From Schizochytrium sp. TIO01 (Eukaryota > Protista > Bigyra: Labyrinthulomycetes): a stretch of 64,000 bases of DNA. The DNA is taken from contig SMSO01000034.1 in assembly GCA_004764695.1 (NCBI GenBank), positions 2,294,001 to 2,358,000 of the forward strand. Reading direction: 5' to 3'. This document shows positions 1-64,000 of the stretch, in pieces. The stretch's first letter is position 1, and each line of letters starts with the position of its first letter. The notes beneath the pieces were generated by a model that was not told the DNA's origin, searched no databases, and saw only the letters and a program-made list of their open reading frames with translations. A program made the translations under genes and the position numbers.

Positions 1-99
1 GATCTTGATCAAGCCTAAAACACCAAGGTTGAAAGCCTTGCCTTGAGATTCGTAGAAAGTCTTTCGAGTTAGGTACAACGCTGAGTCGCATAGCTGAAA

Positions 100-1590
100 A
101 TGGCAAAATCATCCTCTTCATCAGGCCGAGGCCCATCCGATTCTATCGTGGATGCGAACCGCAAATTCGTGCGCCAGGTTTCTGAACTTCTCAAGGGTCT
201 TGAAGAAACTGGTGCTGGCCTGAGCAAGTCTGCGCAGTCTCGGCTCGCGCAGCTTCGCTCCAACATCCAGGAGCAGCAAGATGAAGTTCTACCGCGTCTT
301 GCCTCAACAATCAGCATGCTTGAGGAGCGCCGTGATGGCATTAGCGAACGTGCGAAGCCTGTGGTGCGTCGCGTAGTTACTGGCCGTGAGGAAATGTCCA
401 TCCACGATTGGCTCAACAAGTATACGGTGGTGAAAACCATGGACAAGATCACTTATGTCGTGTCCATTCTATTCTTGCAGGCCACGCAGTACATGTCCAT
501 GCGCTTCCCAGAATACTTTCGTTTCTACTTTGCCTTGGCAACCGTGTTCCTTCTGTCTGCTCGTGTGTACATGTACGGCAAGATGAACATGCAGTACTTC
601 TTGTATGATTACTGTTACCTCACTAACCTTCTCTGCGTCATTAATGCCTTGGTGCAGCCAAACAACGCCTTCTTTTGGCAAATCAACTTTGTTGCAGCTA
701 ATGGTCCTCTTATGTGGGCTATTGTGGCATGGCGTAACAGTCTTGTGTTCCATGACATTGACAAAGTTACCAGCACCTTCATTCACTTTGCCCCGGCACT
801 TTTGACTTACACTACGCGCTGGAACTTGCACCCTTCGCCTATGTGCCCTCCAGGGTCAAACTCTTGCTCTCTTAATACTATGACCGCCTTTGTTGTGCCA
901 ATGATTGTTTACATTGCCTGGCAGGCGATGTACCTCATCATCACTGAAAAGGTTGACCGCGCAAAGTTCCAACAGGATCCTTCGCTCATGACTAGCCTTC
1001 GCTGGATTGTGCGCGACAAGAAGAATTCTGTGCATCACCTCATGGTCAAGGTTGGTCGCGACCTTGGCCTTCTTGGCGCCGAGGAGGAGCTTGATCTTGA
1101 TCGCAGACCCGCAGTGCCCATCGGACTTTTTGTGACCTTTCAGCTCATCTTCACCATTCTTACATTCTTGCCGGCACCGATCTTCTTCATGTCGCAGTTT
1201 GCTCACCGTCTTTTGATTATTTGTGTGGGTATTGTCGCCCTCTGGAATGGCGCAGGCTTTCTTTTTGAAGTTTTTGTCAAGCGCTATGAGGACTCTCTCC
1301 AAAAGCGCTCGAGTCAGCCTCGCGATAGCAAGCTTCAACGCAAGTCTTCTTCTTCTTCGGAACGCCGTTCTTCTCAGTCAAGCTCCAAGGGTGATTCATC
1401 GTCAGGTGCCCGTGCAAAGGGATTTTGTGCTGCTCCTAATGCTGCCGACCGTGAAGAGCTCAAGAAATCTCTTCTGTCAGAACATCCTATTCAGGAGTCT
1501 GATGAAGAAGATGATGATGCTCAGTATGAAGATGCGCCTGAGAGCGACGATGAGCATGATGACAAGGACAGCAGCCGTAATCGCAAGTAG
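100..1590 (+). CDS. GPC1: Glycerophosphocholine acyltransferase (GPC1/GPCAT, DUF2838 family), polytopic membrane protein
   Basis: 496-aa ORF with family motifs YFLYDYCY, GPLMWAIVAWRNSLVFHDIDKVTSTFIH, WQAMYLIIT, LMTSLRW and WNGAGF; several TM helices; acidic low-complexity C-tail. Confidence 0.88.
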   Translation: MAKSSSSSGRGPSDSIVDANRKFVRQVSELLKGLEETGAGLSKSAQSRLAQLRSNIQEQQDEVLPRLASTISMLEERRDGISERAKPVVRRVVTGREEMSIHDWLNKYTVVKTMDKITYVVSILFLQATQYMSMRFPEYFRFYFALATVFLLSARVYMYGKMNMQYFLYDYCYLTNLLCVINALVQPNNAFFWQINFVAANGPLMWAIVAWRNSLVFHDIDKVTSTFIHFAPALLTYTTRWNLHPSPMCPPGSNSCSLNTMTAFVVPMIVYIAWQAMYLIITEKVDRAKFQQDPSLMTSLRWIVRDKKNSVHHLMVKVGRDLGLLGAEEELDLDRRPAVPIGLFVTFQLIFTILTFLPAPIFFMSQFAHRLLIICVGIVALWNGAGFLFEVFVKRYEDSLQKRSSQPRDSKLQRKSSSSSERRSSQSSSKGDSSSGARAKGFCAAPNAADREELKKSLLSEHPIQESDEEDDDAQYEDAPESDDEHDDKDSSRNRK

Positions 1591-2211
1591 AAATACACAT
1601 ATCTTGACAATCTATCATAATGCAGGCTGATAAGCACCAACAGGCGTTGGGTTTGGTCTGGTGGCGTGTGAGTGCATGATTTTATATCCCTTACTTTAGC
1701 TCCTTGTGCCAACTATTCAATTATTTTTATACTTTACTTGTATCTATGCTCTTGATGAGCAGGTCTTCAATTTTGACTAAAAATATTCACTTACATTTGC
1801 ATTTTTTCTCTTACCCTAGCGGAATTGGAGAGTTGGAGAGTTAATGTTTGCCTTTTAAAAAGTTGTCAGGGAAAATATCTTGAGCTCTCAATACTCCAGT
1901 CAATGTCTGCATTTCAGCATTACATATCTATACTATTCTTTAAATACACTCTTTCGTTGTATCAATTACACATTTTTTTAATATATTTGATCAAGAAGAC
2001 AATGCGCAAAAACCTGAGCAAGACAAGATTGTGGCACCCTGAGGCAAATTTATAGTCAACTTGCTCCCTGTTCCTTTTGTGTTTCGTACTCCACCAATTA
2101 TATTATAAAAGTTTTACTACATAGAAAATTAAAAAAAATAGAGGTATCAACCTAGCAAACCTTGAAAAGCATTCAAGCAGACAACAAGCTGCGTCGCGAC
2201 TGACTCTCACC

Positions 2212-3186
2212 ATGTCAACTTCGGACCATGTTGCTGATGAAACCCTCGCCAATGCGGCTTCTTCTTCGTCTTCAACTTCTGTCGCTGAATCTACTGCCAC
2301 TCCTGCAGAAGCTCCTGTAGCGACGTTGTCATCAACAACATCATCTTCATCAACATCAATCACAGCACCTCCGTCAGATCCCGCAGGAAGTGAATCCAAC
2401 CACCCTGAAGATGGTCCAGAGCCCGATGTAGAATCTGATAAGGAGGTCGCACCCTCTGAGGCTACTGCGGAGCCGAATCCTAGTCAGACGTCATCTTCGC
2501 AGCGAGGAGTCCTTGTTTTCAGTCTTGGAGGCGCGTTGATCCTTGCTCTTCGCAACAAATCGCTCTCGGATCTGCCTCGACGCGAGCTCGACGGTAGTCT
2601 TGTCGTGAAGCGCGGTGAAATCATCAAAAGCTTTCTTGTTCAAGGTAAAGCTGTGCGTCTTCGTAGACAAGGTGCCAAAAGTGCAGAAGCTCAATACCGT
2701 TGGAACTGCCCTCAATACAAAGATTGTCCCGTCGGGTATCAACTTTGCAGATGGGATGAACCTGAAGAGGAACCGCACATTTTCCTTTACGAGGACATGG
2801 TATTCCCATCTGCAGAATCTGCTATTAAGGAGGTTGTGCGCACAGCACCCAAGATCAAGGTCCCTGCGTGCTTCAGGTTTACTCACGGAGCACTTCGTGT
2901 GGCCGTCAAGCCTGTATTCAGTATGTCCAGGCCCTTTGCAGAAATCCAGGAAGGTGGCAATGTCCTGGCTCTTGGAGTTCCATGCTCTCCTGATGATCCA
3001 GAAGACGTGCGAGGAAGTGCTCTCATTTCAAGAGCTGCACAGCACATATTCTCATGCTCTGAGCGCAATGTTCGTCTCGACTGGGACCCTCGAGTGAACA
3101 ACCTGGTTCTCGTTGTGAAGAGTAACAAGACAGCCCAATTGCATCTTGCAGTGGAGCGCAATATCCAAGCTTTACAGGAAGCATAG
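2212..3186 (+). CDS. Hypothetical protein (Ser/Thr/Glu-rich N-terminal ~95 aa plus a globular region of unknown family)
   Basis: 324-aa ORF with good ATG context (ctcaccATG), coding-like codon usage and AT-rich flanks; no motif recognised. Confidence 0.7.
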   Translation: MSTSDHVADETLANAASSSSSTSVAESTATPAEAPVATLSSTTSSSSTSITAPPSDPAGSESNHPEDGPEPDVESDKEVAPSEATAEPNPSQTSSSQRGVLVFSLGGALILALRNKSLSDLPRRELDGSLVVKRGEIIKSFLVQGKAVRLRRQGAKSAEAQYRWNCPQYKDCPVGYQLCRWDEPEEEPHIFLYEDMVFPSAESAIKEVVRTAPKIKVPACFRFTHGALRVAVKPVFSMSRPFAEIQEGGNVLALGVPCSPDDPEDVRGSALISRAAQHIFSCSERNVRLDWDPRVNNLVLVVKSNKTAQLHLAVERNIQALQEA

Positions 3187-4538
3187 AATGATTTTTGACA
3201 GCAGCTTAATTTATTTTCCGGACAGCATTCATTCTATGGGCAACAAGCGTCTGGGTTTTGTCGATTCTTTTCCTACTTAAGGTTTTGATATAAAGACCTG
3301 CATAGGCATACAAGAAAAAATTAGAAATCAAGTGGACAAGGTGATTAAGTTAATACCTGAGCAAAATATGACCATCAAGACAGATTAACCAAGAGAAGAG
3401 ACACATGCCAAGCCATTTTCTTCATAAGGCAATGTTGTCTCATAGGAGGAGGAGGCACGGTGTACGTCAGAATATCACTGTGGATCAAGAACTTGGACAG
3501 ATTCGAATGCCATATAGAAAGTGCTCACAAAGTGCTCACAAAGTACTTGTATGTAAATGTACGAAATATATATCGATGTGTGTAAAAAAAAGAACAATGC
3601 AACAGCTCTGAAACGATTCTTCAGGGGAATTGTGATCATAACTCCACACTTTAGACAATGAGCTCTACCCCTCTCCTTTTTCACTTTTCTTGTGTGGTGG
3701 ACCAGAAGGTCTGGTTGTGCCTATCGTAATGATTTTCTGAACTGGCCTCGGCTGTCTTGAGGGGCGTATCCATGGAGTCAACGAAACAGAGGACAAAGGA
3801 GATAATAGAATTTGAAGAGTAAAGAAAGGGAAGTAGTAGTAAAAGTAGTAGTAAAAGTAAAGTAGGTATGTTGTGTTACTCGAGAGGTGCTGAAGGGCGA
3901 ATACAAAGGAGAAACGTCAGAAAGCATTTTCGCGAGTCCAACAAGACGGTAAGGCGAGGGTATGACACAGCCGACCAGTCGTCTGACTACAGATAGATGG
4001 AAGAATGAAAGAATGAACGAATGCTGATAGATCTCGCGGTAGCTATAATGCGAGAGGGTGAAAGAGCGCCATTCAAGAGCAAAGATTTAATGGAGAACAA
4101 AGGGATGGTCCAACGAGATCCATCCACAGATATGTGAGATAGTAGGTAAGCAAGGTAAGAACAAATAGGGCGAAAGAAGAAACGAAGAACTCTACACTCG
4201 CTCGCAATCCAACGCCGACCTCATGCATCGGCGCATTGCGTGACCGAGATGAAATCTCCAACGATGATGTAAGTGAGAAGAACTTGAGGGCACAGGTACC
4301 TCCATACAGTAAAGTAAAAATAGCACGGAGGTTTAAGCGGGGCCTCCCAAACAAGGTCCCAAATCTCAACCTGTGTTGAACCCCTCAAAAGAACAAAAAG
4401 ACATCTCTGCAGAGCTTTCCCGTTCCGCACAAATTCAATGTGCGAAATAGGATGGATACATGCATTTTTGTGTTTGTCATATCTTCATCGAGCTCACAAT
4501 CTTCCTTGAAGCAAACTTCTCCGCGAAAATATTCATGC

Positions 4539-5231
4539 TTAGGCGGCCATCTCCTTCTCGAGCTCCCTGAGTGCTGCCTCGTCGTCGTCCACAATAGCCG
4601 GCTTGTGGGTGGGAGCCGCTGGGAGCGCCGAAAAGTCGTCGTTGATTTGTTTCTTGGGTGCCACAGGCACCTTGGGCAAAGCATCGAGCTCCTCTTCGAG
4701 TCCCGCCGCCTCGAGTTCTGCAAGTTCGTCCTCGAGTTCGCCATCGTCTTCGAAGCCCATGGGCGTGCCAATGGCATCGTCGATCTCGTTCTGCTGCTGC
4801 TGGAGCTCAGCAATATCATCCTGAAGTTCTGCGACATCATCAGGGTTGACAGAAGATTGTACAGACTGCATCGCGTTGCGGCCAGTCTTCATAGCCTGGA
4901 CGATATCCACGGTGACCGAGGAGGACTCGAGGGTGAGGATCTGTTGCTCGAGGTTCAGGACACCATTGTTGATCTTGTTGACCTCCTTCTCGTACATCTT
5001 CTTGCGCTTCAGGTGCTGCAGCGCGCCGTTCTTGTCGCCCTTCTTGGACTTGGCCTTGGCCAGGAGCAGCTCCTGCTGCATCTTCTTGTCCAAAAAGTCG
5101 CGCCGGGCCTCCAAGCGAGACACAGTCTGCTTCATCTGTGCAGCCTGGTCCACCGTCTTGGACACCACCGGCTGCTTCGCGGGAGCAGGACCGCGGGCGG
5201 CAGCGGCAGGCTTGGACTTATCGTTGCCCAT
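4539..5231 (-). CDS. SNF7: ESCRT-III subunit, Snf7/Vps32/CHMP4-like
   Basis: Start reassigned to the ATG at 5231 (MGNDKSK). Basic N-half ALQHLKRKKMYEKE..LEQQILTLE, acidic C-half DDIAE..EIDDAIGTPMGFEDDGELEDELAELE, LPKVP and a terminal ALRELEKEM helix. Confidence 0.9.
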   Translation of the reverse strand: MGNDKSKPAAAARGPAPAKQPVVSKTVDQAAQMKQTVSRLEARRDFLDKKMQQELLLAKAKSKKGDKNGALQHLKRKKMYEKEVNKINNGVLNLEQQILTLESSSVTVDIVQAMKTGRNAMQSVQSSVNPDDVAELQDDIAELQQQQNEIDDAIGTPMGFEDDGELEDELAELEAAGLEEELDALPKVPVAPKKQINDDFSALPAAPTHKPAIVDDDEAALRELEKEMAA

Positions 5232-5303
5232 GGTGCAGAAGAGCGCGAGAGACACGAGAGATGAAGGGGATCCGGGGAAGGCTGCGATTCGGCTTTGCGG
5301 AAA

Positions 5304-5337
5304 AGAAGACGAAGAAGAAGAAGAAGAAGAAGAAGAA
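5304..5337. repeat. (GAA)n microsatellite upstream of SNF7
   Basis: Read directly from the sequence. Confidence 0.9.
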
Positions 5338-6315
5338 AGAAAAAGAAGAATAGGAAAACTATTCCCACTATACGACAGAAAATACCACACTATACAAGAT
5401 CGGCCGATACTATAGAGAATTTAGAATACTGCACTTGTGTGTGATCCTATGTTCTATAATGTACTCGAAAACTTGCACTTTACAGAGTACGTGATGTTCA
5501 GAACAGATGCTATCTGGATAGATAGATAGGCTTAGCTGGATAGATATTTGCCACCTATGATAAAAAAATATAAATAACTTATCACAAAGGTGCTTACGGT
5601 ACCTACTTCAATTCGTCTGTACAGAAGAAAACTTGAGAGGAGTACTTTGAAGGAATCAATTCGTGAACTTGAATCGTGAGAATTACTCGCGATAACGGCA
5701 CCGTCGTGATTCAATGTCTGAAGAAGTAGCGGGCAAATGAAAAAGTATGAACGTCCGAATCGAGGCGCAGAAGGTAAGCGAAACTTATCCATGTATTACA
5801 ATAAATAGCAAATGTAATGCCATGAAAAGCAGAAAACCTGAGCGAAACTTTACTATATCCTGCCCGCCGCCTCGAGCTTGACCAAGAGCAGGTCCTGGTG
5901 CACGTTGTGAAAGCTCGGAGAGTGGTGTTTGTTTGTAGCGAAAAGGTGAAGGTTGATTGCCAGGAGAGTAGACGCTAGAAAGTCTTCTTCGGGACAGTCA
6001 GTCAGACACAACCTACAAAGGAATAACTTTTTCAACGACGATGGGTCGCCAAACAATGGCGAGGTGATTATTTAGTAGTCTATAAAGCTGCAAAGCCAAC
6101 ACCATGGTTTACAAGAATGGAAATAAAATCAGGCTCAAACCTCGAGTTACTCGGCTCTCAAGAAACATTGAGGAGATTATCATCCACGATCTCTCTGAGT
6201 CTTTCTTTTCTGTTCAGCTCTTCTTATTATCTTCGACCGACTTTTTCTACCATAGTAGTAGTTAAGGAAAGGAGGTAGGTACATCTAATCATTATGATTT
6301 TTAGAAATGTTATTA

Positions 6316-6347
<32 letters not shown>

Positions 6348-7483
6348 AATTAAATACCACCTTCGGTGTTCGTTCTTTCAAGAGAGAACGAAAACCGCTC
6401 ATTACAATAACATACGGATTCAGCTGGGCCGGCAGCTGGCTCGTGAGCCGTGGAGCTCTTCAATTGAGAGCTCCAAGCCGTTCTGGACCCACAAAGCCAC
6501 GCTGGCTTAGATTGAAACCAACACACAGTTTGCAAATCTTTACGAGCCTAGAACTTGGCTTTGTAAGTACAGCCTGGAATGCAAGGCGAGTTGAAACTGG
6601 CTTCGGCAGCTTGGTAGGTGTGCGCACCTCCGTGGTGTACCAACTTTAAGGGATATGTCCTATGGTTTAGGGTAGGCGAACTCCTAACACCGGGGTCTTG
6701 GGCGAGGGAAAGCCAGCATTTGCCGTGATCCTTGTCATTTCGATGGATGACTTGGAGCTTGAAGAGATTGAAATAAAGGACCCACAAGGTTTTACGAAGT
6801 CTAAAGATTCAAGCTGGAGCGACTGAAGTTTAGTGTTAAACATTGGAGAGGACACTACGATGAAATAGCAAAGGATCGGTATGCTCCGATTGGTTTCGTC
6901 AACACATTTGCAGATCGTTTCTGTCGCAGTTCTTGAATGGTCAGGTTCTTCCTTTAAGCACGTATCTCCAAGCATGGATGAGATGTTGAAAAACAGAAAC
7001 GACGCATAAGTTCGGCCAAGTCAAGAGCTGTCTCAGCTCTGACATTCACTACTGTAGTTTAGGGAAGTTCTATTTTTAAAGTTCGGAAAGATGAACCGGC
7101 TAACTCGGAGAACAAAATGGCCAGTGTCATACAGCGTTGAACACCGGTTAAGAGCTTAATAGAGCCGCAACACGTGCAGTCAAGAATGATATGACGATAC
7201 TATTGCCGACCTTCGCTTCTGGTGTGGATATTATTGAATTCCAGAGCCGCAGCTCACTAGCGGGAAAAAAGTAGACGAGGAAATTCATAATTTTACTTTG
7301 TAGATTAATATGTTATATTAAATGTGCACGAGGTGGTTCCAGCACCTGAAACGATTGTGGTTGATTTGTTGTGTTAGCGATAACACAGATACTAGTATAT
7401 GTAAGTTGACAAATAGTACGTGATAATTCTCATTCATCTCTGATAGCTCAATGTACAAGGAAAATGTGTCCAAAGAGAACAGC

Positions 7484-8989
7484 TTAATCTTCATTTAACT
7501 GAAGACCTTCATTTAACTGAAGACCTTCTGCATCCAAGAGACGCTGAAAGTCAATTGGGACACTGGGCTCGATAATTTCACTCTGGCTTCGAGATCGCCG
7601 CGACCGAGAGCGATAAGCCCTAGCATGGTGAGGGCAGTACTTCCCTTTTGATGCCGGTTTCTCTGTGCAATCAGGATCTGCGCAGCCCATCTCCTTGCTA
7701 TGCTTTAAACAAAGGCCAATACGTACTACCAAGGCCTCGCAGTCATCCCGAGTACACCGTTGGCCACCACCATGCATGTGGCAAAAACCTCCCTTCAAGG
7801 CAAGCTTATCACAATCAGCAGCCTCGCAGCGAGGACCACCGCCGTGATAATGGCACATACCTCCTTTCAAGGCTTGGCGAGAACACCCGTGCGTATCGCA
7901 GCGCTTGCCACCGCCATGTTGAACACATAATCCTCCTGTTTTGGCAAGAAATGAGCAATTGGGGTAATCACAACGTACACCTCCACCATGGTCACGACAA
8001 GCCCCATCAGCCTGAGCGATTTTACTGCAGCCTTGAAAGGAGCACCGGCGCCCGCCTCCATGTGCACAGCATAAACCTCGAGACTGTACAAGCCGATTGC
8101 AATCAACAATTTTACAGCGCCTTCCTCCGCCGTGTGCCTTGCAGAGTGGCCCTCCTTGGGGCCGAGACGAGCACCCAGGATGCGAGCACCGGCGCCCATT
8201 ATGTGTTCTGCAGCGTCCACGACTGCTTACCACATTTGTGCATCCCTTTTCTGAGCACAAACCTGAATCAGCTGTTGACTGTGCTGTTAGTAAATGCTGC
8301 GTATGATCACGTGGCTGACGAGGCCTTGTTATAATAACCCTAGGGCTAGTTGTATCAATGACAATTTCATTGAGAGACTCTGTGTCAATATCTCGTGATG
8401 TAGTATCGTGCAGATGAGGGTTACTTCCCTGGTGCAGGAGTTCGTCACTTTGGACTTCTTGCCGCAAGCTTTTTCGCCGACGCTTCGACGCTCGTGTAGG
8501 AGTAAGAGCTGCTTGCAGACCAGCAGCATCAACTTCACTTTGCTGATCATCTGCCGTAAGTAAACTCATCTCCAAGACACCATTATCCTTTCTGCCTTCA
8601 ATGAGTGAGTGGATTTCCTGCGGCGAAGACTCCGCGAATTTTGACCCTGAAGTATTTGCAGCAGTGATTCCATTTCTGGCATGAGAGCTGCGTGGTGCGT
8701 GGTTGGCAATATCTCTGTGAAAATCGGATTGGTTTTCATCAAGGTGCCCAGTTTTGTCTGTTCCTGCAGCACCCACACCCAAGCTGTATGAGACATTTTT
8801 CGTCCCAATGGCGATATTGTTATCGCCACTAACTCCTAAGAGGTTTGAATCCTCTTTGTCAGCGGAATCCTGGACAAGCTCGTGGCTGCCCATGTTACTG
8901 CGTCGCGGGTTCCGACGTTTTGCCTGAGGAGAACGGAGGCCACCAATGAACGCGGTGTCCCGCCGAGTGTTTCCTCGCGCAGAGCGCAT
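7484..8989 (-). CDS. Protein with nine tandem C-x4-C-x9/10-C-x2-H(GGG) zinc-finger repeats (WRKY19-like, stramenopile-type); probable nucleic-acid-binding regulator
   Basis: Repeats such as CKIVDCNRLVQSRGLCCAHGGGRR at ~7625-8260; disordered N-half with basic KRRRK NLS. First ATG at 8989, alternative at 8893. Confidence 0.85.
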   Translation of the reverse strand: MRSARGNTRRDTAFIGGLRSPQAKRRNPRRSNMGSHELVQDSADKEDSNLLGVSGDNNIAIGTKNVSYSLGVGAAGTDKTGHLDENQSDFHRDIANHAPRSSHARNGITAANTSGSKFAESSPQEIHSLIEGRKDNGVLEMSLLTADDQQSEVDAAGLQAALTPTRASKRRRKSLRQEVQSDELLHQGSNPHLHDTTSRDIDTESLNEIVIDTTSPRVIITRPRQPRDHTQHLLTAQSTADSGLCSEKGCTNVVSSRGRCRTHNGRRCSHPGCSSRPQGGPLCKAHGGGRRCKIVDCNRLVQSRGLCCAHGGGRRCSFQGCSKIAQADGACRDHGGGVRCDYPNCSFLAKTGGLCVQHGGGKRCDTHGCSRQALKGGMCHYHGGGPRCEAADCDKLALKGGFCHMHGGGQRCTRDDCEALVVRIGLCLKHSKEMGCADPDCTEKPASKGKYCPHHARAYRSRSRRSRSQSEIIEPSVPIDFQRLLDAEGLQLNEGLQLNED

Positions 8990-9836
8990 CGCGCTGCGAG
9001 CCCTAGAGACTCCCAAGGGTCACGCAGCGAGCCTGGAATCGGGGTTTGCCGCCCTTCACGCCAGTAACCAAATAGAACCAATACGGAACCGGTGCAGAAC
9101 GCGCGATCAAAATTGGGATGGCGAGATGGAATAGGGCTTTTGCAGCATCTGTACAGCAAGAGAAAGCTCCAAAGCTGGTTTAGGTAGGTTAAGGCGCGCC
9201 TTTTGAATCATAATCCCCTGAGAATGCGATGAATGAGACAACGATTTGAGATAGCGAATGTTGAGGAAACTTAGTTTATGCGTTGAGTTTTGATTGGGAG
9301 GTGACCTGATGAGGGTATAGATAGCTTCAGGAAAGAAATGTTTCGGATAAGCAAACAAAGATATCAAGCACAAACTAAATCGATATTGAAAAGTGGCCTG
9401 CAAACAATTTCTGGAAAGGCACATTTTATATATTTGGCCTCAGTCAACTACGATGGAATTACACAGCAGCAGCACGCGCCAAAAGTTGTATAAATTCATA
9501 AGAGGTAAGCTGACCAATAAGGAAGAGAAATGCATTTGTTCAAGAAAAGTCCACACCAAAGCATTTGAAAATGAAAGATAACAGTAAAAGAAAGTATACA
9601 TTTAGGTGTTTATAGCGACCCTTTGGCGCCTTTTTGTGAAAGTTAGGATGGTATGATAAAAAACGAGGAGGCCAGTTCTCGTGGTGTGGCTTAAATTTCT
9701 TCCCTTGGCTGATGATGATGCGTAGCCCGCTCCCCTCAGCTAGCTAGCAATGACAAACAAGCATGCATTTGCGTGTGGTGCAAAGGAATTGCCTGGATAT
9801 TGCACGCATGCACGTCGTGTGAGCCAGCGAACGGAC

Positions 9837-10775
9837 TTAGAAGCCTGGGCGGAGCACCTGAGCGATGCTGTGTACCTTCGTGTCGGTACCGGTGTTGGTG
9901 TGACCGTGGAAGTTGTTAATTTTTGCGCCACTACCGTTGCCCTTAAAGGCATTGTCACGACCTGCGAGACCACGGCCCTTGCCAGTGGAGGTGTCAAAAC
10001 GGTGACGATGGGCGCCAGTGTAGAGACGCGGGTCAGTGAGCTTGTCGAAGATGTCACGCTTGCTGTTGTTGCGACGAGGCGGAGTCTCCATATCCTGCTG
10101 CTTGGACTCGCTGTTGATCTCGCGCTCGTAGTGGGAGGACGGAAAGGCCGGAGAGATGGGCTCGCGGTTCTTCTGGCGAGAACGAAAGGATCCACCAGAG
10201 GGAGGCGAGGAAGGAGGAGGAGGCACCGAGAGATCCTTGGTCGGGACAAGGTACGGCACGACCCAGGTCGTTTCCTTAGTAATGCGGTTCACGTAGTAGA
10301 AGCGATCATGCTCGCCAGTGTAGTTAGGGTTCTCAACCTCGTAGTAGTCCGGGTGGAGACGGGCCATCGCACGCGGCTGCTTAGACGGGGTCGGGGAGAC
10401 ATCTTGCTCAGGGGTGTTGGCCTCGCTTCCACTGCTGCTGTGCGAGCGAGCAGATTCCTGAGGCACGAGAGAGTTGATCTTTGGGCCAGAAGACTGGATG
10501 ATCTTAAGGACAATCTCAGCGTGGGACTGACGGAGCTTGGAGGCCCAGTGGCGAGTGCAGTCAACGAACTGGTTGAAGTCAATACGCTGCTTGCCCTTGG
10601 TCTTGCACTGCGCAAAGATGAGGTCAATGTCAGTAGTCGTCAGTACACGGCCCACAAGTCCACAATCCTTTGCGAGCTTCTGGCAGGATCGGCTGTCCAT
10701 AAGGACAGGGCCACCACCGGTGCGGTTGCCAAAGGTGGCAAAGCGAGAGTAAACCTTGCGAAGTTCTGTCTCCAT
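9837..10775 (-). CDS. TPPP/p25alpha-family tubulin-binding protein with an internal WW domain
   Basis: Start at ATG 10775 (METELRK). p25alpha N-part MDSRSCQKLAKDCGL..TTTDIDLIFAQCK..IDFNQF; C-part IFDKLTDPRLYTGAHRHRFD..GKGRGLAGR; WW-like LHPDYYEV..FYYVNRITKETTWVVP between them. Confidence 0.85.
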   Translation of the reverse strand: METELRKVYSRFATFGNRTGGGPVLMDSRSCQKLAKDCGLVGRVLTTTDIDLIFAQCKTKGKQRIDFNQFVDCTRHWASKLRQSHAEIVLKIIQSSGPKINSLVPQESARSHSSSGSEANTPEQDVSPTPSKQPRAMARLHPDYYEVENPNYTGEHDRFYYVNRITKETTWVVPYLVPTKDLSVPPPPSSPPSGGSFRSRQKNREPISPAFPSSHYEREINSESKQQDMETPPRRNNSKRDIFDKLTDPRLYTGAHRHRFDTSTGKGRGLAGRDNAFKGNGSGAKINNFHGHTNTGTDTKVHSIAQVLRPGF

Positions 10776-13267
10776 GGTTGTTGCCTGGTTTGCTGGTGCT
10801 CTTACTGCTGCTGCAATAAAAAGGGGCTGGTCTTTGAAGCGCTGCAATCTCGCAACGATCGTGGGCTGCCTTTCGTGATTACACGCAAGCACTACACTGC
10901 TGCGATGTTGCTGTGCTCAAGTGGCGAAGGACTACGCTGTCGAAGATGCTTGATTTCTCTACCAAGCAATTAGAGGATTGCTGATTTACTTTGCAGCTCA
11001 TGTTGCCCCACCTGCGACATTAACCTCGGACTTCGGGCTACTTTCGAGCGGATTGAGTATGGAGGCACTATTTCAAGGTCCTCCTCTCCAGAGTACTACG
11101 CAATCCCGTAACCTCCGTCCTAGCTTCCAGGGAGAAACCCTCACCCTCTGTAGCGTTTCTGACCCTTCTCACTATTCTTCTAGGGTTTCTTTCGTTTCCT
11201 CTCCCTCACATACCCTCTGGCCCTGCGTTACTGTTTCATGGTGTTTTCTCAGCTTGCTTGCACTTCCTCTCTCATGCCTCTCTGGAAGTGGAACATCACT
11301 ACCCCTGTCTCCATCTAGTAGTATAACCCGTAAGCACTCACTAGCCTACTTTTATTTATTTCCTTACTCACTTTGATTTCTCTCCTCCTGTGATCACGAA
11401 TCAAGGTCACACTGCTCTTGTTGCTGCCTCGTCCATTAATCTCCGCGCACACACATACATCATGATAAGCGTCGCCGCCAACTTCTGAGTCGAAGATCGA
11501 GGAATCAGCCTAGACACCTGGCGAACGGCGGTCCAACCTCGATCAGCGAATCCAAGCGTGGTTCTCCAGTACCATTGGCCGCCCCACGCTGGAGACACCT
11601 CGAAGATACTTCCTCAATATAGCTTAAACTTACGTGCTTACTTGGAGACCCACTTGAGTGATATAGAGAGCTTGTTTGAGTTGATTTTCAGTCTTCAACA
11701 CATGTAGCCAGTCGCCCCTCCCGCCAACTCGACCGACCGCTGTCTCGCGGCTGGCAAGCACTCCGAAGAAGCGACCAAGGTCCTGTGTGAAAGGCGTCCC
11801 ATCCATCTCGCAACCAGCCAGCACTGTAGTTCCTGACCCCAGCGCCCCTGACCCTGAATCGCTAACTTACAATAAAATCATCTCTCATTCCTTCAGAGAT
11901 GCAATGGCACGGCACAGACAATATACTCCATAACTAATCATAAATAAAACAGTAGCACGTAGGCAGCGGTTTTCTGGGCTTCAGCCTCCATGAAACGCTT
12001 GGCTGTCCCCCGCCCCGGGCGCGCGCAGACCGGCTGGCTGGCCAATCCATTTAGTGCCGCAGTGCACCTTCGTAAGACTAGCACTCCTCCATTGCAAACA
12101 TATGTGGCGCGCCGAGCATAACGTAACCGTAACGTGTGTACCCCTTGGCGTCCGCGCGCGCACCCCCATCACACATGGTCCTCGTTGTCTCACTCTTTAT
12201 CAACTCGTAGGGCTCATATATCTGTATATTTGAGCAACTCCAGGATGTGTTCTCTTCCTCCCCGGTGGAGGTTTCGGCGAGGCACAAGGAAGGCGAGCTT
12301 TTTGGGGTTTCAAGGTTTCGATTGTTTCAATCGTTTATATGAAAGCGCGATGGTTTACATGGAAAAAAAATAAAAATTGGAGGCATGATTGAAGAAAGTT
12401 TTCTTTGGACGTGTATGCTGATAGATTTAGTTGTGTTGTATTGATACGATGAGGGGTCAAGATTGTGCTGAATGGACATGGGTTCTTCAAGCTATGCGCC
12501 TCGGTTACTGTAAGGAGTCGGTATCCCGCTTACATCTTGTGGTGAGAGCTATCTATAGCAGCGGTAACTGATTCGCTCAATATGTTTTTCTCCTGTTTTT
12601 TTCTATCATGGGGGGATAGTAGGGCTTATCCTTTTTGTGTGGTCGATTTTAGTTTCAGGTTGATTGTTGCGCAAATCAGCGATGAACGTGTGAAACAGGC
12701 GCACGGTCTGCGTCGCTAAATCACTTGCTCACTCCAGGAAAAAGACAGCTGATCAGATGTTCAGTAAATTACTAGCGCGATATGACGAGACATGAACGGA
12801 GGAAGGCCAAGGTTGTGATTGTAAGGTCATCTATTTAGTTACGTCGAGCAATTTTTTCATTTTTAATTATGGTGTAGCAGTATTATGAATGTGGGTTGTG
12901 AAATTGATATTGAGGTCGAGATCGAGTGAAGGCGGGATCCACCTTCCTTGTCTGTCGTGTGAATGTTGTGTCTCGTTTATCATCACCACCATCATCATGC
13001 GTGGAGACTAAACGACTGAACGTCTGTCCAGCAAGGTAAACTATTATCATCATCATCACCATCGTAAGCCCATTGCTACTGTGACCAGCAGTAGCAGTAG
13101 CAACAGCAGCAACAACAATCGCAGCAATATTAGTAGCAGAGTTGTCATCTTCACATATCATCATCCAAAATGATACGAACAACAGTACGATAGCTTTGAG
13201 GAAGAAAAGGGAGGTCAAAGCTTGATTGGGTGTGAACGCACTACGCGTTACGCAGGGCCCTTCCTTT

Positions 13268-14200
13268 TTAGAGCTTGTATCCAGAGTGCATGGCAACAAT
13301 GCCGCATGTGAAGTTCTCGTGCGTGACATTCGAGAATCCTGCCTCGCGAATCATACGTTCAAACGCCCTCTGCTCTGGGAACTTGCGGATACTTTCCACA
13401 AGATACTGATATGCATCGCGGTCGTTAGCAATGAACTGTCCAATCGCCGGAATGGCATGGAAAGAGTACTGCTCGTAAATGGCCTTCATGACAGGGTTAG
13501 CGACGTGCGAGAACTCAAGGCACATGAAGCGTCCACCAGGTTTGAGAATACGGTGTGCCTCGCGAAGAGCGCGGTCAATGTGCGTGACATTGCGAATACC
13601 AAAGGCAATGGTGTATGCATCAAAGGAGTTATCCTCAAACTGAGGGAGCTTCTCGGCATTGCCCTCAATAAAGTCAAGCTGCTGTTGAGCGGATCCAGGA
13701 GTATAGAGACCCTTCTCGATGGCACGCTCACGACCGACGCCGAGCATGCTGCTGTTGATGTCACAGACAGTCACGTGCACGGGAGGGTCCGAGGGAGACA
13801 TAGCGTTGCTCTCGCGGACGATGCGGAAGGCAATATCACCAGTGCCGCCAGCTACATCAATGGTGCGAGCGCCGTAACCTGCACCGCAGATCGGCAGGAG
13901 CTCCGCAACGAACTGATCTTTCCACACGCGATGAAGAGTACCACTCATGAGATCATTCATGACATCGTACTGCTCAGCAACGCTGTGAAACACGCGGCCT
14001 ACAAGCTGCTCCTTGTCATCAACATCCACGTCGCGGAAACCAAAGTGAGTCTTGCCAGTGCCATCGTCACCACTGCCCTTCGCAGCGCTGCCAGATGCCG
14101 ATGAGGTAGAGGAGGGAGGGATCGTGGAGCTCAGAGAGCGAATAGATTGACCGCGGAGACGACCAGCGGCGGCCCGCAGGCTTCTGGAGGCGACCTGCAT
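13268..14200 (-). CDS. COQ5: 2-methoxy-6-polyprenyl-1,4-benzoquinol methylase, mitochondrial (UbiE/COQ5)
   Basis: [74 protein letters not shown]; Arg/Ser/Ala-rich transit peptide from the ATG at 14200. Confidence 0.96.
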
Positions 14201-15046
14201 CACGAAGAATCTGAAGTGGCTGTGAAGAACGGCCCAAATTGAGTTTGCTGCGCAGATGACGACCTGATCGATCAATCTCTATCTAACTATAACTAACTTA
14301 GTTTCTCTCTTTTTTGTTCAGGCCTACTTGACTATCCCTGCAGCGATGGAAAGCTCTTCTTTCGCAGCGCTTTACTATGAGCTATACAAAATACTTCACT
14401 TTCTGTTACACAAGAGAATGGAATACTCTACTGTATTGCGTTTTCTATCTTTTCTTCCTCCTCAGGCTTCTCATTAATGCTTTTTTTTTTCTTGAGTAAA
14501 AAGGCCGACTGAATGGCGCGTACGTATACGTATGTATATACGTATGTATAGTCTACTTGTGGGGCAGTATAGTCTATTTACATTCAGTAAAATCCCTATT
14601 ATTGAGTTGTAGAATAGCAGGTTAAAGGGAGGGCAAAGAGATCTTAGGAGTGGTTACGAAGCAACTTCGGGGTAATGTGGAGAAGCTGAGGAGACAAAGA
14701 TGGCAAAGAACCTGCATTGGAGCAAACTGGGTGTGAACAAGGAGATGGACGAGGCAAAATATAAGATGGTAGAGTGAAGGATTGGAGCTTGAACAAGGTC
14801 TGAGCTGCAAAGGTGCAGCTAAACTCAAGATTTGAGGTGCAAAAACCTTGAGGTTTGTGAAATTGGTTTTGGCGTCAAATGACCATGCAAATGCAGATAC
14901 TTGGGCTGCCAGACTTGATGAAGGTCAACGAGTCCGTGTTTGTTTGACCCTATTGGAAAGTATCAGGGCCGAAATGCAGGAAGCCTTGAAATCAGATCAC
15001 TACAGAGAAATAAACAGCAAAAAAAAATGTACTTTAGAATAGACAT

Positions 15047-17836
15047 TTACACTTGGGATGCAGCAGGCTCTTGGGTCACAACAATCTTGCCATTGGATGA
15101 AGACTTCTTGGAGGCGTTGAGCTTTAACAAACACATAGCAGCTGCAGCAAGCAAAGCAAGACCTCCGACAGATCCCACAACAGCTCCAACAATCGTGCCC
15201 GTATTAGATTTGGACGAAGCATCCTCGTCGCCTGTAGGAGATCTGGGGCCCACTGGGGCGGAAGTGGGTGCAATGGAGCTTACTGCAAAGTTACAAACTC
15301 CAAGCATAGGATCATGATCTGATCCACGGTATGGTGTGGTAATATCGAAGTAAGATGCAGGTTTGCTCTCGCAGGCAGCAGGGTAGCTGTATTGCGTAGA
15401 CTGGTAGTCGATTAACGCGGACTCGGGGGAGTTGATATGCCACTCATATGCATTGCCGCATGAGTTGTTCAAATTAGGAGAGATCAGGAAGTAGTCAAGC
15501 GTGCTAAAGCTACCATCGTAGACATAAGAAAACGGTTCGGCGATGTCGCGATCTGCAAGACTAATGAAGCCGGCAGACTCCGTAAACTCCTTGATGGAAC
15601 GATCATTGCGGTGCGAGTTGAAGTCGCCCAAGAGAATGTACTGATCAGTGTCCTCACCAGTCGGGTTCTCTTCAAGCCATTCCAGTAACTGTTGCACATG
15701 CTTCAGCCGAGTGTACCCACAGTTGCCTTCACCCTCGAGATGATCTGATGTGACAGGGCTGTCTTCATCGCAGGCACTTCCCTTAGATTTAAGGTGTTGC
15801 ACGACGATTGTAAAGAGTTCATCAGAGTTTACTAAGCGAAATGTTTGAGCGAGGGAAGGCCGCGACTTATCTACAGGATCAGTATACACAAGTACAGCAT
15901 GGTCTCCAACTGGAATAACAAGCTCCGGCTGGTAAATGATGGCACATTTGATAACATCGCCACCAATAGTACCAGTAGCAATGTACTCCCACTTGCCTTC
16001 GACGCCAGCTTGTGTGTTAAGGCCGTCCACAAAATTAGCTAGAGTGACGTCTTGGTTGTTCTCAACTTCCTGCAAACCAAAGATAGCAGCGTCAAGTTCG
16101 ACAGCCGAAAGAAAGATCTTGGTACGCTGACGAATAAACTCGGTTTCGTTGTCGGCACCCCGGCAAGAGCTGCAACCATCGTCGACAAAATCGGTGAAGT
16201 AATTCTCCACATTGAGGCCGCCAACACGAATTCGGCCCACGCTGATGTCGTTGCTAGGCACGTAAGGATCAATATCAGCAACACGAGCAACCGGAGAAAC
16301 ATCCCAGGTGGATTTCATGAGCTCGAGGCCAGTCTGAGTAGGGACTAGTGTGTTGTAGTCATACTCAAAGCGAATGATTGCTGTGGCTTGCAAGGCTTCC
16401 TGTGCAATAACAGTTCCAGAACGGATGGAATCATCACCACCTACAGGCCAGGCCTGAGGTACTGGGCAGGAGGTGCTTGAACCATCGTCAAGCTTAAGCA
16501 GCCGGCGAGCATTTAAGTCAGCCTGAGCGACTGCTTCGTCACCAGGATTGACCACCATAGTTTCGGCATAGATGCGTCCACCTTGAGAAATGCCAAGCGT
16601 ACCATACCTAAGTCCATAGGTATCTCCAATGGTCATATCATGCGTAAATGCCACAAGCATGTCTTCAGCACTCGCATAAGCTGTGCTAAGGTCATCGACT
16701 GGCAGTGTAAACTCCGGCACATTCACCTCAGCGGCAAGTGCCGCCCCCAAAACATTGTTCACAGTTACTGTCTTGTCGCTTTCTAGCACAGAAACAGTAC
16801 CCGTAGAGATAACAGATGGGACGAGCTGCGGCCGATCGTTGTACTCTGCAGTGTCTGCCTCCAGCTGAATAAAATCTCCCTCGGTAAACACAGTTCCTGC
16901 ATTACAGTTGTAGCCACAATACACAAAGATGCCCTCGGAGCTCGTAGAACTCGTGTCTGCGTCAGCGTCCTCCTTTGTCATTTGCATAAAGAATCCGCGT
17001 CGCGTACTGCTTCGTAGGTCGTTGGTGACAACTCCTTGAACTAGCACGGTCCCGCCCGTGGTCCCGCCTGTAACAGTATCGCGTACGCTCTTGATTGAGC
17101 TGACAGAGAGGGGCACTGGCGCGGGCGTCGGACTTCCTGTGGATGGCGCAGGAGTTCCGGGATCTTCGGCATCTGTTACAGTGAAGCTACTGGGCGATGT
17201 ACCTGAAATCTCAGTTGAGCTCTGGGTCCAATCCGAAGATGTGCTCAAAGCGGATTGGAGCTCTGCAGTGGTGCCAGAAGTGACTCCCATATAGAGCGCA
17301 TTTTTTACACCATCAGTCAGAGCAAGAGCGCTCGAGCCGTCAGTCAGCCCAGCTGGTAGCGAGCTCGAAGACGTGCCAGTAGTGTAGGTGGAATCCCAGG
17401 TGCTTCCATACATGAAGCCATACACGAAGTTGGGACTTTCTTCGGTGCCCTGATAGAGGAAGATATTGTCTCCTCCATTCGCCAACGCAAGGTTGCCCGA
17501 AACCGAGGCCCATTCGCTGGTAAGGCTAGTGCTCGAGTAGGAGAATACTGTGCCTGCAGGCATGGCGGCAGCTGCAGTGAACTCATAAATACCTTCGTTT
17601 GTGTTGAAACTTCCTGAACTCGTATAGCCGTTGTCTGTCAAGCGGAATGTAGTCCCCGCTTCGAGGTTGGTCAGCGTGACGAATTGCACGGACTCGCCGG
17701 AATTCTGATTTACTTCAACGACTGCGATTTGACCAGCTGTGAGACTTGTCTGGGCGACCGCCGAAGGCACGCTAAGTGCCAGAGCGACTACAGCAAGCCA
17801 TGTCGCGAGCTTTTCTTGTAAACTTGCCATCATCAT
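15047..17836 (-). CDS. ExeM/NucH (Xds-like) extracellular endonuclease, type I membrane-anchored: signal peptide, LTD-like module, OB-fold, EEP nuclease domain, TM helix
   Basis: Signal peptide ending AVA|Q; OB-fold VQGVVT..GFFMQ..SSEGIFVY; EEP motifs NVENYF, GLQEVEN, RPSLAQTF, HLKSKGS, LLGDFNSH, SYVYDGSFSTLDY, WHINSPE, PYRGSDHDP; C-terminal TM IVGAVVGSVGGLALLAAAAMCLL followed by lysines. Confidence 0.9.
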   Translation of the reverse strand: MMMASLQEKLATWLAVVALALSVPSAVAQTSLTAGQIAVVEVNQNSGESVQFVTLTNLEAGTTFRLTDNGYTSSGSFNTNEGIYEFTAAAAMPAGTVFSYSSTSLTSEWASVSGNLALANGGDNIFLYQGTEESPNFVYGFMYGSTWDSTYTTGTSSSSLPAGLTDGSSALALTDGVKNALYMGVTSGTTAELQSALSTSSDWTQSSTEISGTSPSSFTVTDAEDPGTPAPSTGSPTPAPVPLSVSSIKSVRDTVTGGTTGGTVLVQGVVTNDLRSSTRRGFFMQMTKEDADADTSSTSSEGIFVYCGYNCNAGTVFTEGDFIQLEADTAEYNDRPQLVPSVISTGTVSVLESDKTVTVNNVLGAALAAEVNVPEFTLPVDDLSTAYASAEDMLVAFTHDMTIGDTYGLRYGTLGISQGGRIYAETMVVNPGDEAVAQADLNARRLLKLDDGSSTSCPVPQAWPVGGDDSIRSGTVIAQEALQATAIIRFEYDYNTLVPTQTGLELMKSTWDVSPVARVADIDPYVPSNDISVGRIRVGGLNVENYFTDFVDDGCSSCRGADNETEFIRQRTKIFLSAVELDAAIFGLQEVENNQDVTLANFVDGLNTQAGVEGKWEYIATGTIGGDVIKCAIIYQPELVIPVGDHAVLVYTDPVDKSRPSLAQTFRLVNSDELFTIVVQHLKSKGSACDEDSPVTSDHLEGEGNCGYTRLKHVQQLLEWLEENPTGEDTDQYILLGDFNSHRNDRSIKEFTESAGFISLADRDIAEPFSYVYDGSFSTLDYFLISPNLNNSCGNAYEWHINSPESALIDYQSTQYSYPAACESKPASYFDITTPYRGSDHDPMLGVCNFAVSSIAPTSAPVGPRSPTGDEDASSKSNTGTIVGAVVGSVGGLALLAAAAMCLLKLNASKKSSSNGKIVVTQEPAASQV

Positions 17837-20800
17837 TCTTGTTTTCCGGAATCGACAAGTGCAAATGGCTTGCCTTGGTCCATATGCAAGAGACCCTTCG
17901 TGGTGAAGCCCTGTCGAGTTTCGGATTTACTTGCTGCAAGAACCCAAGAGCTCGAAGAACCGATTCTTGCGACCGTGGTGATAGTATGCAGATAGAGCTT
18001 CAAAAAGCCTGCGAGCGGGTCCTACTAGTAGAGCCGTGAGTATGTGAAAAACGTGCCACAAAGTTCGGTTCGACAGAGCATTGGCACGTGTAAATCATCA
18101 AGGCACGGGGAACTTCAAGCCGTGGGTCCGTTTTCGATAGTCAAATAGGCCATATGCCTGGTGCGGCGCTGCAAGATCTGCAATTCTTTGTTCAATGATG
18201 CTTACATAATTAGAAAATTATTTTTTTTAATAATAATAATATATTTTTATTTCTTTTCTTTTTTATGATAGCTGGATACATGTCACGGTAGACTCTAGAG
18301 GAGGAGCACATAAACATTGAAGCCTGGACTAGCAGATGAATCTTTTTTATTTCAAAGAGACAATTTAGTTATCATGCTGTAGCAAAACACAGGGGTGGGG
18401 AAGAAACAAGCAAGCTGGGATTTCAAGATGCCAATGAGGGCGTCTTCACCTGTAAGGTTTGTGCTAATCTTGTTGACGATAAAAATCGTGAAGTTGAAAA
18501 GCGGACTTTTTGAATCTTTTCTGCACAGGCGGCGCGTGGATATTTTGTCTGAATGTTATATTTTTGCAGATTCCTTAATAAATGCTAGACCTGCATTGTA
18601 ATTATATGGGTCCTCAGGATCAATGCAACCCCACTCGAACTATCACCGCAACCTTGCCTATGTGTTTATGAGATGAGACAGAGTTCAAGTAGTCTATTGT
18701 CATCTTTCCAGCTCCCATCGAAATCGCTCCTCACATTCACGTGCCAGTGAACCGCAGAGTCTACAACGTTGCAATTAAGCTGGCATGGCTTGCATCTTCC
18801 ACCCGTCGCCATCGGAGTTGGGAAACCTCAGAACAAAATACCCCAATCCCTCTTGAATGTGCAGCTCACCATGGTTCTTAGTATCTCAGTGAGTCATCTT
18901 GCCAGGAAATAAGCATCATGCACTCATGCATGCCATGAACCATGCATATGTCATGCCCATGCAAGTGTGCACATCTATTTTCAGCCTGCTAGCTTGCCTT
19001 AGTGCGATCTTGGTCGCCTCCAGCACGGTGCCTGTTGTGTAGATGTTTACACGAAAGCACCGCTCGAGGTCTTGAGCAGCCTGTCAGCGAGTTCCCTTTC
19101 TAAAGGGGTGGAAGATCCCGTCGTGCACACAGACTTCTCGCGACCCGTCATCGCCACCTAGAACCCAGTCCGGCAAATAATTCTCCTCTCCCAGCTCTTC
19201 CAGCCTCGCCCTTGAGCTCCTTTCTGTCAAGCATGCCTATCCTCCTGAATGCATGCATACATTCCTTCATGCATGCATGTTCAATACGATGCATCACGCG
19301 CCTTTGTAGATTTTCCAAAGTACATGCCGAATCTTAGATTTTGCAAGGATGATTCATCATCGTCCACAGGAGAGTCACTCCTGACCGGGACTAGCCGGAT
19401 CAGTCGCACTCGCTTTGGCGCGCCCTCGCCGCGGCGTGTAATTGGAAGCTGCGCGCGGCGCACACTCTTACTCTGTCATAGTACGGATGAAGAAGTAGGT
19501 AAGTAATTCTGATGATGAAGAAACAAATCGAAAGCCAAAGAAAGCCTTGGACAAAGAGGTTTCTTTCGAGTCGCTGGTCGGTTGAAGATCATCGCCTTAA
19601 TCTCCAAGCCATGTGTCATTCCCCACCCCGCTGCGCCGGACGAATAAGAAAACACAGGCTGCGTGCCTCGAGTTCTGCCCCGAATGGATTACTTTTGCAA
19701 GAAGTTCTGGCGTTTAGCTGTGCATTGCTTAATTGTTTGGCAGAATCCATCGCCTCGTGGTGGCCATGTTGAAATCGTTCTGCGAGGGCTCTGGAGGTCG
19801 ACTTGAGTCTGCAGCTCAGCTGCTATGGTTTCTCGCGTTGGAGTTGGATTTCTTGCGCCACTCTCGACGACCTCTTGGAGATGGTCGGTCTGCAGATAGA
19901 TATCCTTTGAAGTGGTTGTCGTAGTTCGTTCAGATGACTGAATGTTGTTGCAAGGCATACATACATACTTCGACCAGCCCGATCATCGTGACCATGATCA
20001 CAATCAAGATCAACATTTCCAGCAGAGCAGCAGCAGGGAGCCACTCGGCCTCGAGGAACTTGGAACGGTCGAATTGCAATCTTGGACTCTACGATTCGCG
20101 AGTGGTTCATTGACCTTCGAGCGACCTGTAAGGTTTCTATTTCACCAATATTGTGGCAGTGACACAGAACCCGACATCAGAGCAAGAGCTTCAGGACGAA
20201 GCGAAAGCAGCAGCATTATGTAGTGGCGGGCACGAGCTACAAATGCATCGCTTCAATTGCAAAGCTCGCAAGATTCATAATCAGCGAAAATCACATCGCT
20301 GTCGCAAAAAGTAGTAGGTAACGGGGTAGACCTCGTTCTTGATCGCCTCGAGCCACCCACTCGGGTTTACAGGTATACTTCCGAGCCACTTTATATCAAC
20401 CAAACGCAAACAACCGAACAGTCAGTCCTCTGCTGCGGTCTCCTGTGCCAAGCAAGGCAACCAACAACCAAAACGTGACCGAGACTAAGCTTGAACTTGA
20501 AGCGCTTCTCTCCAAGTTTATCGACTATCGGCCTTCAGCTCTCCATTCGCTTTTCTTCTCTTTCCTTTCCATCGATAGTTTGCGAGTTATAACTTGAAAC
20601 CAAAACATCATATCAAATATCTAAAATCTACCAACTTTTATGATAAAATATAAAATATGAGACATTATATTGAAACAGGCAAAAATCGCTCACTTTCCTT
20701 CTTTCTTTCTTTCTGCCTTTCTTCCCACTCCAGATAGAAGTTACTTACTTCCTGCTAGAGATACATACCTTCATGAAAGGGCTCTTCACAGCAGATTCGT

Positions 20801-22811
20801 GACGAAACAAATGCAACAGATGAAACACTAGTAAGAATAATATATATATTTTTATTTTTTTATTTTTTTAAAGTTAAAATAAAATTAAACTCAGAATTAG
20901 TTATATAGAAATAGTTATTCTGAGTGGAGCATAGAAATGAAAGAATGCACACATGGACATGAGCAGATAAGGCACGCGCAGGAGGCGTTCGAGCGCGAGC
21001 CGGATGCGGTCTAGACCTCTGCTGAGCTCTGATGCTTGCTGCATCTAGCGAGGTGCTGGAGCTGATTGTGGTTATGTAATCGTCTTTAGACGCGCGGTTT
21101 TCAGGCCGCAGGCTGCTGATTGAGGATGGTTTCTTACTTTGTGATGCGCGTTTCATTGATTGTTGTCGTTTTTTAGTTTTAGGTTTAGATGAATATATAT
21201 ATTTTTTTGTAATTTTTATAATTTATTTTTTTAAAAAAATGTATATTATTCTAAAGGAAAAGATTTTATTTTTGTTTTAATTAAAAAAACAAATATTGTG
21301 CTCTCTTGAATTGTGAATTCTGAATCATCGCAGAATCGACTGCACGAACGAAGGGTTTCGACCACGATGCACTCGAACCACGCGCATTTGCAGATGAACT
21401 CGATGCACGTGAGGGATCGATGGCCCGGGCCTTTCAGCATCTCGTGAATATCGAGCATCTGGAAGCAGGCTGCCAAGTAAGTTGTCAACTTCTTGAGATG
21501 GTGGTGATGACAAGGAATGTGATGAATGAGCGCGTGGACCTTGAAGTCACTGGCTAACTAAGTTGGCACGGATCGAAGGGGGGAAGATGCAGCTTGACGG
21601 GTCGTCGCATCTTGGCCTTGATCGCAGATTCTGCAATCAAACCCAAAGAATTGCTTGGCGTGGACCTCAAGATCGAGCCCAGCTCCTCGAGGTAGTGTCG
21701 ACTCGAGGATGGAATTACAATTTGCAAATCACAGCCGGGAGCCGCCCACCCTACAGAAGGATTGATTTATGTGCTCAGGCCTTTAAAATGTGGGCCATCG
21801 TGCGCAGCTTTCAAGAAGAAGAACTTGAGCTGACGAAGGAAGATCTTGAAGAACCTCGAGGACGAGAACTCAGGACAAGAACCAGCAAGAGCTGGAGATC
21901 AGCAACCCGAACCGATAATTTGGGAAGCCTGCAGGTACGGTTTATATGCGTGCTTGGGGATTGGGTGAGGTTGTGAACAAGGCGAAGAGCTGAGGAACAT
22001 TGCAAATGCATTGTGACTTGTGCTGATTTGGAGAACTTCTGTTGAGGTTAAGAATTGTCATGACATGAAATGCCACGGCTGCTGTAGAAGAGGGTTGTAA
22101 TTGGGATGGCCTCAGGGTAGCAGCGACCGACCCGCTGGCATCAGCGAACCAGAGGCGATCAGTGTGTCTGCATGAAACCAGCGCAAAACGCGGGTGGCAA
22201 TCTGTTTCTAAGATTACATTCTTTCTAGGACTCCTCGCGGTTTTCCACCGGAATTGCAAAGCGGCTCACAATCCATGATAAGTGACAACGAATGCTTCTT
22301 TAGAAAAACTGATCAAAACCTTTTAAACTAATTAATTAATTAATTGATTATAATTAATTTAAAATTGATAAATAACTTGAAGAATCTATTATTTATTTAT
22401 AATAGTAGTTGATTAAAAAAAGGAAACATGAAAACTCTTCCCAAAATAAGTTTGATCGATAAAGCAGATGCGGGAAGAATAGTAAAGGTACTAGGCAGCT
22501 TTACCATGGATTGCATCTTCTTCGACCCGTGGCCATGGCTCAGTGTGGTAAAAGGATCCTCGTAGGCGCGAGATCAGTGACTAAAAAGAAGCATGAAAGA
22601 GACTTGGGCTGTTGGGCACATCATAATGCAAAAGAAGAAGAGGCCTTTAGAATGAGTTTGGATCTGAGGTGAAACTCTTTGCACTGGGGATTGACGAGGA
22701 GCTGCGACACCAGCAAATTCGAAACCTGGGTTCCCACCCAACAAGACAATTGAGCTAGAAACTGAAAGAACAAACTCACCAACTTAGTTGATAACGGGGG
22801 GTATTGTCAAG

Positions 22812-24746
22812 ATGCTTCTGCGCACTGCTGTAAGTCTGGCTACCCTAGCCGTCGCAACTGCTCAGACAAGTTTTCGTATTGTCCATATCAATGATTTTCA
22901 TGCAAATGTAGAAGGACTCAATGCATATGCTAGCCCTTGTGGCAGTGACCCTAGTGTCTGTGATGGAACGTGGGCGCGTCTTTTCACGCAAGCTAAAAAG
23001 TTCGTCAGCGAGTCTTCCACAGATGTGCTATTCCTTGACGACGGTGACGAATTTATGGGCACCATCTGGAGCACATATTACAAGGGCGCAGAAGCAGCCA
23101 TTTTTCTTAACGAACTGTGCGACACCAACACATCAAATGTGAACCGTGCAGGCTTCGTAGCATGCGTTGGAACTCTGGGCAACCACGAGTTCGACTATGG
23201 ATACGAAACTGTAGCTGAGTACGTGGATACACTCACTTACCCCATCGTTGTTGCGAACCTTGAGGATGAATGTGCAGAGAATGAGGCCGGCACCCACGCG
23301 GCCCAAGCCCTTGGTAGCAACATCGAAAAGTACGTCGTCCGTACAATTGAAGGCGTTCAAGTTGCAATCACAGGCTACCTCACACCAGAAACTGCCTCTA
23401 TCTCGTCCATGCCTAGCTGTGTGACTCTCATTCAAGAAGAAACTGCTCTGGATGCAGTCATTGCTGATCTCGCAACAAACTACCCCGATATCAATATTAT
23501 CTTGAGCGTAGGCCACAGTGGATATGCTCGTGATCAGCAAATTGCTGCAAACGTGGAGGAACTTGATCTCCTCGTGGGCGGCCACTCCCATACTTTCTTA
23601 TGGGGTGATGCTGCTGGTAGCGAAGGCCCCACGTTGTCAGGAGATGCTACTCAAACGTCGCTGGGTGCTTACCCCACCATGGTTGGTAACACGCCTGTGC
23701 TCCAAGCTTATTATGCTGGCGTGTACCTTGGTGCTGTAGACGTTGATTTTGACGATAGCGGCGTGTTGCTCGAGACAACACCGCTCATTTCGTTATTGGG
23801 ATCCGCAGGTGAGGGCAGCGCTGCAGCGGAGCAGTACCAAGTCGAACCGGACCCTGGTATCCAAGCTCTTGTGGCAGAACTCGCTGGCCCCCTTGATACA
23901 TACAAGAACACTGTCGTAGGACAGACTAACATTCAGCTTGTCGGAGACCGCACGGTCGTTCGCTACAAGGAGACTAACTTGGGCAACTTTGTGTGCGACT
24001 CTATGCTTGACAACATTAACACCTTGTCTGACTTTACGGAGTCCTACGGTAGCGTTCCGCTCTGCGTCATCAATGGCGGTGGTGTTCGCGCTGACATCTC
24101 GGTTGGAAATGTCACCGTAGCGGATGTGCTTGCTGTGTTGCCGTTCGCAAACTCCCTTGCCGTTATTAACATCACCGGAGAAGAGCTTTACTATGCCTTG
24201 GAAAGTGCTGTGGCTCGCGTCGGTGAAGGCCAAGGCGAATTCCCGCAGGTTGGTAGCGGAATGCGTGTCGTTTTCGACAAGCGCATTGAGACTGAATGTG
24301 GTCAGTCTACCTCAAAGCCTGATTGCTACACCACAAGCGGTGTACCTGTGAAGCGTGTCCTTGAAGTTTACTACAACGACACCCTTATTGAGAACTCTCC
24401 TGATGTTTTCAACCTTTTAGTAACCAACAATTACATTGCCGTTGGCAAGGATGGTTATGTTGCTTTTGGGGAGGCCGATTTGCTGCTCGAGTATGGTGAT
24501 ATTCTTGCCAGCGTTCTTCAGGACTACATTGGCCTTGCACCTGTTACGGAAGAGCGTGCCAAGGAGGAATGCCGTCTCTATGATATTGTAGATCCTAGTG
24601 CGGCTTGCCAGGAGCTTCTTGGAGCTACTGCCGCACCTACCGCTGGGGAAACGTTTACACCTACAATGACTCCATCATCAGCTGGAATCCAAAGGGCTGG
24701 CATTGTGTTTTCCGCTATGATGCTTATGGCAGCCATGATGGTCTAA
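22812..24746 (+). CDS. Secreted, probably GPI-anchored 5'-nucleotidase (CD73/UshA metallophosphoesterase family)
   Basis: ATG at 22812 with signal peptide; motifs HINDFH, DDGDEFMGT, LGNHEFDYG, GHSGY, VGGHSH, ETNLGNFVCD, NGGGVR, LPFAN, FPQV; Thr/Pro linker, small residues, then a hydrophobic C-terminus with no cytosolic tail (GPI signal). Confidence 0.92.
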   Translation: MLLRTAVSLATLAVATAQTSFRIVHINDFHANVEGLNAYASPCGSDPSVCDGTWARLFTQAKKFVSESSTDVLFLDDGDEFMGTIWSTYYKGAEAAIFLNELCDTNTSNVNRAGFVACVGTLGNHEFDYGYETVAEYVDTLTYPIVVANLEDECAENEAGTHAAQALGSNIEKYVVRTIEGVQVAITGYLTPETASISSMPSCVTLIQEETALDAVIADLATNYPDINIILSVGHSGYARDQQIAANVEELDLLVGGHSHTFLWGDAAGSEGPTLSGDATQTSLGAYPTMVGNTPVLQAYYAGVYLGAVDVDFDDSGVLLETTPLISLLGSAGEGSAAAEQYQVEPDPGIQALVAELAGPLDTYKNTVVGQTNIQLVGDRTVVRYKETNLGNFVCDSMLDNINTLSDFTESYGSVPLCVINGGGVRADISVGNVTVADVLAVLPFANSLAVINITGEELYYALESAVARVGEGQGEFPQVGSGMRVVFDKRIETECGQSTSKPDCYTTSGVPVKRVLEVYYNDTLIENSPDVFNLLVTNNYIAVGKDGYVAFGEADLLLEYGDILASVLQDYIGLAPVTEERAKEECRLYDIVDPSAACQELLGATAAPTAGETFTPTMTPSSAGIQRAGIVFSAMMLMAAMMV

Positions 24747-25387
24747 ACAGCTGTCAAAAAATCAAAATCCCTTACTTTAAGTAAATGTGAAGAAATGTTG
24801 TTTTTCTGTTCATTGATTATTTAATCACACCCGACACGTACATAGGGCAGAATCCAAGAGGCAAGTGTTGCTTACTCATTCCACTTTATTGAAGCTTCTC
24901 GGACGCGCAGAGCTTATGGTGCAGGTCCATTATGTTCCTTCTCATCATTCCCGATCATAGATAGATAGATGCGTCACATCAATGTCAAGTTTGACCAGCT
25001 TGGGTAACACCGCGGTCGTATCGCCACGCGCTAGTGCCAACCTGACAAACCCTTATGATAAGCTTAGCTAGAGACTAGTAAGAAGAATGAAAAGAAAAAA
25101 GAAAAGAAAAAAGAAACAACCATACAACAATCAGAAAAAAGTTGGGTCGTCAACTTCAACTCGGTTCACGCCGGTTTCCCCAGGGTCTGCCATAAGACCT
25201 TGGCTTTGGGGGGATATCCTTGAGGTAGGCTAACTTTCAAACTTTGGTGCTAAGCAGTCCACTCGTTTTGCGAGTTGTTTCTGGGACAATTAGCTCTCGA
25301 GCGAGACTGGCTTTGCCGCTCTGGTTCCGGTCTCAAGGAGGCAGGCAACGAGCTTCGCAAAGTTTCACTAGAAAAACTCAAAGAAAT

Positions 25388-26428
25388 ATGGCAACCCAAC
25401 TTCGTGTGTGGATGGGCCTATACCTGTTTTCAGGAGTTATGCAACCGCTTCTGATGGATCAGGTTAAATATATGGGCGCTACGAGCGAATGGCCTCCAAC
25501 GCTTTTGCCCCTTCTAGCACGTTGTGTCGGTATGTACTTCGTCAAGTTTGTGGCCGAGCTACTTGTGAAGCTTGGCATCACAGAAAAGTCTCTTGGAAGG
25601 CCACAAGTTCAGGATAAGGTCATTTACGCAGAAACTGAGAGTGGGCAATTGTCAAAAAAACTTCTTGCTGTTGCTGTAGCAATCGATATTTCTAGCGGGA
25701 TGCTTACGACAAGTGGCTTGTTGCTCGTCGGCTCAGGAGTTTACACCGTCATTTACTCTTCAACGACTGCCTTCACAGCTGTCATGTCATGGTTCCTTGG
25801 TCAACATCTAGTGAGTGGACAGATCATCAGCATAGCCATGATTACCATGGGTCTTGTCATCAATGGGCTCGCGGTAATCGATGCTGCGGGCTCAGCTTCC
25901 AGCGCAGAGGCGCTTCATGTCGCCCTTGGTATCATTTGTGTTCTGCTGGGTACGGTGTTACATGCTGCTGCATATGTGTTCAACGAAAGGGTAATCAAAA
26001 CTCACAATGTGTCACCCTTTGTGCTTTGTTCTCAAATGGGCGCCGTTGAAGCAAGCTTGCTGGCCATCTACAATCTTGGGCTCATTACTGTATATGGCTC
26101 CGACTTCCTTTACCTTGATTCTATTAGGGCCACTGGAACCTCGTCATCTGATGTCGCAATTGGGTACTTAGCCTTGATGTTTATGGACTCTCTGCATGCG
26201 CTATCATTCTTTGCGATGCTTGGACAGCTGGGCGCTGTGACAACTGGTGTATTGAAATCGTTACTTGCAGTAAGTGTGTTTTCTTTTGCTGCTATATTTT
26301 TTTGTGACAAGGAAGCAACCCAATGTTTTTCTGTAATGAAAGCAGCCTCATTGCTTGTTGTACTTTTTGGTAGTGCTGCGTACCGCATCTCCACTGACCA
26401 AGCCAGGGTCATGGAGCGTGCAAAGTAA
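25388..26428 (+). CDS. Drug/metabolite transporter (DMT/SLC35-like) membrane protein, ~9-10 TM
   Basis: ATG at 25388 (MATQLRV); GLLLVGSGVYTVIYSSTTAFTAVMS, YVFNERVIK and LGAVTTGVLKSL resemble nucleotide-sugar/SLC35-type DMT repeats. Confidence 0.78.
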   Translation: MATQLRVWMGLYLFSGVMQPLLMDQVKYMGATSEWPPTLLPLLARCVGMYFVKFVAELLVKLGITEKSLGRPQVQDKVIYAETESGQLSKKLLAVAVAIDISSGMLTTSGLLLVGSGVYTVIYSSTTAFTAVMSWFLGQHLVSGQIISIAMITMGLVINGLAVIDAAGSASSAEALHVALGIICVLLGTVLHAAAYVFNERVIKTHNVSPFVLCSQMGAVEASLLAIYNLGLITVYGSDFLYLDSIRATGTSSSDVAIGYLALMFMDSLHALSFFAMLGQLGAVTTGVLKSLLAVSVFSFAAIFFCDKEATQCFSVMKAASLLVVLFGSAAYRISTDQARVMERAK

Positions 26429-26690
26429 TGTTAAAGATTTAGAGTTCTGAAACTATCATCATAGCCTTGGACTTTGAAGTCGATGACGACTGGTTTTTAT
26501 GACATTTGTGTAGAACCTAAAATATTATACTATCATCAATCTTAAATTACATGTAGATACTTATTTAGACTCTTTGATTTCCTTCTACATCGGCGTTCAT
26601 TGTTATGCGTGTTTGAAGCAGATTTGAAGTCAAAGTGACAGGGGCTTTGTCAAAATGTCAACTTTCGCATTCACGTCTTTAGCCTTAAAT

Positions 26691-29600
26691 TCAAAAAGAT
26701 GAGCGTGAGGTCTCTGAGTCGACAGACAAAAAACTACTTGCGCTTGAGCTAGCAGTAGTGGGTGAAGTTGACGCTTTTGATCCTGATGAAAACTTTTCCT
26801 GTAAATATGATTTTGTATTGCGGACAGAACGAGCATTATGAACTCTCTTCCAAAGTGGCTCCCGACCCCACGGCTTCCCACTCCACATATTTCGGCGAAG
26901 TAAAAGAGGATAATCATCGAGCTGCAGAAAACCAATATCCTGTGCCTCAAATTGATTTCCATGTGCCTTTAATTCAATCTGAACAGCATTGTCAAAAGGT
27001 CGATACTTATGAGCTACACCTGGAATCCATGTACCAAGATCTGCTACAAATAGTTCTACGGCCCATCGAATAATTTGTGAGCTTGGTGGACGTGACAACC
27101 GCTTTAAAAGGCTGAGTGGTTGATGTGGTCCCATCATTCGGACAAACTCGTCTAAATTAATGCGTCCATCACCATCTTTATCAATAATACTGATAAAGTC
27201 ACGAATAGCTTCCTTGTTCGGCAGTATCTCCTCTACATCTAATATCTCAAGCGCTCTTTGAAACTCATCGGCGTCAACGAGGCCTGTGCGGTCCTGATCG
27301 AAAACCCTGAAAACCTTCTCCAAATCAAATCCCCCAGGTAGAGCATCAGGATTGGAATATTCAAAAACACGAAACCTGAGCTCTGCAAGGGCACTTCGTC
27401 TGGCTTGATCCCGGAAAAACTCAGCCCCCCAGACGTCCGCTTCGTCTTCGGAGTCCACTAATTCATCTAAAAGGCACGCTCTCTCTTCCTCTGTAATTTC
27501 CTGGTCGTAATCAATATTTTCTGAATCAGAGGGATTCTCCACGCTTTCTTCGTCATTTATAGGTAAAGCTTCATCTCCACTTGCTCCAGAGATTGGAGAT
27601 GTGACATGACGAGACTCCATTACAATCATCGCATCTTCCAAGGCCTTGAAGAATAATTTGCAATCAATCAAATTGTCGTCAGACTTGTCGCCAACCCTGA
27701 ATGCTTGCCAATCCACTTCTTCAAGCATTTCGGGGACCAGGCCCGCGTCCTCAAGATAATCACAAAGAACCTTTTGAACATCTCCATATGGGACAATACA
27801 ACTATCTCCCCCGATTGAACGGAATTTAGCTCGAAGATACATTATGCCCGCAGTTCGGTTTTTATGTAAGGTCTGGCTGAGCCAAGACAGGGCATCTACC
27901 GCAGGTGGATTACATATATTTTCCCATGCATCTAAGGACAGCGGGTCTGGGAACAGATCTAAAAACATATTGAGTAATTCATCCATCTCCTCTGCATCCT
28001 GAATGCCTTCTACTGTGCGCAAGAAAACAAGGCATTCTAAACGACGCTTCAAAAGGTCTAATAATGCACCGTGAGGTATTTGAGAATCAAAGCCATGTCG
28101 AAGAAACACGCGTCTCGCATCACCCATACTTTCGACTCGCTCACGAACGTGAAGTAAAAGACCGGTTAAAATTTTGCTCGTTTCTTCAAACGGTGAAAGC
28201 ATTTTACTCACACGCTCAAAAAGGTCGTTTGTACTTATGCTTACACACAGGTATAGACGGAGGATACTCTTGCATTCTTGAATTGAAAACCAACCCAGGA
28301 CACCCTGCGCAACTGTCAAACGAAGTTGAAGACCACCTGTGCTGTGATCTGTCAATCTCCAGGCATCAACCTCCACAAGTTCTGCGGTATTCGGCGAAGT
28401 GATAAGCTTTCCTATCCACCGTACACGCTGAAATGCTGCCTTTAGAGAGTCAAGGTCTGTGCCACGTTTATCGTTCGAGGACTGCAAATACACTCGTTGA
28501 GCAAAAATCTTGCTCTGAGTAGGTGGCATCCACACTGCTCTTTCTAGAGTTTTACTACCAGACTCTCCTACCTCAACTCCACTAAAGTCAATTTTCATCA
28601 CCCTTGGATCCCGATTAGAATCCCCAGAAGTAGGGGGGAGCACGGCAAGGAGTGAGTAGAGTTCCGCCTGCTTGCAGCGCGCCCGAGCAGGAACATGTTC
28701 ATATCCTTTTCCTGCTGTAACTTTTCTCTTTTTGGAGAAGTTGAGCTTGACGGTTAATTGATATTTTGTACTGTTCCACGCTGCGCTCAGTATCGCTTTA
28801 TCAGTTTCAACCTGCTCTACTGTAACCGGAGAATCGAGAAAAGCTCGTGTAAGTCCATAAACATCAAGTTCAGCACAGGCAAGGGCTAAAGCATGCACAC
28901 GAGAAAGTATCTCATCGTTTTGATTTTGTGGTGCTTCATTTTGAAAAGACTCCAGCTCCAGCGATCGTGTGAATATTCTTTGTGATCTCTTGGCTTTAGT
29001 TTCCACCCATGCATATGACTTGGTGGCGCTTCGTTGAAGATACCGAAATGATTTGAAACGGGCATTATCGATGGCTTGAATAGAATCTTTAGTGGTTTCT
29101 TTGGGCGGATCTGACTGTAATGCACGAAAAAGAGCTAAGCCTACTTGAGATGTGTCGTGAATAGGATGAATATCTGTTATTGCACTTGCCAAATCAAATG
29201 CCATTTTACTGATGAGAGCTTCATCATTCAGAACCAACGTAGCCTGAAGAACTTCCAGCACACTTTTTTGAGCCCGTCTTTCACTGAGACAGTTAAGAGG
29301 AATTTCTTTGGTCATATCTGTAATGCCAAAACTCCGCATTAATTTCTGCAGCTCAGCAATTCGCCCAGGCACATCAATACTGGCCTTTACTTGTTGCTCC
29401 TCAGCTAGTAGACCATAGACCGGCGCTTTTCGTTGAGTCTCGTCCTGTTGCTCTTCGGCATCAAATGGGGCAAGAAAAAGCTTCAGACGTAGAATCTCCT
29501 TAGACAAGCGTGGCGCGTCCAAAGTAAGAGAGGACACCAACCCATGCCGAAAAGGCATTTGTATAGCTTCAACAATGGTAGCGTGCTCTCTTTGTACAAC

Positions 29601-32600
29601 TCTCCCCTCTGCAGAACGCAATAAAAAGCCTCGACTTGCGGCCTGAATTCGAGTTGCTGCTTTCACCTGACGGGTTTCTCTCTGCGCCATCGCATCGCTT
29701 CTCACCAGCCATCCTCGAACACGAGTTTGGATTTTCGTAGCAGCACGCTTTTGAGAGGCAATAAGCTCCACCTGTTTTTGCCGAATGTTGTGCAGGCGAA
29801 CTCGACGCTGTCTTGCTTGTTTTCCTCGAATTACTCTTTGCAAAGCAACCGCACCATTCCTCTGATCAGACATCATTTTGACATACTCCCTTTGCTTAGC
29901 AACGACTCGTCTAGCATCTTTCATAGCAGCATTCCGCCGAAAAAAATGTTGCACTTTCTTAGCACTGCGATCAATAAAGGTGCGGCTTGCTTCTAATTTT
30001 GCGAGTACTTTAACAAGAAGTGGGTCAGGATACCCATCTGCTTGATATTTCTGATAAGAAGAGCAATCATAAATCATCTCAATCGAGTCAACCCCAAGCC
30101 GTAAGGATCGACCATCCTGTAGAATGAGAAGTTCATCAACTTCATCATAACATGAAACCCGTGAGCTTTGCAGACGTTGCAGTTTACTGTTCTCTGAGGA
30201 TGCGTGGTTTACCGGTGCAGAGATTAAAACCCCCCAATTCACCTCGTGTAAAGTTTTGGAACGTTTCTTTCGAAAGAAACCCAGGTCGCCACGTCGTTTA
30301 GTAGCTTCGTGCAGATGTGCTTGCATGGTTTCAAGCTTCTGCTCAAGCAGCTCGCGTCGTGTTAGACCTCTTCTTGTTGAGGTTTCGGTCAAACGGCGTG
30401 ATTGCTCACGAAGGGCGCTCAAGACACTGTCAAGCGCAGCTTGTTTTCGGAATATATACTTTTCAATGTAAAGGACAAACTCCTCAACACTGATTCTACC
30501 ATCTTTATCAACATCGAGACTGCGAAAGAGCTGTTTCACCGAAGACGCGTCCATGACTCCAAGAGATCGCATGCCGCTCGAAAATTCAAACTGATCCAGC
30601 ATTCCACTGTCATTAGCATCTAATTTTTCAAACAATCGCCGTGAAACACTTTTGAAGTCATTCAGTAGCGCACCATGACCACTTTTCTTAATAAGTGACA
30701 ACAGGTGCTGGATTATCCGATCATTGGCGTCACCAATGAGTTCTTCGTCAGCAATACCATTGTTCGTTAAGATCTGCATCACAAGTTGATGTACAATAAT
30801 GTCTTCATTTGCTAGGTGAAAGCGCTGACATAGTCTCTCAACGAATCTGCTGCTCGCGAACTGCTCATCGGGTTCCATGAATGATTGTACGATTTCTGCA
30901 AATGCCTTCAGATTTAGTTTGGTGGGCCATTTACCCTCCTTATAATGTTCCTGCAGATGAGCTACAAACTTTTCCACCGTATTCTCAAAGCTCCGCTCCT
31001 CTGCCGCTAGTGACTTCAGCCATGCTTGCCGCACCACATCTATCGGCAGATTCTCCTGAGCAAACGATTCCAGCTTGCTTTTCACTTCCAAAATAGGGCT
31101 ATTTATGGACAGATCCTGAACTTTCGAGAGTACAGATACAAGGTTGTCAGCGGATTGTGATAGTGTAGACCTTGCACTAGCCATTGGAGAAGAATCTTGT
31201 AAATCAAAGAACTGCATAAAATGCTCACGGGTGCATGATTTGGGTTGACTAGCCATAAGAGCTTTAGAAATTGATCTCACTATATCAAGGCGATCGTCAT
31301 TTGCACTTTGTATCGAAAGTAGAGCACGCATGCTCCCTTCAAATTCATCAATGTCAATTACACCGTCTCCATCCATGTCAAAGAGATCGAAAACCTCATC
31401 TGCGCCCTGTGCTTGGTCTACTATATCGTGCAGTATGGAAAACATACTGAGTTGCTCTGCACGCGTTGCAGACATAACCGGCTTCTCATTTCGAGTGTTC
31501 TCCTCGAAATCTTCATACTCTGATGTCGAGTTGGAACTCTTCTGAGCTGCGTCAAGTTTTGCTCCTTTAGAAAGATGCTCAATAATAGCCTGCGCGCCCT
31601 GCATCTGTGTATTCTTTGTGATCACTGTTGAATTGCTTGACAACATACCCAAAGCTTTGAGCATAGGCACTGTGCTTGCATATTCTGCTGGTGTACGTCC
31701 ATAATTGTCTGCTAGGGATACATCAGCTCCAGCTTTGAGCAATGCTTTCACCAGATCTGTACGATGAATTATGACAGCTTGATGAAGGGCACTCATGCCC
31801 TTTTCATTTCGAGCAGTGAGGAATCGTGGGTTTCCCGACAGCTTGTTTGTCAGCTCTTCTGCTGGCGTTGCCTTCAATTCCTCAAGGAGCAAAAAGTCAC
31901 TAGCCTCCGAAAGCAAAAGCTCTGGATCTTGTTTGCTGTCACGACTCTTTGTCTTAAAGCATAACATGGCGGCCACGCGCTGGGATTGTTGGTGTTCCTT
32001 ACCGGGTTGAAAATCTTTTCTTCGAATCGAAAGTCTTATTTGGCCATGCGGACTTAGGTCATACCACATACACCCCGCCTCTGATACATCTTCAAGAAGC
32101 GGAATCTTTGCATAGCCTAGCAGAGGCTCTTGGTCAATTTGTGAAAGCTCCACACCTAAATATGGTGTTTCCATCTTGTTATTACAACCTGAAAAGTGCA
32201 AGTCCATTGTGTTCTGCTCTGATCGAGTCCAGCGAATGTGTTTGTTATTTCCCCAGCTAAGTGCAGTTTCGGCACAGCCTTGAGGTCGTGTCGGGCCCCA
32301 AGGAAGAACTTCACAACGCACTTTGAGTCTGCGTAGACTTTGATCAGTGCCTTCTGAAAAATTCCGGGCCTCGACAACACGAACTTCAATCATGCAAGGG
32401 GTGTACAAGCTGTCTGCGGGTATTTGGTCCTTTGGAACGTTTTCTGAAGATCCTGTATCAGAGTTTCTTTCTTCCAAATTTATGTCTGAGAGTTTTAGCA
32501 TACCACAACGTTGTTCATTGTCGGAGGTGTCTTGTGTCCAAATCTTGACAAGCAAAGCAACATCGTTGTCCTGAGAACGCATCCAATGTGTAAATTTTGT

Positions 32601-35600
32601 GCGTTCTAGGACCGGGCCAAGTTCTACCTGAAATGCAAAACACGCCCCACCTTCACTAAGCAGCTCAAATTTTACAGAATCTTCTACTCCAAAATATTTT
32701 TCACGAAACGCAAAGCCTTCATTCCAATCAATAACGCCCTGCTGGTTGGCAGAAACAGACGATGTTTCTCGCTTGTTTCCTTGACCACGGGCGTTTGCAT
32801 AAACTCTGACAGAAAACTTTTGGCTGCGAGACCCCACCTTCGCACGAACAACATGGATATGTAGACCTTTGCCTTGACGAGAACGTAAACCTCCTGTCAG
32901 AGATATTTCCTTGCTCTCAGCAAAGCCTGAACTAAGAAGTTGTTCAATCTCTACAACCTGGGTTTGGCCAACAAGCTCAGAATCTTCCCATACCTTGAAA
33001 ACGCATTGGCCAGTTCTAGACTTGAGCACAGGAAACCGCATGGATCCATAAGCAGGCGATTCCCCCATATGCTTTGCGATCATGGAACGTGCTAGCTCAC
33101 GATTGTCTTCGAGATCCTGAATCGTACAATATGTACTCAAAGAAGCTTGTTTACTGCCCATTGCACCAACCACACCAGATGCAGACACCTTCATACTCAA
33201 GTATCCTAAGATCTGTTTTGACCGTCTCGTTAGATAGCCTCGAGCTAACGCAGTCATTTTCACCGCCGCTCTATGTTGGGAAACATCATCGAAAAGATGA
33301 TCATTCGGCTTAAACCTAACTTCAACTCGAACTGTGGGGTGGATAGCTTGAGGTTCGATACTCTGTATATCAAGTTCAGTAATTTCCTGCTCCAAAACAG
33401 GATTTCTCAAATTTCTGTCATGAAAAAGCTGAGCTAGAAACTTGATACCAGCGTCTCGTTGGTCTTCGAGAATTCCGGGAAATAGTATGGCAGCTTCATT
33501 GCAATCTGATGCAAGATCCCAGATATGTACGCAATCCGCTTGTTCGTCTATAAATTTAGGCAGTGGATACTGACCTACTACTTCACATCGTAAATAGAAG
33601 GAGCAGCTGTTTGAACCTATTACAGGTCGCACGTGTAACGTCCCTTGAAGTGCCCTGGGGAGTGGAAGTCTTAATGCGTGATATTGTCCACTTAATTGAA
33701 TACCTGGTCGTCGTATTAGGTCTTGGGTGTGCTGAATTATTCGAAGAAAAGTTGTACTTTTCAGATCATGTGGAAGCAGATCCAAATGCAGAACTCCTTT
33801 GGACGGATCATTAACGCTATCTTGCGGTGGAATGGGAATACGGAATTCCGCTAGAGATGCTGCATCAGGAACGACAGGAAGTTCTTCACCATCAAGTGAG
33901 GCCCTGATATCATGACCACCATACTTTAGTCCAAGCTGAAGGACTCCTCCAGCTCGCATTAACTCTTGGCGTGACAAATATTCGGAATGCACAATTTTAG
34001 CCGCAACCTGTCTGGCTAGCTCAGAAAGGCTATCTGCTGTTTCTCTTGGGACTTCTTCAATAAATGTTTTGGCAATATGGGAACTTAGTAGTAAGGATAA
34101 GATCTCATCTTCATGATCTTGAGGGTCCTCTTTCGATGCATCTTCCAGCGCATCACGATCGTAGAGAGCTTTGACACGCACATCAAGAGCCTCCTGCAAA
34201 TAGACTTTACGCTCATCCCTTGCAAGACGCTGGTTGATTGCCTCAAGTACACTATTTGAGTCTAACCCTTCAACGCCATACTGCACAAACCGGAGAGCTA
34301 AATCTTGAACTGTTAGTTTATTTTGAATAACAGTTGAGTACAAACCAAGAGCTGTAAGCTCCACCTCCGTGACAGGATTACCTAGCTCAACAATATCCAT
34401 ATTTATACTCTTTAAAGCACGGAGGAGCTCTACTGCATGAAACGGACGGTGATTTTGAATAAATGTCTCTATGACATGATGTCTGGACTTTCGATCTTGC
34501 AAGTCACGGGATCGTAAAAGCTCGTCATGCTGCTCGATTATTAGCATCTGCTCTCTTAGCTGCTCTGGTGGATCTGCCCTTTCTCCAACTAGATTCTCAG
34601 CATAAAGAATGTCAGCTCGACTTTGCACTCGAAGATGGTCTCGTCTCGTTCCAAGAGATTTGCCAAGATCACTTTGCTTTGTTTCAATCCAAGCTTTTAG
34701 ACTTAGTGCTTCTTGGTCAACCACAGCACGTTGTTGCAACATTTTCTCAATTGCTCTCGATGTTTCAATGATATCTTCCATCGATGGCAAACCCTCCTGC
34801 CGGAAAAGCTTAGCCTCGACAATTTTGGCAGCTCTAGGATCCTTCATGTTCAAATGAGGAAGATAAAGGCGAAGCTGATCTAAGATAAAAATCTTGCGTT
34901 CCTGCTCAAAAAACACAAGTTCGCGTATAATAGTTTGTGCATCCTTTTGATTCGAGTTTGTTTGGTACAATTTACTTAGTTTGTCATGTATACGACTTTG
35001 ACGCAACATCACATGTATATTGCAGGCCGCCTGGAGGAGGAAGTCATACTGCATCGGGTCGAGCACGGTTTTTCCAGACGCATATGCTGCAGAGTATGCC
35101 TTTGAAAAATTATACATTTGTTCTTGAACTTCAATCTCAAACTCCCAGAGCCTCTCTGGAGGCATACCAGGCGCGAGGCTAATTAGTTTTGCTAATTCAG
35201 TAATGTTTTGAAGGTTCCCTTCCACGTGTTTATGTCCAGTACGTTGTTGCTCTACTCCAACATGCAAAATTTTTGGCATGGCTTGGAGAACTTTATTTGA
35301 CTCTTCGTTGAGACGAGTAGCCTGGTTGATCATTTCAGTGCGTTTCCGAATAGCAAGATCCATGCTGTCGAGAGTGACTTCGGTGGTTATTTCGGAAGAT
35401 AATTCTAATACAGCAGTATCATATTTCACTATAGAAGTACGAAGAGTAAGTGTACCGGTTGCTCCTTTCCCTTGGAGTAACACAATTTCTTCAGCTAGCT
35501 CCTTCGAACAGTTGATAGAAAGATAGCCGAGCCGGTCATCCATAAGGGAAAATGAGTCTTTATCGCGAACCTCAATCTTTATAGGAATATTGTCTTCAGT

Positions 35601-38600
35601 TAGCTCGCCAGGCTTGAAGTTAAACTCAAGAACCTCATTCCAGTCAGGATTACATGTATCCTGGCACACACGGGTTCGTTGTTTTGCGTGAGGGCCAACA
35701 CGAACGATGCAGTACGGGTCGCTGGATGTTGCAGTGCGCGAAAATATGCCCGTTGTATCGGCAGCCCGTAGATTTCGAGCATGCAAGACCTCCACACGGA
35801 TCCTTAGAGGCGAACCCTTCAGGTCGATTCTGTTAGGGATTCGGTCAACCTGAAAGGACTTTGATACCCCAATTTTCCGGCCCGAGTGGTGTTCAATTAG
35901 AGCGAATGTTATTTTTTCTTGAAATGGCAACTCTAGAATCGGAGGGTCCGGCCAGGTCAAGTGCGGACCTTTTGCGTCTGGGGAGGCTTCTTTCGCGCCT
36001 GAGCGTGATTCTGTGACTACCACACGTGCGTTTACCTCTTGTGAATATGTCACAGATTTCAGTTCTAGCCTTAATAACGCATTTTTGGAATATTCCTTAG
36101 CTAGGCTCGGGTTTGAAGAGGTTACAGCGCGCTTCAGTTTAGCCCAGGCGAGATATTCATTTAAAGAGACTTGTCCATCACAGTTAAGGTCCAGATTTGC
36201 AAGTTCAAAAGTCATGTCATAGATACTGCTTGCACTCAATAGAAAGGCAAGTTCCTCATGAACAAGTTGATCTATATGCTGCGCAGATATAAATCCCTTG
36301 CACTCCTTATCGAAACGCCGAAATGCATCAATAAACGGCTGCAGCTCTGGGTCGTTTTCCAGAGCTTTCGCTATCTCTGCGGCGCCTGAGTCATCCAAAG
36401 CCACCGCATACTTTGAATCTGGCTTAATAGTACTTTGCAGTGATTCTTCGAAAGAAAAATCTATTTCTACAGAGTTCTTTAGTTTTGTTGTGAAGAGTTG
36501 GGGGGACTGAATGTCATTAAGTGGTAATGTTTGATAATGTCGAAGGTGAATCTGGTCTTGAGAAAACACGAGGATAGAAACCGATAGGGCTGCTGCGGCA
36601 GAAGATTTAAGGTTAAAATGTTCTCCGAAAAACGCAGCACCGTTTTGGACTTGAACAGTTGACGAAATGCCAATTGCATCGTGCTTTGCCCCCAAAGCCG
36701 AAACTAAATACATGGTCACACGACACTTCACTTGTTCATCTTTAGATACCTGGTTTTTTAGTGCAAGGCCTTTAATTTGGTTCAAACGAAGAAACAGTCC
36801 TTTCGTATCCTTTGTCTCTTCATGGTTTGCCTCGAAAATGGACCAGTAAAGAACTTTGGGCAAACTAACAGAGTATGCGTGAGGCTTATCCTCGACTAAC
36901 TGAAGCTGTTCGTTTCTGACCTCGTATACACCCTCTACAACTTTATCATCTTTTGAGTACGCTAAAAGCTGCAGCGAGTGTAGTGATCTTTGAAGGTGTT
37001 TTTCTCCGTACCCAACGCATGCAAGGCTGACAAAATCGTCACCATCCTGTATAAGAGGCTGCAAAGCTCGACATTCAACCCGAAAGTCGCCGGAGAGGGT
37101 CATGTTTGTGAAAGCATAGCTTCTCAAACTCGATGGAAGCTTAAGAAGAGTCTTATACAGACTTTGCTGTTTCGGCGGCGGGTGCTTCATTCTTTCAGAT
37201 TCTTTGCGGGAGTTGTAGCATTTTACTTCGAAGTAAAGTTTGGCGTGAGCTCCTGGAAAGTTAATCTCAAGATTTTCTTGCTCCAGAACAAGAACAGGCA
37301 AAACTTGGGTCTCTATGGCGATTTCATTGTTGTCCAAATCGCATTCCACGAGTGTAACCTCCAGCGGAAACGATGAAGAGGACCCGTCAATGCGAAAGGG
37401 GCCTAAGGACTCCTCAAAGATAAACAAGGCAGGCTGTTGCGAAATATCACCAGATCTGCTAGAGTCTCTCATTTCAAGAAGATATTCGAGCTCGTCACCT
37501 CGCCCTTCTGTCGTGTTCAAGGTGTTTTGCTGCCAGATTTCCTCTCGAAAATGAGTCATAAACCATGTGTTTATAACCTTGACACGTACTGAGACGCGAT
37601 GGCTTGATTGTAACCCGTTAAGGCGACTTAGGCGAATATTAAGAAATCGATCACCTTGACTATCTGTTGATGCCAAAGACGAGCGGCGCCGCACCCTCAC
37701 TGATGAAGATGACAAGCTCTCCCGGCCCGAACTCTTTGACTCTTCAACACTGTCAGCAAGTGGAGGAAAAGAGTCTAATGGTACATTCTTGTTATCCTGC
37801 CGGCTAGAGGCCAGCTCTAAAAAGCCTGCAAGGCGATTTCTGTACAAAAGTGGGCGGAAAGCAAACTCTACAGGAAGATCCCATTGAGGTAGTTCGAGAA
37901 AAGTTACAGAACCTAATATGTTAGTGTCAGCAAAAACTCGAGCAGTAAGAAGCCATACAGGGCCTGTTGCTGTTGCCTCGATGTGATTTGAAAGTCTTCC
38001 TGCAGCAAGGTCCTCAAGTTGAAAGTTCAACGTCTCTTGTTCCCACTCTGGATTTGCCAAAGACCCTTGTGGGATACTAAGCGATGTTTTAGCATTTGTT
38101 TTACGATGAGTTTCCTCAATTGTGACCTTGATGTTTCCTTTTGCACGACGCAGCTCTCTTGCATTTAGGATGTCAATTATAGCTACATCAGGTACCTTTG
38201 AATCCGCGTATGGAGAACGAACCTTTCCCCACCTTGAGTTAGCCCACGGTCTAAGGCATGCTGAATCTAAAGAATCAATAGTGAGATCAAGAATGAACTT
38301 TCCTACATTACAATGGAAAGGAACGGTCAACCACTCACGTGATTGGCAGCAGACAAGAGAGCCAATGTCTATTATTGTCTCTCCAAGCAGAACGTTTCTG
38401 ATAGACATGACATTAACTTTTAGAAGAATATGCTGATTGTCCACCTGGACATCACACTGAGCAGTTTCAGCCATTTCTTCCTCGATACCAACTGTTTGAG
38501 AGCGGAATCTTTGAACTACTATAAGATCTTCGCCAATTTGATTTCCGGGTCTTAATATTTCGAGCTGCAGAAAGACCTCTGCTGGTCGTAAAGTAGTAGC

Positions 38601-40091
38601 CTCGATAGCTTTCATTAAAATACGATTCATCGTGATCAATAATCTCCTCTTTGGTGCTGTCATAATACTTTGTGCTTCACTAGTGGCCATTATGCTGAAC
38701 GTGTCATCGGGCATACTCTCAGAATTAACTTTGGATATAACATGCGGATGTCCAGGCTCAATATCATCAGTTGAATTTGTATGTAGTAGCGACTCAAACT
38801 CCCAGGTAAGCTGAATTTGGCCATTTCGAGTTGATGTTGATTGCCATCTTCCATTGTCATGTGCTGCAATTACGCAGCTGCCAAGTTCAGAGTTTCCGTC
38901 AGAAAATAATTCAACATGTAAAGTTTCGAATTCATACATAGTGGTCATGAGTATCGAGCCTTCGAGCACCTCCAAAGTTAGGTCACGGTCATCATGGCCA
39001 CGTCGAAAACGGGAAGGTTTAGCAGATGCCCACACTTCTCCATTGAAAAGCCCAAAGCTGATTGTTTCCCTAGACGTGCCGAGAGAAATGCGCATCCCAA
39101 ATGAAACATCTTCAAAACTAGAACCCAAGGCTTCTCTCAAACTGAAACCCCGCAACTTAATCTTTTTGAGACGTAGAAACCCAGGTGTCTGTGTTCGTGA
39201 AGGTTCAATATGCAATTTTTGTGTTTCTTCCTTGCTCTCGAAAGATACATGTGCCTTGACATGGATTCCCCATTTAGACTGGTTTGAGAGGATGTGGTTT
39301 GCACGAAACTTTAAAGATGTCAGGAAATTCTCGTTCCCTTGCAAAGATAGAATATGTGATGCGGTGACTTCCTCCAGATTAAGATCAAGATCCAGGCTCG
39401 AGCCTTTGAAACTCTGCTGCACGAGGGGTTTGACATGAGCTGATAACTGTAGATATTTCTCGTTCCCTGTGCCAGGAAAAGTAAAGGTTTGTTTGATTGT
39501 AAATTCTTTGCCTTGTTCGGTGGGTCGAATTGGTTTTTCCGGGTCGCATTGGTGGGCTCCTAGGGCTCCAGAAAACTGTAGATCATACTGATTCAAATTT
39601 CCGTGAGAGACGCGACCTGAAAGAAGCACTACACGCCATAGACCTTCAGGATAAGCACTACGTGGGAATTCTGTAGGTTCAAGAAATACTTGAAGGGTGA
39701 TTTGACAATTTGTGGAGCCTTCCACATCGAGAAGGTCAACATGTGCTTGCTTCATCTTTGAGGCACGGCTAAAACTTTCTAGTTTTGGCTTCCCCCCAAG
39801 ACGCAACCATTTCAGAGGATGATATGGAAGAATTGATGCTGAAGAGCTCAACAAGCTTTTGTTTGCTCCTTTTGCTAGAAATAGATCCTCCAAATCCAAA
39901 CTCCCTTGGAGGTCAGAGTCGTTTCCCACCTGTCTAATATGAAGCCAAGAATCTCTAAGATCCTCTTCAATGATGACTTCGGAGTTCTGACGCCCGAGGA
40001 TTCTTTCCTGTGGCATGAGCATAATCTCTACATTTTCCTCATCTGTTTCGATGTGCAGTCTATAAGCTTTGCTTCTGTCTTCCACTGCCAT
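26691..40091 (-). CDS. Giant (4466 aa) multi-C2 / EF-hand / IQ / ankyrin calcium-signalling protein
   Basis: Uninterrupted 13.4-kb ORF. Canonical C2 domain (ARNLRAAD..SDPYC..NPDWNE..RDKD..DDRLG, ~35510-35810) plus degenerate C2-like segments; EF loops DLNCDGQVSLNE, DMDGDGVIDIDE, DANDSGMLDQFE, DVDKDGRISVEE, DQDRTGLVDADE, DKDGDGRINLDE; ankyrin GMSALHQA..GADVSLADNYGRTP; IQ motifs IQTRVRGWLVR, IQAASRGFLLR, LQRVIRGKQAR. Confidence 0.88.
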   Translation of the reverse strand: MAVEDRSKAYRLHIETDEENVEIMLMPQERILGRQNSEVIIEEDLRDSWLHIRQVGNDSDLQGSLDLEDLFLAKGANKSLLSSSASILPYHPLKWLRLGGKPKLESFSRASKMKQAHVDLLDVEGSTNCQITLQVFLEPTEFPRSAYPEGLWRVVLLSGRVSHGNLNQYDLQFSGALGAHQCDPEKPIRPTEQGKEFTIKQTFTFPGTGNEKYLQLSAHVKPLVQQSFKGSSLDLDLNLEEVTASHILSLQGNENFLTSLKFRANHILSNQSKWGIHVKAHVSFESKEETQKLHIEPSRTQTPGFLRLKKIKLRGFSLREALGSSFEDVSFGMRISLGTSRETISFGLFNGEVWASAKPSRFRRGHDDRDLTLEVLEGSILMTTMYEFETLHVELFSDGNSELGSCVIAAHDNGRWQSTSTRNGQIQLTWEFESLLHTNSTDDIEPGHPHVISKVNSESMPDDTFSIMATSEAQSIMTAPKRRLLITMNRILMKAIEATTLRPAEVFLQLEILRPGNQIGEDLIVVQRFRSQTVGIEEEMAETAQCDVQVDNQHILLKVNVMSIRNVLLGETIIDIGSLVCCQSREWLTVPFHCNVGKFILDLTIDSLDSACLRPWANSRWGKVRSPYADSKVPDVAIIDILNARELRRAKGNIKVTIEETHRKTNAKTSLSIPQGSLANPEWEQETLNFQLEDLAAGRLSNHIEATATGPVWLLTARVFADTNILGSVTFLELPQWDLPVEFAFRPLLYRNRLAGFLELASSRQDNKNVPLDSFPPLADSVEESKSSGRESLSSSSVRVRRRSSLASTDSQGDRFLNIRLSRLNGLQSSHRVSVRVKVINTWFMTHFREEIWQQNTLNTTEGRGDELEYLLEMRDSSRSGDISQQPALFIFEESLGPFRIDGSSSSFPLEVTLVECDLDNNEIAIETQVLPVLVLEQENLEINFPGAHAKLYFEVKCYNSRKESERMKHPPPKQQSLYKTLLKLPSSLRSYAFTNMTLSGDFRVECRALQPLIQDGDDFVSLACVGYGEKHLQRSLHSLQLLAYSKDDKVVEGVYEVRNEQLQLVEDKPHAYSVSLPKVLYWSIFEANHEETKDTKGLFLRLNQIKGLALKNQVSKDEQVKCRVTMYLVSALGAKHDAIGISSTVQVQNGAAFFGEHFNLKSSAAAALSVSILVFSQDQIHLRHYQTLPLNDIQSPQLFTTKLKNSVEIDFSFEESLQSTIKPDSKYAVALDDSGAAEIAKALENDPELQPFIDAFRRFDKECKGFISAQHIDQLVHEELAFLLSASSIYDMTFELANLDLNCDGQVSLNEYLAWAKLKRAVTSSNPSLAKEYSKNALLRLELKSVTYSQEVNARVVVTESRSGAKEASPDAKGPHLTWPDPPILELPFQEKITFALIEHHSGRKIGVSKSFQVDRIPNRIDLKGSPLRIRVEVLHARNLRAADTTGIFSRTATSSDPYCIVRVGPHAKQRTRVCQDTCNPDWNEVLEFNFKPGELTEDNIPIKIEVRDKDSFSLMDDRLGYLSINCSKELAEEIVLLQGKGATGTLTLRTSIVKYDTAVLELSSEITTEVTLDSMDLAIRKRTEMINQATRLNEESNKVLQAMPKILHVGVEQQRTGHKHVEGNLQNITELAKLISLAPGMPPERLWEFEIEVQEQMYNFSKAYSAAYASGKTVLDPMQYDFLLQAACNIHVMLRQSRIHDKLSKLYQTNSNQKDAQTIIRELVFFEQERKIFILDQLRLYLPHLNMKDPRAAKIVEAKLFRQEGLPSMEDIIETSRAIEKMLQQRAVVDQEALSLKAWIETKQSDLGKSLGTRRDHLRVQSRADILYAENLVGERADPPEQLREQMLIIEQHDELLRSRDLQDRKSRHHVIETFIQNHRPFHAVELLRALKSINMDIVELGNPVTEVELTALGLYSTVIQNKLTVQDLALRFVQYGVEGLDSNSVLEAINQRLARDERKVYLQEALDVRVKALYDRDALEDASKEDPQDHEDEILSLLLSSHIAKTFIEEVPRETADSLSELARQVAAKIVHSEYLSRQELMRAGGVLQLGLKYGGHDIRASLDGEELPVVPDAASLAEFRIPIPPQDSVNDPSKGVLHLDLLPHDLKSTTFLRIIQHTQDLIRRPGIQLSGQYHALRLPLPRALQGTLHVRPVIGSNSCSFYLRCEVVGQYPLPKFIDEQADCVHIWDLASDCNEAAILFPGILEDQRDAGIKFLAQLFHDRNLRNPVLEQEITELDIQSIEPQAIHPTVRVEVRFKPNDHLFDDVSQHRAAVKMTALARGYLTRRSKQILGYLSMKVSASGVVGAMGSKQASLSTYCTIQDLEDNRELARSMIAKHMGESPAYGSMRFPVLKSRTGQCVFKVWEDSELVGQTQVVEIEQLLSSGFAESKEISLTGGLRSRQGKGLHIHVVRAKVGSRSQKFSVRVYANARGQGNKRETSSVSANQQGVIDWNEGFAFREKYFGVEDSVKFELLSEGGACFAFQVELGPVLERTKFTHWMRSQDNDVALLVKIWTQDTSDNEQRCGMLKLSDINLEERNSDTGSSENVPKDQIPADSLYTPCMIEVRVVEARNFSEGTDQSLRRLKVRCEVLPWGPTRPQGCAETALSWGNNKHIRWTRSEQNTMDLHFSGCNNKMETPYLGVELSQIDQEPLLGYAKIPLLEDVSEAGCMWYDLSPHGQIRLSIRRKDFQPGKEHQQSQRVAAMLCFKTKSRDSKQDPELLLSEASDFLLLEELKATPAEELTNKLSGNPRFLTARNEKGMSALHQAVIIHRTDLVKALLKAGADVSLADNYGRTPAEYASTVPMLKALGMLSSNSTVITKNTQMQGAQAIIEHLSKGAKLDAAQKSSNSTSEYEDFEENTRNEKPVMSATRAEQLSMFSILHDIVDQAQGADEVFDLFDMDGDGVIDIDEFEGSMRALLSIQSANDDRLDIVRSISKALMASQPKSCTREHFMQFFDLQDSSPMASARSTLSQSADNLVSVLSKVQDLSINSPILEVKSKLESFAQENLPIDVVRQAWLKSLAAEERSFENTVEKFVAHLQEHYKEGKWPTKLNLKAFAEIVQSFMEPDEQFASSRFVERLCQRFHLANEDIIVHQLVMQILTNNGIADEELIGDANDRIIQHLLSLIKKSGHGALLNDFKSVSRRLFEKLDANDSGMLDQFEFSSGMRSLGVMDASSVKQLFRSLDVDKDGRISVEEFVLYIEKYIFRKQAALDSVLSALREQSRRLTETSTRRGLTRRELLEQKLETMQAHLHEATKRRGDLGFFRKKRSKTLHEVNWGVLISAPVNHASSENSKLQRLQSSRVSCYDEVDELLILQDGRSLRLGVDSIEMIYDCSSYQKYQADGYPDPLLVKVLAKLEASRTFIDRSAKKVQHFFRRNAAMKDARRVVAKQREYVKMMSDQRNGAVALQRVIRGKQARQRRVRLHNIRQKQVELIASQKRAATKIQTRVRGWLVRSDAMAQRETRQVKAATRIQAASRGFLLRSAEGRVVQREHATIVEAIQMPFRHGLVSSLTLDAPRLSKEILRLKLFLAPFDAEEQQDETQRKAPVYGLLAEEQQVKASIDVPGRIAELQKLMRSFGITDMTKEIPLNCLSERRAQKSVLEVLQATLVLNDEALISKMAFDLASAITDIHPIHDTSQVGLALFRALQSDPPKETTKDSIQAIDNARFKSFRYLQRSATKSYAWVETKAKRSQRIFTRSLELESFQNEAPQNQNDEILSRVHALALACAELDVYGLTRAFLDSPVTVEQVETDKAILSAAWNSTKYQLTVKLNFSKKRKVTAGKGYEHVPARARCKQAELYSLLAVLPPTSGDSNRDPRVMKIDFSGVEVGESGSKTLERAVWMPPTQSKIFAQRVYLQSSNDKRGTDLDSLKAAFQRVRWIGKLITSPNTAELVEVDAWRLTDHSTGGLQLRLTVAQGVLGWFSIQECKSILRLYLCVSISTNDLFERVSKMLSPFEETSKILTGLLLHVRERVESMGDARRVFLRHGFDSQIPHGALLDLLKRRLECLVFLRTVEGIQDAEEMDELLNMFLDLFPDPLSLDAWENICNPPAVDALSWLSQTLHKNRTAGIMYLRAKFRSIGGDSCIVPYGDVQKVLCDYLEDAGLVPEMLEEVDWQAFRVGDKSDDNLIDCKLFFKALEDAMIVMESRHVTSPISGASGDEALPINDEESVENPSDSENIDYDQEITEEERACLLDELVDSEDEADVWGAEFFRDQARRSALAELRFRVFEYSNPDALPGGFDLEKVFRVFDQDRTGLVDADEFQRALEILDVEEILPNKEAIRDFISIIDKDGDGRINLDEFVRMMGPHQPLSLLKRLSRPPSSQIIRWAVELFVADLGTWIPGVAHKYRPFDNAVQIELKAHGNQFEAQDIGFLQLDDYPLLLRRNMWSGKPWGREPLWKRVHNARSVRNTKSYLQEKFSSGSKASTSPTTASSSASSFLSVDSETSRSSF

Positions 40092-40802
40092 TTTCTCGCC
40101 CCTGAATGAGCTACTTCAGCAAATCCAGTCGCGTGCTCGCCACGGCCTACGGCCCGTCTGCAGCTCCAATATCGTCACAAATATCTCACGTCTCGAATTC
40201 GCCGTGTGCTGCCGCAAGGTCTAATAGCTACAAGCCCCAAGCCGTTGTAATTTAAGCCTCGCGTGCAACTCGCAAAAAATAAATATGAAGCAGTCCGCAA
40301 GCATGCAAGTGCACCACTCCAGGACCATAACTCTGCCTTGCAAGCTTGGAAGTAGTCTTCCACACAAGTCTTGACGACTTTACTTGTAGGCAGCCTCTGA
40401 AGAGCCCATTCATCCCACATTCCCCTTCAAGAGTGCTTATACTATGAAAGCAAAGCGGGCGACGTCCTACTGTGCCTTAGCCAACTCCTACCCCTGCGCT
40501 AGGTGTACGTTGAGCGCGGACTAACTATCTTTTCGTCCCACTTCGTCGGTACCGGTTCCTGGACCATCGGTGAAACCCCGCCTCGCAAGTTTACCCGACG
40601 TGCGACTGGCTAAGACAGCGGGCACTTAGCATGTGTGTATGCCAATACTAATCCTCCTCCTCGTGATATTCGAGCGTGGCACGCCTGCTTCGAAGGCGGA
40701 GCACGGACAGTTCGACGCTCATAAGGCCAGGTTTATATCCATCGAGGCGGTGTCCACGTCTGCCGCCACGACTGCCTTCTTCAGCAGCCTCGGCGGCGAC
40801 CA

Positions 40803-40862
40803 CGGCCAATCAGCCGGAATCAGCATATTAATACCCAGAGTTCCCCTGATTGGGGCCAATAT
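40803..40862. promoter_or_regulatory. Cluster of CCAAT boxes in the divergent intergenic region between the giant C2 gene and RPA2
   Basis: GGCCAATCAG (CCAAT at 40806), CTGATTGG (ATTGG at 40849) and CCAAT at 40856, all within 60 bp. Confidence 0.4.
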
Positions 40863-41740
40863 GGCGGCGAATGAGTGGCAAACAAAGCCTCTAAAAGTTG
40901 CTTTGTTTTCCGCCTTTGAGAGGCAAAGAAACGGAGTTATGTATGGTATGATGAATGAATGAATGAATGTATGTATGTATGTATGCAGGAACGATCGATC
41001 GATCGACCGAGGAATTTGCAGTCGTCCTCGGGTCATGCGAAGCTGGCTTGTAGAAATATGGAGGGTCGGGAGCACGCTCAAACCGATCTACGACATGAAG
41101 GAATTGATCGTGAACTGTGAATTTTATGAAGTGAAGAGCACCTCTGTAAAATATGAATGAATGAATGAATGAATGAGTGAATGAATGAGATGATCTATAA
41201 ATGCAGTATCCGCAAGTGGGCTATTCACGGTACAAGTGAAGAATAGGCGAATGTTGGGTAGTAAATAGTGAAATAAATAAGTTAGTAATGGATTATCAAC
41301 TAACAATTCGTGGAGACTCGCGCACTCCAGTCAATTGACCAAGCGAGCGAATCGCTCAGCAGAATCCATCTGCGAAGACCGCCAGCGGCGCTGGCGGAGC
41401 TGATCGCCAGGTCAGCGGCCGACGAAGGCGGCTTGTCGAGGTGCAGAGCGTTTGCCTGCCTCGCGTGCGTGCTCGAACCCTCTCGACTCCGGTCTACTCG
41501 AGCTCGAGTTCGTTCATCATCTTAAATTGCTTCAGCTGGTGGCTTGAAGCTAGAGGCAAAGTTTGCCTTTCTTCATAGCATCGCTTCGCTTCGTTTTCGT
41601 TGCGTTGCGCGTGTTTGACTCAGGGGACTGACCAGATCAACTCACGTGGTTTGCCGCGTGATAGTTCTGGAGCTCGAATCGATTTCTGTGGTTGTCAGAT
41701 CGTTGCTGCAAAGTAGTATATATTTTGAGGCATTGGCACC

Positions 41741-44700
41741 ATGATGGCCTACAAGACCCCCGAGCGCCCTGGGCGGCACAAGAAGTCGTCAGGATCTTCA
41801 GTGGTTTCCTCTTCTTCTCGGGTGTCTAGTTCTTCGCACAAGAGCAAGAAGAAGTCGCCTTCCTCTGGAATTCCTCGCACAAACCCTTCCTCCACCAACG
41901 AGTCGCTCCCAGACTATGAGAGCGTGGAGCTTCTCCAGGAGCTTGTCGCGCAGCACGTGGACTCCTTTAACTATGCTGTCACCGAGGGCCTTGCCTACGC
42001 CGTAAATGACATTGGTGCTCGCGAGATGATTTACGACGAGGATTTTGGTCGCAAGCTTCGCATATGGCTTGAGGATGTTTCCATTGGCGTGCCAACAAGA
42101 CCTCAAAGCGATACTCGCGATGATACTCGTATCTTTCCTTCCGAAGCTCGCGCGAGACACATCAACTATGGAGCCCCTCTCACAGCCACTGTTTGTTTCG
42201 AACAGGACGGCAGCGTCGTGCGTTTAAACCGAAACCTCGGCAACGTGCCCATCATGGTTGGCTCCAGCCGCTGCCACTTGCGTGGTCTCACTCCTGAGCA
42301 GATGACCCGTCGCCACGAGGACGCTACTGAGATGGGTGGATACTTTATCAGCAACGGTAACGAGCGTTGTGTCCGTCTTCTTCAGATCCCTCGCCGTAAC
42401 CACATCATGGCTCTCGAGCGTCCTTCTTTCAAGAAGCGTGGACCCATCTTCAGCACGAAGGCTGTCTCAATGCGTTGCGTTGGTCCCGATCAGGTCGGTT
42501 GCACACTTACCGTGCACTACCTCTTGGACGGTACTGCTATGGTCCGTCTGGGCATCCGTAAGGCCGAGTACTTCGTGCCTGCTATGCTCATTCTCAAGGC
42601 TCTTAAGCCCCCTATGGCCACCGATCGTGAAATTTACACAAGCATTTTGCGTGGTGCTCATTTGGACGGAGACACCTTCATTAGTGATCGTGTTGAGCTT
42701 TGTCTTCGTCAGGTTGCTGATCTTCGCCTTTTCACATCCCAGCAGTGCAGAGCTTACCTCGGATCTCAGTTCCGATCTGTTTTGTCAGAGACAACCCCGC
42801 TTATGTCCGACGAGGAGGCTGGTGAGGTACTCTTGAGGCGGTACGTCTTTATTCACTTGAACAACTACACGTCTCGGCCTCAGTCTCATGCTAGTGCTGA
42901 AGTCACTCCTGAGAGTGACGTCGAGGGCTTCCTGACCGATGATGAGATCGGCGAGGAGAAGTTCAACCTTCTGATTGAGATGCTCCGCAAACTGTTTGCC
43001 TTCGTCAGCGGTCGTGTCGGCTGCGATAACCCTGATGCACTCAACAACCACGAGCTGCTCCTTAGTGGTCACATGTACGGTATGATGCTCAAGGAGCGTC
43101 TTGAGCAGTACCTGATTGGCATTCGCAGTGCGATCTTTCGCGAGATTAACCTGTCGCAGAACAAGGCTACATTCTTGTCAAGCCTCGGTGAAAACGACCC
43201 CAAGATTCTGCGCCGCATGATGGACCGCCCAGTAGAAATTGGCAACAAGCTCTTCTACTTCATGGCAACCGGTAACCTCGTCACTGAGTCTGGTCTTGAC
43301 CTCATGCAGATTGCTGGTTACACCATCATTGCTGAGAAACTTAACCGCTTCCGTTACATGTCCCACTTCCGCTCTGTGCATCGTGGTCAGTTCTTTACGG
43401 AGATGAAGACCACCGCTGTGCGTAAACTTCTTCCCGAATCCTGGGGTTTTCTTTGCCCCGTCCACACTCCTGATGGTTCGCCCTGTGGTCTCTTGAACCA
43501 CATGTCCTCGCTCTGTGCAGTCGTAACTCACCACCCGCGTGGTGGTGGACCTATGCAGGGCTACAAGGCAGCTTCAAGCCAGCTTGTCCTCGAAAACAGC
43601 GCTCGCAAGAAGGCTAAGCAGCGGAGCCGTTCGTCGGGATCCACAGTCACCTCGTTGACCCCCTCTTTGGTTTCTGAGCAGGCAAACAGCTTGCTTTCGC
43701 CATTGGCAGAGCTCGTTAAGAACCTTGTCGCTTGGGGAGTTTCACCATCGGGTCCGCGTAGCCCTGGACTCGTGGCACCTTACAACTTCTACCCTGTCAT
43801 GGTGGATGGCCGCCTTATTGGATATGCTCCCGATACTCTTTTGGCCAAGTCAATTGTGCCTCGTCTTCGCCGTGCTAAGACTGTTGCGCTTGGAGTCAAC
43901 GCTGTTGAGGTACTTCAAAAGGGCATTCAGTTTTTCCCGACGTCGCAGTACCTTCGCGACTGCATTGAGGATCCCCACCGCCACTATGCTGCTACTCTTG
44001 AGGTCTGCTACATCCCAGAAGGTGCTCGTGGTGGCGCATACCCTGGTCTGTACTTGTTCACTGGTGCTGCTCGTATGCTGCGCCCTGTGGTTCACCTTGA
44101 GAGTGGATTCATTGAATTGATTGGACCTCTTGCGCAGACCTTTATGGAAATCGCCGTTCGCCCTGAGGAAGTGCGTCTTGGCGTTGATACGCACGTGGAG
44201 ATTTGGCCGACTAGTATGCTCAGTATCGTTGCCAGCATGACCCCTTTCTCAGACTTTAACCAGTCCCCACGTAACATGTACCAGTGCCAGATGGCTAAGC
44301 AAACCCTGGGTTCTCCGGCCCACAACTACCGCTGGCGTACGGATAACAAGCTGTACCGCATCAAGACACCTCAGGCACCCCTGACCCAAAACTCGAACCA
44401 TGGTACATTTCAAATGGATGAGTACCCACAAGGTACGAACTCCGTCGTCGCTGTGATTTCCTACACTGGTTACGATATGGAGGATGCCATGATTATCAAC
44501 AAGAGCTCCTATGATCGTGGCTTTGCGCATGCTTGCGTGTACAAAACCAAGATTTTGGACGTTGCCAAGAGGGATCGTCGTGGTCGCTCTGCGCCCATCA
44601 CCCAGTTCTTCTCCAACAGGCACCCCGGTACCGGTCTCTTGGTGACCGATAAACTTGACATTGACGGTTTGCCGTGGATCGGCCAGCGCCTGACCAGTGG

Positions 44701-45664
44701 TGATCCCATTGCCTGCGTTGTGGATAGTGAAAAGAAGACTGCTCGTTTAGAGAAGTTCAAGGATACCGAAGACGCAACTGTTGACCAGATCCGTCTGCTC
44801 GGCATTGACGGCGAGGGCGCTGCGGAGGGTCCTCGTCTGGTAAGTATCACATTGCGCTACGAACGTAACCCTACGGTTGGTGATAAGTTCGCTTCGCGCC
44901 ACGGTCAAAAGGGTGTCTGTAGTGTTCTCTGGCCCCAGGAGGACATGCCCTTCACGGAGTCCGGTATGACTCCCGATACTATTATTAACCCGCACGCTTT
45001 CCCGTCCCGTATGACTATCGGTATGTTGATTGAGTCCATGGCTGGCAAGGCTGGAGCGCTCCACGGCGTCTACCAGGATGCTACTCCTTTCGCTATGCAG
45101 GGTGATGAGGAAGGCAAGACTGCAATTGACCACTTTGGTGCACAGCTTGCCCGCGCGGGTTACAACTACTACGGTTCAGAGCCCTTGTACTCTGGTACCC
45201 AGGGTACTGAGATGCAGGCTGATATTTACATTGGTCTTGTGTACTACCAACGTCTGCGTCACATGGTTTCCGATAAGTCTCAGGTGCGTGCTTTGGGATC
45301 TGTTGACCCTGTGACCCGTCAGCCCGTCAAGGGTCGTAAGCGTGGTGGTGGTGTTCGTTTTGGTGAGATGGAGCGCGATTCCTTGCTTGCCCACGGTACC
45401 TCCTTTATCATGCGCGATCGTCTTCTCATGAGCAGTGATCGTCACTACGCTTACGTCTGCTGTGGCACCATCCTTGGTGTGGCAAACGACAAGTCCAAGT
45501 CTGCTGACTCGAACGGCTTTGGCAACTCCAATGCCCCGGCAACCATGAAGTGCAACAAGTGTGGTCGCACTGACCAGTGGTATACCACAACGATCCCCTT
45601 CGTCTTCCGCTACCTGACCAATGAGTTGGCTGCCATGGGTATCAAGATCGAGATCACCAAATAA
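41741..45664 (+). CDS. RPA2: DNA-directed RNA polymerase I second-largest subunit (RPA135/POLR1B)
   Basis: Pol I-type [114 protein letters not shown]. Confidence 0.97.
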   Translation: [1307 protein letters not shown]

Positions 45665-47925
45665 TAAGTGAGAAAGCGAAGCAACTCACTTATTAGATTA
45701 GAAAAAAGAAATCTCGAGCTAAGAAGCCCGTTCCATCTGTGTTGAGATTCTCCATTTACAAACAAATCATGGAGTAGCCAATGCTGATGCAGAGTGGTTA
45801 TCAGCTTCCTTGACTTCGCAACTTCGTGTTGGTCTTGCTTGCTGTAGTCCGGATTATCACGTCCTGTGAGAGTGCTCTCTACATCAACGCTCGACCCTAA
45901 CATTAAAAAAACACTCGGTGTCAATACGAGCATAGTACTCCAACCACTAGTGCTATCCCGTGTAGTACCACTTACGCCTAACTTTGACATGCAAAGCAAA
46001 TGCTTTGAGATTGCCAAACCCTATTTTTCTCAGTTGGCTTTCCCCCAAACGTTTGCTTTACCGTCAATCCCAATGCACAGACTTATAATACGCAAAAATG
46101 AATTCAATTCTTTCAATTTCTCTAGAACATTTTGTATTTCTTAATATCGTGGGGGTTTGAATATCTCGATGTCTTTTCGGGGTAATTTCACTGCTTGACA
46201 ATTCTTTGCAGAGAGTTGCTTTCGATAGAAATAACTAAGGGAATTTCTTGGAGGCCGGTCAGGCATAAGTATCTTCTTAAAATTTTAGATAGGGACAGAC
46301 AAAAATGTTTTCCAGCAAATAGAGATCCGAGTATTTAGTGCCCCCTTGACAAGTCTAGCTTATCCTTTCCTCTGCAACCACTGACACCAGATAAACAAAA
46401 ACAAATACGATATATTTTGGGAAAATGATTTCCAGCATAGCCTTGATGGCGCAGCAGCCCCAAATTGGTGAATTAGTAAGCTTGGATACACTTTTAAAGG
46501 AATACCCCCAAACCATGTGAAAACCAACTTCCTTTGTTGAGACGTAGGTATTCTTGAACGCACCATTTCTGTAGGCTCGTATGGATTAAGTCTCGTTTGC
46601 AAGCGGATTGCTTCACATGCTACGGACAAGATAACCTCAAGTCTAGACCTGCCAGAACTCATTTTCACCAGAGCCACCCTTTAAAAGCGTTGTTTCTAGG
46701 TAGTAGGTAGGTAGGTACACTCGTATTGGGTACTCCAAACACTGCATTTCTGGAAAGCTGGTATTGCCTCATAACCACTCGTTGCGTGAAAGCTTTCCTG
46801 AATACAAATAGAACGCTTTGGCGTCTGAAGAACATCAGCTGGCAAAACTTTTGAAGATACATAGCAATCTTATAACAAACATTTTTATTTATTTATTTAT
46901 TTATTTTTTAAGGCCTACTATAAAAACTTTAAACTTTAAAAAACGTTCTACGTCTTGAGAAAGAACTTTTCTAATCTAATCCCCCCACATATTATGATTT
47001 TGAAAAAAAACTATATATATTTTAATAATTGTTTTAAATAAATATGTAAATAAATAATAATAACAACTTGATCAATAGTAATAATAAACTAAGCAAACGT
47101 TAGAGAACTCGAAAGAAAAGAAAAGAACTTTTTCCCTTTTCACAATTTTTCCAGGGCTCCCAAAATAGTCAACTAACCTCCATTGAATACAATTCATTAA
47201 AAAACAAAAGGCCGCCTGCCACTATTCCAAGAAAGAACGCCTTCAAGCGTCAGCACATGTATCTCGGCCCTTCCTGCAACAAACGCTCCGCATCATGAAT
47301 CGAAAACATAAACGTGAACCCAAACATCATCTTTAATCATCATAACAACAAACAAAAAATGAAATCGCCAGCACACTTGACAAAATTAGGCCCTGGCCAA
47401 GATTCGATTTTCGGTAGTCTCCAGCTACCGCAAACCATAGCACTTGCCTCCGTACGACCGTCTGTCTGTTCAGATTCGTTTCGTTTCTCTTTAGCGCTGT
47501 GAGTCTTTGCGCGTGAACTTCGAAGCAGAGGCGCTTTTGCGCTAAATCATCGTACGCTCCTGCGCCAATCGATCGCCACGCCCTGACTCCGCTTCCGCCG
47601 TCTTCGAGGCTTCGGCGGCCGTCCTTTGGTGTGGCCGAGACCTCTCGCTTCCAGGTCAACACCGGTTTGCCTCGCTTGGGTGGCTGCCGGAAAGCCTCAA
47701 TTAAATCGAGCCTCAATCGACCTCAAATCGAGCCTCAAAGCGCTCGATACCCATCGCTTCGTTCTTTCACGCACGCACTCATTCACTCACTCTCTCACTC
47801 GTTCAACCAAACAATCAACCAACGAACCAACGAACCAATGAAAGAATGAACGAGACGCGACAAGCACCGCTGAGGCGCATCAGAAGCAAGCAAGCTCCCG
47901 GAGTATTTGTGGGCTCTAAAGAATT

Positions 47926-48041
47926 AAGAAGAAGAAGAAGAAGAAGAAGAAATCGAGCGCCGCATTAAAGAGCAGCCAATAACGCCTCGAGCGATGCAGG
48001 AGCTCTTGCAGTTCTTGCTTGCTTGCTTGCTTGCTTGCTTG
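47926..48041. repeat. (GAA)n and (GCTT)n microsatellites
   Basis: GAA run at ~47926-47951; GCTT run at ~48013-48041. Confidence 0.9.
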
Positions 48042-48072
48042 CCGAAGGGGCTCTTATCGTTCAATGCATTTT

Positions 48073-48341
48073 AATAGTTGCAGTGATCGCATCGGATTAC
48101 ATTCCAATAGTTGCAGTGATTGCATTTAATTGCATTATATTTCAACAGTTGCAGTGATTGCATTTAATTGCATTCCATTTCAATAGTTGCAGTGATTGCA
48201 TTTCACTGCATTCCATTTCAATAGTTTCATTGCACTTGAATAATTGCAATCAGTGCAATAACTGCATCGCACTTCAATAACTGCATCGCACTTCAATAAT
48301 TGCATTGCACTTCAATAACTGCAACAATTGCAATGACTGCA
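48073..48341. repeat. Compound minisatellite: ~38-bp units followed by ~19-bp units
   Basis: About 4 copies of AATAGTTGCAGTGATTGCATTTAATTGCATTCCATTTC-like, then AATAACTGCATCGCACTTC-like 18-19-mers. Confidence 0.9.
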
Positions 48342-49716
48342 CCTCCACCAAACTGCTCAAAGTGCGCGCGCGATAGCTCTACCTTTCGAGCATTGAGCAT
48401 GCCGACTCAGACTGCTCTGCTTAGCATACACAATGCATCTGTCCCGGCGCAGAAAGAAAGAATGAAAGAAGATGCAGTCGGTACACACCCAAGTGCTTCA
48501 TGCGCATCTACTGCCACTGTAACCGATGCAAGTGTGTGCCCAGAGTTGGCGCTGGGTCACGCCCAGTATAGCAGCGTGCACCTTACCGGTAGCAGAGCAG
48601 TGTCCATTAGGCTGACCAATCAGAGCGCGCTTCGGTGTAGAAGGTGACAGCTTTAGAACTGAACACCCACAGCGGGCACGGGAACCGCATCTTGAAGGTG
48701 CCAAAGGTCTCAGGACATGGTCCTACCGCGCGAGCGTAGAGAAGAACTGCATGAGAAATCTCTTGGGGCTGCAGAAAGTACGTTTGCTCAAGGCCTACTT
48801 AGTGGAGGACGCCGCCGCCAAAGCTAAGGAACTGAACATCCTGAACGGGGATTTGGAAATTCACGACTGTGATTGCAACGGAAGAGAATGGGGTTTTACA
48901 ACTTCAGGTCTGAACGCTGTGTTCTGAAGATTCGGTCTTGAAAATAACTCAGGTTCGATTGGCTCTTCCTCTGATTGTGCAACTCTCCACATGAACGGTT
49001 CTAGTGTAACGGGAATTTACAACGTTTTCCAAACGGTCATGTGCTTCGACCAGTACGGTGCTGTTCTGAAAAGGATAGAAGCTACAGAGTGAACTTTTGA
49101 ATGCAGGTAATAAATATGCCATGTAAGATTGATGCACTGCTCTCGATCGATAAGTCATGGTGCGTTCTGATGAGGATTAACAGAAAAAGTAATTATATTA
49201 TTCAAATTGTGCAGTCTTGTAATTTCTGATTTGATTTTTTATACTAATTTTGCAGACTTCAAGCCACAGATGTCCCAGAAAGGTGCTGTGGCTATTACTA
49301 CTACTACTACGAAGATTTCTAGAGGAGATATGAATGATGCGCAATAGATACAGGGTATGGTGAACTGGATCAGCTAAAGAGCATATTGAAGCGCAAGGTC
49401 GCGCGACGGGTCACTTGAGACAATGTTCTTATCAAAAGTGTCCGTATAACATGTATGCTTTCGTGCGCAGCAGCAGAGGCAGGTTTTATACATACATACA
49501 TTCATTCGTTCATTCATTCGTTCGTGCGTCTGAATAACACTTCAGCTTGCTTGCTTGCTCACATTTTAACATGCGAGTGCTTGTTTTTTGTTTTCCTTCT
49601 ATAGATAAAGTGCATAAGATGTTTGTTTCCTTGTTGGCTGTTTACTGGCATGCACTTGTATTATTGATTTTTCTTGCTTGCATGCTAACTTCTGTGAAAT
49701 ATCTGGTTTATTTGAT

Positions 49717-52041
49717 TTACGTACAGGGAGGCTGCGAAATAAGCATCCTCGAAAAGATTTTACGAAGGTTTGTGAGTCCAAAGACCATCCCCTCATCGTA
49801 GTCGTCGCCGTGTTTGTGACGTTCGACTTTTGCAAAATCGATGAGACGGACGTTGACGCAAAAATTGCGGTCGTCACGGTTGAAGCCCTTACGACGCTTC
49901 TCGTTGGCCTCAGCATCCGGTGAAGACGGGCTAACTGGAATGAGATCAAACGAACGTGAGCGAGGGTGAATGTAAATATTTTCCGATGTAGAGGTTCCTG
50001 ACGAGAGTACCGGAGAGTTGCTTGGTGTTGTCAGAGAGTCCGATGAAGATGAGGAAAGTCTATCACGACGAGCCTGGGGGTCGCTGCTATCATACACGAT
50101 AAGAACTGAGCAGCCATAGAAACGCCAAGGCGTGGTTTTCACAGCTTGCTCGAGCATGGACAGCTGTACGATGATATCATTGACTACATTGACCCGTACG
50201 TTGCCGGAGCGTTTGTCTACCACAAAGGCAAGTAAAGCGTCGTCGAGGCCATCTTGATCAAGGGAGCGACCCCAGTACTTATCCTTGAGAACAAAAGCGC
50301 GCTTGATATCGTCGTATGTCTGCATACCCCCGATGCGAACACCAACTGATTTGGATGTGGTTGATTCTACACGCTTTTGCTTCTTTGCCTTCTTCTCGGC
50401 ACTCTCCTTAGAGTTGTGTTGTTGAATGCCCATTTTCAGATCCAGAATGTGCGGATGGATCAATCCGTGCGTAAGATCCTCCAGTACCAGGTACACGAGT
50501 TTGCCTGGCTCCACCTCGACCACCTTCTTCTTACGGTAGCCCGCAAAACGAGACCAAAGTGAGGTAATACTCCAAGAGCGCTGAAGGCGCGCCGGAGGGG
50601 GAAGCGACTCACCAGGCTGTTGGTGATGTTGTTGTTGTTGTTGTTGCTGCTGCTGAGCGAGAACATGTTTGTGTTGAAGTGGCTGCTCCTCCAGTTGTGA
50701 CTTTGATGTAAGGTTAGAAGTGTTGGGCAGGTTGTCCTGGTCCTCGAGTTCGGCCATCTCGGTGTGATTGCTATCCTCTTCACTGGCAAGGTTAGACGCA
50801 GCAAGAGGGTCGTCGCCGAGCATGCTTTGAGACATTTGGTGGGGTTCTGGTTGAGGCTGTTGTTGCGCCTGATGCCTCAGTTGCTGGTGACCGTAAAAGT
50901 CCGAATCAACAGCGTCTTTGTTGCCATTCTCAGACAGGTGAAGGTCAAGGCTACGCTCGCTCACAGACAGTTCTTCCGCATCCTCGTCGTCCTCGATGTC
51001 GTCGTCCTCATGGTCCTCATCGCTGTGGATCCGATGGGTAGATAGGTTTGTGGGGTTTGAATCAATGCGTTTCCGTTTGACTTCTCCGCTATCGGCAGAA
51101 GTGGCATCGTCGCTTGTTGATCGCTTAGACTCGTCTACCGTTGTGAGTTCACTGTTTCCGTGCATGCACTGAAGGGGTCTTGTGAGTGCGTGGTCGTTTT
51201 CAAGGATGTTTTGCACATCAATAATGACACGGCCAGAGAACTTTGGTGTGAATCGCGCCACTTGGGGCGCCTCTTTCTGTAAACATTCATAGGTATCAAT
51301 TTCCGCCTGAGTGGCAGGCTTGCACAGTTCCCCAAGATCTCCACGAAGCATGGGGAAACTGCCTGCTACCTGGTGTGGGAATAGATACAATTGGCCTCCG
51401 GAGGGGCTCATGGCCACAACCTCGGGCAGGTGGCTTACGCCGCCCCAGACCTCCTCTTCAAATGTGCCATCGCGATACAAAAGAACAGAAAGTGAGCCGT
51501 ATGGTTTCTTCAAGCCGGTGAGTTGCGAGGGTGGAAGTGAATGTGCGTTGCGAAAGAGGTCATCGATGATGCCTCCGTGGGTGACGACGACGACCTGTTG
51601 GCCTTTGTGGAGGTGTACAACGTCGTTCATGAATTGTTTGACACGGCGAAACCTATCATTGAGCGATTCGCCCTCTGGGACCCTGAAGTCCGGGTTACGC
51701 TCCACAAATCGTTTTCTATACACTTCGGGCATGCGTTCCTTGACTTGGTTCATAGACAAGCCAACAAGCGCACCAGAGTTGTACGGGAGAAGTCGTTTGT
51801 CAAGTTCCACTTTAAGGTTCAATTCCTTGCAGATGTTTTGCGCTGTTTCGTACGATCTTGGGCTACTGTAGACTGCCGATACTTTGCGTCCTTTCAATGT
51901 GTTCGCAATCGCCACCGCCTGCAGCGAGCCCTTTCCCGAGAGGTGTGCCAGCGCCGGTGTCACATGTTCAGCATGTCTCACAATATACAACCGCGTCCAC
52001 CCTGGTCGAAGCCCCTCTGTCGGTGTCGTCATCATCCGCAT
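49717..52041 (-). CDS. Fusion: N-terminal histidine-phosphatase (PGM-like, branch 1) domain plus inositol hexakisphosphate kinase (IP6K/Kcs1-like IPK) domain
   Basis: First ATG at 52041. Phosphatase: LYIVRHAE, VYSSPR, PEGES, VVVTHGGII. Kinase: FPHQVAG, LCKP, FTPKFSG, YLVLEDLT..PHILDLKMG, STTSKSVGVRIGGMQTY, KYWGRSL, FYGCSVLIVYD, VRLIDFAK, DEGMVFGLTNL. Single open frame. Confidence 0.88.
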   Translation of the reverse strand: MRMMTTPTEGLRPGWTRLYIVRHAEHVTPALAHLSGKGSLQAVAIANTLKGRKVSAVYSSPRSYETAQNICKELNLKVELDKRLLPYNSGALVGLSMNQVKERMPEVYRKRFVERNPDFRVPEGESLNDRFRRVKQFMNDVVHLHKGQQVVVVTHGGIIDDLFRNAHSLPPSQLTGLKKPYGSLSVLLYRDGTFEEEVWGGVSHLPEVVAMSPSGGQLYLFPHQVAGSFPMLRGDLGELCKPATQAEIDTYECLQKEAPQVARFTPKFSGRVIIDVQNILENDHALTRPLQCMHGNSELTTVDESKRSTSDDATSADSGEVKRKRIDSNPTNLSTHRIHSDEDHEDDDIEDDEDAEELSVSERSLDLHLSENGNKDAVDSDFYGHQQLRHQAQQQPQPEPHQMSQSMLGDDPLAASNLASEEDSNHTEMAELEDQDNLPNTSNLTSKSQLEEQPLQHKHVLAQQQQQQQQQHHQQPGESLPPPARLQRSWSITSLWSRFAGYRKKKVVEVEPGKLVYLVLEDLTHGLIHPHILDLKMGIQQHNSKESAEKKAKKQKRVESTTSKSVGVRIGGMQTYDDIKRAFVLKDKYWGRSLDQDGLDDALLAFVVDKRSGNVRVNVVNDIIVQLSMLEQAVKTTPWRFYGCSVLIVYDSSDPQARRDRLSSSSSDSLTTPSNSPVLSSGTSTSENIYIHPRSRSFDLIPVSPSSPDAEANEKRRKGFNRDDRNFCVNVRLIDFAKVERHKHGDDYDEGMVFGLTNLRKIFSRMLISQPPCT
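50621..50656 (-). repeat. Coding polyglutamine tract (CAG/CAA) in the IP6K insert
   Basis: Translates as QQQQQQQQQHHQQ in the disordered insert between the kinase lobes. Confidence 0.85.
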
Positions 52042-52570
52042 TGGACGCTGCTGCCTCTGCCTCCACCACTGCACGCTCCCCGCGTCCAGCTGCTCCAGTT
52101 TCACGGACCCCTTGGTCTCCTCCTCGGCAATCGTTCTTCTTCTCGACCAAGAAACAGAGAGAAAAAGAGACTCTCTAATAACAAACAATATTATTATTCT
52201 CCTCTTCTTCTTCGCGCCGTCGGTTTTCGTTCACAAAACCCGTCACTTCGAATCCAGCCTCGCGGCCAGGGTCGCCGCCGCTCGTGCCGCGGAAGAAGAA
52301 GCTGTCTCCGCGCGACCTCCTCCTCCTCCTCCTCCACGCGCCGCCGCTCCTCGCGGTGCCGCTGCTCGCCTTGGACGGGGCTCTGACGCCGGGCCTGAGC
52401 AATAATTAATTAGCGATTTGGTCTCCCGGCTTCTCGCTCTTCTGCTTTTCTATTCTATTCTGTGTACGTATGAATATGTTTCTTTCTCTCTCTCTCTGTG
52501 TATATATATATGTGTATATATATATATTCCTCTTATGGCGTCGATGTAATGATGATGAGCTCTTTCTTTC

Positions 52571-52606
<36 letters not shown>

Positions 52607-53745
52607 ATTTGTTATGCATACAAAGCAAACACAAAACTTTCAATTACAAACAAACAACAAAACTTTGGGCGAAAGAATGGGAACTACAAACTAAAAACAA
52701 ACAGCCGCAAAAGAACAGAACAGAAAAACAGAGAGAGACTGGAGGGAAGGGAGGAATCAATGTGGCGAGCGAGTCGTCGCTCGCTCTCTCTTCCCGGTCT
52801 CAACGCCTGCAGGGCTATAGCTAGCTAGCTAGCTAGCTGCCGCTGCTGCAAAGGCCACCCTCCCCCGCGAAGGCTCACGCGGGCCGCACTCCTCCCTCGA
52901 CCGCACTCGATCTCTTGAGAGAAAGAAACGCGCCACAGCTCTTTGTTGAAGGCCCTCACTGGCTGCAGCGATCTCGAGAGCTATAGCTATAGCGAGCTAG
53001 CACCTCTGATGACAAAACCAAACGAAGACCGCCAAAAGAACCACGCACGCCACCGCACAGATGGATGACAAAGCCTCGAGCCTCTGCGCAGCCTCCTGTA
53101 GCTTCTCTCCACTTGGCTTTTGCTCTTGGTGGACCTCTTCGTCTCTGATTGATGTCTTTCCTCGACTTGCTTTTGCAATATTCGCTCCAGCGCACGCGTG
53201 CGCCGCGTCTAGTTAACAATTCTCTTTTGTTATTATTATTATTATAAAAAATAATAATAATAATAATGACGAAAAGGCTTTACTTTACTACTTTAAATTT
53301 AACTCAAATTAAAAAGTAAAGTAAAGTAAAAGAAGAGAATTGAGAAGAAAAGAAAGTGCGGAAACAAAATGGAATTAATCGATCGATGGAACAATCGACT
53401 AATGGATTACTATGGGAGAAAGAAAGAAGAACGAACTCTCAGAGCAATTGACAGAGAAGAAAAGAAAGAAAAGAGAAAAGTAAAAGGAAGTGAAAAGAAA
53501 AAGGGAGAAAGAACTTGAAACAACAGAACGAAAGTCAAAAGAAAGAGGAATGAAAAACAAGAGAAGAAGTAGAAGAAGGGACTCTACTACAGCCGGCTGC
53601 AACTCGACTCTTCGTTTCTCCTCGCGTCGCCCGATCCTTTCCCGCCGTCTTCCCTGCTGCCTTTGCTGCTGCTTGCTTCCACGCTCCGAGTTGCCGCTTT
53701 GGTTTTCAAGGACCAAGCTGACGACGATGCCGGAAAATCGGATTC

Positions 53746-53946
53746 CGCGAGGGCTCGCTGCCCCTCTTAGAATGACGAATGGATGAAAACCTGGATAGCT
53801 AAGCTGCTCAGTGGCAAGAAGGTTTCTGCCACAAGACCTTCGCACGGGGGTCTGCAGAGCTTTACGGGGGGTTGCTTCACGCCTCCGTAGACCTCTGGAT
53901 ACGCCGCGAGCAGGAGTTGTCACGAGCTAGCTCACTGCAACTCGCG
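53746..53946 (+). ncRNA. Candidate structured non-coding RNA element (multibranch junction), family unassigned
   Basis: Three adjacent hairpins (53811-53832, 53834-53853, 53855-53897) closed by CTGCTC/GAGCAG, followed by hairpin 53914-53943; G-U pairs favour the + strand. Confidence 0.35.
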
Positions 53947-55468
53947 TCAATTGTGTCTTTGCATTACCTTTTGCCGACGTTGCGACCTCCTTCTACAATA
54001 CCCCCCAACCTGTCTACTATCGCCTTTCCCAAGGGGACACTCTGTGAGTTATATTCCCTGACGCTTTCTGCCCATACCTCCGTCTCAGACCCCCTTCAGA
54101 TTTTTGCGCAACCCTTTTCTCCTCTCAAGTTTGAGTAACCGGTGTTTCCCCGGCGGATTCTATATATAGTAATTAACTTTACCTTCGGATTCACGGGCTA
54201 ATGAGGTGTGCTCCATAAAGTGCCGGTGCTTCCGAGACCGAGGATATCATGGGAAAAGCCATGGGGTCAATCTCAGCCAAATTCTTTTTTTTTCTTTCTT
54301 TCTGCACTTATTTATCTCTTGTAAATAGTTTTTTCTTTCTCGAAAGGCCAAAAACAAAGTGAGCTTTTGAAGGAAGAAAGAAGAGGAAAGAGAGAGCTTT
54401 CTTTCTCATGATTAGGTAAAAAAAGAGAGGTAACAAAAACAATTGATTGACTTTTCAAAGGAAGTTCTTCCATTTTCCAAAGTTCATTATGGATGTCATT
54501 CTCTGCTAATAGTTTACGAAGTTTGTTGGCACAATCGGCGACAGCATATCGCAGACCAAACCCTGTGGAACTCGCTGAAAAGCTTGCGAAAGACTGCCAT
54601 TTTGCTGGGACCGCACCTCCTGAGTGCCCTGCATCTATCCCGCATCTTGTCGTCCCGCCACCCGCCTTGGGTCAAGCTCCGCAAGCCCGTTCCTGTCGCG
54701 TTTCTTCGTGAGCATTCCACAGAAAGGAGCAAATCATCACATATATATTATATACCTTATAAGGGAGAACCCTTTTCATCGTCCAATTGAAGTGTTCTTG
54801 TAAGAAAGGCATTCATTCATTGCACCAAATTCCTCCAAAACCCAACTTACTTTCTCACTTCAAGTCATGAACCAACCCATCGATGGTGCTTGGAACCCAA
54901 AGCCAAGACGCCAATCGTGGTTGGTCTTCAGGTTCCACAGAATCTCCGTCCAATCCCGTCCCTTTCCCTTGCATGCTCATTCCTGAGGTTCGAGCTCCCT
55001 TCTCATCAATCACTCAATCAGTGATAGCTCTTCACTCGTTCTGAGCGCGAAAAGAACGACTTTAGAACGACGCGTACGCCGCCTTACTAGCTAGCTAGCA
55101 GTTCCCCTTAGGTGGCGGTATAATAGTGATAACAAGACAAGCAAACAAAGTGCAATAGGACTGCTTAGCACCATCTAAGGTACGTACATTTGTCACCTTC
55201 TTCGTCTAAAAACAATTCGCGCCCACATTAAAACTTTTGTTTGACCAGATTTTCAAATTAATTTACATTAAGTTAACAACTCAAAAAACACCTTTTATGC
55301 CAACCGAAAAGAAAATAAAAGCCTGTCCACTGTCGGCCTACCCCCCGCTTACCGACTGCTAGTGCCTGGGCACCTCTCACTGAAAGCAGAAGCTTCGAAC
55401 ATTGCCCACTGTTTCTAGATTCTTTAGGACAGAAAGAAAAGAAAAGGAAAGGAAATCCCTTTCGTTCG

Positions 55469-55616
55469 CAAACAAACAAACAAACAAACAAACAAACAAA
55501 CAAACAAACAAACAAACAAACAAACAAACAAACAAACAAACAAACAAACAAACAAACAAACAAACAAACAAACAAACAAACAAACAAACAAACAAACAAA
55601 CAAACAAACAAACAAA
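55469..55616. repeat. (CAAA)n microsatellite, 37 perfect units
   Basis: Read directly from the sequence. Confidence 0.98.
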
Positions 55617-57651
55617 CAGACAAACAAAGAAAGGGAAAAAGAACACTATGGCGGGTAAGTATTTTACTAAGCGCACTTCCCCTTTTAACTTGGAAAAAAC
55701 ATACCGTCGTCGTTCTCCTACAAAAAAGGAGCGCTTTATTCTGTTTATACTTTAAAATAAAAAACAGAACAGCACACATACATTACAGTACATAAATAAA
55801 TACATACATACATTCATTCAAACATTTCATATATAATATAAACACATTCATTCATAAATACATTCATACATGTGCAATTCATACACGTAACAAAGAGGGG
55901 CTTCGGCGCCATTGTCCACTGCCGCGAGCGTGTCTAGCTAGATGCGAAACTGCATCTACCACCGCCTCGCGCGTCCGCAGAGCCTCCGCCTCCTCCTCAT
56001 CATCATCATCCTCCCTCCGCCAGCTTCCTCTGCGTCTCCTGCGGCGGCGAAGGCGCTCTGAGTCGCTGAGTTTGATTGATTCTTCAGGTTCACGTTTGTT
56101 CGAAGGTTCATGGCTTTTCATGATTTATCTCATTCTTCGCCGCTAAGTTCTCGACTAGCACCCATCTACCACTTACTGTAGCAGTGCCCACATTCGCTGT
56201 CTCTACCGTGCGTAGCCGTAGATAGGGTTTACTATAGGACCCCAGCGGAACTGGGAGATGGAGTTTAGGACGGTACTAAAATAGTTTAGGACACACGGAG
56301 ATCGAGCGCACGTGAATAGATTTAGATGCGCAGGGATCGAAGAGGGCCTCGCGGGAGATGATAAACCTGGGGGAAAGCTGGCTATCACGGAGTGGAGGGC
56401 TGTTGCGTGCCACGACAGGTCGCGGATATGGTTTAGCTGCTACGAATGGCAAACGCCTTCGCTCGCAAGGAGCAATCTTGGCAAGGACCCGTTCTACCGT
56501 TCCCTCTATCGTTCCCCGCGTTACCTGCATAATTGTCCCTTTCACACCGTTCCACTAACGTTCTAACGTTCTTTTCTCTTGCCTGCCCGCGCATGAACAG
56601 AGAGAGTGCGCAAGAAGGGAACGGAAGAACACCTACCTATACATACGCACTAGAACCCCTCTATGTAGTTCTCCAAATTTTCTGATCTCAAAAGAACATA
56701 CTCAGACACCTCCGTTCTTTACCCAATGGAAAAACTTCTTCTCCTTGATTAATCAATCAATTAAGTAATTTTAATTAAAAAAGTAAATATATATGTATTT
56801 AAAAATAAATAAATTAAAAAGTCGTTTATTTGCTCCTTTCTATTTTGTTTTAGCTAAAATGTTATAATGACTTTAAAAGCCCAAAGCAGGTAGCTACGTA
56901 CCTACTTACTTATAAAGCCACAGACTACGAGTATTGCTCCTGCTCGAAACTGAGCTTTTCTCCCTCGATTCCGCCCCTTCGCTGTAGACCTCGGATTTCA
57001 GGGTCTAAGCCGCCTCTCTCCGCTCCGCACGAGATTTGAGGAGGCTTTGAGAGCGTCTCTTCGACGACACCAATTGGATTCACGGTGTTCGCTGTCTCCG
57101 TTTGCGCTTGATTTCTTATACCTCAATCATTAGACGTGTGAATGAATGAGTGAGTGAGTGAGTTTTTGGAGTAAGTGAGTCATTATGGCAATTTATAGAA
57201 GTAGAGGGGTTCCTACGCGGTACGTGGTAATGTAAACTCGTTCTTTCTTCCTGTTGACTTTTTCTTTTTAGGTTGGAAGAGAAAGACCCTTATGATGAGT
57301 AAATTCGTATTGATAGATAGATAGATTGATTGATTGATTGATTGACGGATTTGTTGTCTTTATTCCAAGTCCAAAGCTGTTATTTATCAATTTAACCAAT
57401 GTTGTTGTCAGACGAGCAGAGAGAGCAAAGCGGTGAATTGAATTGACTTTGCTTTCCGGATTCTGCTGCTTATTTACTCTTCCCAGTACAAGGAGAAAGA
57501 GTGAGCGCTTCGTTGATAAGTCGTTGCGGATTGGCTTTGAAAGTTGGGAATACTACAGAATACAGCTGAGTTTAACTTCTTTTCCTTTCCCTTCCCTTCT
57601 CTATTCATTATAATCTGCTTTTAATTTAAACTTTTTAAAAGCAATGGAATG

Positions 57652-57683
57652 AGAAGAAGAAGAAGAAGAAGAAGAAGAAGAAG
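57652..57683. repeat. (GAA)n microsatellite
   Basis: Read directly from the sequence. Confidence 0.9.
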
Positions 57684-59467
57684 AGAAAGTGCATCGACAC
57701 TTTTTGAGATGACGATGGACTGGAAAAGAATCGATTTATGAGAGAAAGGGCCAAATGAGATGCAGCAACAAGAGACCAAGATTTCCTGCCTGTTTCAAGA
57801 AGACCCAGTCATGTGGCGTTCAGGCCTGAGTGCGATTGGGCTCATGAAGCTTGGGCTCGTTTGCGAGGGTCTGCCAACAGGCGGCTTCCAGCTCCTCGCG
57901 ATCCCGGTTGGACGCTATAGGCCAAGAAAACAGACAAAGATCTCATCGTCTTCGGCGTCATCATCGTCGTAATTTCCAAACCCCTTCTTTCTTTCCATCC
58001 CCTTTCATCCCATTCTCAGTTTTGTTAACTTTAAAATATTTTTATATATTAAAAATAAAACGTTTTTAAACGAATCCTCAAGAAATAAAAGAACGACTCG
58101 AAACAAACAAAGAAAGCCAAAGAAGAAGAGAAAAATTCCAGGAAAAGCACAAAGTACACAATTCAAGAATCCATCAATCTCAGGATTCCAATCCCGCCGA
58201 GACAAACGTATCCCAAAGCGTCACGTTTACCCGTCGATGTGTTCCCCAACAACGGGGTACGTCTTTGCTCCTGCAGCCCTCCTCTTCTGCGACGAGTAAA
58301 CTACATAAGCAGATACATACGTATTCACATTCGTACACATTCCATGCAAACAAATCTATCTGATCATCAATCATCGTAGGTACGGTTTGATAATGTCGGC
58401 AGAATCCCATCTGAACCAGAACGAAAACACCCAAACAAACAATCAATCAATCAAACAATCAATCAAACAATCTACCAAACAACCAAACAAAACAACCTTC
58501 AAGACGTGGCCACGACCACAGACCAGTGCTCGAGCGCCCTGAGAAGGAACACGAACCACCGATTTATCAGTTCATCGATCCATCAATTCACCAAATCATC
58601 GATTCATTCATCAATTCCAAAGTGAAGTGAAGTTCAGGCCAGGCCGACTCCCTAAGCATCACCTACCCAAAAACCTAGCCAGTACCACGTCCAAGGGTGC
58701 CGGCGCAGCTCAGGCGCGCCTCCTGCGCTCAGTGAGCAAGACACAAGTTTGGCCTGAGCTCGCTCTCCAGCCAGCCAGCGAGCGGTCCCGCGGCGGCAGG
58801 GCTGGGCAGGGTGGCTGGATGGATGGCTAGCCGGTGGGGAGGCACGGCGGAGGAGCAGGGCTGGGTCCAAAGGGCTGGGCCTGCACGTCCCCGGGCGTGT
58901 CCGTCTCTGGCTGCGAAGGTTTGTTGTTGCTGTTGCTGCTTTCTTGAGATCTTAAGATTTTGGCTTTTGGGGTCTTTTTTTTTGTTTTTCGTGGGAAGAG
59001 TAAGAGTGCTTTTAATATGTGTGTATGTATTACATATTATTGTTAGAATTAGAATTAAATGATAGTTGAAAAGAATTGATTAGTTTTGTTTACTAAAGAC
59101 TGCGACTTTTCATTTATTGCAACACTGATAATAAAATCTGATGAGTCGTTCATTCCTTATTGATTTGTTTTTTGTTTTGTTTTTTTCCAAATAGAAATAA
59201 GTTAACAAAGTTGGACATGAGAGAAAGAAGCGGTCTCTTGCTTGGCTTTTGTTTCCCTTGTGCCGTTGCTGCTGCTGCTGCTGCTCTAAGCACGTTCAGG
59301 AAAGGCCCTCCTCGCGGGCAGGAGGAGCTGTGGAGAGGCCAGAGCCCCCCTCGCAGAGCAGCACGAACAGCGCCTCAGCGAAGGTCTGGAGCTTTCGGGT
59401 GCTGTGGAAGCTGCTTTTTCCAAGTTTTTACTCCCAACTTGGACAAACGATATTCATTTATTTGCTC

Positions 59468-59468
<1 letters not shown>

Positions 59469-59501
<33 letters not shown>
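59469..59501. repeat. (GAAA)n microsatellite
   Basis: Read directly from the sequence. Confidence 0.9.
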
Positions 59502-59502
<1 letters not shown>

Positions 59503-60339
59503 AGAGGAAGAAAGAAAAGCAGAAAGAGACTTTTCAAGTTTCTCGAATTCAGAGTCTCCAAAGTTCAATTTATTCATTTCAAATTTGAATTTCAAAATAA
59601 ATAAATCGCCTTTTTGCGGAGTTTGCGCAACGCATTCGTGCTTTCGAAACTAAATAAATTCAAATATTCAAATCCCGCCAAGTCTCCAACGTTCGCGCCA
59701 AATCAGCATCTCTGGCCGGCGCCGGCACGAGCAGGCGGGACCGCGGCGAGGCAGGCGCCGCGAGGTGCGTCCCGTGGCGCTCGCTACCCAGCCTCCCTCC
59801 GTCCATACTCTTCGTTTCGCCCGGGCGTCGTACCGGGACGAATCTCGCGCGGGTTCTCGTGAACCCGAACTCCGGAATGCTTGCTTCTGCTATCGATCTA
59901 TGTACAGGATTCGCTCTCCTTGGCCATGATCATGATGATGAGGTGATCCCAAAACGACTCCAACCGGCCCGTCGAACTCGGTCGGCACGGACTCTCTCCC
60001 TCTCTCTCTCTCTCTGGCCACGCGGGAGCCGTCATCTTCCCTTCGCCGCGCCCAAGGTGGCGGCCGATGGAGGTATCTCGTGGATTTTCAAATTCGCAAT
60101 GCTCGAAGAAGAGCTAGCTAGCTGCTTGTGCTGCTGGAAAACGACTTGGACAGAGGGACTCTTTCGCTTTCAGGTCTACTAAAAGGCATCATCGGTCTAT
60201 CTGTATCTAGCTGGAGCTGCAGGCAGAAAAGACTGCGCTAATTAAAATACGCGCCACTTCTGAACGGCGTCCGAAAAGGAGTCGCGAGGCGACGTCATCG
60301 CAGGGCTCAGGAGTCCGAAGAAGAGGATGAGGATCGGGC

Positions 60340-60407
60340 CGTGGTGGCGGCGGTGGTGATGGTGGTGATGGTGATGATGGTGATGATGGTGGTGGTGGTG
60401 ATGATGA
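60340..60407. repeat. Mixed (GGT/GAT)n trinucleotide repeat
   Basis: Read directly from the sequence; gives poly-His on the - strand of a non-ATG ORF. Confidence 0.85.
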
Positions 60408-63400
60408 AAGCGATCATTTGTTTCGGGAGATGCGCCCTTGCGGAGCAGACATTGGGGAGCAGAAGCAGTACTCGAGGCCCTGGGAGTTTCTCGTGACGAT
60501 CTTGGAGCCAAAGGCGCCGCCGCGGTCGAATCCTGCACCCCGCCGTGACTGACAAATTGATACAGACCTAGAAGATCATCACCTGGGAGAGAGGGACCAG
60601 AACTTGGGGCCCCTCGAGTTCAAGCGTTTTGACAAGTCTTGGGCCACTTGTGATGCCCTCCTTCAGCACAGGCTATTTTTTTGGTGCTCTTTTGTGGATT
60701 TTTCTGCCTTATTTCTTTTCGATTTCCCCTTCTTGAGAAAGAGAAAAAAAACCTTTCTTTCTCACGTCCTTTTCCGGAGATCATGAGATCTGTTCTGGTT
60801 GCTGGTGGAGTTGAGGGGTGATGAATCGATGAATGAACTAGATAGATACCAAGGTACTGTAACGAGTGCGGTTGCTCGGGAGGCGAGTTTTTTCTCTGGA
60901 GGAATCTGTGCGAGCGTGCGAGCGATTGATGACCCAATCGGGCAAACTGAGTACCTACTGGGTACTAGGTAGGTGTTATACATACCCATATATGAAGGGA
61001 TTGTGTGGGATCGTTTGAATGTGCGGAGGCCGCGAAGAAGCACACGCTGGCCGGGGATCTGCGCTGCACGCTCGATCGCTGCCGCCACACACACAATCAA
61101 GCTGAGGCGTGCGAACCACAGGTCACTTGGATCAAGTGACCGCAACTGCCAGTACCTTTGGTAGAATCAACAGGCTACCTAGAAGAAGGAGGGGAACCTG
61201 CATAATAGTCTTTGCTGAAGACTCCAATTCCGAGGCCTTTCTGCGACGTAATACTATTATCATTTGATGAACGCTTCTAGCTCGTCGCCGCCGCCGTAAC
61301 CCCCAAGAGGGACCATGATTTTGTTGACCATGGTGACGACGACGGCAAGAGCGATCATGGAGATCTCCTATATCTATTCAAGTATGAAAAAATGGACTGT
61401 CATTCTTTTATCATCGGCTAATATTACTAATAGGAACTATAGGAACATCATCAGCAAGGTTCGAATTTGGTGCGGATCTCTTCATCTTGAAGCTCGAAGA
61501 AGAAGTATGCCCCCCGCATTTTCCACATTCAAGTTATATCCTTTTCTTCATCACTGCTACTAGCCGAGATCACAATTATTCATTGCTGCACTGTTCACTT
61601 TCAGAACTTGAATACGCCAGCGTGCATTCAATCTTCTTTTAGGAATGAATCCACCATAAGAAAAGCGCCAGCGGACTTCGCCTCCGCGCGCTGCTAATAT
61701 GGATCACGATACTACTCCCCCTCCCTCCACGTACTAGACTACAATATTACATACAATCTTGCAACCAACCCTCTATTCTCCGCACAGCTTTATCAGAACC
61801 TCGTGAGCAAGATCAGATTACTTGTACAGGTATCATCTTAAGTTGCGGCACGTGTCGCAGGTCCAGTCGCCGCGGCATACAAACTCGAGAGTATGTTCCG
61901 GCACCGCTGCACGCGTGGGATACCTACCCCCTTCGCCAGCTGCACTTAAGATTACAGCCGGCACGTTTGCCCAAATAAAACGAGAACCTCTGGGTCTACT
62001 CCGCCGTCACGTCTATCCCAAACAATCCTCGCAAGTTAAACTCCGGTCCGAACCGAAGCAAACTCGCTCGCTCACTCGCTCGCTTGCTGCGTTTACTTCT
62101 AACACCCAAATCCATTGATCTCCTACTACTACTGCTTCAACCCGAACTTCTGCGGCAGCGAAGGCGGTGCACACCCAGGTCGCTAGTCGTGTGCTATTGT
62201 TTCGCCTACCTGGTGGCAGCCATTTCGTGGCGTCTTTCTTGGTCACGATGATCTTGCTTCAAGACCAGAACTGACTTTGCAGGCTCAATGGCGGCGACTT
62301 CGCTTTTTCGCAGCTGGATGACTGGCTGGCGGGCCGCCCCCGCTGGCAGAAGAGCTGGCTACCTGCCTGGCTGGCTGGCTGGAGGAGTGTGCAGAAAGCA
62401 CAGCTTGAGGAGGAGGCGGGCAGAGCTGGCGCCGCTGCACGTGGGCAGGTGCCGGTTCCGGGAAGAAGAGAGGTCCGCCTTTTAAGCTTTGAAAGCTTTC
62501 TCTCTCTTTCCTTTCTCTTTTTTCTCTCCTTTCTCTCTCTTCCTGAAACTTCTCCTTTTCTCAAGTCCAAGTTCCTTACGCTGTTCTTTTATTTCTTTCT
62601 TTTCTTTTCTTTTCTTTTTTCTTTAAAGCTTTAAAGTTAATTTAAAAAAAAAAACACGTGTTTTAGCCCTTTTCTATGTATTTTATTTTAACTTTTAAAA
62701 ACAACTTTCAAATTTTAAAACTAATTAATCTGTATATGGAAAGAACGTTCTCATATTATCAGAACGTGTACTATTACAGTTCCCTCACTGTTCCGCCGCG
62801 GCGCCTTAAGAGGAAAAGAATGAGAGGGTTCAGCGGCACTTGAAGAACTTCTTATAGTTTAAGATAGCAGGATTCCTACATAACCTCGTTTTAGGAAATT
62901 GCGTTGCGCAGACTCTCCGCTGGAGATAGTACCTAGGTACATTCATAAGAATTGGTTATTCACAGTAGGGGCTCTTCCTTGTTGTTGGGCGTTTTCGAAT
63001 GGAGGGCTCACTTAGGTTGAACTTCAAGTTGGATTTGGAGGACTTGAATCTTTGGGACTACCTTACCTGATAATTGTAGACTGTTTATTTGACTGTTTGG
63101 TTGTTGATTTGCTAGGCATTTCTGTTCATCACAAGTTGGTGGCTCGAATGTACTTTCTCGCCTCTGCCGGGATACTCTGGGTTCTCCAGGTTCTCCAGGT
63201 TCTTCATTCTTATTCATCATGAGGAATATCAGTGAAACCAATGCTACCTTTTAATTTTGAAGTACGAGGTGTCTGCAAAAGGTCTAAGCAGACAATTGAA
63301 TGCTCTCTTTTGTTCTTCTCTTACAAACCCCGCTTGGTGGAGCACGTTGTTCAATTTTTTGTTTAGCTGTCAAAATAACTGCAAAGAGATGCTTATTCTT

Positions 63401-64000
63401 CTGCTGGTCGACCTAAGGGAGAAGAAAGAGCCTGTATTAGAGCACCCTCAGGTTTGCAGGATGGTTTTCGATGGTTTTTAGAAAGATAGAAACTAGTCAG
63501 AAATAGCAATCGCTTGGTTCCCATACGCACTAGTCGTTGTAAAGATAAATGCTATCTAAATGCTACAATTCACTATGACGTGTAATATGGTTGATTAATA
63601 GGATCAGGTTACTTGTAGCGAGCTCAGAATTCTTTAGCTCCCGTGTTGTTTGGGGAAACGCATAGCTGCTCTTCTGAACATTGGCTGTAAAATCACATAC
63701 ATCTGTGTAAAGAAGAATGCTCGGAAGGGGTGGATCAAGCTCTATCGGCGAGAGATAGACATGCAACAGCAAAAAAATTAACGAGGAAGTCTGACCTTTC
63801 ATTCTGCCATAGAAAGGTCAGGTTCAAGAAGATGTTCATTATACAATGAGTGCAATTGAAGTTATCAACTCTCATCGATGTGCTTGCTTTCTGACTCAAC
63901 CAATAGCAAGAGCGTTAAACACCGCAAAAGGGACTACCAAAAATAGCCCAAAATGGCATAATAAGAACTGTTTACAAAATGAAAGGTAGAGCAATGCTAC

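What the first reader, a model, noticed from the sequence alone, without database searches (positions are those of the whole stretch)
15047..26428. Candidate eukaryotic cluster for extracellular DNA/nucleotide scavenging: surface nuclease, ecto-5'-nucleotidase and transporter
Seen: a TM-anchored ExeM/NucH nuclease (-) and a GPI-type 5'-nucleotidase (+) lie head-to-head across ~5 kb with no recognisable gene between them. Both have signal peptides cleaved before QTS and membrane-proximal APT-type linkers, and a DMT/SLC35-like transporter follows 640 bp downstream. Established: in Shewanella (ExeM + UshA) and Vibrio cholerae (Xds/Dns + UshA + nucleoside uptake) these enzyme families act sequentially (DNA to nucleotides to nucleoside + Pi) to use eDNA as a nutrient. 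Inference: a co-regulated, surface-displayed eDNA-catabolic module in an osmotrophic marine protist, possibly on the ectoplasmic net. The transporter's involvement is the weakest link.
Basis: partly seen in the sequence, partly recalled or inferred. Interest (0 to 1): 0.85.

Follow-up and report, generated by a model that had tools for sequence, protein, structure and literature searches.

The report
Surface nuclease beside ecto-5'-nucleotidase in protist
A marine thraustochytrid protist carries a bacterial-type cell-surface DNA-cutting enzyme next to an animal-type surface 5'-nucleotidase, a pair that probably lets it strip phosphate and nucleosides from outside DNA or RNA, but nothing shows that the neighbouring genes are regulated as one unit.

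Summary
There are three intact single-exon genes. One is an ExeM/NucH nuclease with a signal peptide and a C-terminal TM helix (15047-17836, -). One is a CD73-type 5'-nucleotidase with a signal peptide and a GPI-like tail (22812-24746, +). One is a 10-TM DMT/SLC35-fold carrier (25388-26428, +). The 4,975-bp spacer shows no coding potential.

The enzyme pairing has independent support. In bacteria, ExeM/NucH nucleases are repeatedly fused to 5'-nucleotidases (9 of 68 homologs). They are also co-oriented neighbours in 6 of 80 loci, against about 0.5 expected.

The trio is three consecutive genes in Hondaea fermentalgiana. However, the unrelated giant gene next door is collinear too, so this is ordinary local synteny and not cluster-specific conservation.

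The two enzymes have different origins: the nuclease is nested among bacterial sequences, while the 5'-nucleotidase is sister to animal CD73.

The carrier's nearest folds are Golgi/ER/plastid antiporters. In one more distant relative it does not neighbour a 5'-nucleotidase within the contig. The genome also has three ENT nucleoside transporters.

Verdict: a plausible two-enzyme extracellular nucleic-acid scavenging pair; a regulated cluster and a role for the transporter are unproven. The scan had already noted the nuclease on this same stretch (s1-824608).

The parts
15047..17836 (-). ExeM/NucH-family nuclease gene, 929 aa, single exon, single copy in the genome
   Evidence: NF033681 scores 384 bits against a cut-off of 300. 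It is the only match in the 64-Mb genome. Its codon score is like that of neighbouring genes.
17753..17836 (-). Nuclease signal peptide (about residues 1-28, predicted cleavage ...AVA|QTS)
   Evidence: Hydropathy and inspection. The Hondaea ortholog has ...TAA|QTT.
17102..17749 (-). Nuclease N-terminal domain (about residues 30-245): a beta-rich part followed by a Ser/Thr-rich low-confidence linker; no Pfam family
   Evidence: A profile of window + Hondaea matches only the N-termini of P0003 (E 8e-32) and P0070 (E 1e-27). Pfam finds nothing significant. The Atlas gives LTD-bearing clusters only as a weak lead, score 0.85. AF2 pLDDT is low here.
15302..17041 (-). ExeM_NucH core (residues 266-845): OB-like region plus EEP (DNase I-like) catalytic domain
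   Evidence: The motifs N542, E590, D738/N740, D781 and S839-D-H-D842 are invariant across 20 homologs. The AF2 core is confident, and Foldseek top hits are EEP enzymes including DNase I and DNase1L3.
15113..15202 (-). Nuclease C-terminal transmembrane helix (within residues 879-908), preceded by a Pro/Ser/Thr linker and followed by a 25-aa tail (15050-15124)
   Evidence: Hydropathy peak of 2.26. The Hondaea ortholog instead ends in a bare hydrophobic tail.
17837..22811 (.). 4,975-bp divergent spacer with no detectable gene
   Evidence: Coding score is negative, with several stops per 450 nt in all six frames. No Rfam hit or tRNA. Single copy. Only short AT-rich repeats.
22812..24746 (+). CD73-type ecto-5'-nucleotidase gene, 644 aa, single exon
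   Evidence: Pfam Metallophos + 5_nucleotid_C. Human CD73 E 4e-64. Metal-binding and substrate motifs are kept. The tree places it sister to animal CD73.
22812..22862 (+). 5'-nucleotidase signal peptide (residues 1-17, ...ATA|QTS)
   Evidence: Inspection. The Hondaea ortholog has ...ATA|QNS.
24678..24743 (+). GPI-attachment-like C-terminal signal (small residues S-S-A-G, a short spacer, then a hydrophobic tail running to the last residue), preceded by an Ala/Pro/Thr linker
   Evidence: The GPI transamidase subunits Gpi16 and Gaa1 are encoded in the genome. No GPI predictor was run.
25388..26428 (+). Lineage-restricted DMT/SLC35-fold carrier, 346 aa, 10 TM helices, substrate unknown; its membership of the module is doubtful
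   Evidence: AF2 pLDDT 85. Foldseek hits Vrg4, TPT, CMP-sialic acid transporter and SLC35B1 at E 1e-6 to 1e-4 and 10-17% identity. No Pfam or NCBIfam hit of its own. EamA hits 6 of 10 family members. Only 9 relatives at E<=1e-3 in 5.8 billion proteins.

Best explanation
Two neighbouring genes encode enzymes displayed on the outer face of the cell membrane. They probably act one after the other on extracellular nucleic acids.

The first is a type-I membrane-anchored ExeM/NucH (EEP, DNase I-like) nuclease. It was acquired from bacteria by the common ancestor of this organism and Hondaea. It would cut DNA, and probably RNA, into 5'-phosphorylated oligo- and mononucleotides next to the cell.

The second is a native eukaryotic CD73-type 5'-nucleotidase, probably GPI-anchored. 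It would remove the 5'-phosphate, giving inorganic phosphate and nucleosides that are taken up by ordinary phosphate and ENT-type nucleoside transporters.

Shown: gene integrity, family membership, conserved catalytic residues, secretory and anchoring signals, the different origins of the two genes, and a recurrent physical link between the two families in bacteria.

Inferred: enzymatic activity, cell-surface location, sequential action in vivo, and a nutritional (P, N or C scavenging) purpose.

The adjacency may help co-expression, but it is not shown to be selected or co-regulated. The DMT carrier downstream is most simply an unrelated neighbour.
For: Family membership:
- Nuclease: NF033681 384 bits vs cut-off 300; catalytic columns invariant; EEP fold.
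- 5'-nucleotidase: CD73 E 4e-64, with the DxH, GD, GNHEFD, GHSG, GGHSH, NGGGVR and LPF motifs kept.

Topology: both have N-terminal signals and C-terminal anchors. The GPI transamidase is present.

Rosetta-stone link: 9 of 68 bacterial nuclease homologs (about 4 lineages) carry the nuclease core joined directly to a complete 5'-nucleotidase.

Bacterial adjacency: 6 of 80 ExeM/NucH loci have a co-oriented 5'-nucleotidase gene within 8 kb. About 0.5 is expected from roughly 2 copies per 4.8-Mb genome, Poisson P about 1e-5.

Established pathway: V. cholerae uses Xds/Dns, then UshA/CpdB/PhoX, then Pi and nucleoside uptake (PMC4714964).

Genome context:
- This 5'-nucleotidase is the only signal-peptide-bearing one found; the sole paralog lacks a signal.
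- The nuclease is single-copy.
- The only Endonuclease_NS-family nuclease gene found lies elsewhere.
- Three ENT genes are available for nucleoside uptake.

Synteny: the trio are consecutive genes GBG30914-30916 in Hondaea.
Against:
- The Hondaea synteny extends to the unrelated giant gene GBG30913, so it is uninformative about selection.
- The genes are 5 kb apart and divergent, so they are unlikely to share a core promoter.
- The two genes have different evolutionary origins, so they were not inherited as a unit.
- In Shewanella, ExeM itself matters for biofilm rather than for growth on DNA-P (PMC6085458).
- A type-I or GPI protein could also end up in an endolysosomal compartment.
- The adjacency was picked out post hoc from a very large scan.
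Confidence: 0.55

Rival explanations
1. Chance neighbours with separate jobs. The nuclease might serve matrix or biofilm remodelling, defence against DNA traps, or attack on prey and competitors. The 5'-nucleotidase might serve general salvage of extracellular ATP, AMP, NAD or UDP-sugars, or adenosine signalling. The adjacency would be an accident of where the transferred gene landed, preserved only by general collinearity.
For: - The collinear block includes an unrelated gene.
- The spacer is 5 kb and the orientation divergent.
- The two genes have different origins.
- ExeM in Shewanella is mainly a biofilm factor (PMC6085458).
- The finding was selected post hoc.
Against: The two families are fused or adjacent in bacteria far more often than chance, so a functional coupling is the prior expectation. 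A randomly inserted gene would land beside the one ecto-5'-nucleotidase among roughly 10^4 genes only about 1 time in several thousand (inference).
Confidence: 0.3
2. One reading: a co-regulated three-gene module in which the DMT carrier imports the nucleoside or base products (or exports something needed), displayed on the ectoplasmic net.
For: - The three genes are consecutive and in the same order in Hondaea.
- The DMT superfamily does include plasma-membrane importers of nucleobases and nucleosides. SLC35F2 imports queuine and queuosine (PMC12207525). One family member gives a weak PUNUT hit, E 0.035.
- The Atlas lists SLC35F-type clusters among the nearest.
Against: - The best fold matches are Golgi/ER/plastid antiporters at 10-17% identity.
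- In contig L007, from a more distant relative, the carrier sits between phosphatidylserine decarboxylase and a fatty-acid elongase, with no 5'-nucleotidase in the contig.
- Three ENT genes exist.
- The synteny is not specific.
- No expression data exist.
- An A. limacinum proteome paper on candidate net proteins has none of the searched words for the two enzymes in its text or in the five supplements held.
Confidence: 0.12
3. Both enzymes work inside the endomembrane system (a digestive vacuole or lysosome-like compartment), degrading nucleic acids taken up or autophagocytosed, rather than on the cell surface.
For: Signal peptide plus TM or GPI anchor only shows entry into the secretory pathway. 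The window's nuclease has a 25-aa cytosolic tail that could carry sorting information, and its Hondaea ortholog lacks that tail.
Against: CD73-type GPI proteins and ExeM/NucH relatives are cell-surface or extracellular where studied (PMC6085458; the CD73 structures). The closest bacterial relative, P0003, carries a sortase-type surface anchor. Thraustochytrids are osmotrophs (own knowledge).
Confidence: 0.1

Closest known systems
Vibrio cholerae eDNA-phosphate pathway (Xds, an ExeM-family nuclease, and Dns; then UshA, CpdB and PhoX; then Pst and NupC) (PMC4714964)
   Same: The two enzyme families and the reaction order are the same: an ExeM-family EEP nuclease followed by a Metallophos/5_nucleotid_C 5'-nucleotidase, both extracytoplasmic, with Pi and nucleosides taken up separately.
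   Different: The V. cholerae genes are dispersed, PhoB-regulated and act outside the cell or in the periplasm. Here the host is a eukaryote, the enzymes are membrane-tethered by TM helix and GPI anchor, the 5'-nucleotidase is of the CD73 rather than the UshA branch, and regulation is unknown.
Shewanella oneidensis ExeM (PMC6085458)
   Same: The NF033681 core is shared. Both have a signal peptide, a large EEP domain and a C-terminal membrane anchor. ExeM is cell-associated rather than released.
   Different: The window protein fails the ExeM-proper model (NF033680: 107 bits vs cut-off 1300). It has no detectable LTD. It has a eukaryotic-style TM helix plus tail instead of GlyGly-CTERM. In Shewanella, ExeM acts mainly in biofilm, and EndA serves DNA-P use.
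Bacterial ExeM/NucH-5'-nucleotidase fusion proteins (for example the 1416-aa Microbacterium protein P0065, plus P0052, P0055-P0060 and P0063)
   Same: The same two catalytic modules are coupled, in the order nuclease then nucleotidase.
   Different: In bacteria it is one polypeptide. Here there are two divergently transcribed genes 5 kb apart, and the 5'-nucleotidase is not from the bacterial clade.
Animal CD73 (NT5E), the GPI-anchored ecto-5'-nucleotidase
   Same: It is the sister clade in the tree (SH-aLRT 93-96), at about 33% identity over the whole enzyme. All active-site motifs are kept, and both have a C-terminal GPI-type signal.
   Different: CD73 generates adenosine for signalling. Here a nutritional role is inferred. 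The more distant protist homologs P0072 and P0073 use a TM helix plus tail instead of GPI.
SLC35/DMT carriers: Vrg4, the CMP-sialic acid transporter, SLC35B1, the triose-phosphate translocator, and SLC35F2
   Same: The 10-TM DMT fold is shared, TM-score 0.64-0.78.
   Different: Sequence identity is only 10-17%. The window protein has no Pfam hit of its own. Its family is restricted to a handful of labyrinthulomycete-like sequences. Its substrate and location are unknown.

Membership tests
ExeM/NucH extracellular endonuclease (NCBIfam NF033681) | Whole-protein score above the curated cut-off of the family HMM | tested here: met
   384.1 bits vs cut-off 300, covering profile positions 1-541 of 546. 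The genome-level search gives 385.5 bits.
ExeM/NucH extracellular endonuclease (NCBIfam NF033681) | Intact EEP catalytic and metal-binding residues | tested here: met
   N542, E590, D738/N740, D781 and S839-D840-H841-D842 are invariant in a 20-sequence alignment. The core has the EEP fold.
ExeM/NucH extracellular endonuclease (NCBIfam NF033681) | Export signal, giving an extracytoplasmic location | tested here: met
   An N-terminal hydrophobic segment at residues 9-32 with an AxA site. This rests on inspection; no predictor was run.
ExeM/NucH extracellular endonuclease (NCBIfam NF033681) | N-terminal lamin-tail domain (LTD), as in ExeM and most bacterial members | tested here: inconclusive
   No PF00932 hit even at E<=10. 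The Atlas gives LTD clusters only at 0.85, which is a lead. The N-terminal domain matches only P0003 and P0070.
ExeM proper (NF033680, GlyGly-CTERM exonuclease ExeM) | Score above cut-off, and a GlyGly-CTERM/rhombosortase signal | tested here: not met
   107 bits vs cut-off 1300. The C-terminus is a TM helix plus a 25-aa tail, not a GG-TM-basic end.
ExeM/NucH extracellular endonuclease (NCBIfam NF033681) | Ca2+- and Mg2+/Mn2+-dependent, sugar-non-specific nuclease activity | not testable with these tools
   This is a biochemical property reported for ExeM (PMC6085458).
CD73-type ecto-5'-nucleotidase | Metallophos N-domain plus 5_nucleotid_C domain, with the dimetal and substrate-binding motifs | tested here: met
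   Pfam hits. In the alignment to human CD73, the DxH, GD, GNHEFD, GHSG, GGHSH, R, NGGGVR and LPF motifs are kept, and an aromatic residue (Y) stands where I expect the second stacking Phe; that position is assigned from memory, not shown.
CD73-type ecto-5'-nucleotidase | Phylogenetic placement with eukaryotic CD73 rather than with UshA or other bacterial clades | tested here: met
   Window + Hondaea + two protist-like sequences (support 100) are sister to fish, frog and insect CD73 (93; 96 with one more sequence). They are separate from the alphaproteobacterial clade and from the nuclease-adjacent bacterial genes. This is a quick tree of 38 rows.
CD73-type ecto-5'-nucleotidase | GPI anchoring | tested here: inconclusive
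   The C-terminal 22 aa fit the pattern of small residues, spacer and hydrophobic tail, and the Hondaea ortholog does too. Gpi16 and Gaa1 are present. No predictor or experiment was available.
DMT superfamily / SLC35-like carrier | 10-TM DMT fold | tested here: met
   AF2 pLDDT 85, pTM 0.83. There are 29 PDB matches at E<=1e-3, and every listed match at or near that threshold (ranks 1-31) is a DMT carrier.
Nucleotide-sugar transporter (PF04142) or another named SLC35 subfamily | Significant match to a subfamily profile | tested here: not met
   The window protein has no Pfam or NCBIfam hit. Only 2 of 10 family members reach PF04142, while 6 of 10 reach generic EamA.
Eukaryotic catabolic gene cluster (co-regulated neighbours of one pathway) | Adjacency conserved beyond background synteny | tested here: not met
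   The Hondaea order GBG30913 (giant) to GBG30916 (nuclease) equals the window order, so the block includes an unrelated gene. The carrier is not next to a 5'-nucleotidase in L007.
Eukaryotic catabolic gene cluster (co-regulated neighbours of one pathway) | Co-expression under the inducing condition | not testable with these tools
The only indication is that 14 probable-RNA assemblies hold 22-47% of the words of 17000-23500.
Eukaryotic catabolic gene cluster (co-regulated neighbours of one pathway) | Independent evidence that the member families act together | tested here: met
   Bacterial fusions in 9 of 68 homologs and co-oriented adjacency in 6 of 80 loci vs about 0.5 expected. The V. cholerae pathway is established (PMC4714964).

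The most novel reading that the evidence does not exclude
A eukaryote has rebuilt, from parts of different ancestry, the nuclease-nucleotidase coupling that bacteria achieve by gene fusion. A horizontally acquired ExeM/NucH nuclease, refitted with a eukaryotic membrane anchor, came to lie beside the host's own CD73-type GPI-anchored 5'-nucleotidase, and possibly beside a lineage-specific SLC35-like importer. Together they would form a selected, phosphate-responsive gene cluster for feeding on environmental DNA or RNA. That would be the first such cluster in a eukaryote, and a trait relevant to the role of thraustochytrids as marine decomposers.
Probability: 0.17. Interest if true: 0.75.

Novelty: new variant of a known kind. 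Interest (0 to 1): 0.5.

Why it matters
Dissolved and detrital DNA is a large pool of marine organic phosphorus, and thraustochytrids are abundant decomposers. How they obtain phosphorus is little studied: no paper in the searched library links them to nucleases or 5'-nucleotidases.

If the pair works as proposed, it gives a concrete route for eDNA/eRNA use by a eukaryote. The route can be tested genetically if the organism can be transformed, as I recall for Aurantiochytrium.

It would also show a bacterial surface enzyme being domesticated with a eukaryotic anchor and plugged into a native ecto-enzyme.

It is also a clean case for asking whether functional gene neighbourhoods in protists are selected or accidental. 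As it stands, the enzymes are well-known families, and the pathway is known in bacteria.

Tried and rejected
Hondaea context was therefore inferred from consecutive GenBank accessions and locus tags rather than from DNA. Spacing and orientation in Hondaea are unknown.
No read-level expression, transcript ends or introns could be examined.
- Operon co-transfer of nuclease plus 5'-nucleotidase from a bacterium is rejected. The 5'-nucleotidase groups with animal CD73 and has 40% identical homologs in more distant protist-like sequences, whereas the nuclease has none.
- Naming a donor lineage for the nuclease is rejected. The thraustochytrid pair sits on a long branch beside one Arcobacter MAG, and the family is scrambled across phyla.
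- A hidden gene, RNA family, tRNA or repeat in the spacer: none found.
- Assigning the carrier to a named SLC35 subfamily failed.
- A literature search for thraustochytrid nuclease, nucleotidase or P-starvation data found nothing relevant.
- The metagenome scan with the carrier family returned only two loci. In L008 the upstream side is off the contig, so only L007 is informative.
- The S1/P1 nuclease search found nothing, but its controls were silent, so absence is not shown.

Full report
**What is there**

The window is G000:C33:2294001-2358000, from a 64-Mb, 37-contig genome. Its nearest named relative is the thraustochytrid Hondaea fermentalgiana, at 59-64% protein identity for the three genes.

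- ORF 15047-17836 (-) encodes 929 aa.
- ORF 22788-24746 (+) encodes a protein whose real start is the Met at 22812.
- ORF 25244-26428 (+) has its real start at 25388.
- All three genes are uninterrupted and have the same codon bias as flanking genes.

**The nuclease**

- It scores 384 bits against NCBIfam NF033681 (ExeM/NucH family extracellular endonuclease; cut-off 300) over residues 266-845. It fails the narrower ExeM-GlyGly model (107 vs 1300).
- The EEP catalytic columns, including the terminal S-D-H-D motif, are invariant across 20 homologs.
- The AlphaFold core is confident and matches EEP enzymes such as DNase I and DNase1L3.
- It has an N-terminal signal, a C-terminal helix within residues 879-908 and a 25-aa tail. 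It is therefore a type-I membrane protein with the catalytic part outside the cytoplasm.
- It is single-copy in the genome.
- Among 70 database homologs only Hondaea is eukaryotic. The rest are bacterial at about 27-37% identity.
- In a 91-row tree the two thraustochytrid sequences form a long branch nested among bacterial sequences, with no assignable donor.
- The N-terminal roughly 200 residues have no Pfam family. They match the N-termini of two other proteins. One is P0003, whose C-terminus is LPATG plus a hydrophobic stretch plus a basic end, that is, a sortase-type surface anchor.
- The simplest reading is an old, ameliorated bacterium-to-thraustochytrid transfer in which the bacterial anchor was replaced.
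- The Hondaea ortholog ends in a bare hydrophobic tail rather than a TM helix plus tail.

**The 5'-nucleotidase**

- It has Metallophos + 5_nucleotid_C, and its best solved relatives are human CD73 (E 4e-64).
- The alignment keeps the metal-binding and substrate-binding motifs.
- In a 38-row tree it groups with Hondaea and two protist-like sequences (support 100). That clade is sister to animal CD73 (93-96). It is apart from the alphaproteobacterial clade and from the bacterial 5'-nucleotidases that sit beside ExeM/NucH genes. The 5'-nucleotidase is thus of eukaryotic CD73 type, while the nuclease is bacterial.
- Its C-terminus (small residues, short spacer, hydrophobic tail to the last residue) fits a GPI signal, as does the Hondaea ortholog. 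The more distant homologs P0072 and P0073 use a TM helix plus tail.
- The GPI transamidase subunits Gpi16 and Gaa1 are encoded elsewhere in the genome.
- The only paralog in the genome lacks a signal peptide.

**The spacer**

- The two ATGs are 4,975 bp apart, the largest gap among the gene-sized (at least 200 aa) ORFs of this window.
- No frame shows coding potential. There is no Rfam hit or tRNA, and the stretch is single-copy.
- Fourteen transcriptome-sized public assemblies from seven studies hold 22-47% of the sampled words of 17000-23500, of which only about 24% is coding. If these are truly RNA, this hints at long UTRs or a non-coding transcript. Their nature is a guess.

**The carrier**

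- The 346-aa protein has no Pfam or NCBIfam hit of its own.
- It folds confidently (pLDDT 85) into a 10-helix DMT transporter.
- Its best PDB matches are Vrg4, the triose-phosphate translocator, the CMP-sialic acid transporter and SLC35B1, at 10-17% identity. ESM Atlas neighbours are SLC35F, UAA, NST and CRT-like clusters.
- The family is tiny and looks labyrinthulomycete-restricted. It is single-copy here.
- A plasma-membrane nucleoside or base importer of this superfamily has precedent: SLC35F2 imports queuine and queuosine (PMC12207525). However, nothing here points to that rather than to an organellar antiporter, and the genome has three ENT genes.

**Is it a cluster?**

Evidence for a functional link between the two enzymes:
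- Nine of 68 bacterial homologs (about four lineages) are single proteins with the nuclease core followed directly by a complete 5'-nucleotidase.
- In 6 of 80 bacterial ExeM/NucH loci a 5'-nucleotidase gene lies within 8 kb, always on the same strand. About 0.5 is expected from about 2 copies per 4.8 Mb, P about 1e-5.
- V. cholerae uses exactly this sequence of steps to grow on eDNA (PMC4714964).

Evidence bearing on the neighbourhood:
- In Hondaea the carrier, 5'-nucleotidase and nuclease are GBG30914, GBG30915 and GBG30916 on one 102-kb scaffold.
- As a control, the unrelated 4466-aa neighbour has its ortholog at GBG30913. The conserved order is therefore a collinear block of at least four genes and says nothing specific about selection.
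- In the one informative contig from a more distant relative (L007), the carrier is flanked by phosphatidylserine decarboxylase and an elongase, and no 5'-nucleotidase is in the contig.
- The nuclease is absent from all other eukaryotic hits, so it joined an older 5'-nucleotidase locus.
- Landing next to the only ecto-5'-nucleotidase is improbable by chance. That argument is post hoc in a very large scan.

**Verdict**

- The gene identifications and topology are solid.
- Sequential action of the two enzymes on extracellular nucleic acids is the best explanation (about 0.55).
- A selected, co-regulated cluster is possible but unsupported (about 0.17 for the full novel reading).
- The carrier is probably a bystander.
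EndA, not ExeM, is the main nuclease for DNA-P there (PMC6085458), although UshA is required (cited in PMC4714964).

**Tools unavailable**

Noticed in passing
window 17102-17749 (-); also P0003 residues 19-243 and P0070 residues 3-202: The nuclease's N-terminal domain of about 200 aa has no Pfam family. It recurs at the N-terminus of a sortase-anchored bacterial ExeM/NucH protein (P0003) and of an RTX/cadherin/Calx-beta adhesin-like protein (P0070). It looks like an uncharacterised, mobile surface module, possibly LTD-like.
   Followed up: partly
window 15050-15202 (-) compared with the C-terminus of P0002: The orthologous nucleases differ in anchor type. The window protein has a TM helix plus a 25-aa tail. 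The Hondaea model ends in a bare hydrophobic tail, which is GPI-like. This could be a real anchor switch or a gene-model difference.
   Followed up: partly
window 26691-40091 (-): The single-exon 4466-aa protein has only one relative in 1.84 billion cluster representatives when searched with its first 1200 aa. That relative is the Hondaea protein GBG30913.1 ('Parvalbumin beta', 3869 aa, 34% identity). The giant is therefore lineage-restricted and syntenic.
   Followed up: partly
Inositol pyrophosphates are phosphate-status signals in other eukaryotes, and the ORF lies about 23 kb from the proposed P-scavenging pair. This is probably coincidence.
   Followed up: no
   Followed up: no
L007 and L008 (JACLAD010012576.1, JACLAD010006402.1): Two contigs of one public assembly carry paralogous copies (49% identity) of the DMT carrier, set among intron-poor eukaryotic genes (PS decarboxylase, ELO elongase, RabGAP-kinase, VWA). 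They probably come from another labyrinthulomycete that has two copies of the carrier.
   Followed up: partly
window 7484-9016 (-): A 510-aa ORF with five WRKY19-type zinc-finger repeats (PF24906, E 2e-35), a plant-associated domain, in a stramenopile genome.
   Followed up: no
L028, L031, L038, L055, L076, L082: In these bacterial loci an ExeM/NucH gene and one or two 5'-nucleotidase genes are co-oriented neighbours, which suggests operons. L076 has a 5'-nucleotidase on both sides of the nuclease.
   Followed up: partly

What the first reader, a model, noticed from the sequence alone, without database searches (positions are those of the whole stretch)
49717..52041. IP6K fused to a PGM-type histidine phosphatase: a possible new bifunctional inositol-pyrophosphate switch
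Seen: a branch-1 histidine-phosphatase domain (~51430-52000) is joined by ~10 aa to a complete IP6K-like kinase whose signatures (HQVAG, LCKP, PxxLDLKMGxxQH..SAEK, GVRIGGMQ.Y, KYWGR.L, IDFA) match IP6K/Kcs1 better than IPMK by eye. Established: the known kinase-phosphatase fusion in this pathway, PPIP5K/Vip1/Asp1, pairs an ATP-grasp kinase with a branch-2 acid phosphatase; fungal and animal IP6Ks carry no phosphatase domain; PFK-2/FBPase-2 shows that branch-1 domains can serve in bifunctional switches. Inference: a convergently built enzyme that makes 5-InsP7 and either removes it or senses a phosphometabolite, linking energy or Pi status to SPX signalling.
Basis: partly seen in the sequence, partly recalled or inferred. 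Interest (0 to 1): 0.85.

Follow-up and report, generated by a model that had tools for sequence, protein, structure and literature searches.

The report
Histidine phosphatase fused to IP6K kinase
A marine protist (thraustochytrid) carries one intron-less, transcribed gene that joins a histidine phosphatase to the kinase that makes the nutrient messenger 5-InsP7; this pairing is conserved in its relatives, was not found in the searchable literature, and may be a self-contained on/off enzyme for that messenger.

Summary
Window 49717-52041 (minus strand) is one uninterrupted 774-aa ORF. It has an N-terminal His_Phos_1 domain (Pfam E 4e-32) and a C-terminal IPK kinase (E 4e-46).

- **One transcript:** a transcriptome ORF marked complete is 772/774 identical and starts at the same Met. 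Single assembled contigs span 49213-52468 with no joints.
- **Conserved fusion:** 16 full-length relatives share the architecture; the only one with an organism name is from Hondaea fermentalgiana.
- **Kinase type:** it is IP6K/Kcs1-type, not IPMK. The motif after DxKxG occurs in 16/16 fusions, 17/17 opisthokont IP6Ks and 0/27 IPMKs. The genome's only other IPK gene is an IPMK + IP3K-like tandem, and no ITPK1 was found.
- **Pathway context:** PPIP5K, IPK1 and SPX genes are present.
- **Phosphatase:** the nucleophile His23, Arg22 and His155 are invariant. The canonical Glu proton donor is absent in all 16 (Pro or Asn), and the loop holding the phosphate-pocket Asn is deleted.

The phosphatase's substrate is therefore unknown. 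PP-InsP hydrolysis is my leading inference, not a shown fact. I class it as a new variant of a known kind.

The parts
49717..52041 (-). Complete coding sequence: 774 aa plus stop, no intron. Histidine phosphatase + IP6K-type kinase.
   Evidence: ORF; Pfam domains; 772/774 identity to a complete MMETSP transcript ORF with the same start.
49213..52468 (-). Transcript extent as seen in assembled contigs of runs that are probably RNA. The 5' UTR is about 52042-52468 and the 3' UTR about 49213-49716.
   Evidence: single contigs X5 record 6 (49213-52468) and X9 record 19 (49210-52468) with no internal joint. Depth is 593 here against 8.8 and 102 for the neighbouring contigs. Whether these runs are RNA is the tool's guess.
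51445..51993 (-). His_Phos_1 (branch-1 histidine phosphatase) domain, aa 17-199.
   Evidence: Pfam E 3.8e-32. AlphaFold model pLDDT 90.9. Foldseek best hits iPSP1 4ij5 (TM 0.82) and PhoE 1h2e.
51967..51978 (-). RHAE motif, aa 22-25: phosphate-binding Arg22 and nucleophile His23.
   Evidence: Invariant in 16/16 fusion proteins. Aligns to the RHAE of iPSP1.
51784..51786 (-). Pro86, at the position of the canonical Glu proton donor (E82/E83 of HFP, iPSP1 and PhoE).
   Evidence: Alignments. The column reads P x6, N x8, S, R in the 16 fusions and is never Glu or Asp.
51571..51582 (-). THGG motif, aa 154-157, with the second catalytic His155.
   Evidence: Invariant in 16/16.
51373..51444 (-). Conserved junction, aa 200-223, between the phosphatase and the kinase N-lobe.
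   Evidence: Eleven invariant residues within aa 204-223. The 200-245 stretch is the most conserved part of the protein (26/46 invariant). Modelled as strands 208-211 and 217-220 with pLDDT 63-80.
51160..51372 (-). Kinase N-lobe, aa 224-294, with the QVAGSFP and LCKP motifs (ATP-binding Lys241).
   Evidence: K241 is invariant. pLDDT 87-96. The same motifs begin the kinase-only relatives P0125 and P0126.
50581..51159 (-). Disordered acidic, Ser-rich and poly-Q insert, aa 295-487, between the kinase lobes.
   Evidence: pLDDT below 50. No conservation. The CAG repeat at 50614-50660 breaks contigs and differs by one Gln in P0017.
49720..50580 (-). Kinase C-lobe / Pfam IPK region, aa 488-774, with a second disordered insert at aa 661-725.
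   Evidence: Pfam IPK E 4.3e-46. Foldseek hits to Ipk2, IPMK and EhIP6KA.
50428..50454 (-). PxxxDxKxG motif, aa 530-538.
   Evidence: P530, D534, K536 and G538 are invariant.
50326..50364 (-). IP6K-type signature (S/T)TS..G.R..G, aa 560-572.
   Evidence: Present in 16/16 fusions, 12/12 named animal IP6Ks and 5/5 fungal Kcs1-like proteins, against 0/27 in the IPMK clade.
49831..49842 (-). IDFA motif, aa 734-737, with the metal-binding Asp735.
   Evidence: I734 and D735 are invariant.

Best explanation
Shown: this is one expressed, intron-less gene of a thraustochytrid (Labyrinthulomycetes, close to Hondaea). It encodes a two-domain enzyme. The C-terminal half is an IP6K/Kcs1-type inositol hexakisphosphate kinase with every catalytic motif intact. 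It is the genome's only IP6K-type gene. Inferred: it makes 5-InsP7 from InsP6 and ATP and so feeds the genome's PPIP5K and SPX system. Shown: the N-terminal half is a branch-1 histidine phosphatase under strong constraint. It keeps the phospho-accepting His23, Arg22 and His155, but lacks the usual Glu general acid and the active-site loop carrying the phosphate-pocket Asn. It joins the kinase N-lobe through an unusually conserved, structured junction. Inferred, and my preferred mechanism: the phosphatase removes a labile beta-phosphate from an inositol pyrophosphate, the kinase's own product 5-InsP7 or 1,5-InsP8. A phosphoanhydride has a good leaving group and needs little acid catalysis. The protein would then be a kinase/phosphatase pair that sets PP-InsP levels, analogous to PPIP5K but built from different domain families.
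For: - **Architecture and single transcript:**
- **Conservation of the fusion:** 16 full-length proteins, about 10 clusters at 50% identity.
- **IP6K type:** every named non-fusion hit of the kinase is an IP6K. The motif test gives 16/16 fusions and 17/17 opisthokont IP6Ks against 0/27 IPMKs. The fusion clade (support 99) is separate from the IPMK clade (support 99).
- **Only candidate InsP6 kinase:** the genome's only other IPK gene is IPMK (E 3e-41 to human IPMK) plus an IP3K-like domain. No ITPK1 was found.
- **Pathway context:** PPIP5K, SPX and IPK1 are present.
- **Phosphatase is functional, not decaying:** R22, H23 and H155 are invariant, 38/183 core residues are invariant, and 7 of 8 strain differences in the CDS are synonymous. 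The fold is modelled with confidence.
- **A missing proton donor is compatible with PP-InsP hydrolysis in branch 2:** Vip1 E991A at the proton-donor position is more active, and MINPP has Ala there (PMC11836120).
- **Independent analogue:** P0106 joins a DIPP-like NUDIX domain (best PDB hits DIPP1, 2, 3 and Ddp1) N-terminally to an IPK kinase. Among 55 long IP6K-like representatives no other partner hydrolase occurs.
Against: - No assay or docking here shows what the phosphatase acts on.
- To my knowledge no branch-1 histidine phosphatase is known to act on inositol phosphates.
- The Glu acid is missing, the pocket Asn is missing, and the second Arg is K or L in 3 of 16 members. The domain may therefore be slow or non-hydrolytic.
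- The genome already has at least 5 Siw14/PFA-DSP-type genes and a PPIP5K, so no gap in PP-InsP breakdown needs filling.
- Kinase-only relatives lie inside the fusion clade (P0125, P0126), so the kinase works without the phosphatase.
- The tree backbone does not place the clade as sister to opisthokont IP6Ks. Structure and PDB profile scores do not separate IP6K from IPMK.
Confidence: 0.42

Rival explanations
1. The phosphatase is catalytically active but on another substrate. One candidate is a phosphoprotein: for example, it could dephosphorylate the kinase's own acidic Ser-rich insert, or act on phospho-His. Another is a small phospho-metabolite. Either way it would regulate the kinase rather than reverse it.
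For: Its closest relatives are broad or unrelated small-molecule phosphatases: iPSP1 phosphoserine phosphatase, PhoE, CobC and glucosyl-3-phosphoglycerate phosphatase. Loss of the first specificity insertion leaves a more open, SixA-like minimal entrance (PMC12051542). The protein carries a long Ser- and acid-rich disordered insert. Dedicated PP-InsP phosphatases already exist in the genome.
Against: Monoester hydrolysis normally needs the Glu acid, which is missing in 16/16. SixA, PGAM5 and Sts do not appear among the top Foldseek hits. The NUDIX-IPK analogue points to the kinase's own product class.
Confidence: 0.28
2. The phosphatase domain is a poor hydrolase or none at all. It would act as a phosphate, InsP or metabolite sensor, or hold a long-lived phospho-His, and control the kinase allosterically through the rigid junction.
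For: The general acid/base Glu and the pocket Asn are absent in the whole family, and the second Arg is not invariant. The junction is the most conserved segment and is modelled as strands next to the kinase N-lobe.
Against: The nucleophile His23, Arg22 and His155 are invariant in 16/16. Pseudo-enzymes usually lose the nucleophile. The unlinked-domain docking test gave no verdict, so it says nothing either way.
Confidence: 0.18
3. The kinase is not a true InsP6 5-kinase. It would be a multikinase acting on lower inositol phosphates, so the protein does not make 5-InsP7.
For: The tree backbone is unresolved. PDB profile scores to EhIP6KA and human IPMK are equal at about 1e-30. Foldseek ranks Ipk2 and IPMK just above EhIP6KA. 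IPK enzymes are known to be promiscuous (my own knowledge).
Against: The IP6K-type motif set is present in 16/16 fusions and in none of the 27 IPMK-clade proteins. Every named sequence hit is an IP6K. A clear IPMK already exists in the genome. No ITPK1 is available to make 5-InsP7 for the PPIP5K that is present.
Confidence: 0.1
4. The fusion is an assembly or gene-model artefact that joins two neighbouring genes.
For: None beyond the general possibility. The RNA status of the Logan runs is only a guess by the tool.
Against: The frame is open across the junction with no stop. Complete MMETSP transcriptome ORFs from three different 90% clusters encode both domains. Sixteen homologues share the architecture and a conserved junction.
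Confidence: 0.02

Closest known systems
IP6K1-3 / Kcs1 (inositol hexakisphosphate kinases, IPK family PF03770)
   Same: The kinase half shares the fold and all catalytic motifs: the LCKP Lys, PxxxDxKxG, SS.L and IDFA. It also has the IP6K-specific stretch 'RQH/QQH ... (S/T)TS..LG.R..GM ... DKYWGR', and a disordered insert between the lobes.
   Different: Known animal, fungal, amoebal and trypanosome IP6Ks carry no phosphatase domain. Among 55 long IP6K-like representatives only IPK is found, plus one NUDIX case. The clade is distinct, and its position relative to opisthokont IP6Ks is unresolved.
PPIP5K / Vip1 / Asp1
   Same: It is a single polypeptide with an inositol-pyrophosphate kinase and a histidine-phosphatase-superfamily domain. 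In Vip1 the proton-donor position is dispensable and even inhibitory (PMC11836120).
   Different: PPIP5K has an N-terminal ATP-grasp kinase (PF18086) and a C-terminal branch-2 acid phosphatase (PF00328). Here the order is reversed and both domains come from other families: branch-1 PF00300 and IPK PF03770. The genome has its own separate PPIP5K.
PFK-2/FBPase-2 (PFKFB)
   Same: It is a bifunctional kinase plus branch-1 histidine phosphatase that makes and destroys one signalling metabolite. The FBPase-2 domain matches the model (TM to target 0.75-0.76).
   Different: The PFKFB kinase is unrelated (P-loop type) and N-terminal. FBPase-2 keeps the catalytic Glu, which is replaced here. PFKFB structures match only the phosphatase half (TM to target about 0.35).
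iPSP1/PspA phosphoserine phosphatase and PhoE (bacterial branch-1 phosphatases)
   Same: These are the best sequence and structure matches of the phosphatase half (E 1e-37 by profile, TM 0.82). They share an RHAE motif, the second Arg and the second His.
   Different: They are stand-alone enzymes that keep Glu82/83 and the loop with the phosphate-pocket Asn. The fusion family has Pro or Asn at the Glu position and an 8-residue deletion in that loop. All NCBIfam scores are far below the cut-offs.
DIPP-like NUDIX + IPK fusion (P0106, unnamed metagenome/JGI protein)
   Same: It has the same layout: a phosphohydrolase at the N-terminus and an IP6K-like kinase at the C-terminus. Its hydrolase belongs to a family known to degrade PP-InsPs.
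   Different: The hydrolase family is different (NUDIX), the kinase clade is different, and there is a single representative of unknown organism.

Membership tests
IPK superfamily (PF03770) | Pfam IPK match above the gathering score | tested here: met
   157.7 bits against a cut-off of 22.2, E 4.3e-46.
IPK superfamily (PF03770) | Catalytic motifs: N-lobe Lys, PxxxDxKxG, SSLL-type strand, IDF(A/G) Asp | tested here: met
   K241, P530, D534, K536, G538, S645, L647, I734 and D735 are invariant in 16/16.
IP6K / Kcs1 subfamily | IP6K-type sequence after DxKxG ((S/T)TS..G.R..G, DKY.GR) rather than the IPMK type (KYPPQ..GFR) | tested here: met
   16/16 fusions, 12/12 named animal IP6Ks and 5/5 fungal proteins have it; 0/27 IPMK-clade proteins do.
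IP6K / Kcs1 subfamily | Groups with characterised IP6Ks in a tree, away from IPMK and IP3K | tested here: inconclusive
   It is excluded from the IPMK clade (both clades at support 99). The backbone joining it to the opisthokont IP6K clade is unresolved.
IP6K / Kcs1 subfamily | Phosphorylates InsP6 at position 5 to give 5-InsP7 | not testable with these tools
   Needs an enzyme assay or yeast kcs1 complementation.
His_Phos_1 (branch-1 histidine phosphatase, PF00300) | Pfam match and alpha/beta/alpha fold | tested here: met
   112 bits against a cut-off of 21.7. pLDDT 90.9 and TM 0.82 to 4ij5.
His_Phos_1 (branch-1 histidine phosphatase, PF00300) | Catalytic quartet Arg-His (RHG motif), second Arg, second His (R8, H9, R58, H149 in HFP; PMC12051542) | tested here: met
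   R22, H23 and H155 are invariant. R62 is present in the window protein and in 13/16 members; the others have K, L, L.
His_Phos_1 (branch-1 histidine phosphatase, PF00300) | Glu proton donor (E82/E83 of HFP, iPSP1, PhoE; E327 of FBPase-2) | tested here: not met
   Pro86 in the window protein. The column is P x6, N x8, S, R. PMC12051542 notes that proton donors vary between families.
His_Phos_1 (branch-1 histidine phosphatase, PF00300) | Phosphate-pocket Asn in the loop after the RHG motif | tested here: not met
   The Asn aligns to the conserved Pro29, and the following 8 residues are deleted.
PPIP5K / Vip1 | ATP-grasp kinase (PF18086) plus branch-2 histidine acid phosphatase (PF00328) | tested here: not met
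   Only PF00300 and PF03770 are found. The genuine PPIP5K lies elsewhere, at G000 C24.
PFK-2/FBPase-2 | N-terminal 6-phosphofructo-2-kinase domain followed by the FBPase-2 domain | tested here: not met
   PFKFB structures match the phosphatase half only. The kinase half matches IPK structures.

The most novel reading that the evidence does not exclude
The N-terminal domain would be a fourth, so far unrecognised family of inositol-pyrophosphate phosphatases: a branch-1 histidine phosphatase with no general acid. It would take the beta-phosphate of 5-InsP7 or InsP8 onto His23. Fused rigidly to the cell's only IP6K, it would form a self-contained synthesis/breakdown switch, or a phospho-His relay, that sets the PP-InsP signal read by SPX proteins. 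Together with the NUDIX-IPK fusion, this would show that hydrolase-IP6K fusions arose more than once.
Probability: 0.3. Interest if true: 0.8.

Novelty: new variant of a known kind. Interest (0 to 1): 0.6.

Why it matters
Inositol pyrophosphates report phosphate and energy status in all eukaryotes. Three phosphatase families are currently recognised as degrading them: NUDIX, Cys-type PFA-DSP/Siw14, and the branch-2 domain of PPIP5K (2026 review PMC13573052). Only PPIP5K is known to be bifunctional.

If this phosphatase acts on PP-InsPs, it would add a fourth phosphatase family and a second bifunctional design. It would also show how 5-InsP7 itself, and not only InsP8, can be set by one polypeptide.

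The absence of the general acid makes the domain a useful test case for how histidine phosphatases handle phosphoanhydrides.

The host group, thraustochytrids such as Aurantiochytrium, is grown industrially for DHA and can be transformed. The idea is therefore directly testable, and phosphate signalling bears on lipid production.

Tried and rejected
- **TTG-extended ORF (823 aa, to 52188):** rejected. Strain indels fall inside the extension, and the transcript ORF starts at the ATG at 52041.
- **Joints 49518>52817 and 49523>52819:** rejected as artefacts. Both ends are tetranucleotide repeats, CATT/CGTT and TAGC.
- **Complex prediction (unlinked phosphatase aa 1-203 against kinase aa 204-774):** score 0.01, no verdict. 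It is not evidence either way.
- **The protein-atlas search:** no usable hit.
- **The look-up of encoding contigs:** The organisms of most homologues could not be determined, and only Hondaea is named.
- **Foldseek and PDB profile searches:** they cannot tell IP6K from IPMK.
- **Tree:** the backbone is unresolved. I did not run AU tests.
- **Non-orthologous displacement of Siw14/PFA-DSP:** rejected. The genome has at least 5 such genes.
- **Stand-alone paralogue of the phosphatase:** none closer than E 2e-4.
- **DIPP-like NUDIX in the genome, searched with P0106:** only the kinase half matched. This is a weak test.
- **Pfam scan of all 138 kinase relatives:** I repeated it on the 55 proteins of 560-1435 aa that fitted the size limit; the four longest, 1499-1581 aa, were left out.
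- **Literature:** seven full-text searches and four papers read found no description of this fusion. Subscription-only papers are not covered.
- **Earlier findings of the scan:** nothing relevant.
Full report
**1. What is there**

On the minus strand, one ORF runs from 52188 to 49717 without a stop. Pfam finds two domains in it: His_Phos_1 (E 3.8e-32) near the N-terminus and IPK (E 4.3e-46) near the C-terminus.

The true start is the ATG at 52041, which gives 774 aa. Two results support this:
- An MMETSP transcriptome ORF marked 'type:complete' (P0017) starts at that Met and is 772/774 identical.
- Related strains carry a 2-nt insertion at 52170 and a 1-nt deletion at 52211. These would break the TTG extension. 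Inside the CDS the strains show only substitutions, 7 of 8 synonymous.

The assembled contigs come from public runs that are probably RNA. That status is the tool's guess, but neighbouring contigs differ 6- to 70-fold in depth. Two of these runs cover 49213-52468 in a single contig without any joint. The gene is therefore intron-less and both domains lie on one transcript.

**2. Organism and family**

The genome is 64 Mb in 37 contigs. The best named homologue, at 80% identity, is 'Inositol hexakisphosphate kinase 1, partial' of Hondaea fermentalgiana, a thraustochytrid.

Word-indexed and exhaustive searches give 16 full-length proteins with both Pfam domains. These form about ten clusters at 50% identity. 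After them the scores drop to IPK-only proteins. Three different 90% clusters contain complete MMETSP transcripts.

The distribution outside Labyrinthulomycetes is therefore unknown.

**3. The kinase is IP6K/Kcs1-type**

- **Named hits:** used alone, the kinase half finds only IP6K among named proteins: insect Ip6k, fish IP6K1 and fungal Kcs1-like proteins.
- **Other IPK gene in the genome:** there is exactly one other IPK locus. It is a 773-aa ORF whose first domain is a clear IPMK (E 3e-41 to human IPMK) and whose second domain is IP3K-like (E 1e-9).
- **Tree:** in a 133-row tree the fusion proteins form a clade with support 99. It is separate from the IPMK clade, also at support 99. The backbone to the opisthokont IP6K clade is unresolved.
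- **Motif test:** this is decisive. The stretch after DxKxG reads '(R/Q)QH ... (S/T)TS..LG.R..GM ... DKYWGR' in 16/16 fusions, 12/12 named animal IP6Ks and 5/5 fungal proteins. All 27 IPMK-clade proteins lack it, and nearly all read 'KYPPQ..GFR' there instead.
- **Catalytic residues:** K241, D534, K536, S645 and D735 are invariant.
- **Pathway context:** no ITPK1 was found, though that search lacked a positive control. PPIP5K, IPK1 and at least seven SPX loci are present. The same 2/1/0/1 kinase complement is tabulated for Hondaea in PMC8024741, which does not mention a fusion.

This protein is therefore the only candidate InsP6 5-kinase of the organism. Foldseek and PDB profile scores cannot separate IP6K from IPMK.

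**4. The phosphatase**

The domain folds with confidence (pLDDT 90.9). Its closest structures are iPSP1 phosphoserine phosphatase (TM 0.82), PhoE, glucosyl-3-phosphoglycerate phosphatase, HFP and CobC. FBPase-2 and dPGM follow further down. NCBIfam gives the same neighbours, all far below their cut-offs. No close paralogue exists in the genome.

PMC12051542 defines the family's core as R8, H9, R58 and H149, plus a Glu proton donor and a phosphate-pocket Asn. Against that definition:

| Core residue | In this family |
|---|---|
| R8, H9 | R22 and H23, invariant 16/16 |
| H149 | H155, invariant 16/16 |
| R58 | R62 in 13/16; K, L, L in the rest |
| Glu proton donor | Pro86 here; the column is P x6, N x8, S, R; never acidic |
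| Phosphate-pocket Asn | aligns to the conserved Pro29, and the next 8 residues are deleted |

The domain is as conserved as the kinase: 38/183 invariant positions against 21/145. It is not decaying. It keeps what is needed to bind phosphate and form phospho-His, but lacks the usual acid/base.

**5. The junction**

Residues 200-245 are the most conserved stretch of the whole protein, with 26/46 invariant. Part of this stretch (QVAGSFP...LCKPAT) is the kinase N-lobe, and it also begins the kinase-only relatives P0125 and P0126. The 20 residues before it (aa 204-223) have 11 invariant positions and exist only in the fusions.

In the full-length model (pTM 0.68, with about 230 disordered residues) these residues form two strands with pLDDT 63-80. 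This suggests a fixed rather than tethered arrangement. A docking test on the unlinked halves gave no verdict.

**6. How it most likely works**

Shown: an intact IP6K-type kinase and a constrained histidine phosphatase that retains its nucleophile sit on one polypeptide, in a genome with PPIP5K and SPX.

Inferred: the kinase makes 5-InsP7. The phosphatase most plausibly removes a beta-phosphate from a PP-InsP. Three arguments support this:
- A phosphoanhydride has a good leaving group and should tolerate loss of the general acid.
- In branch 2, the PPIP5K phosphatase is activated by removing the residue at the proton-donor position, and MINPP has Ala there (PMC11836120).
- An independent protein, P0106, fuses a NUDIX domain to an IPK kinase in the same N-to-C order. 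The best PDB matches of that NUDIX domain are DIPP1, 2, 3 and Ddp1. Partner domains are otherwise absent from 55 long IP6K-like representatives.

Several points count against it:
- To my knowledge no branch-1 enzyme is known to act on inositol phosphates.
- The genome already has PFA-DSP-type genes.
- Kinase-only relatives exist.

Rivals are another substrate, such as a phosphoprotein or metabolite; a sensor or long-lived phospho-His role; and a multikinase rather than IP6K activity. An artefactual fusion is effectively excluded.

**7. Comparison with known systems, and novelty**

The protein would work like PPIP5K/Vip1 or PFK-2/FBPase-2, but it is a member of neither. The domain families and their order differ. 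It is a member of the IPK family of IP6K type, and of His_Phos_1 with two accessory catalytic features not met.

The 2026 review of PP-InsP phosphatases lists only three families, and its text contains neither 'branch 1' nor 'phosphoglycerate mutase'. The 2021 survey of inositol phosphate kinases contains neither 'fused' nor 'fusion'. Seven full-text searches found no description of this architecture. Databases name the protein simply as IP6K.

I rate it a new variant of a known kind. The architecture is solid. The function of the phosphatase half is open and testable in a transformable, industrially used protist.

**8. Housekeeping**

Noticed in passing
G000:C3:2172979-2175300 (+), = L001 619-2940; not in the window: This is the genome's only other IPK gene. 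It is a single 773-aa ORF with two IPK domains in tandem. The first is a clear IPMK (E 3e-41 to human IPMK) and the second is IP3K-like (E 1e-9 to IP3K-A). I know of no description of an IPMK + IP3K-like tandem.
   Followed up: partly
Protein P0106 (635 aa, JGI source, organism unknown): An N-terminal NUDIX domain is fused to a C-terminal IP6K-like IPK kinase. The best PDB matches of the NUDIX domain are DIPP1, 2, 3 and Ddp1, which are inositol-pyrophosphate phosphohydrolases. It is an independent hydrolase-kinase fusion with the same domain order.
   Followed up: partly
Proteins P0125 (377 aa) and P0126 (456 aa): These are kinase-only relatives that fall inside the fusion clade. They start 'MEF..QVAGSFP' directly at the kinase N-lobe and have no phosphatase. 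This is either secondary loss or a split gene; the organisms are unknown.
   Followed up: partly
window 50614-50660: A CAG (poly-Gln) repeat lies inside the disordered insert. It breaks the assembled contigs of two runs, and it is one Gln shorter in the MMETSP transcript. It is therefore length-polymorphic between strains.
   Followed up: no
window 49495-49524 and 52814-52841: Tetranucleotide repeats (CATT/CGTT and TAGC) flank the gene. They attract short matches from many unrelated contigs and create false 'joints' that skip about 3.3 kb.
   Followed up: yes
G000:C13, C30, C24, C33 (for example C13:3737253-3737729): At least five PFA-DSP/Siw14-type (Y_phosphatase2) genes are present, together with one PPIP5K (C24:2009938-2010204, open frame 1210 aa), one IPK1 (C13:1501546-1502718) and at least seven SPX loci. 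This is a full PP-InsP signalling toolkit, without a detectable ITPK1.
   Followed up: partly
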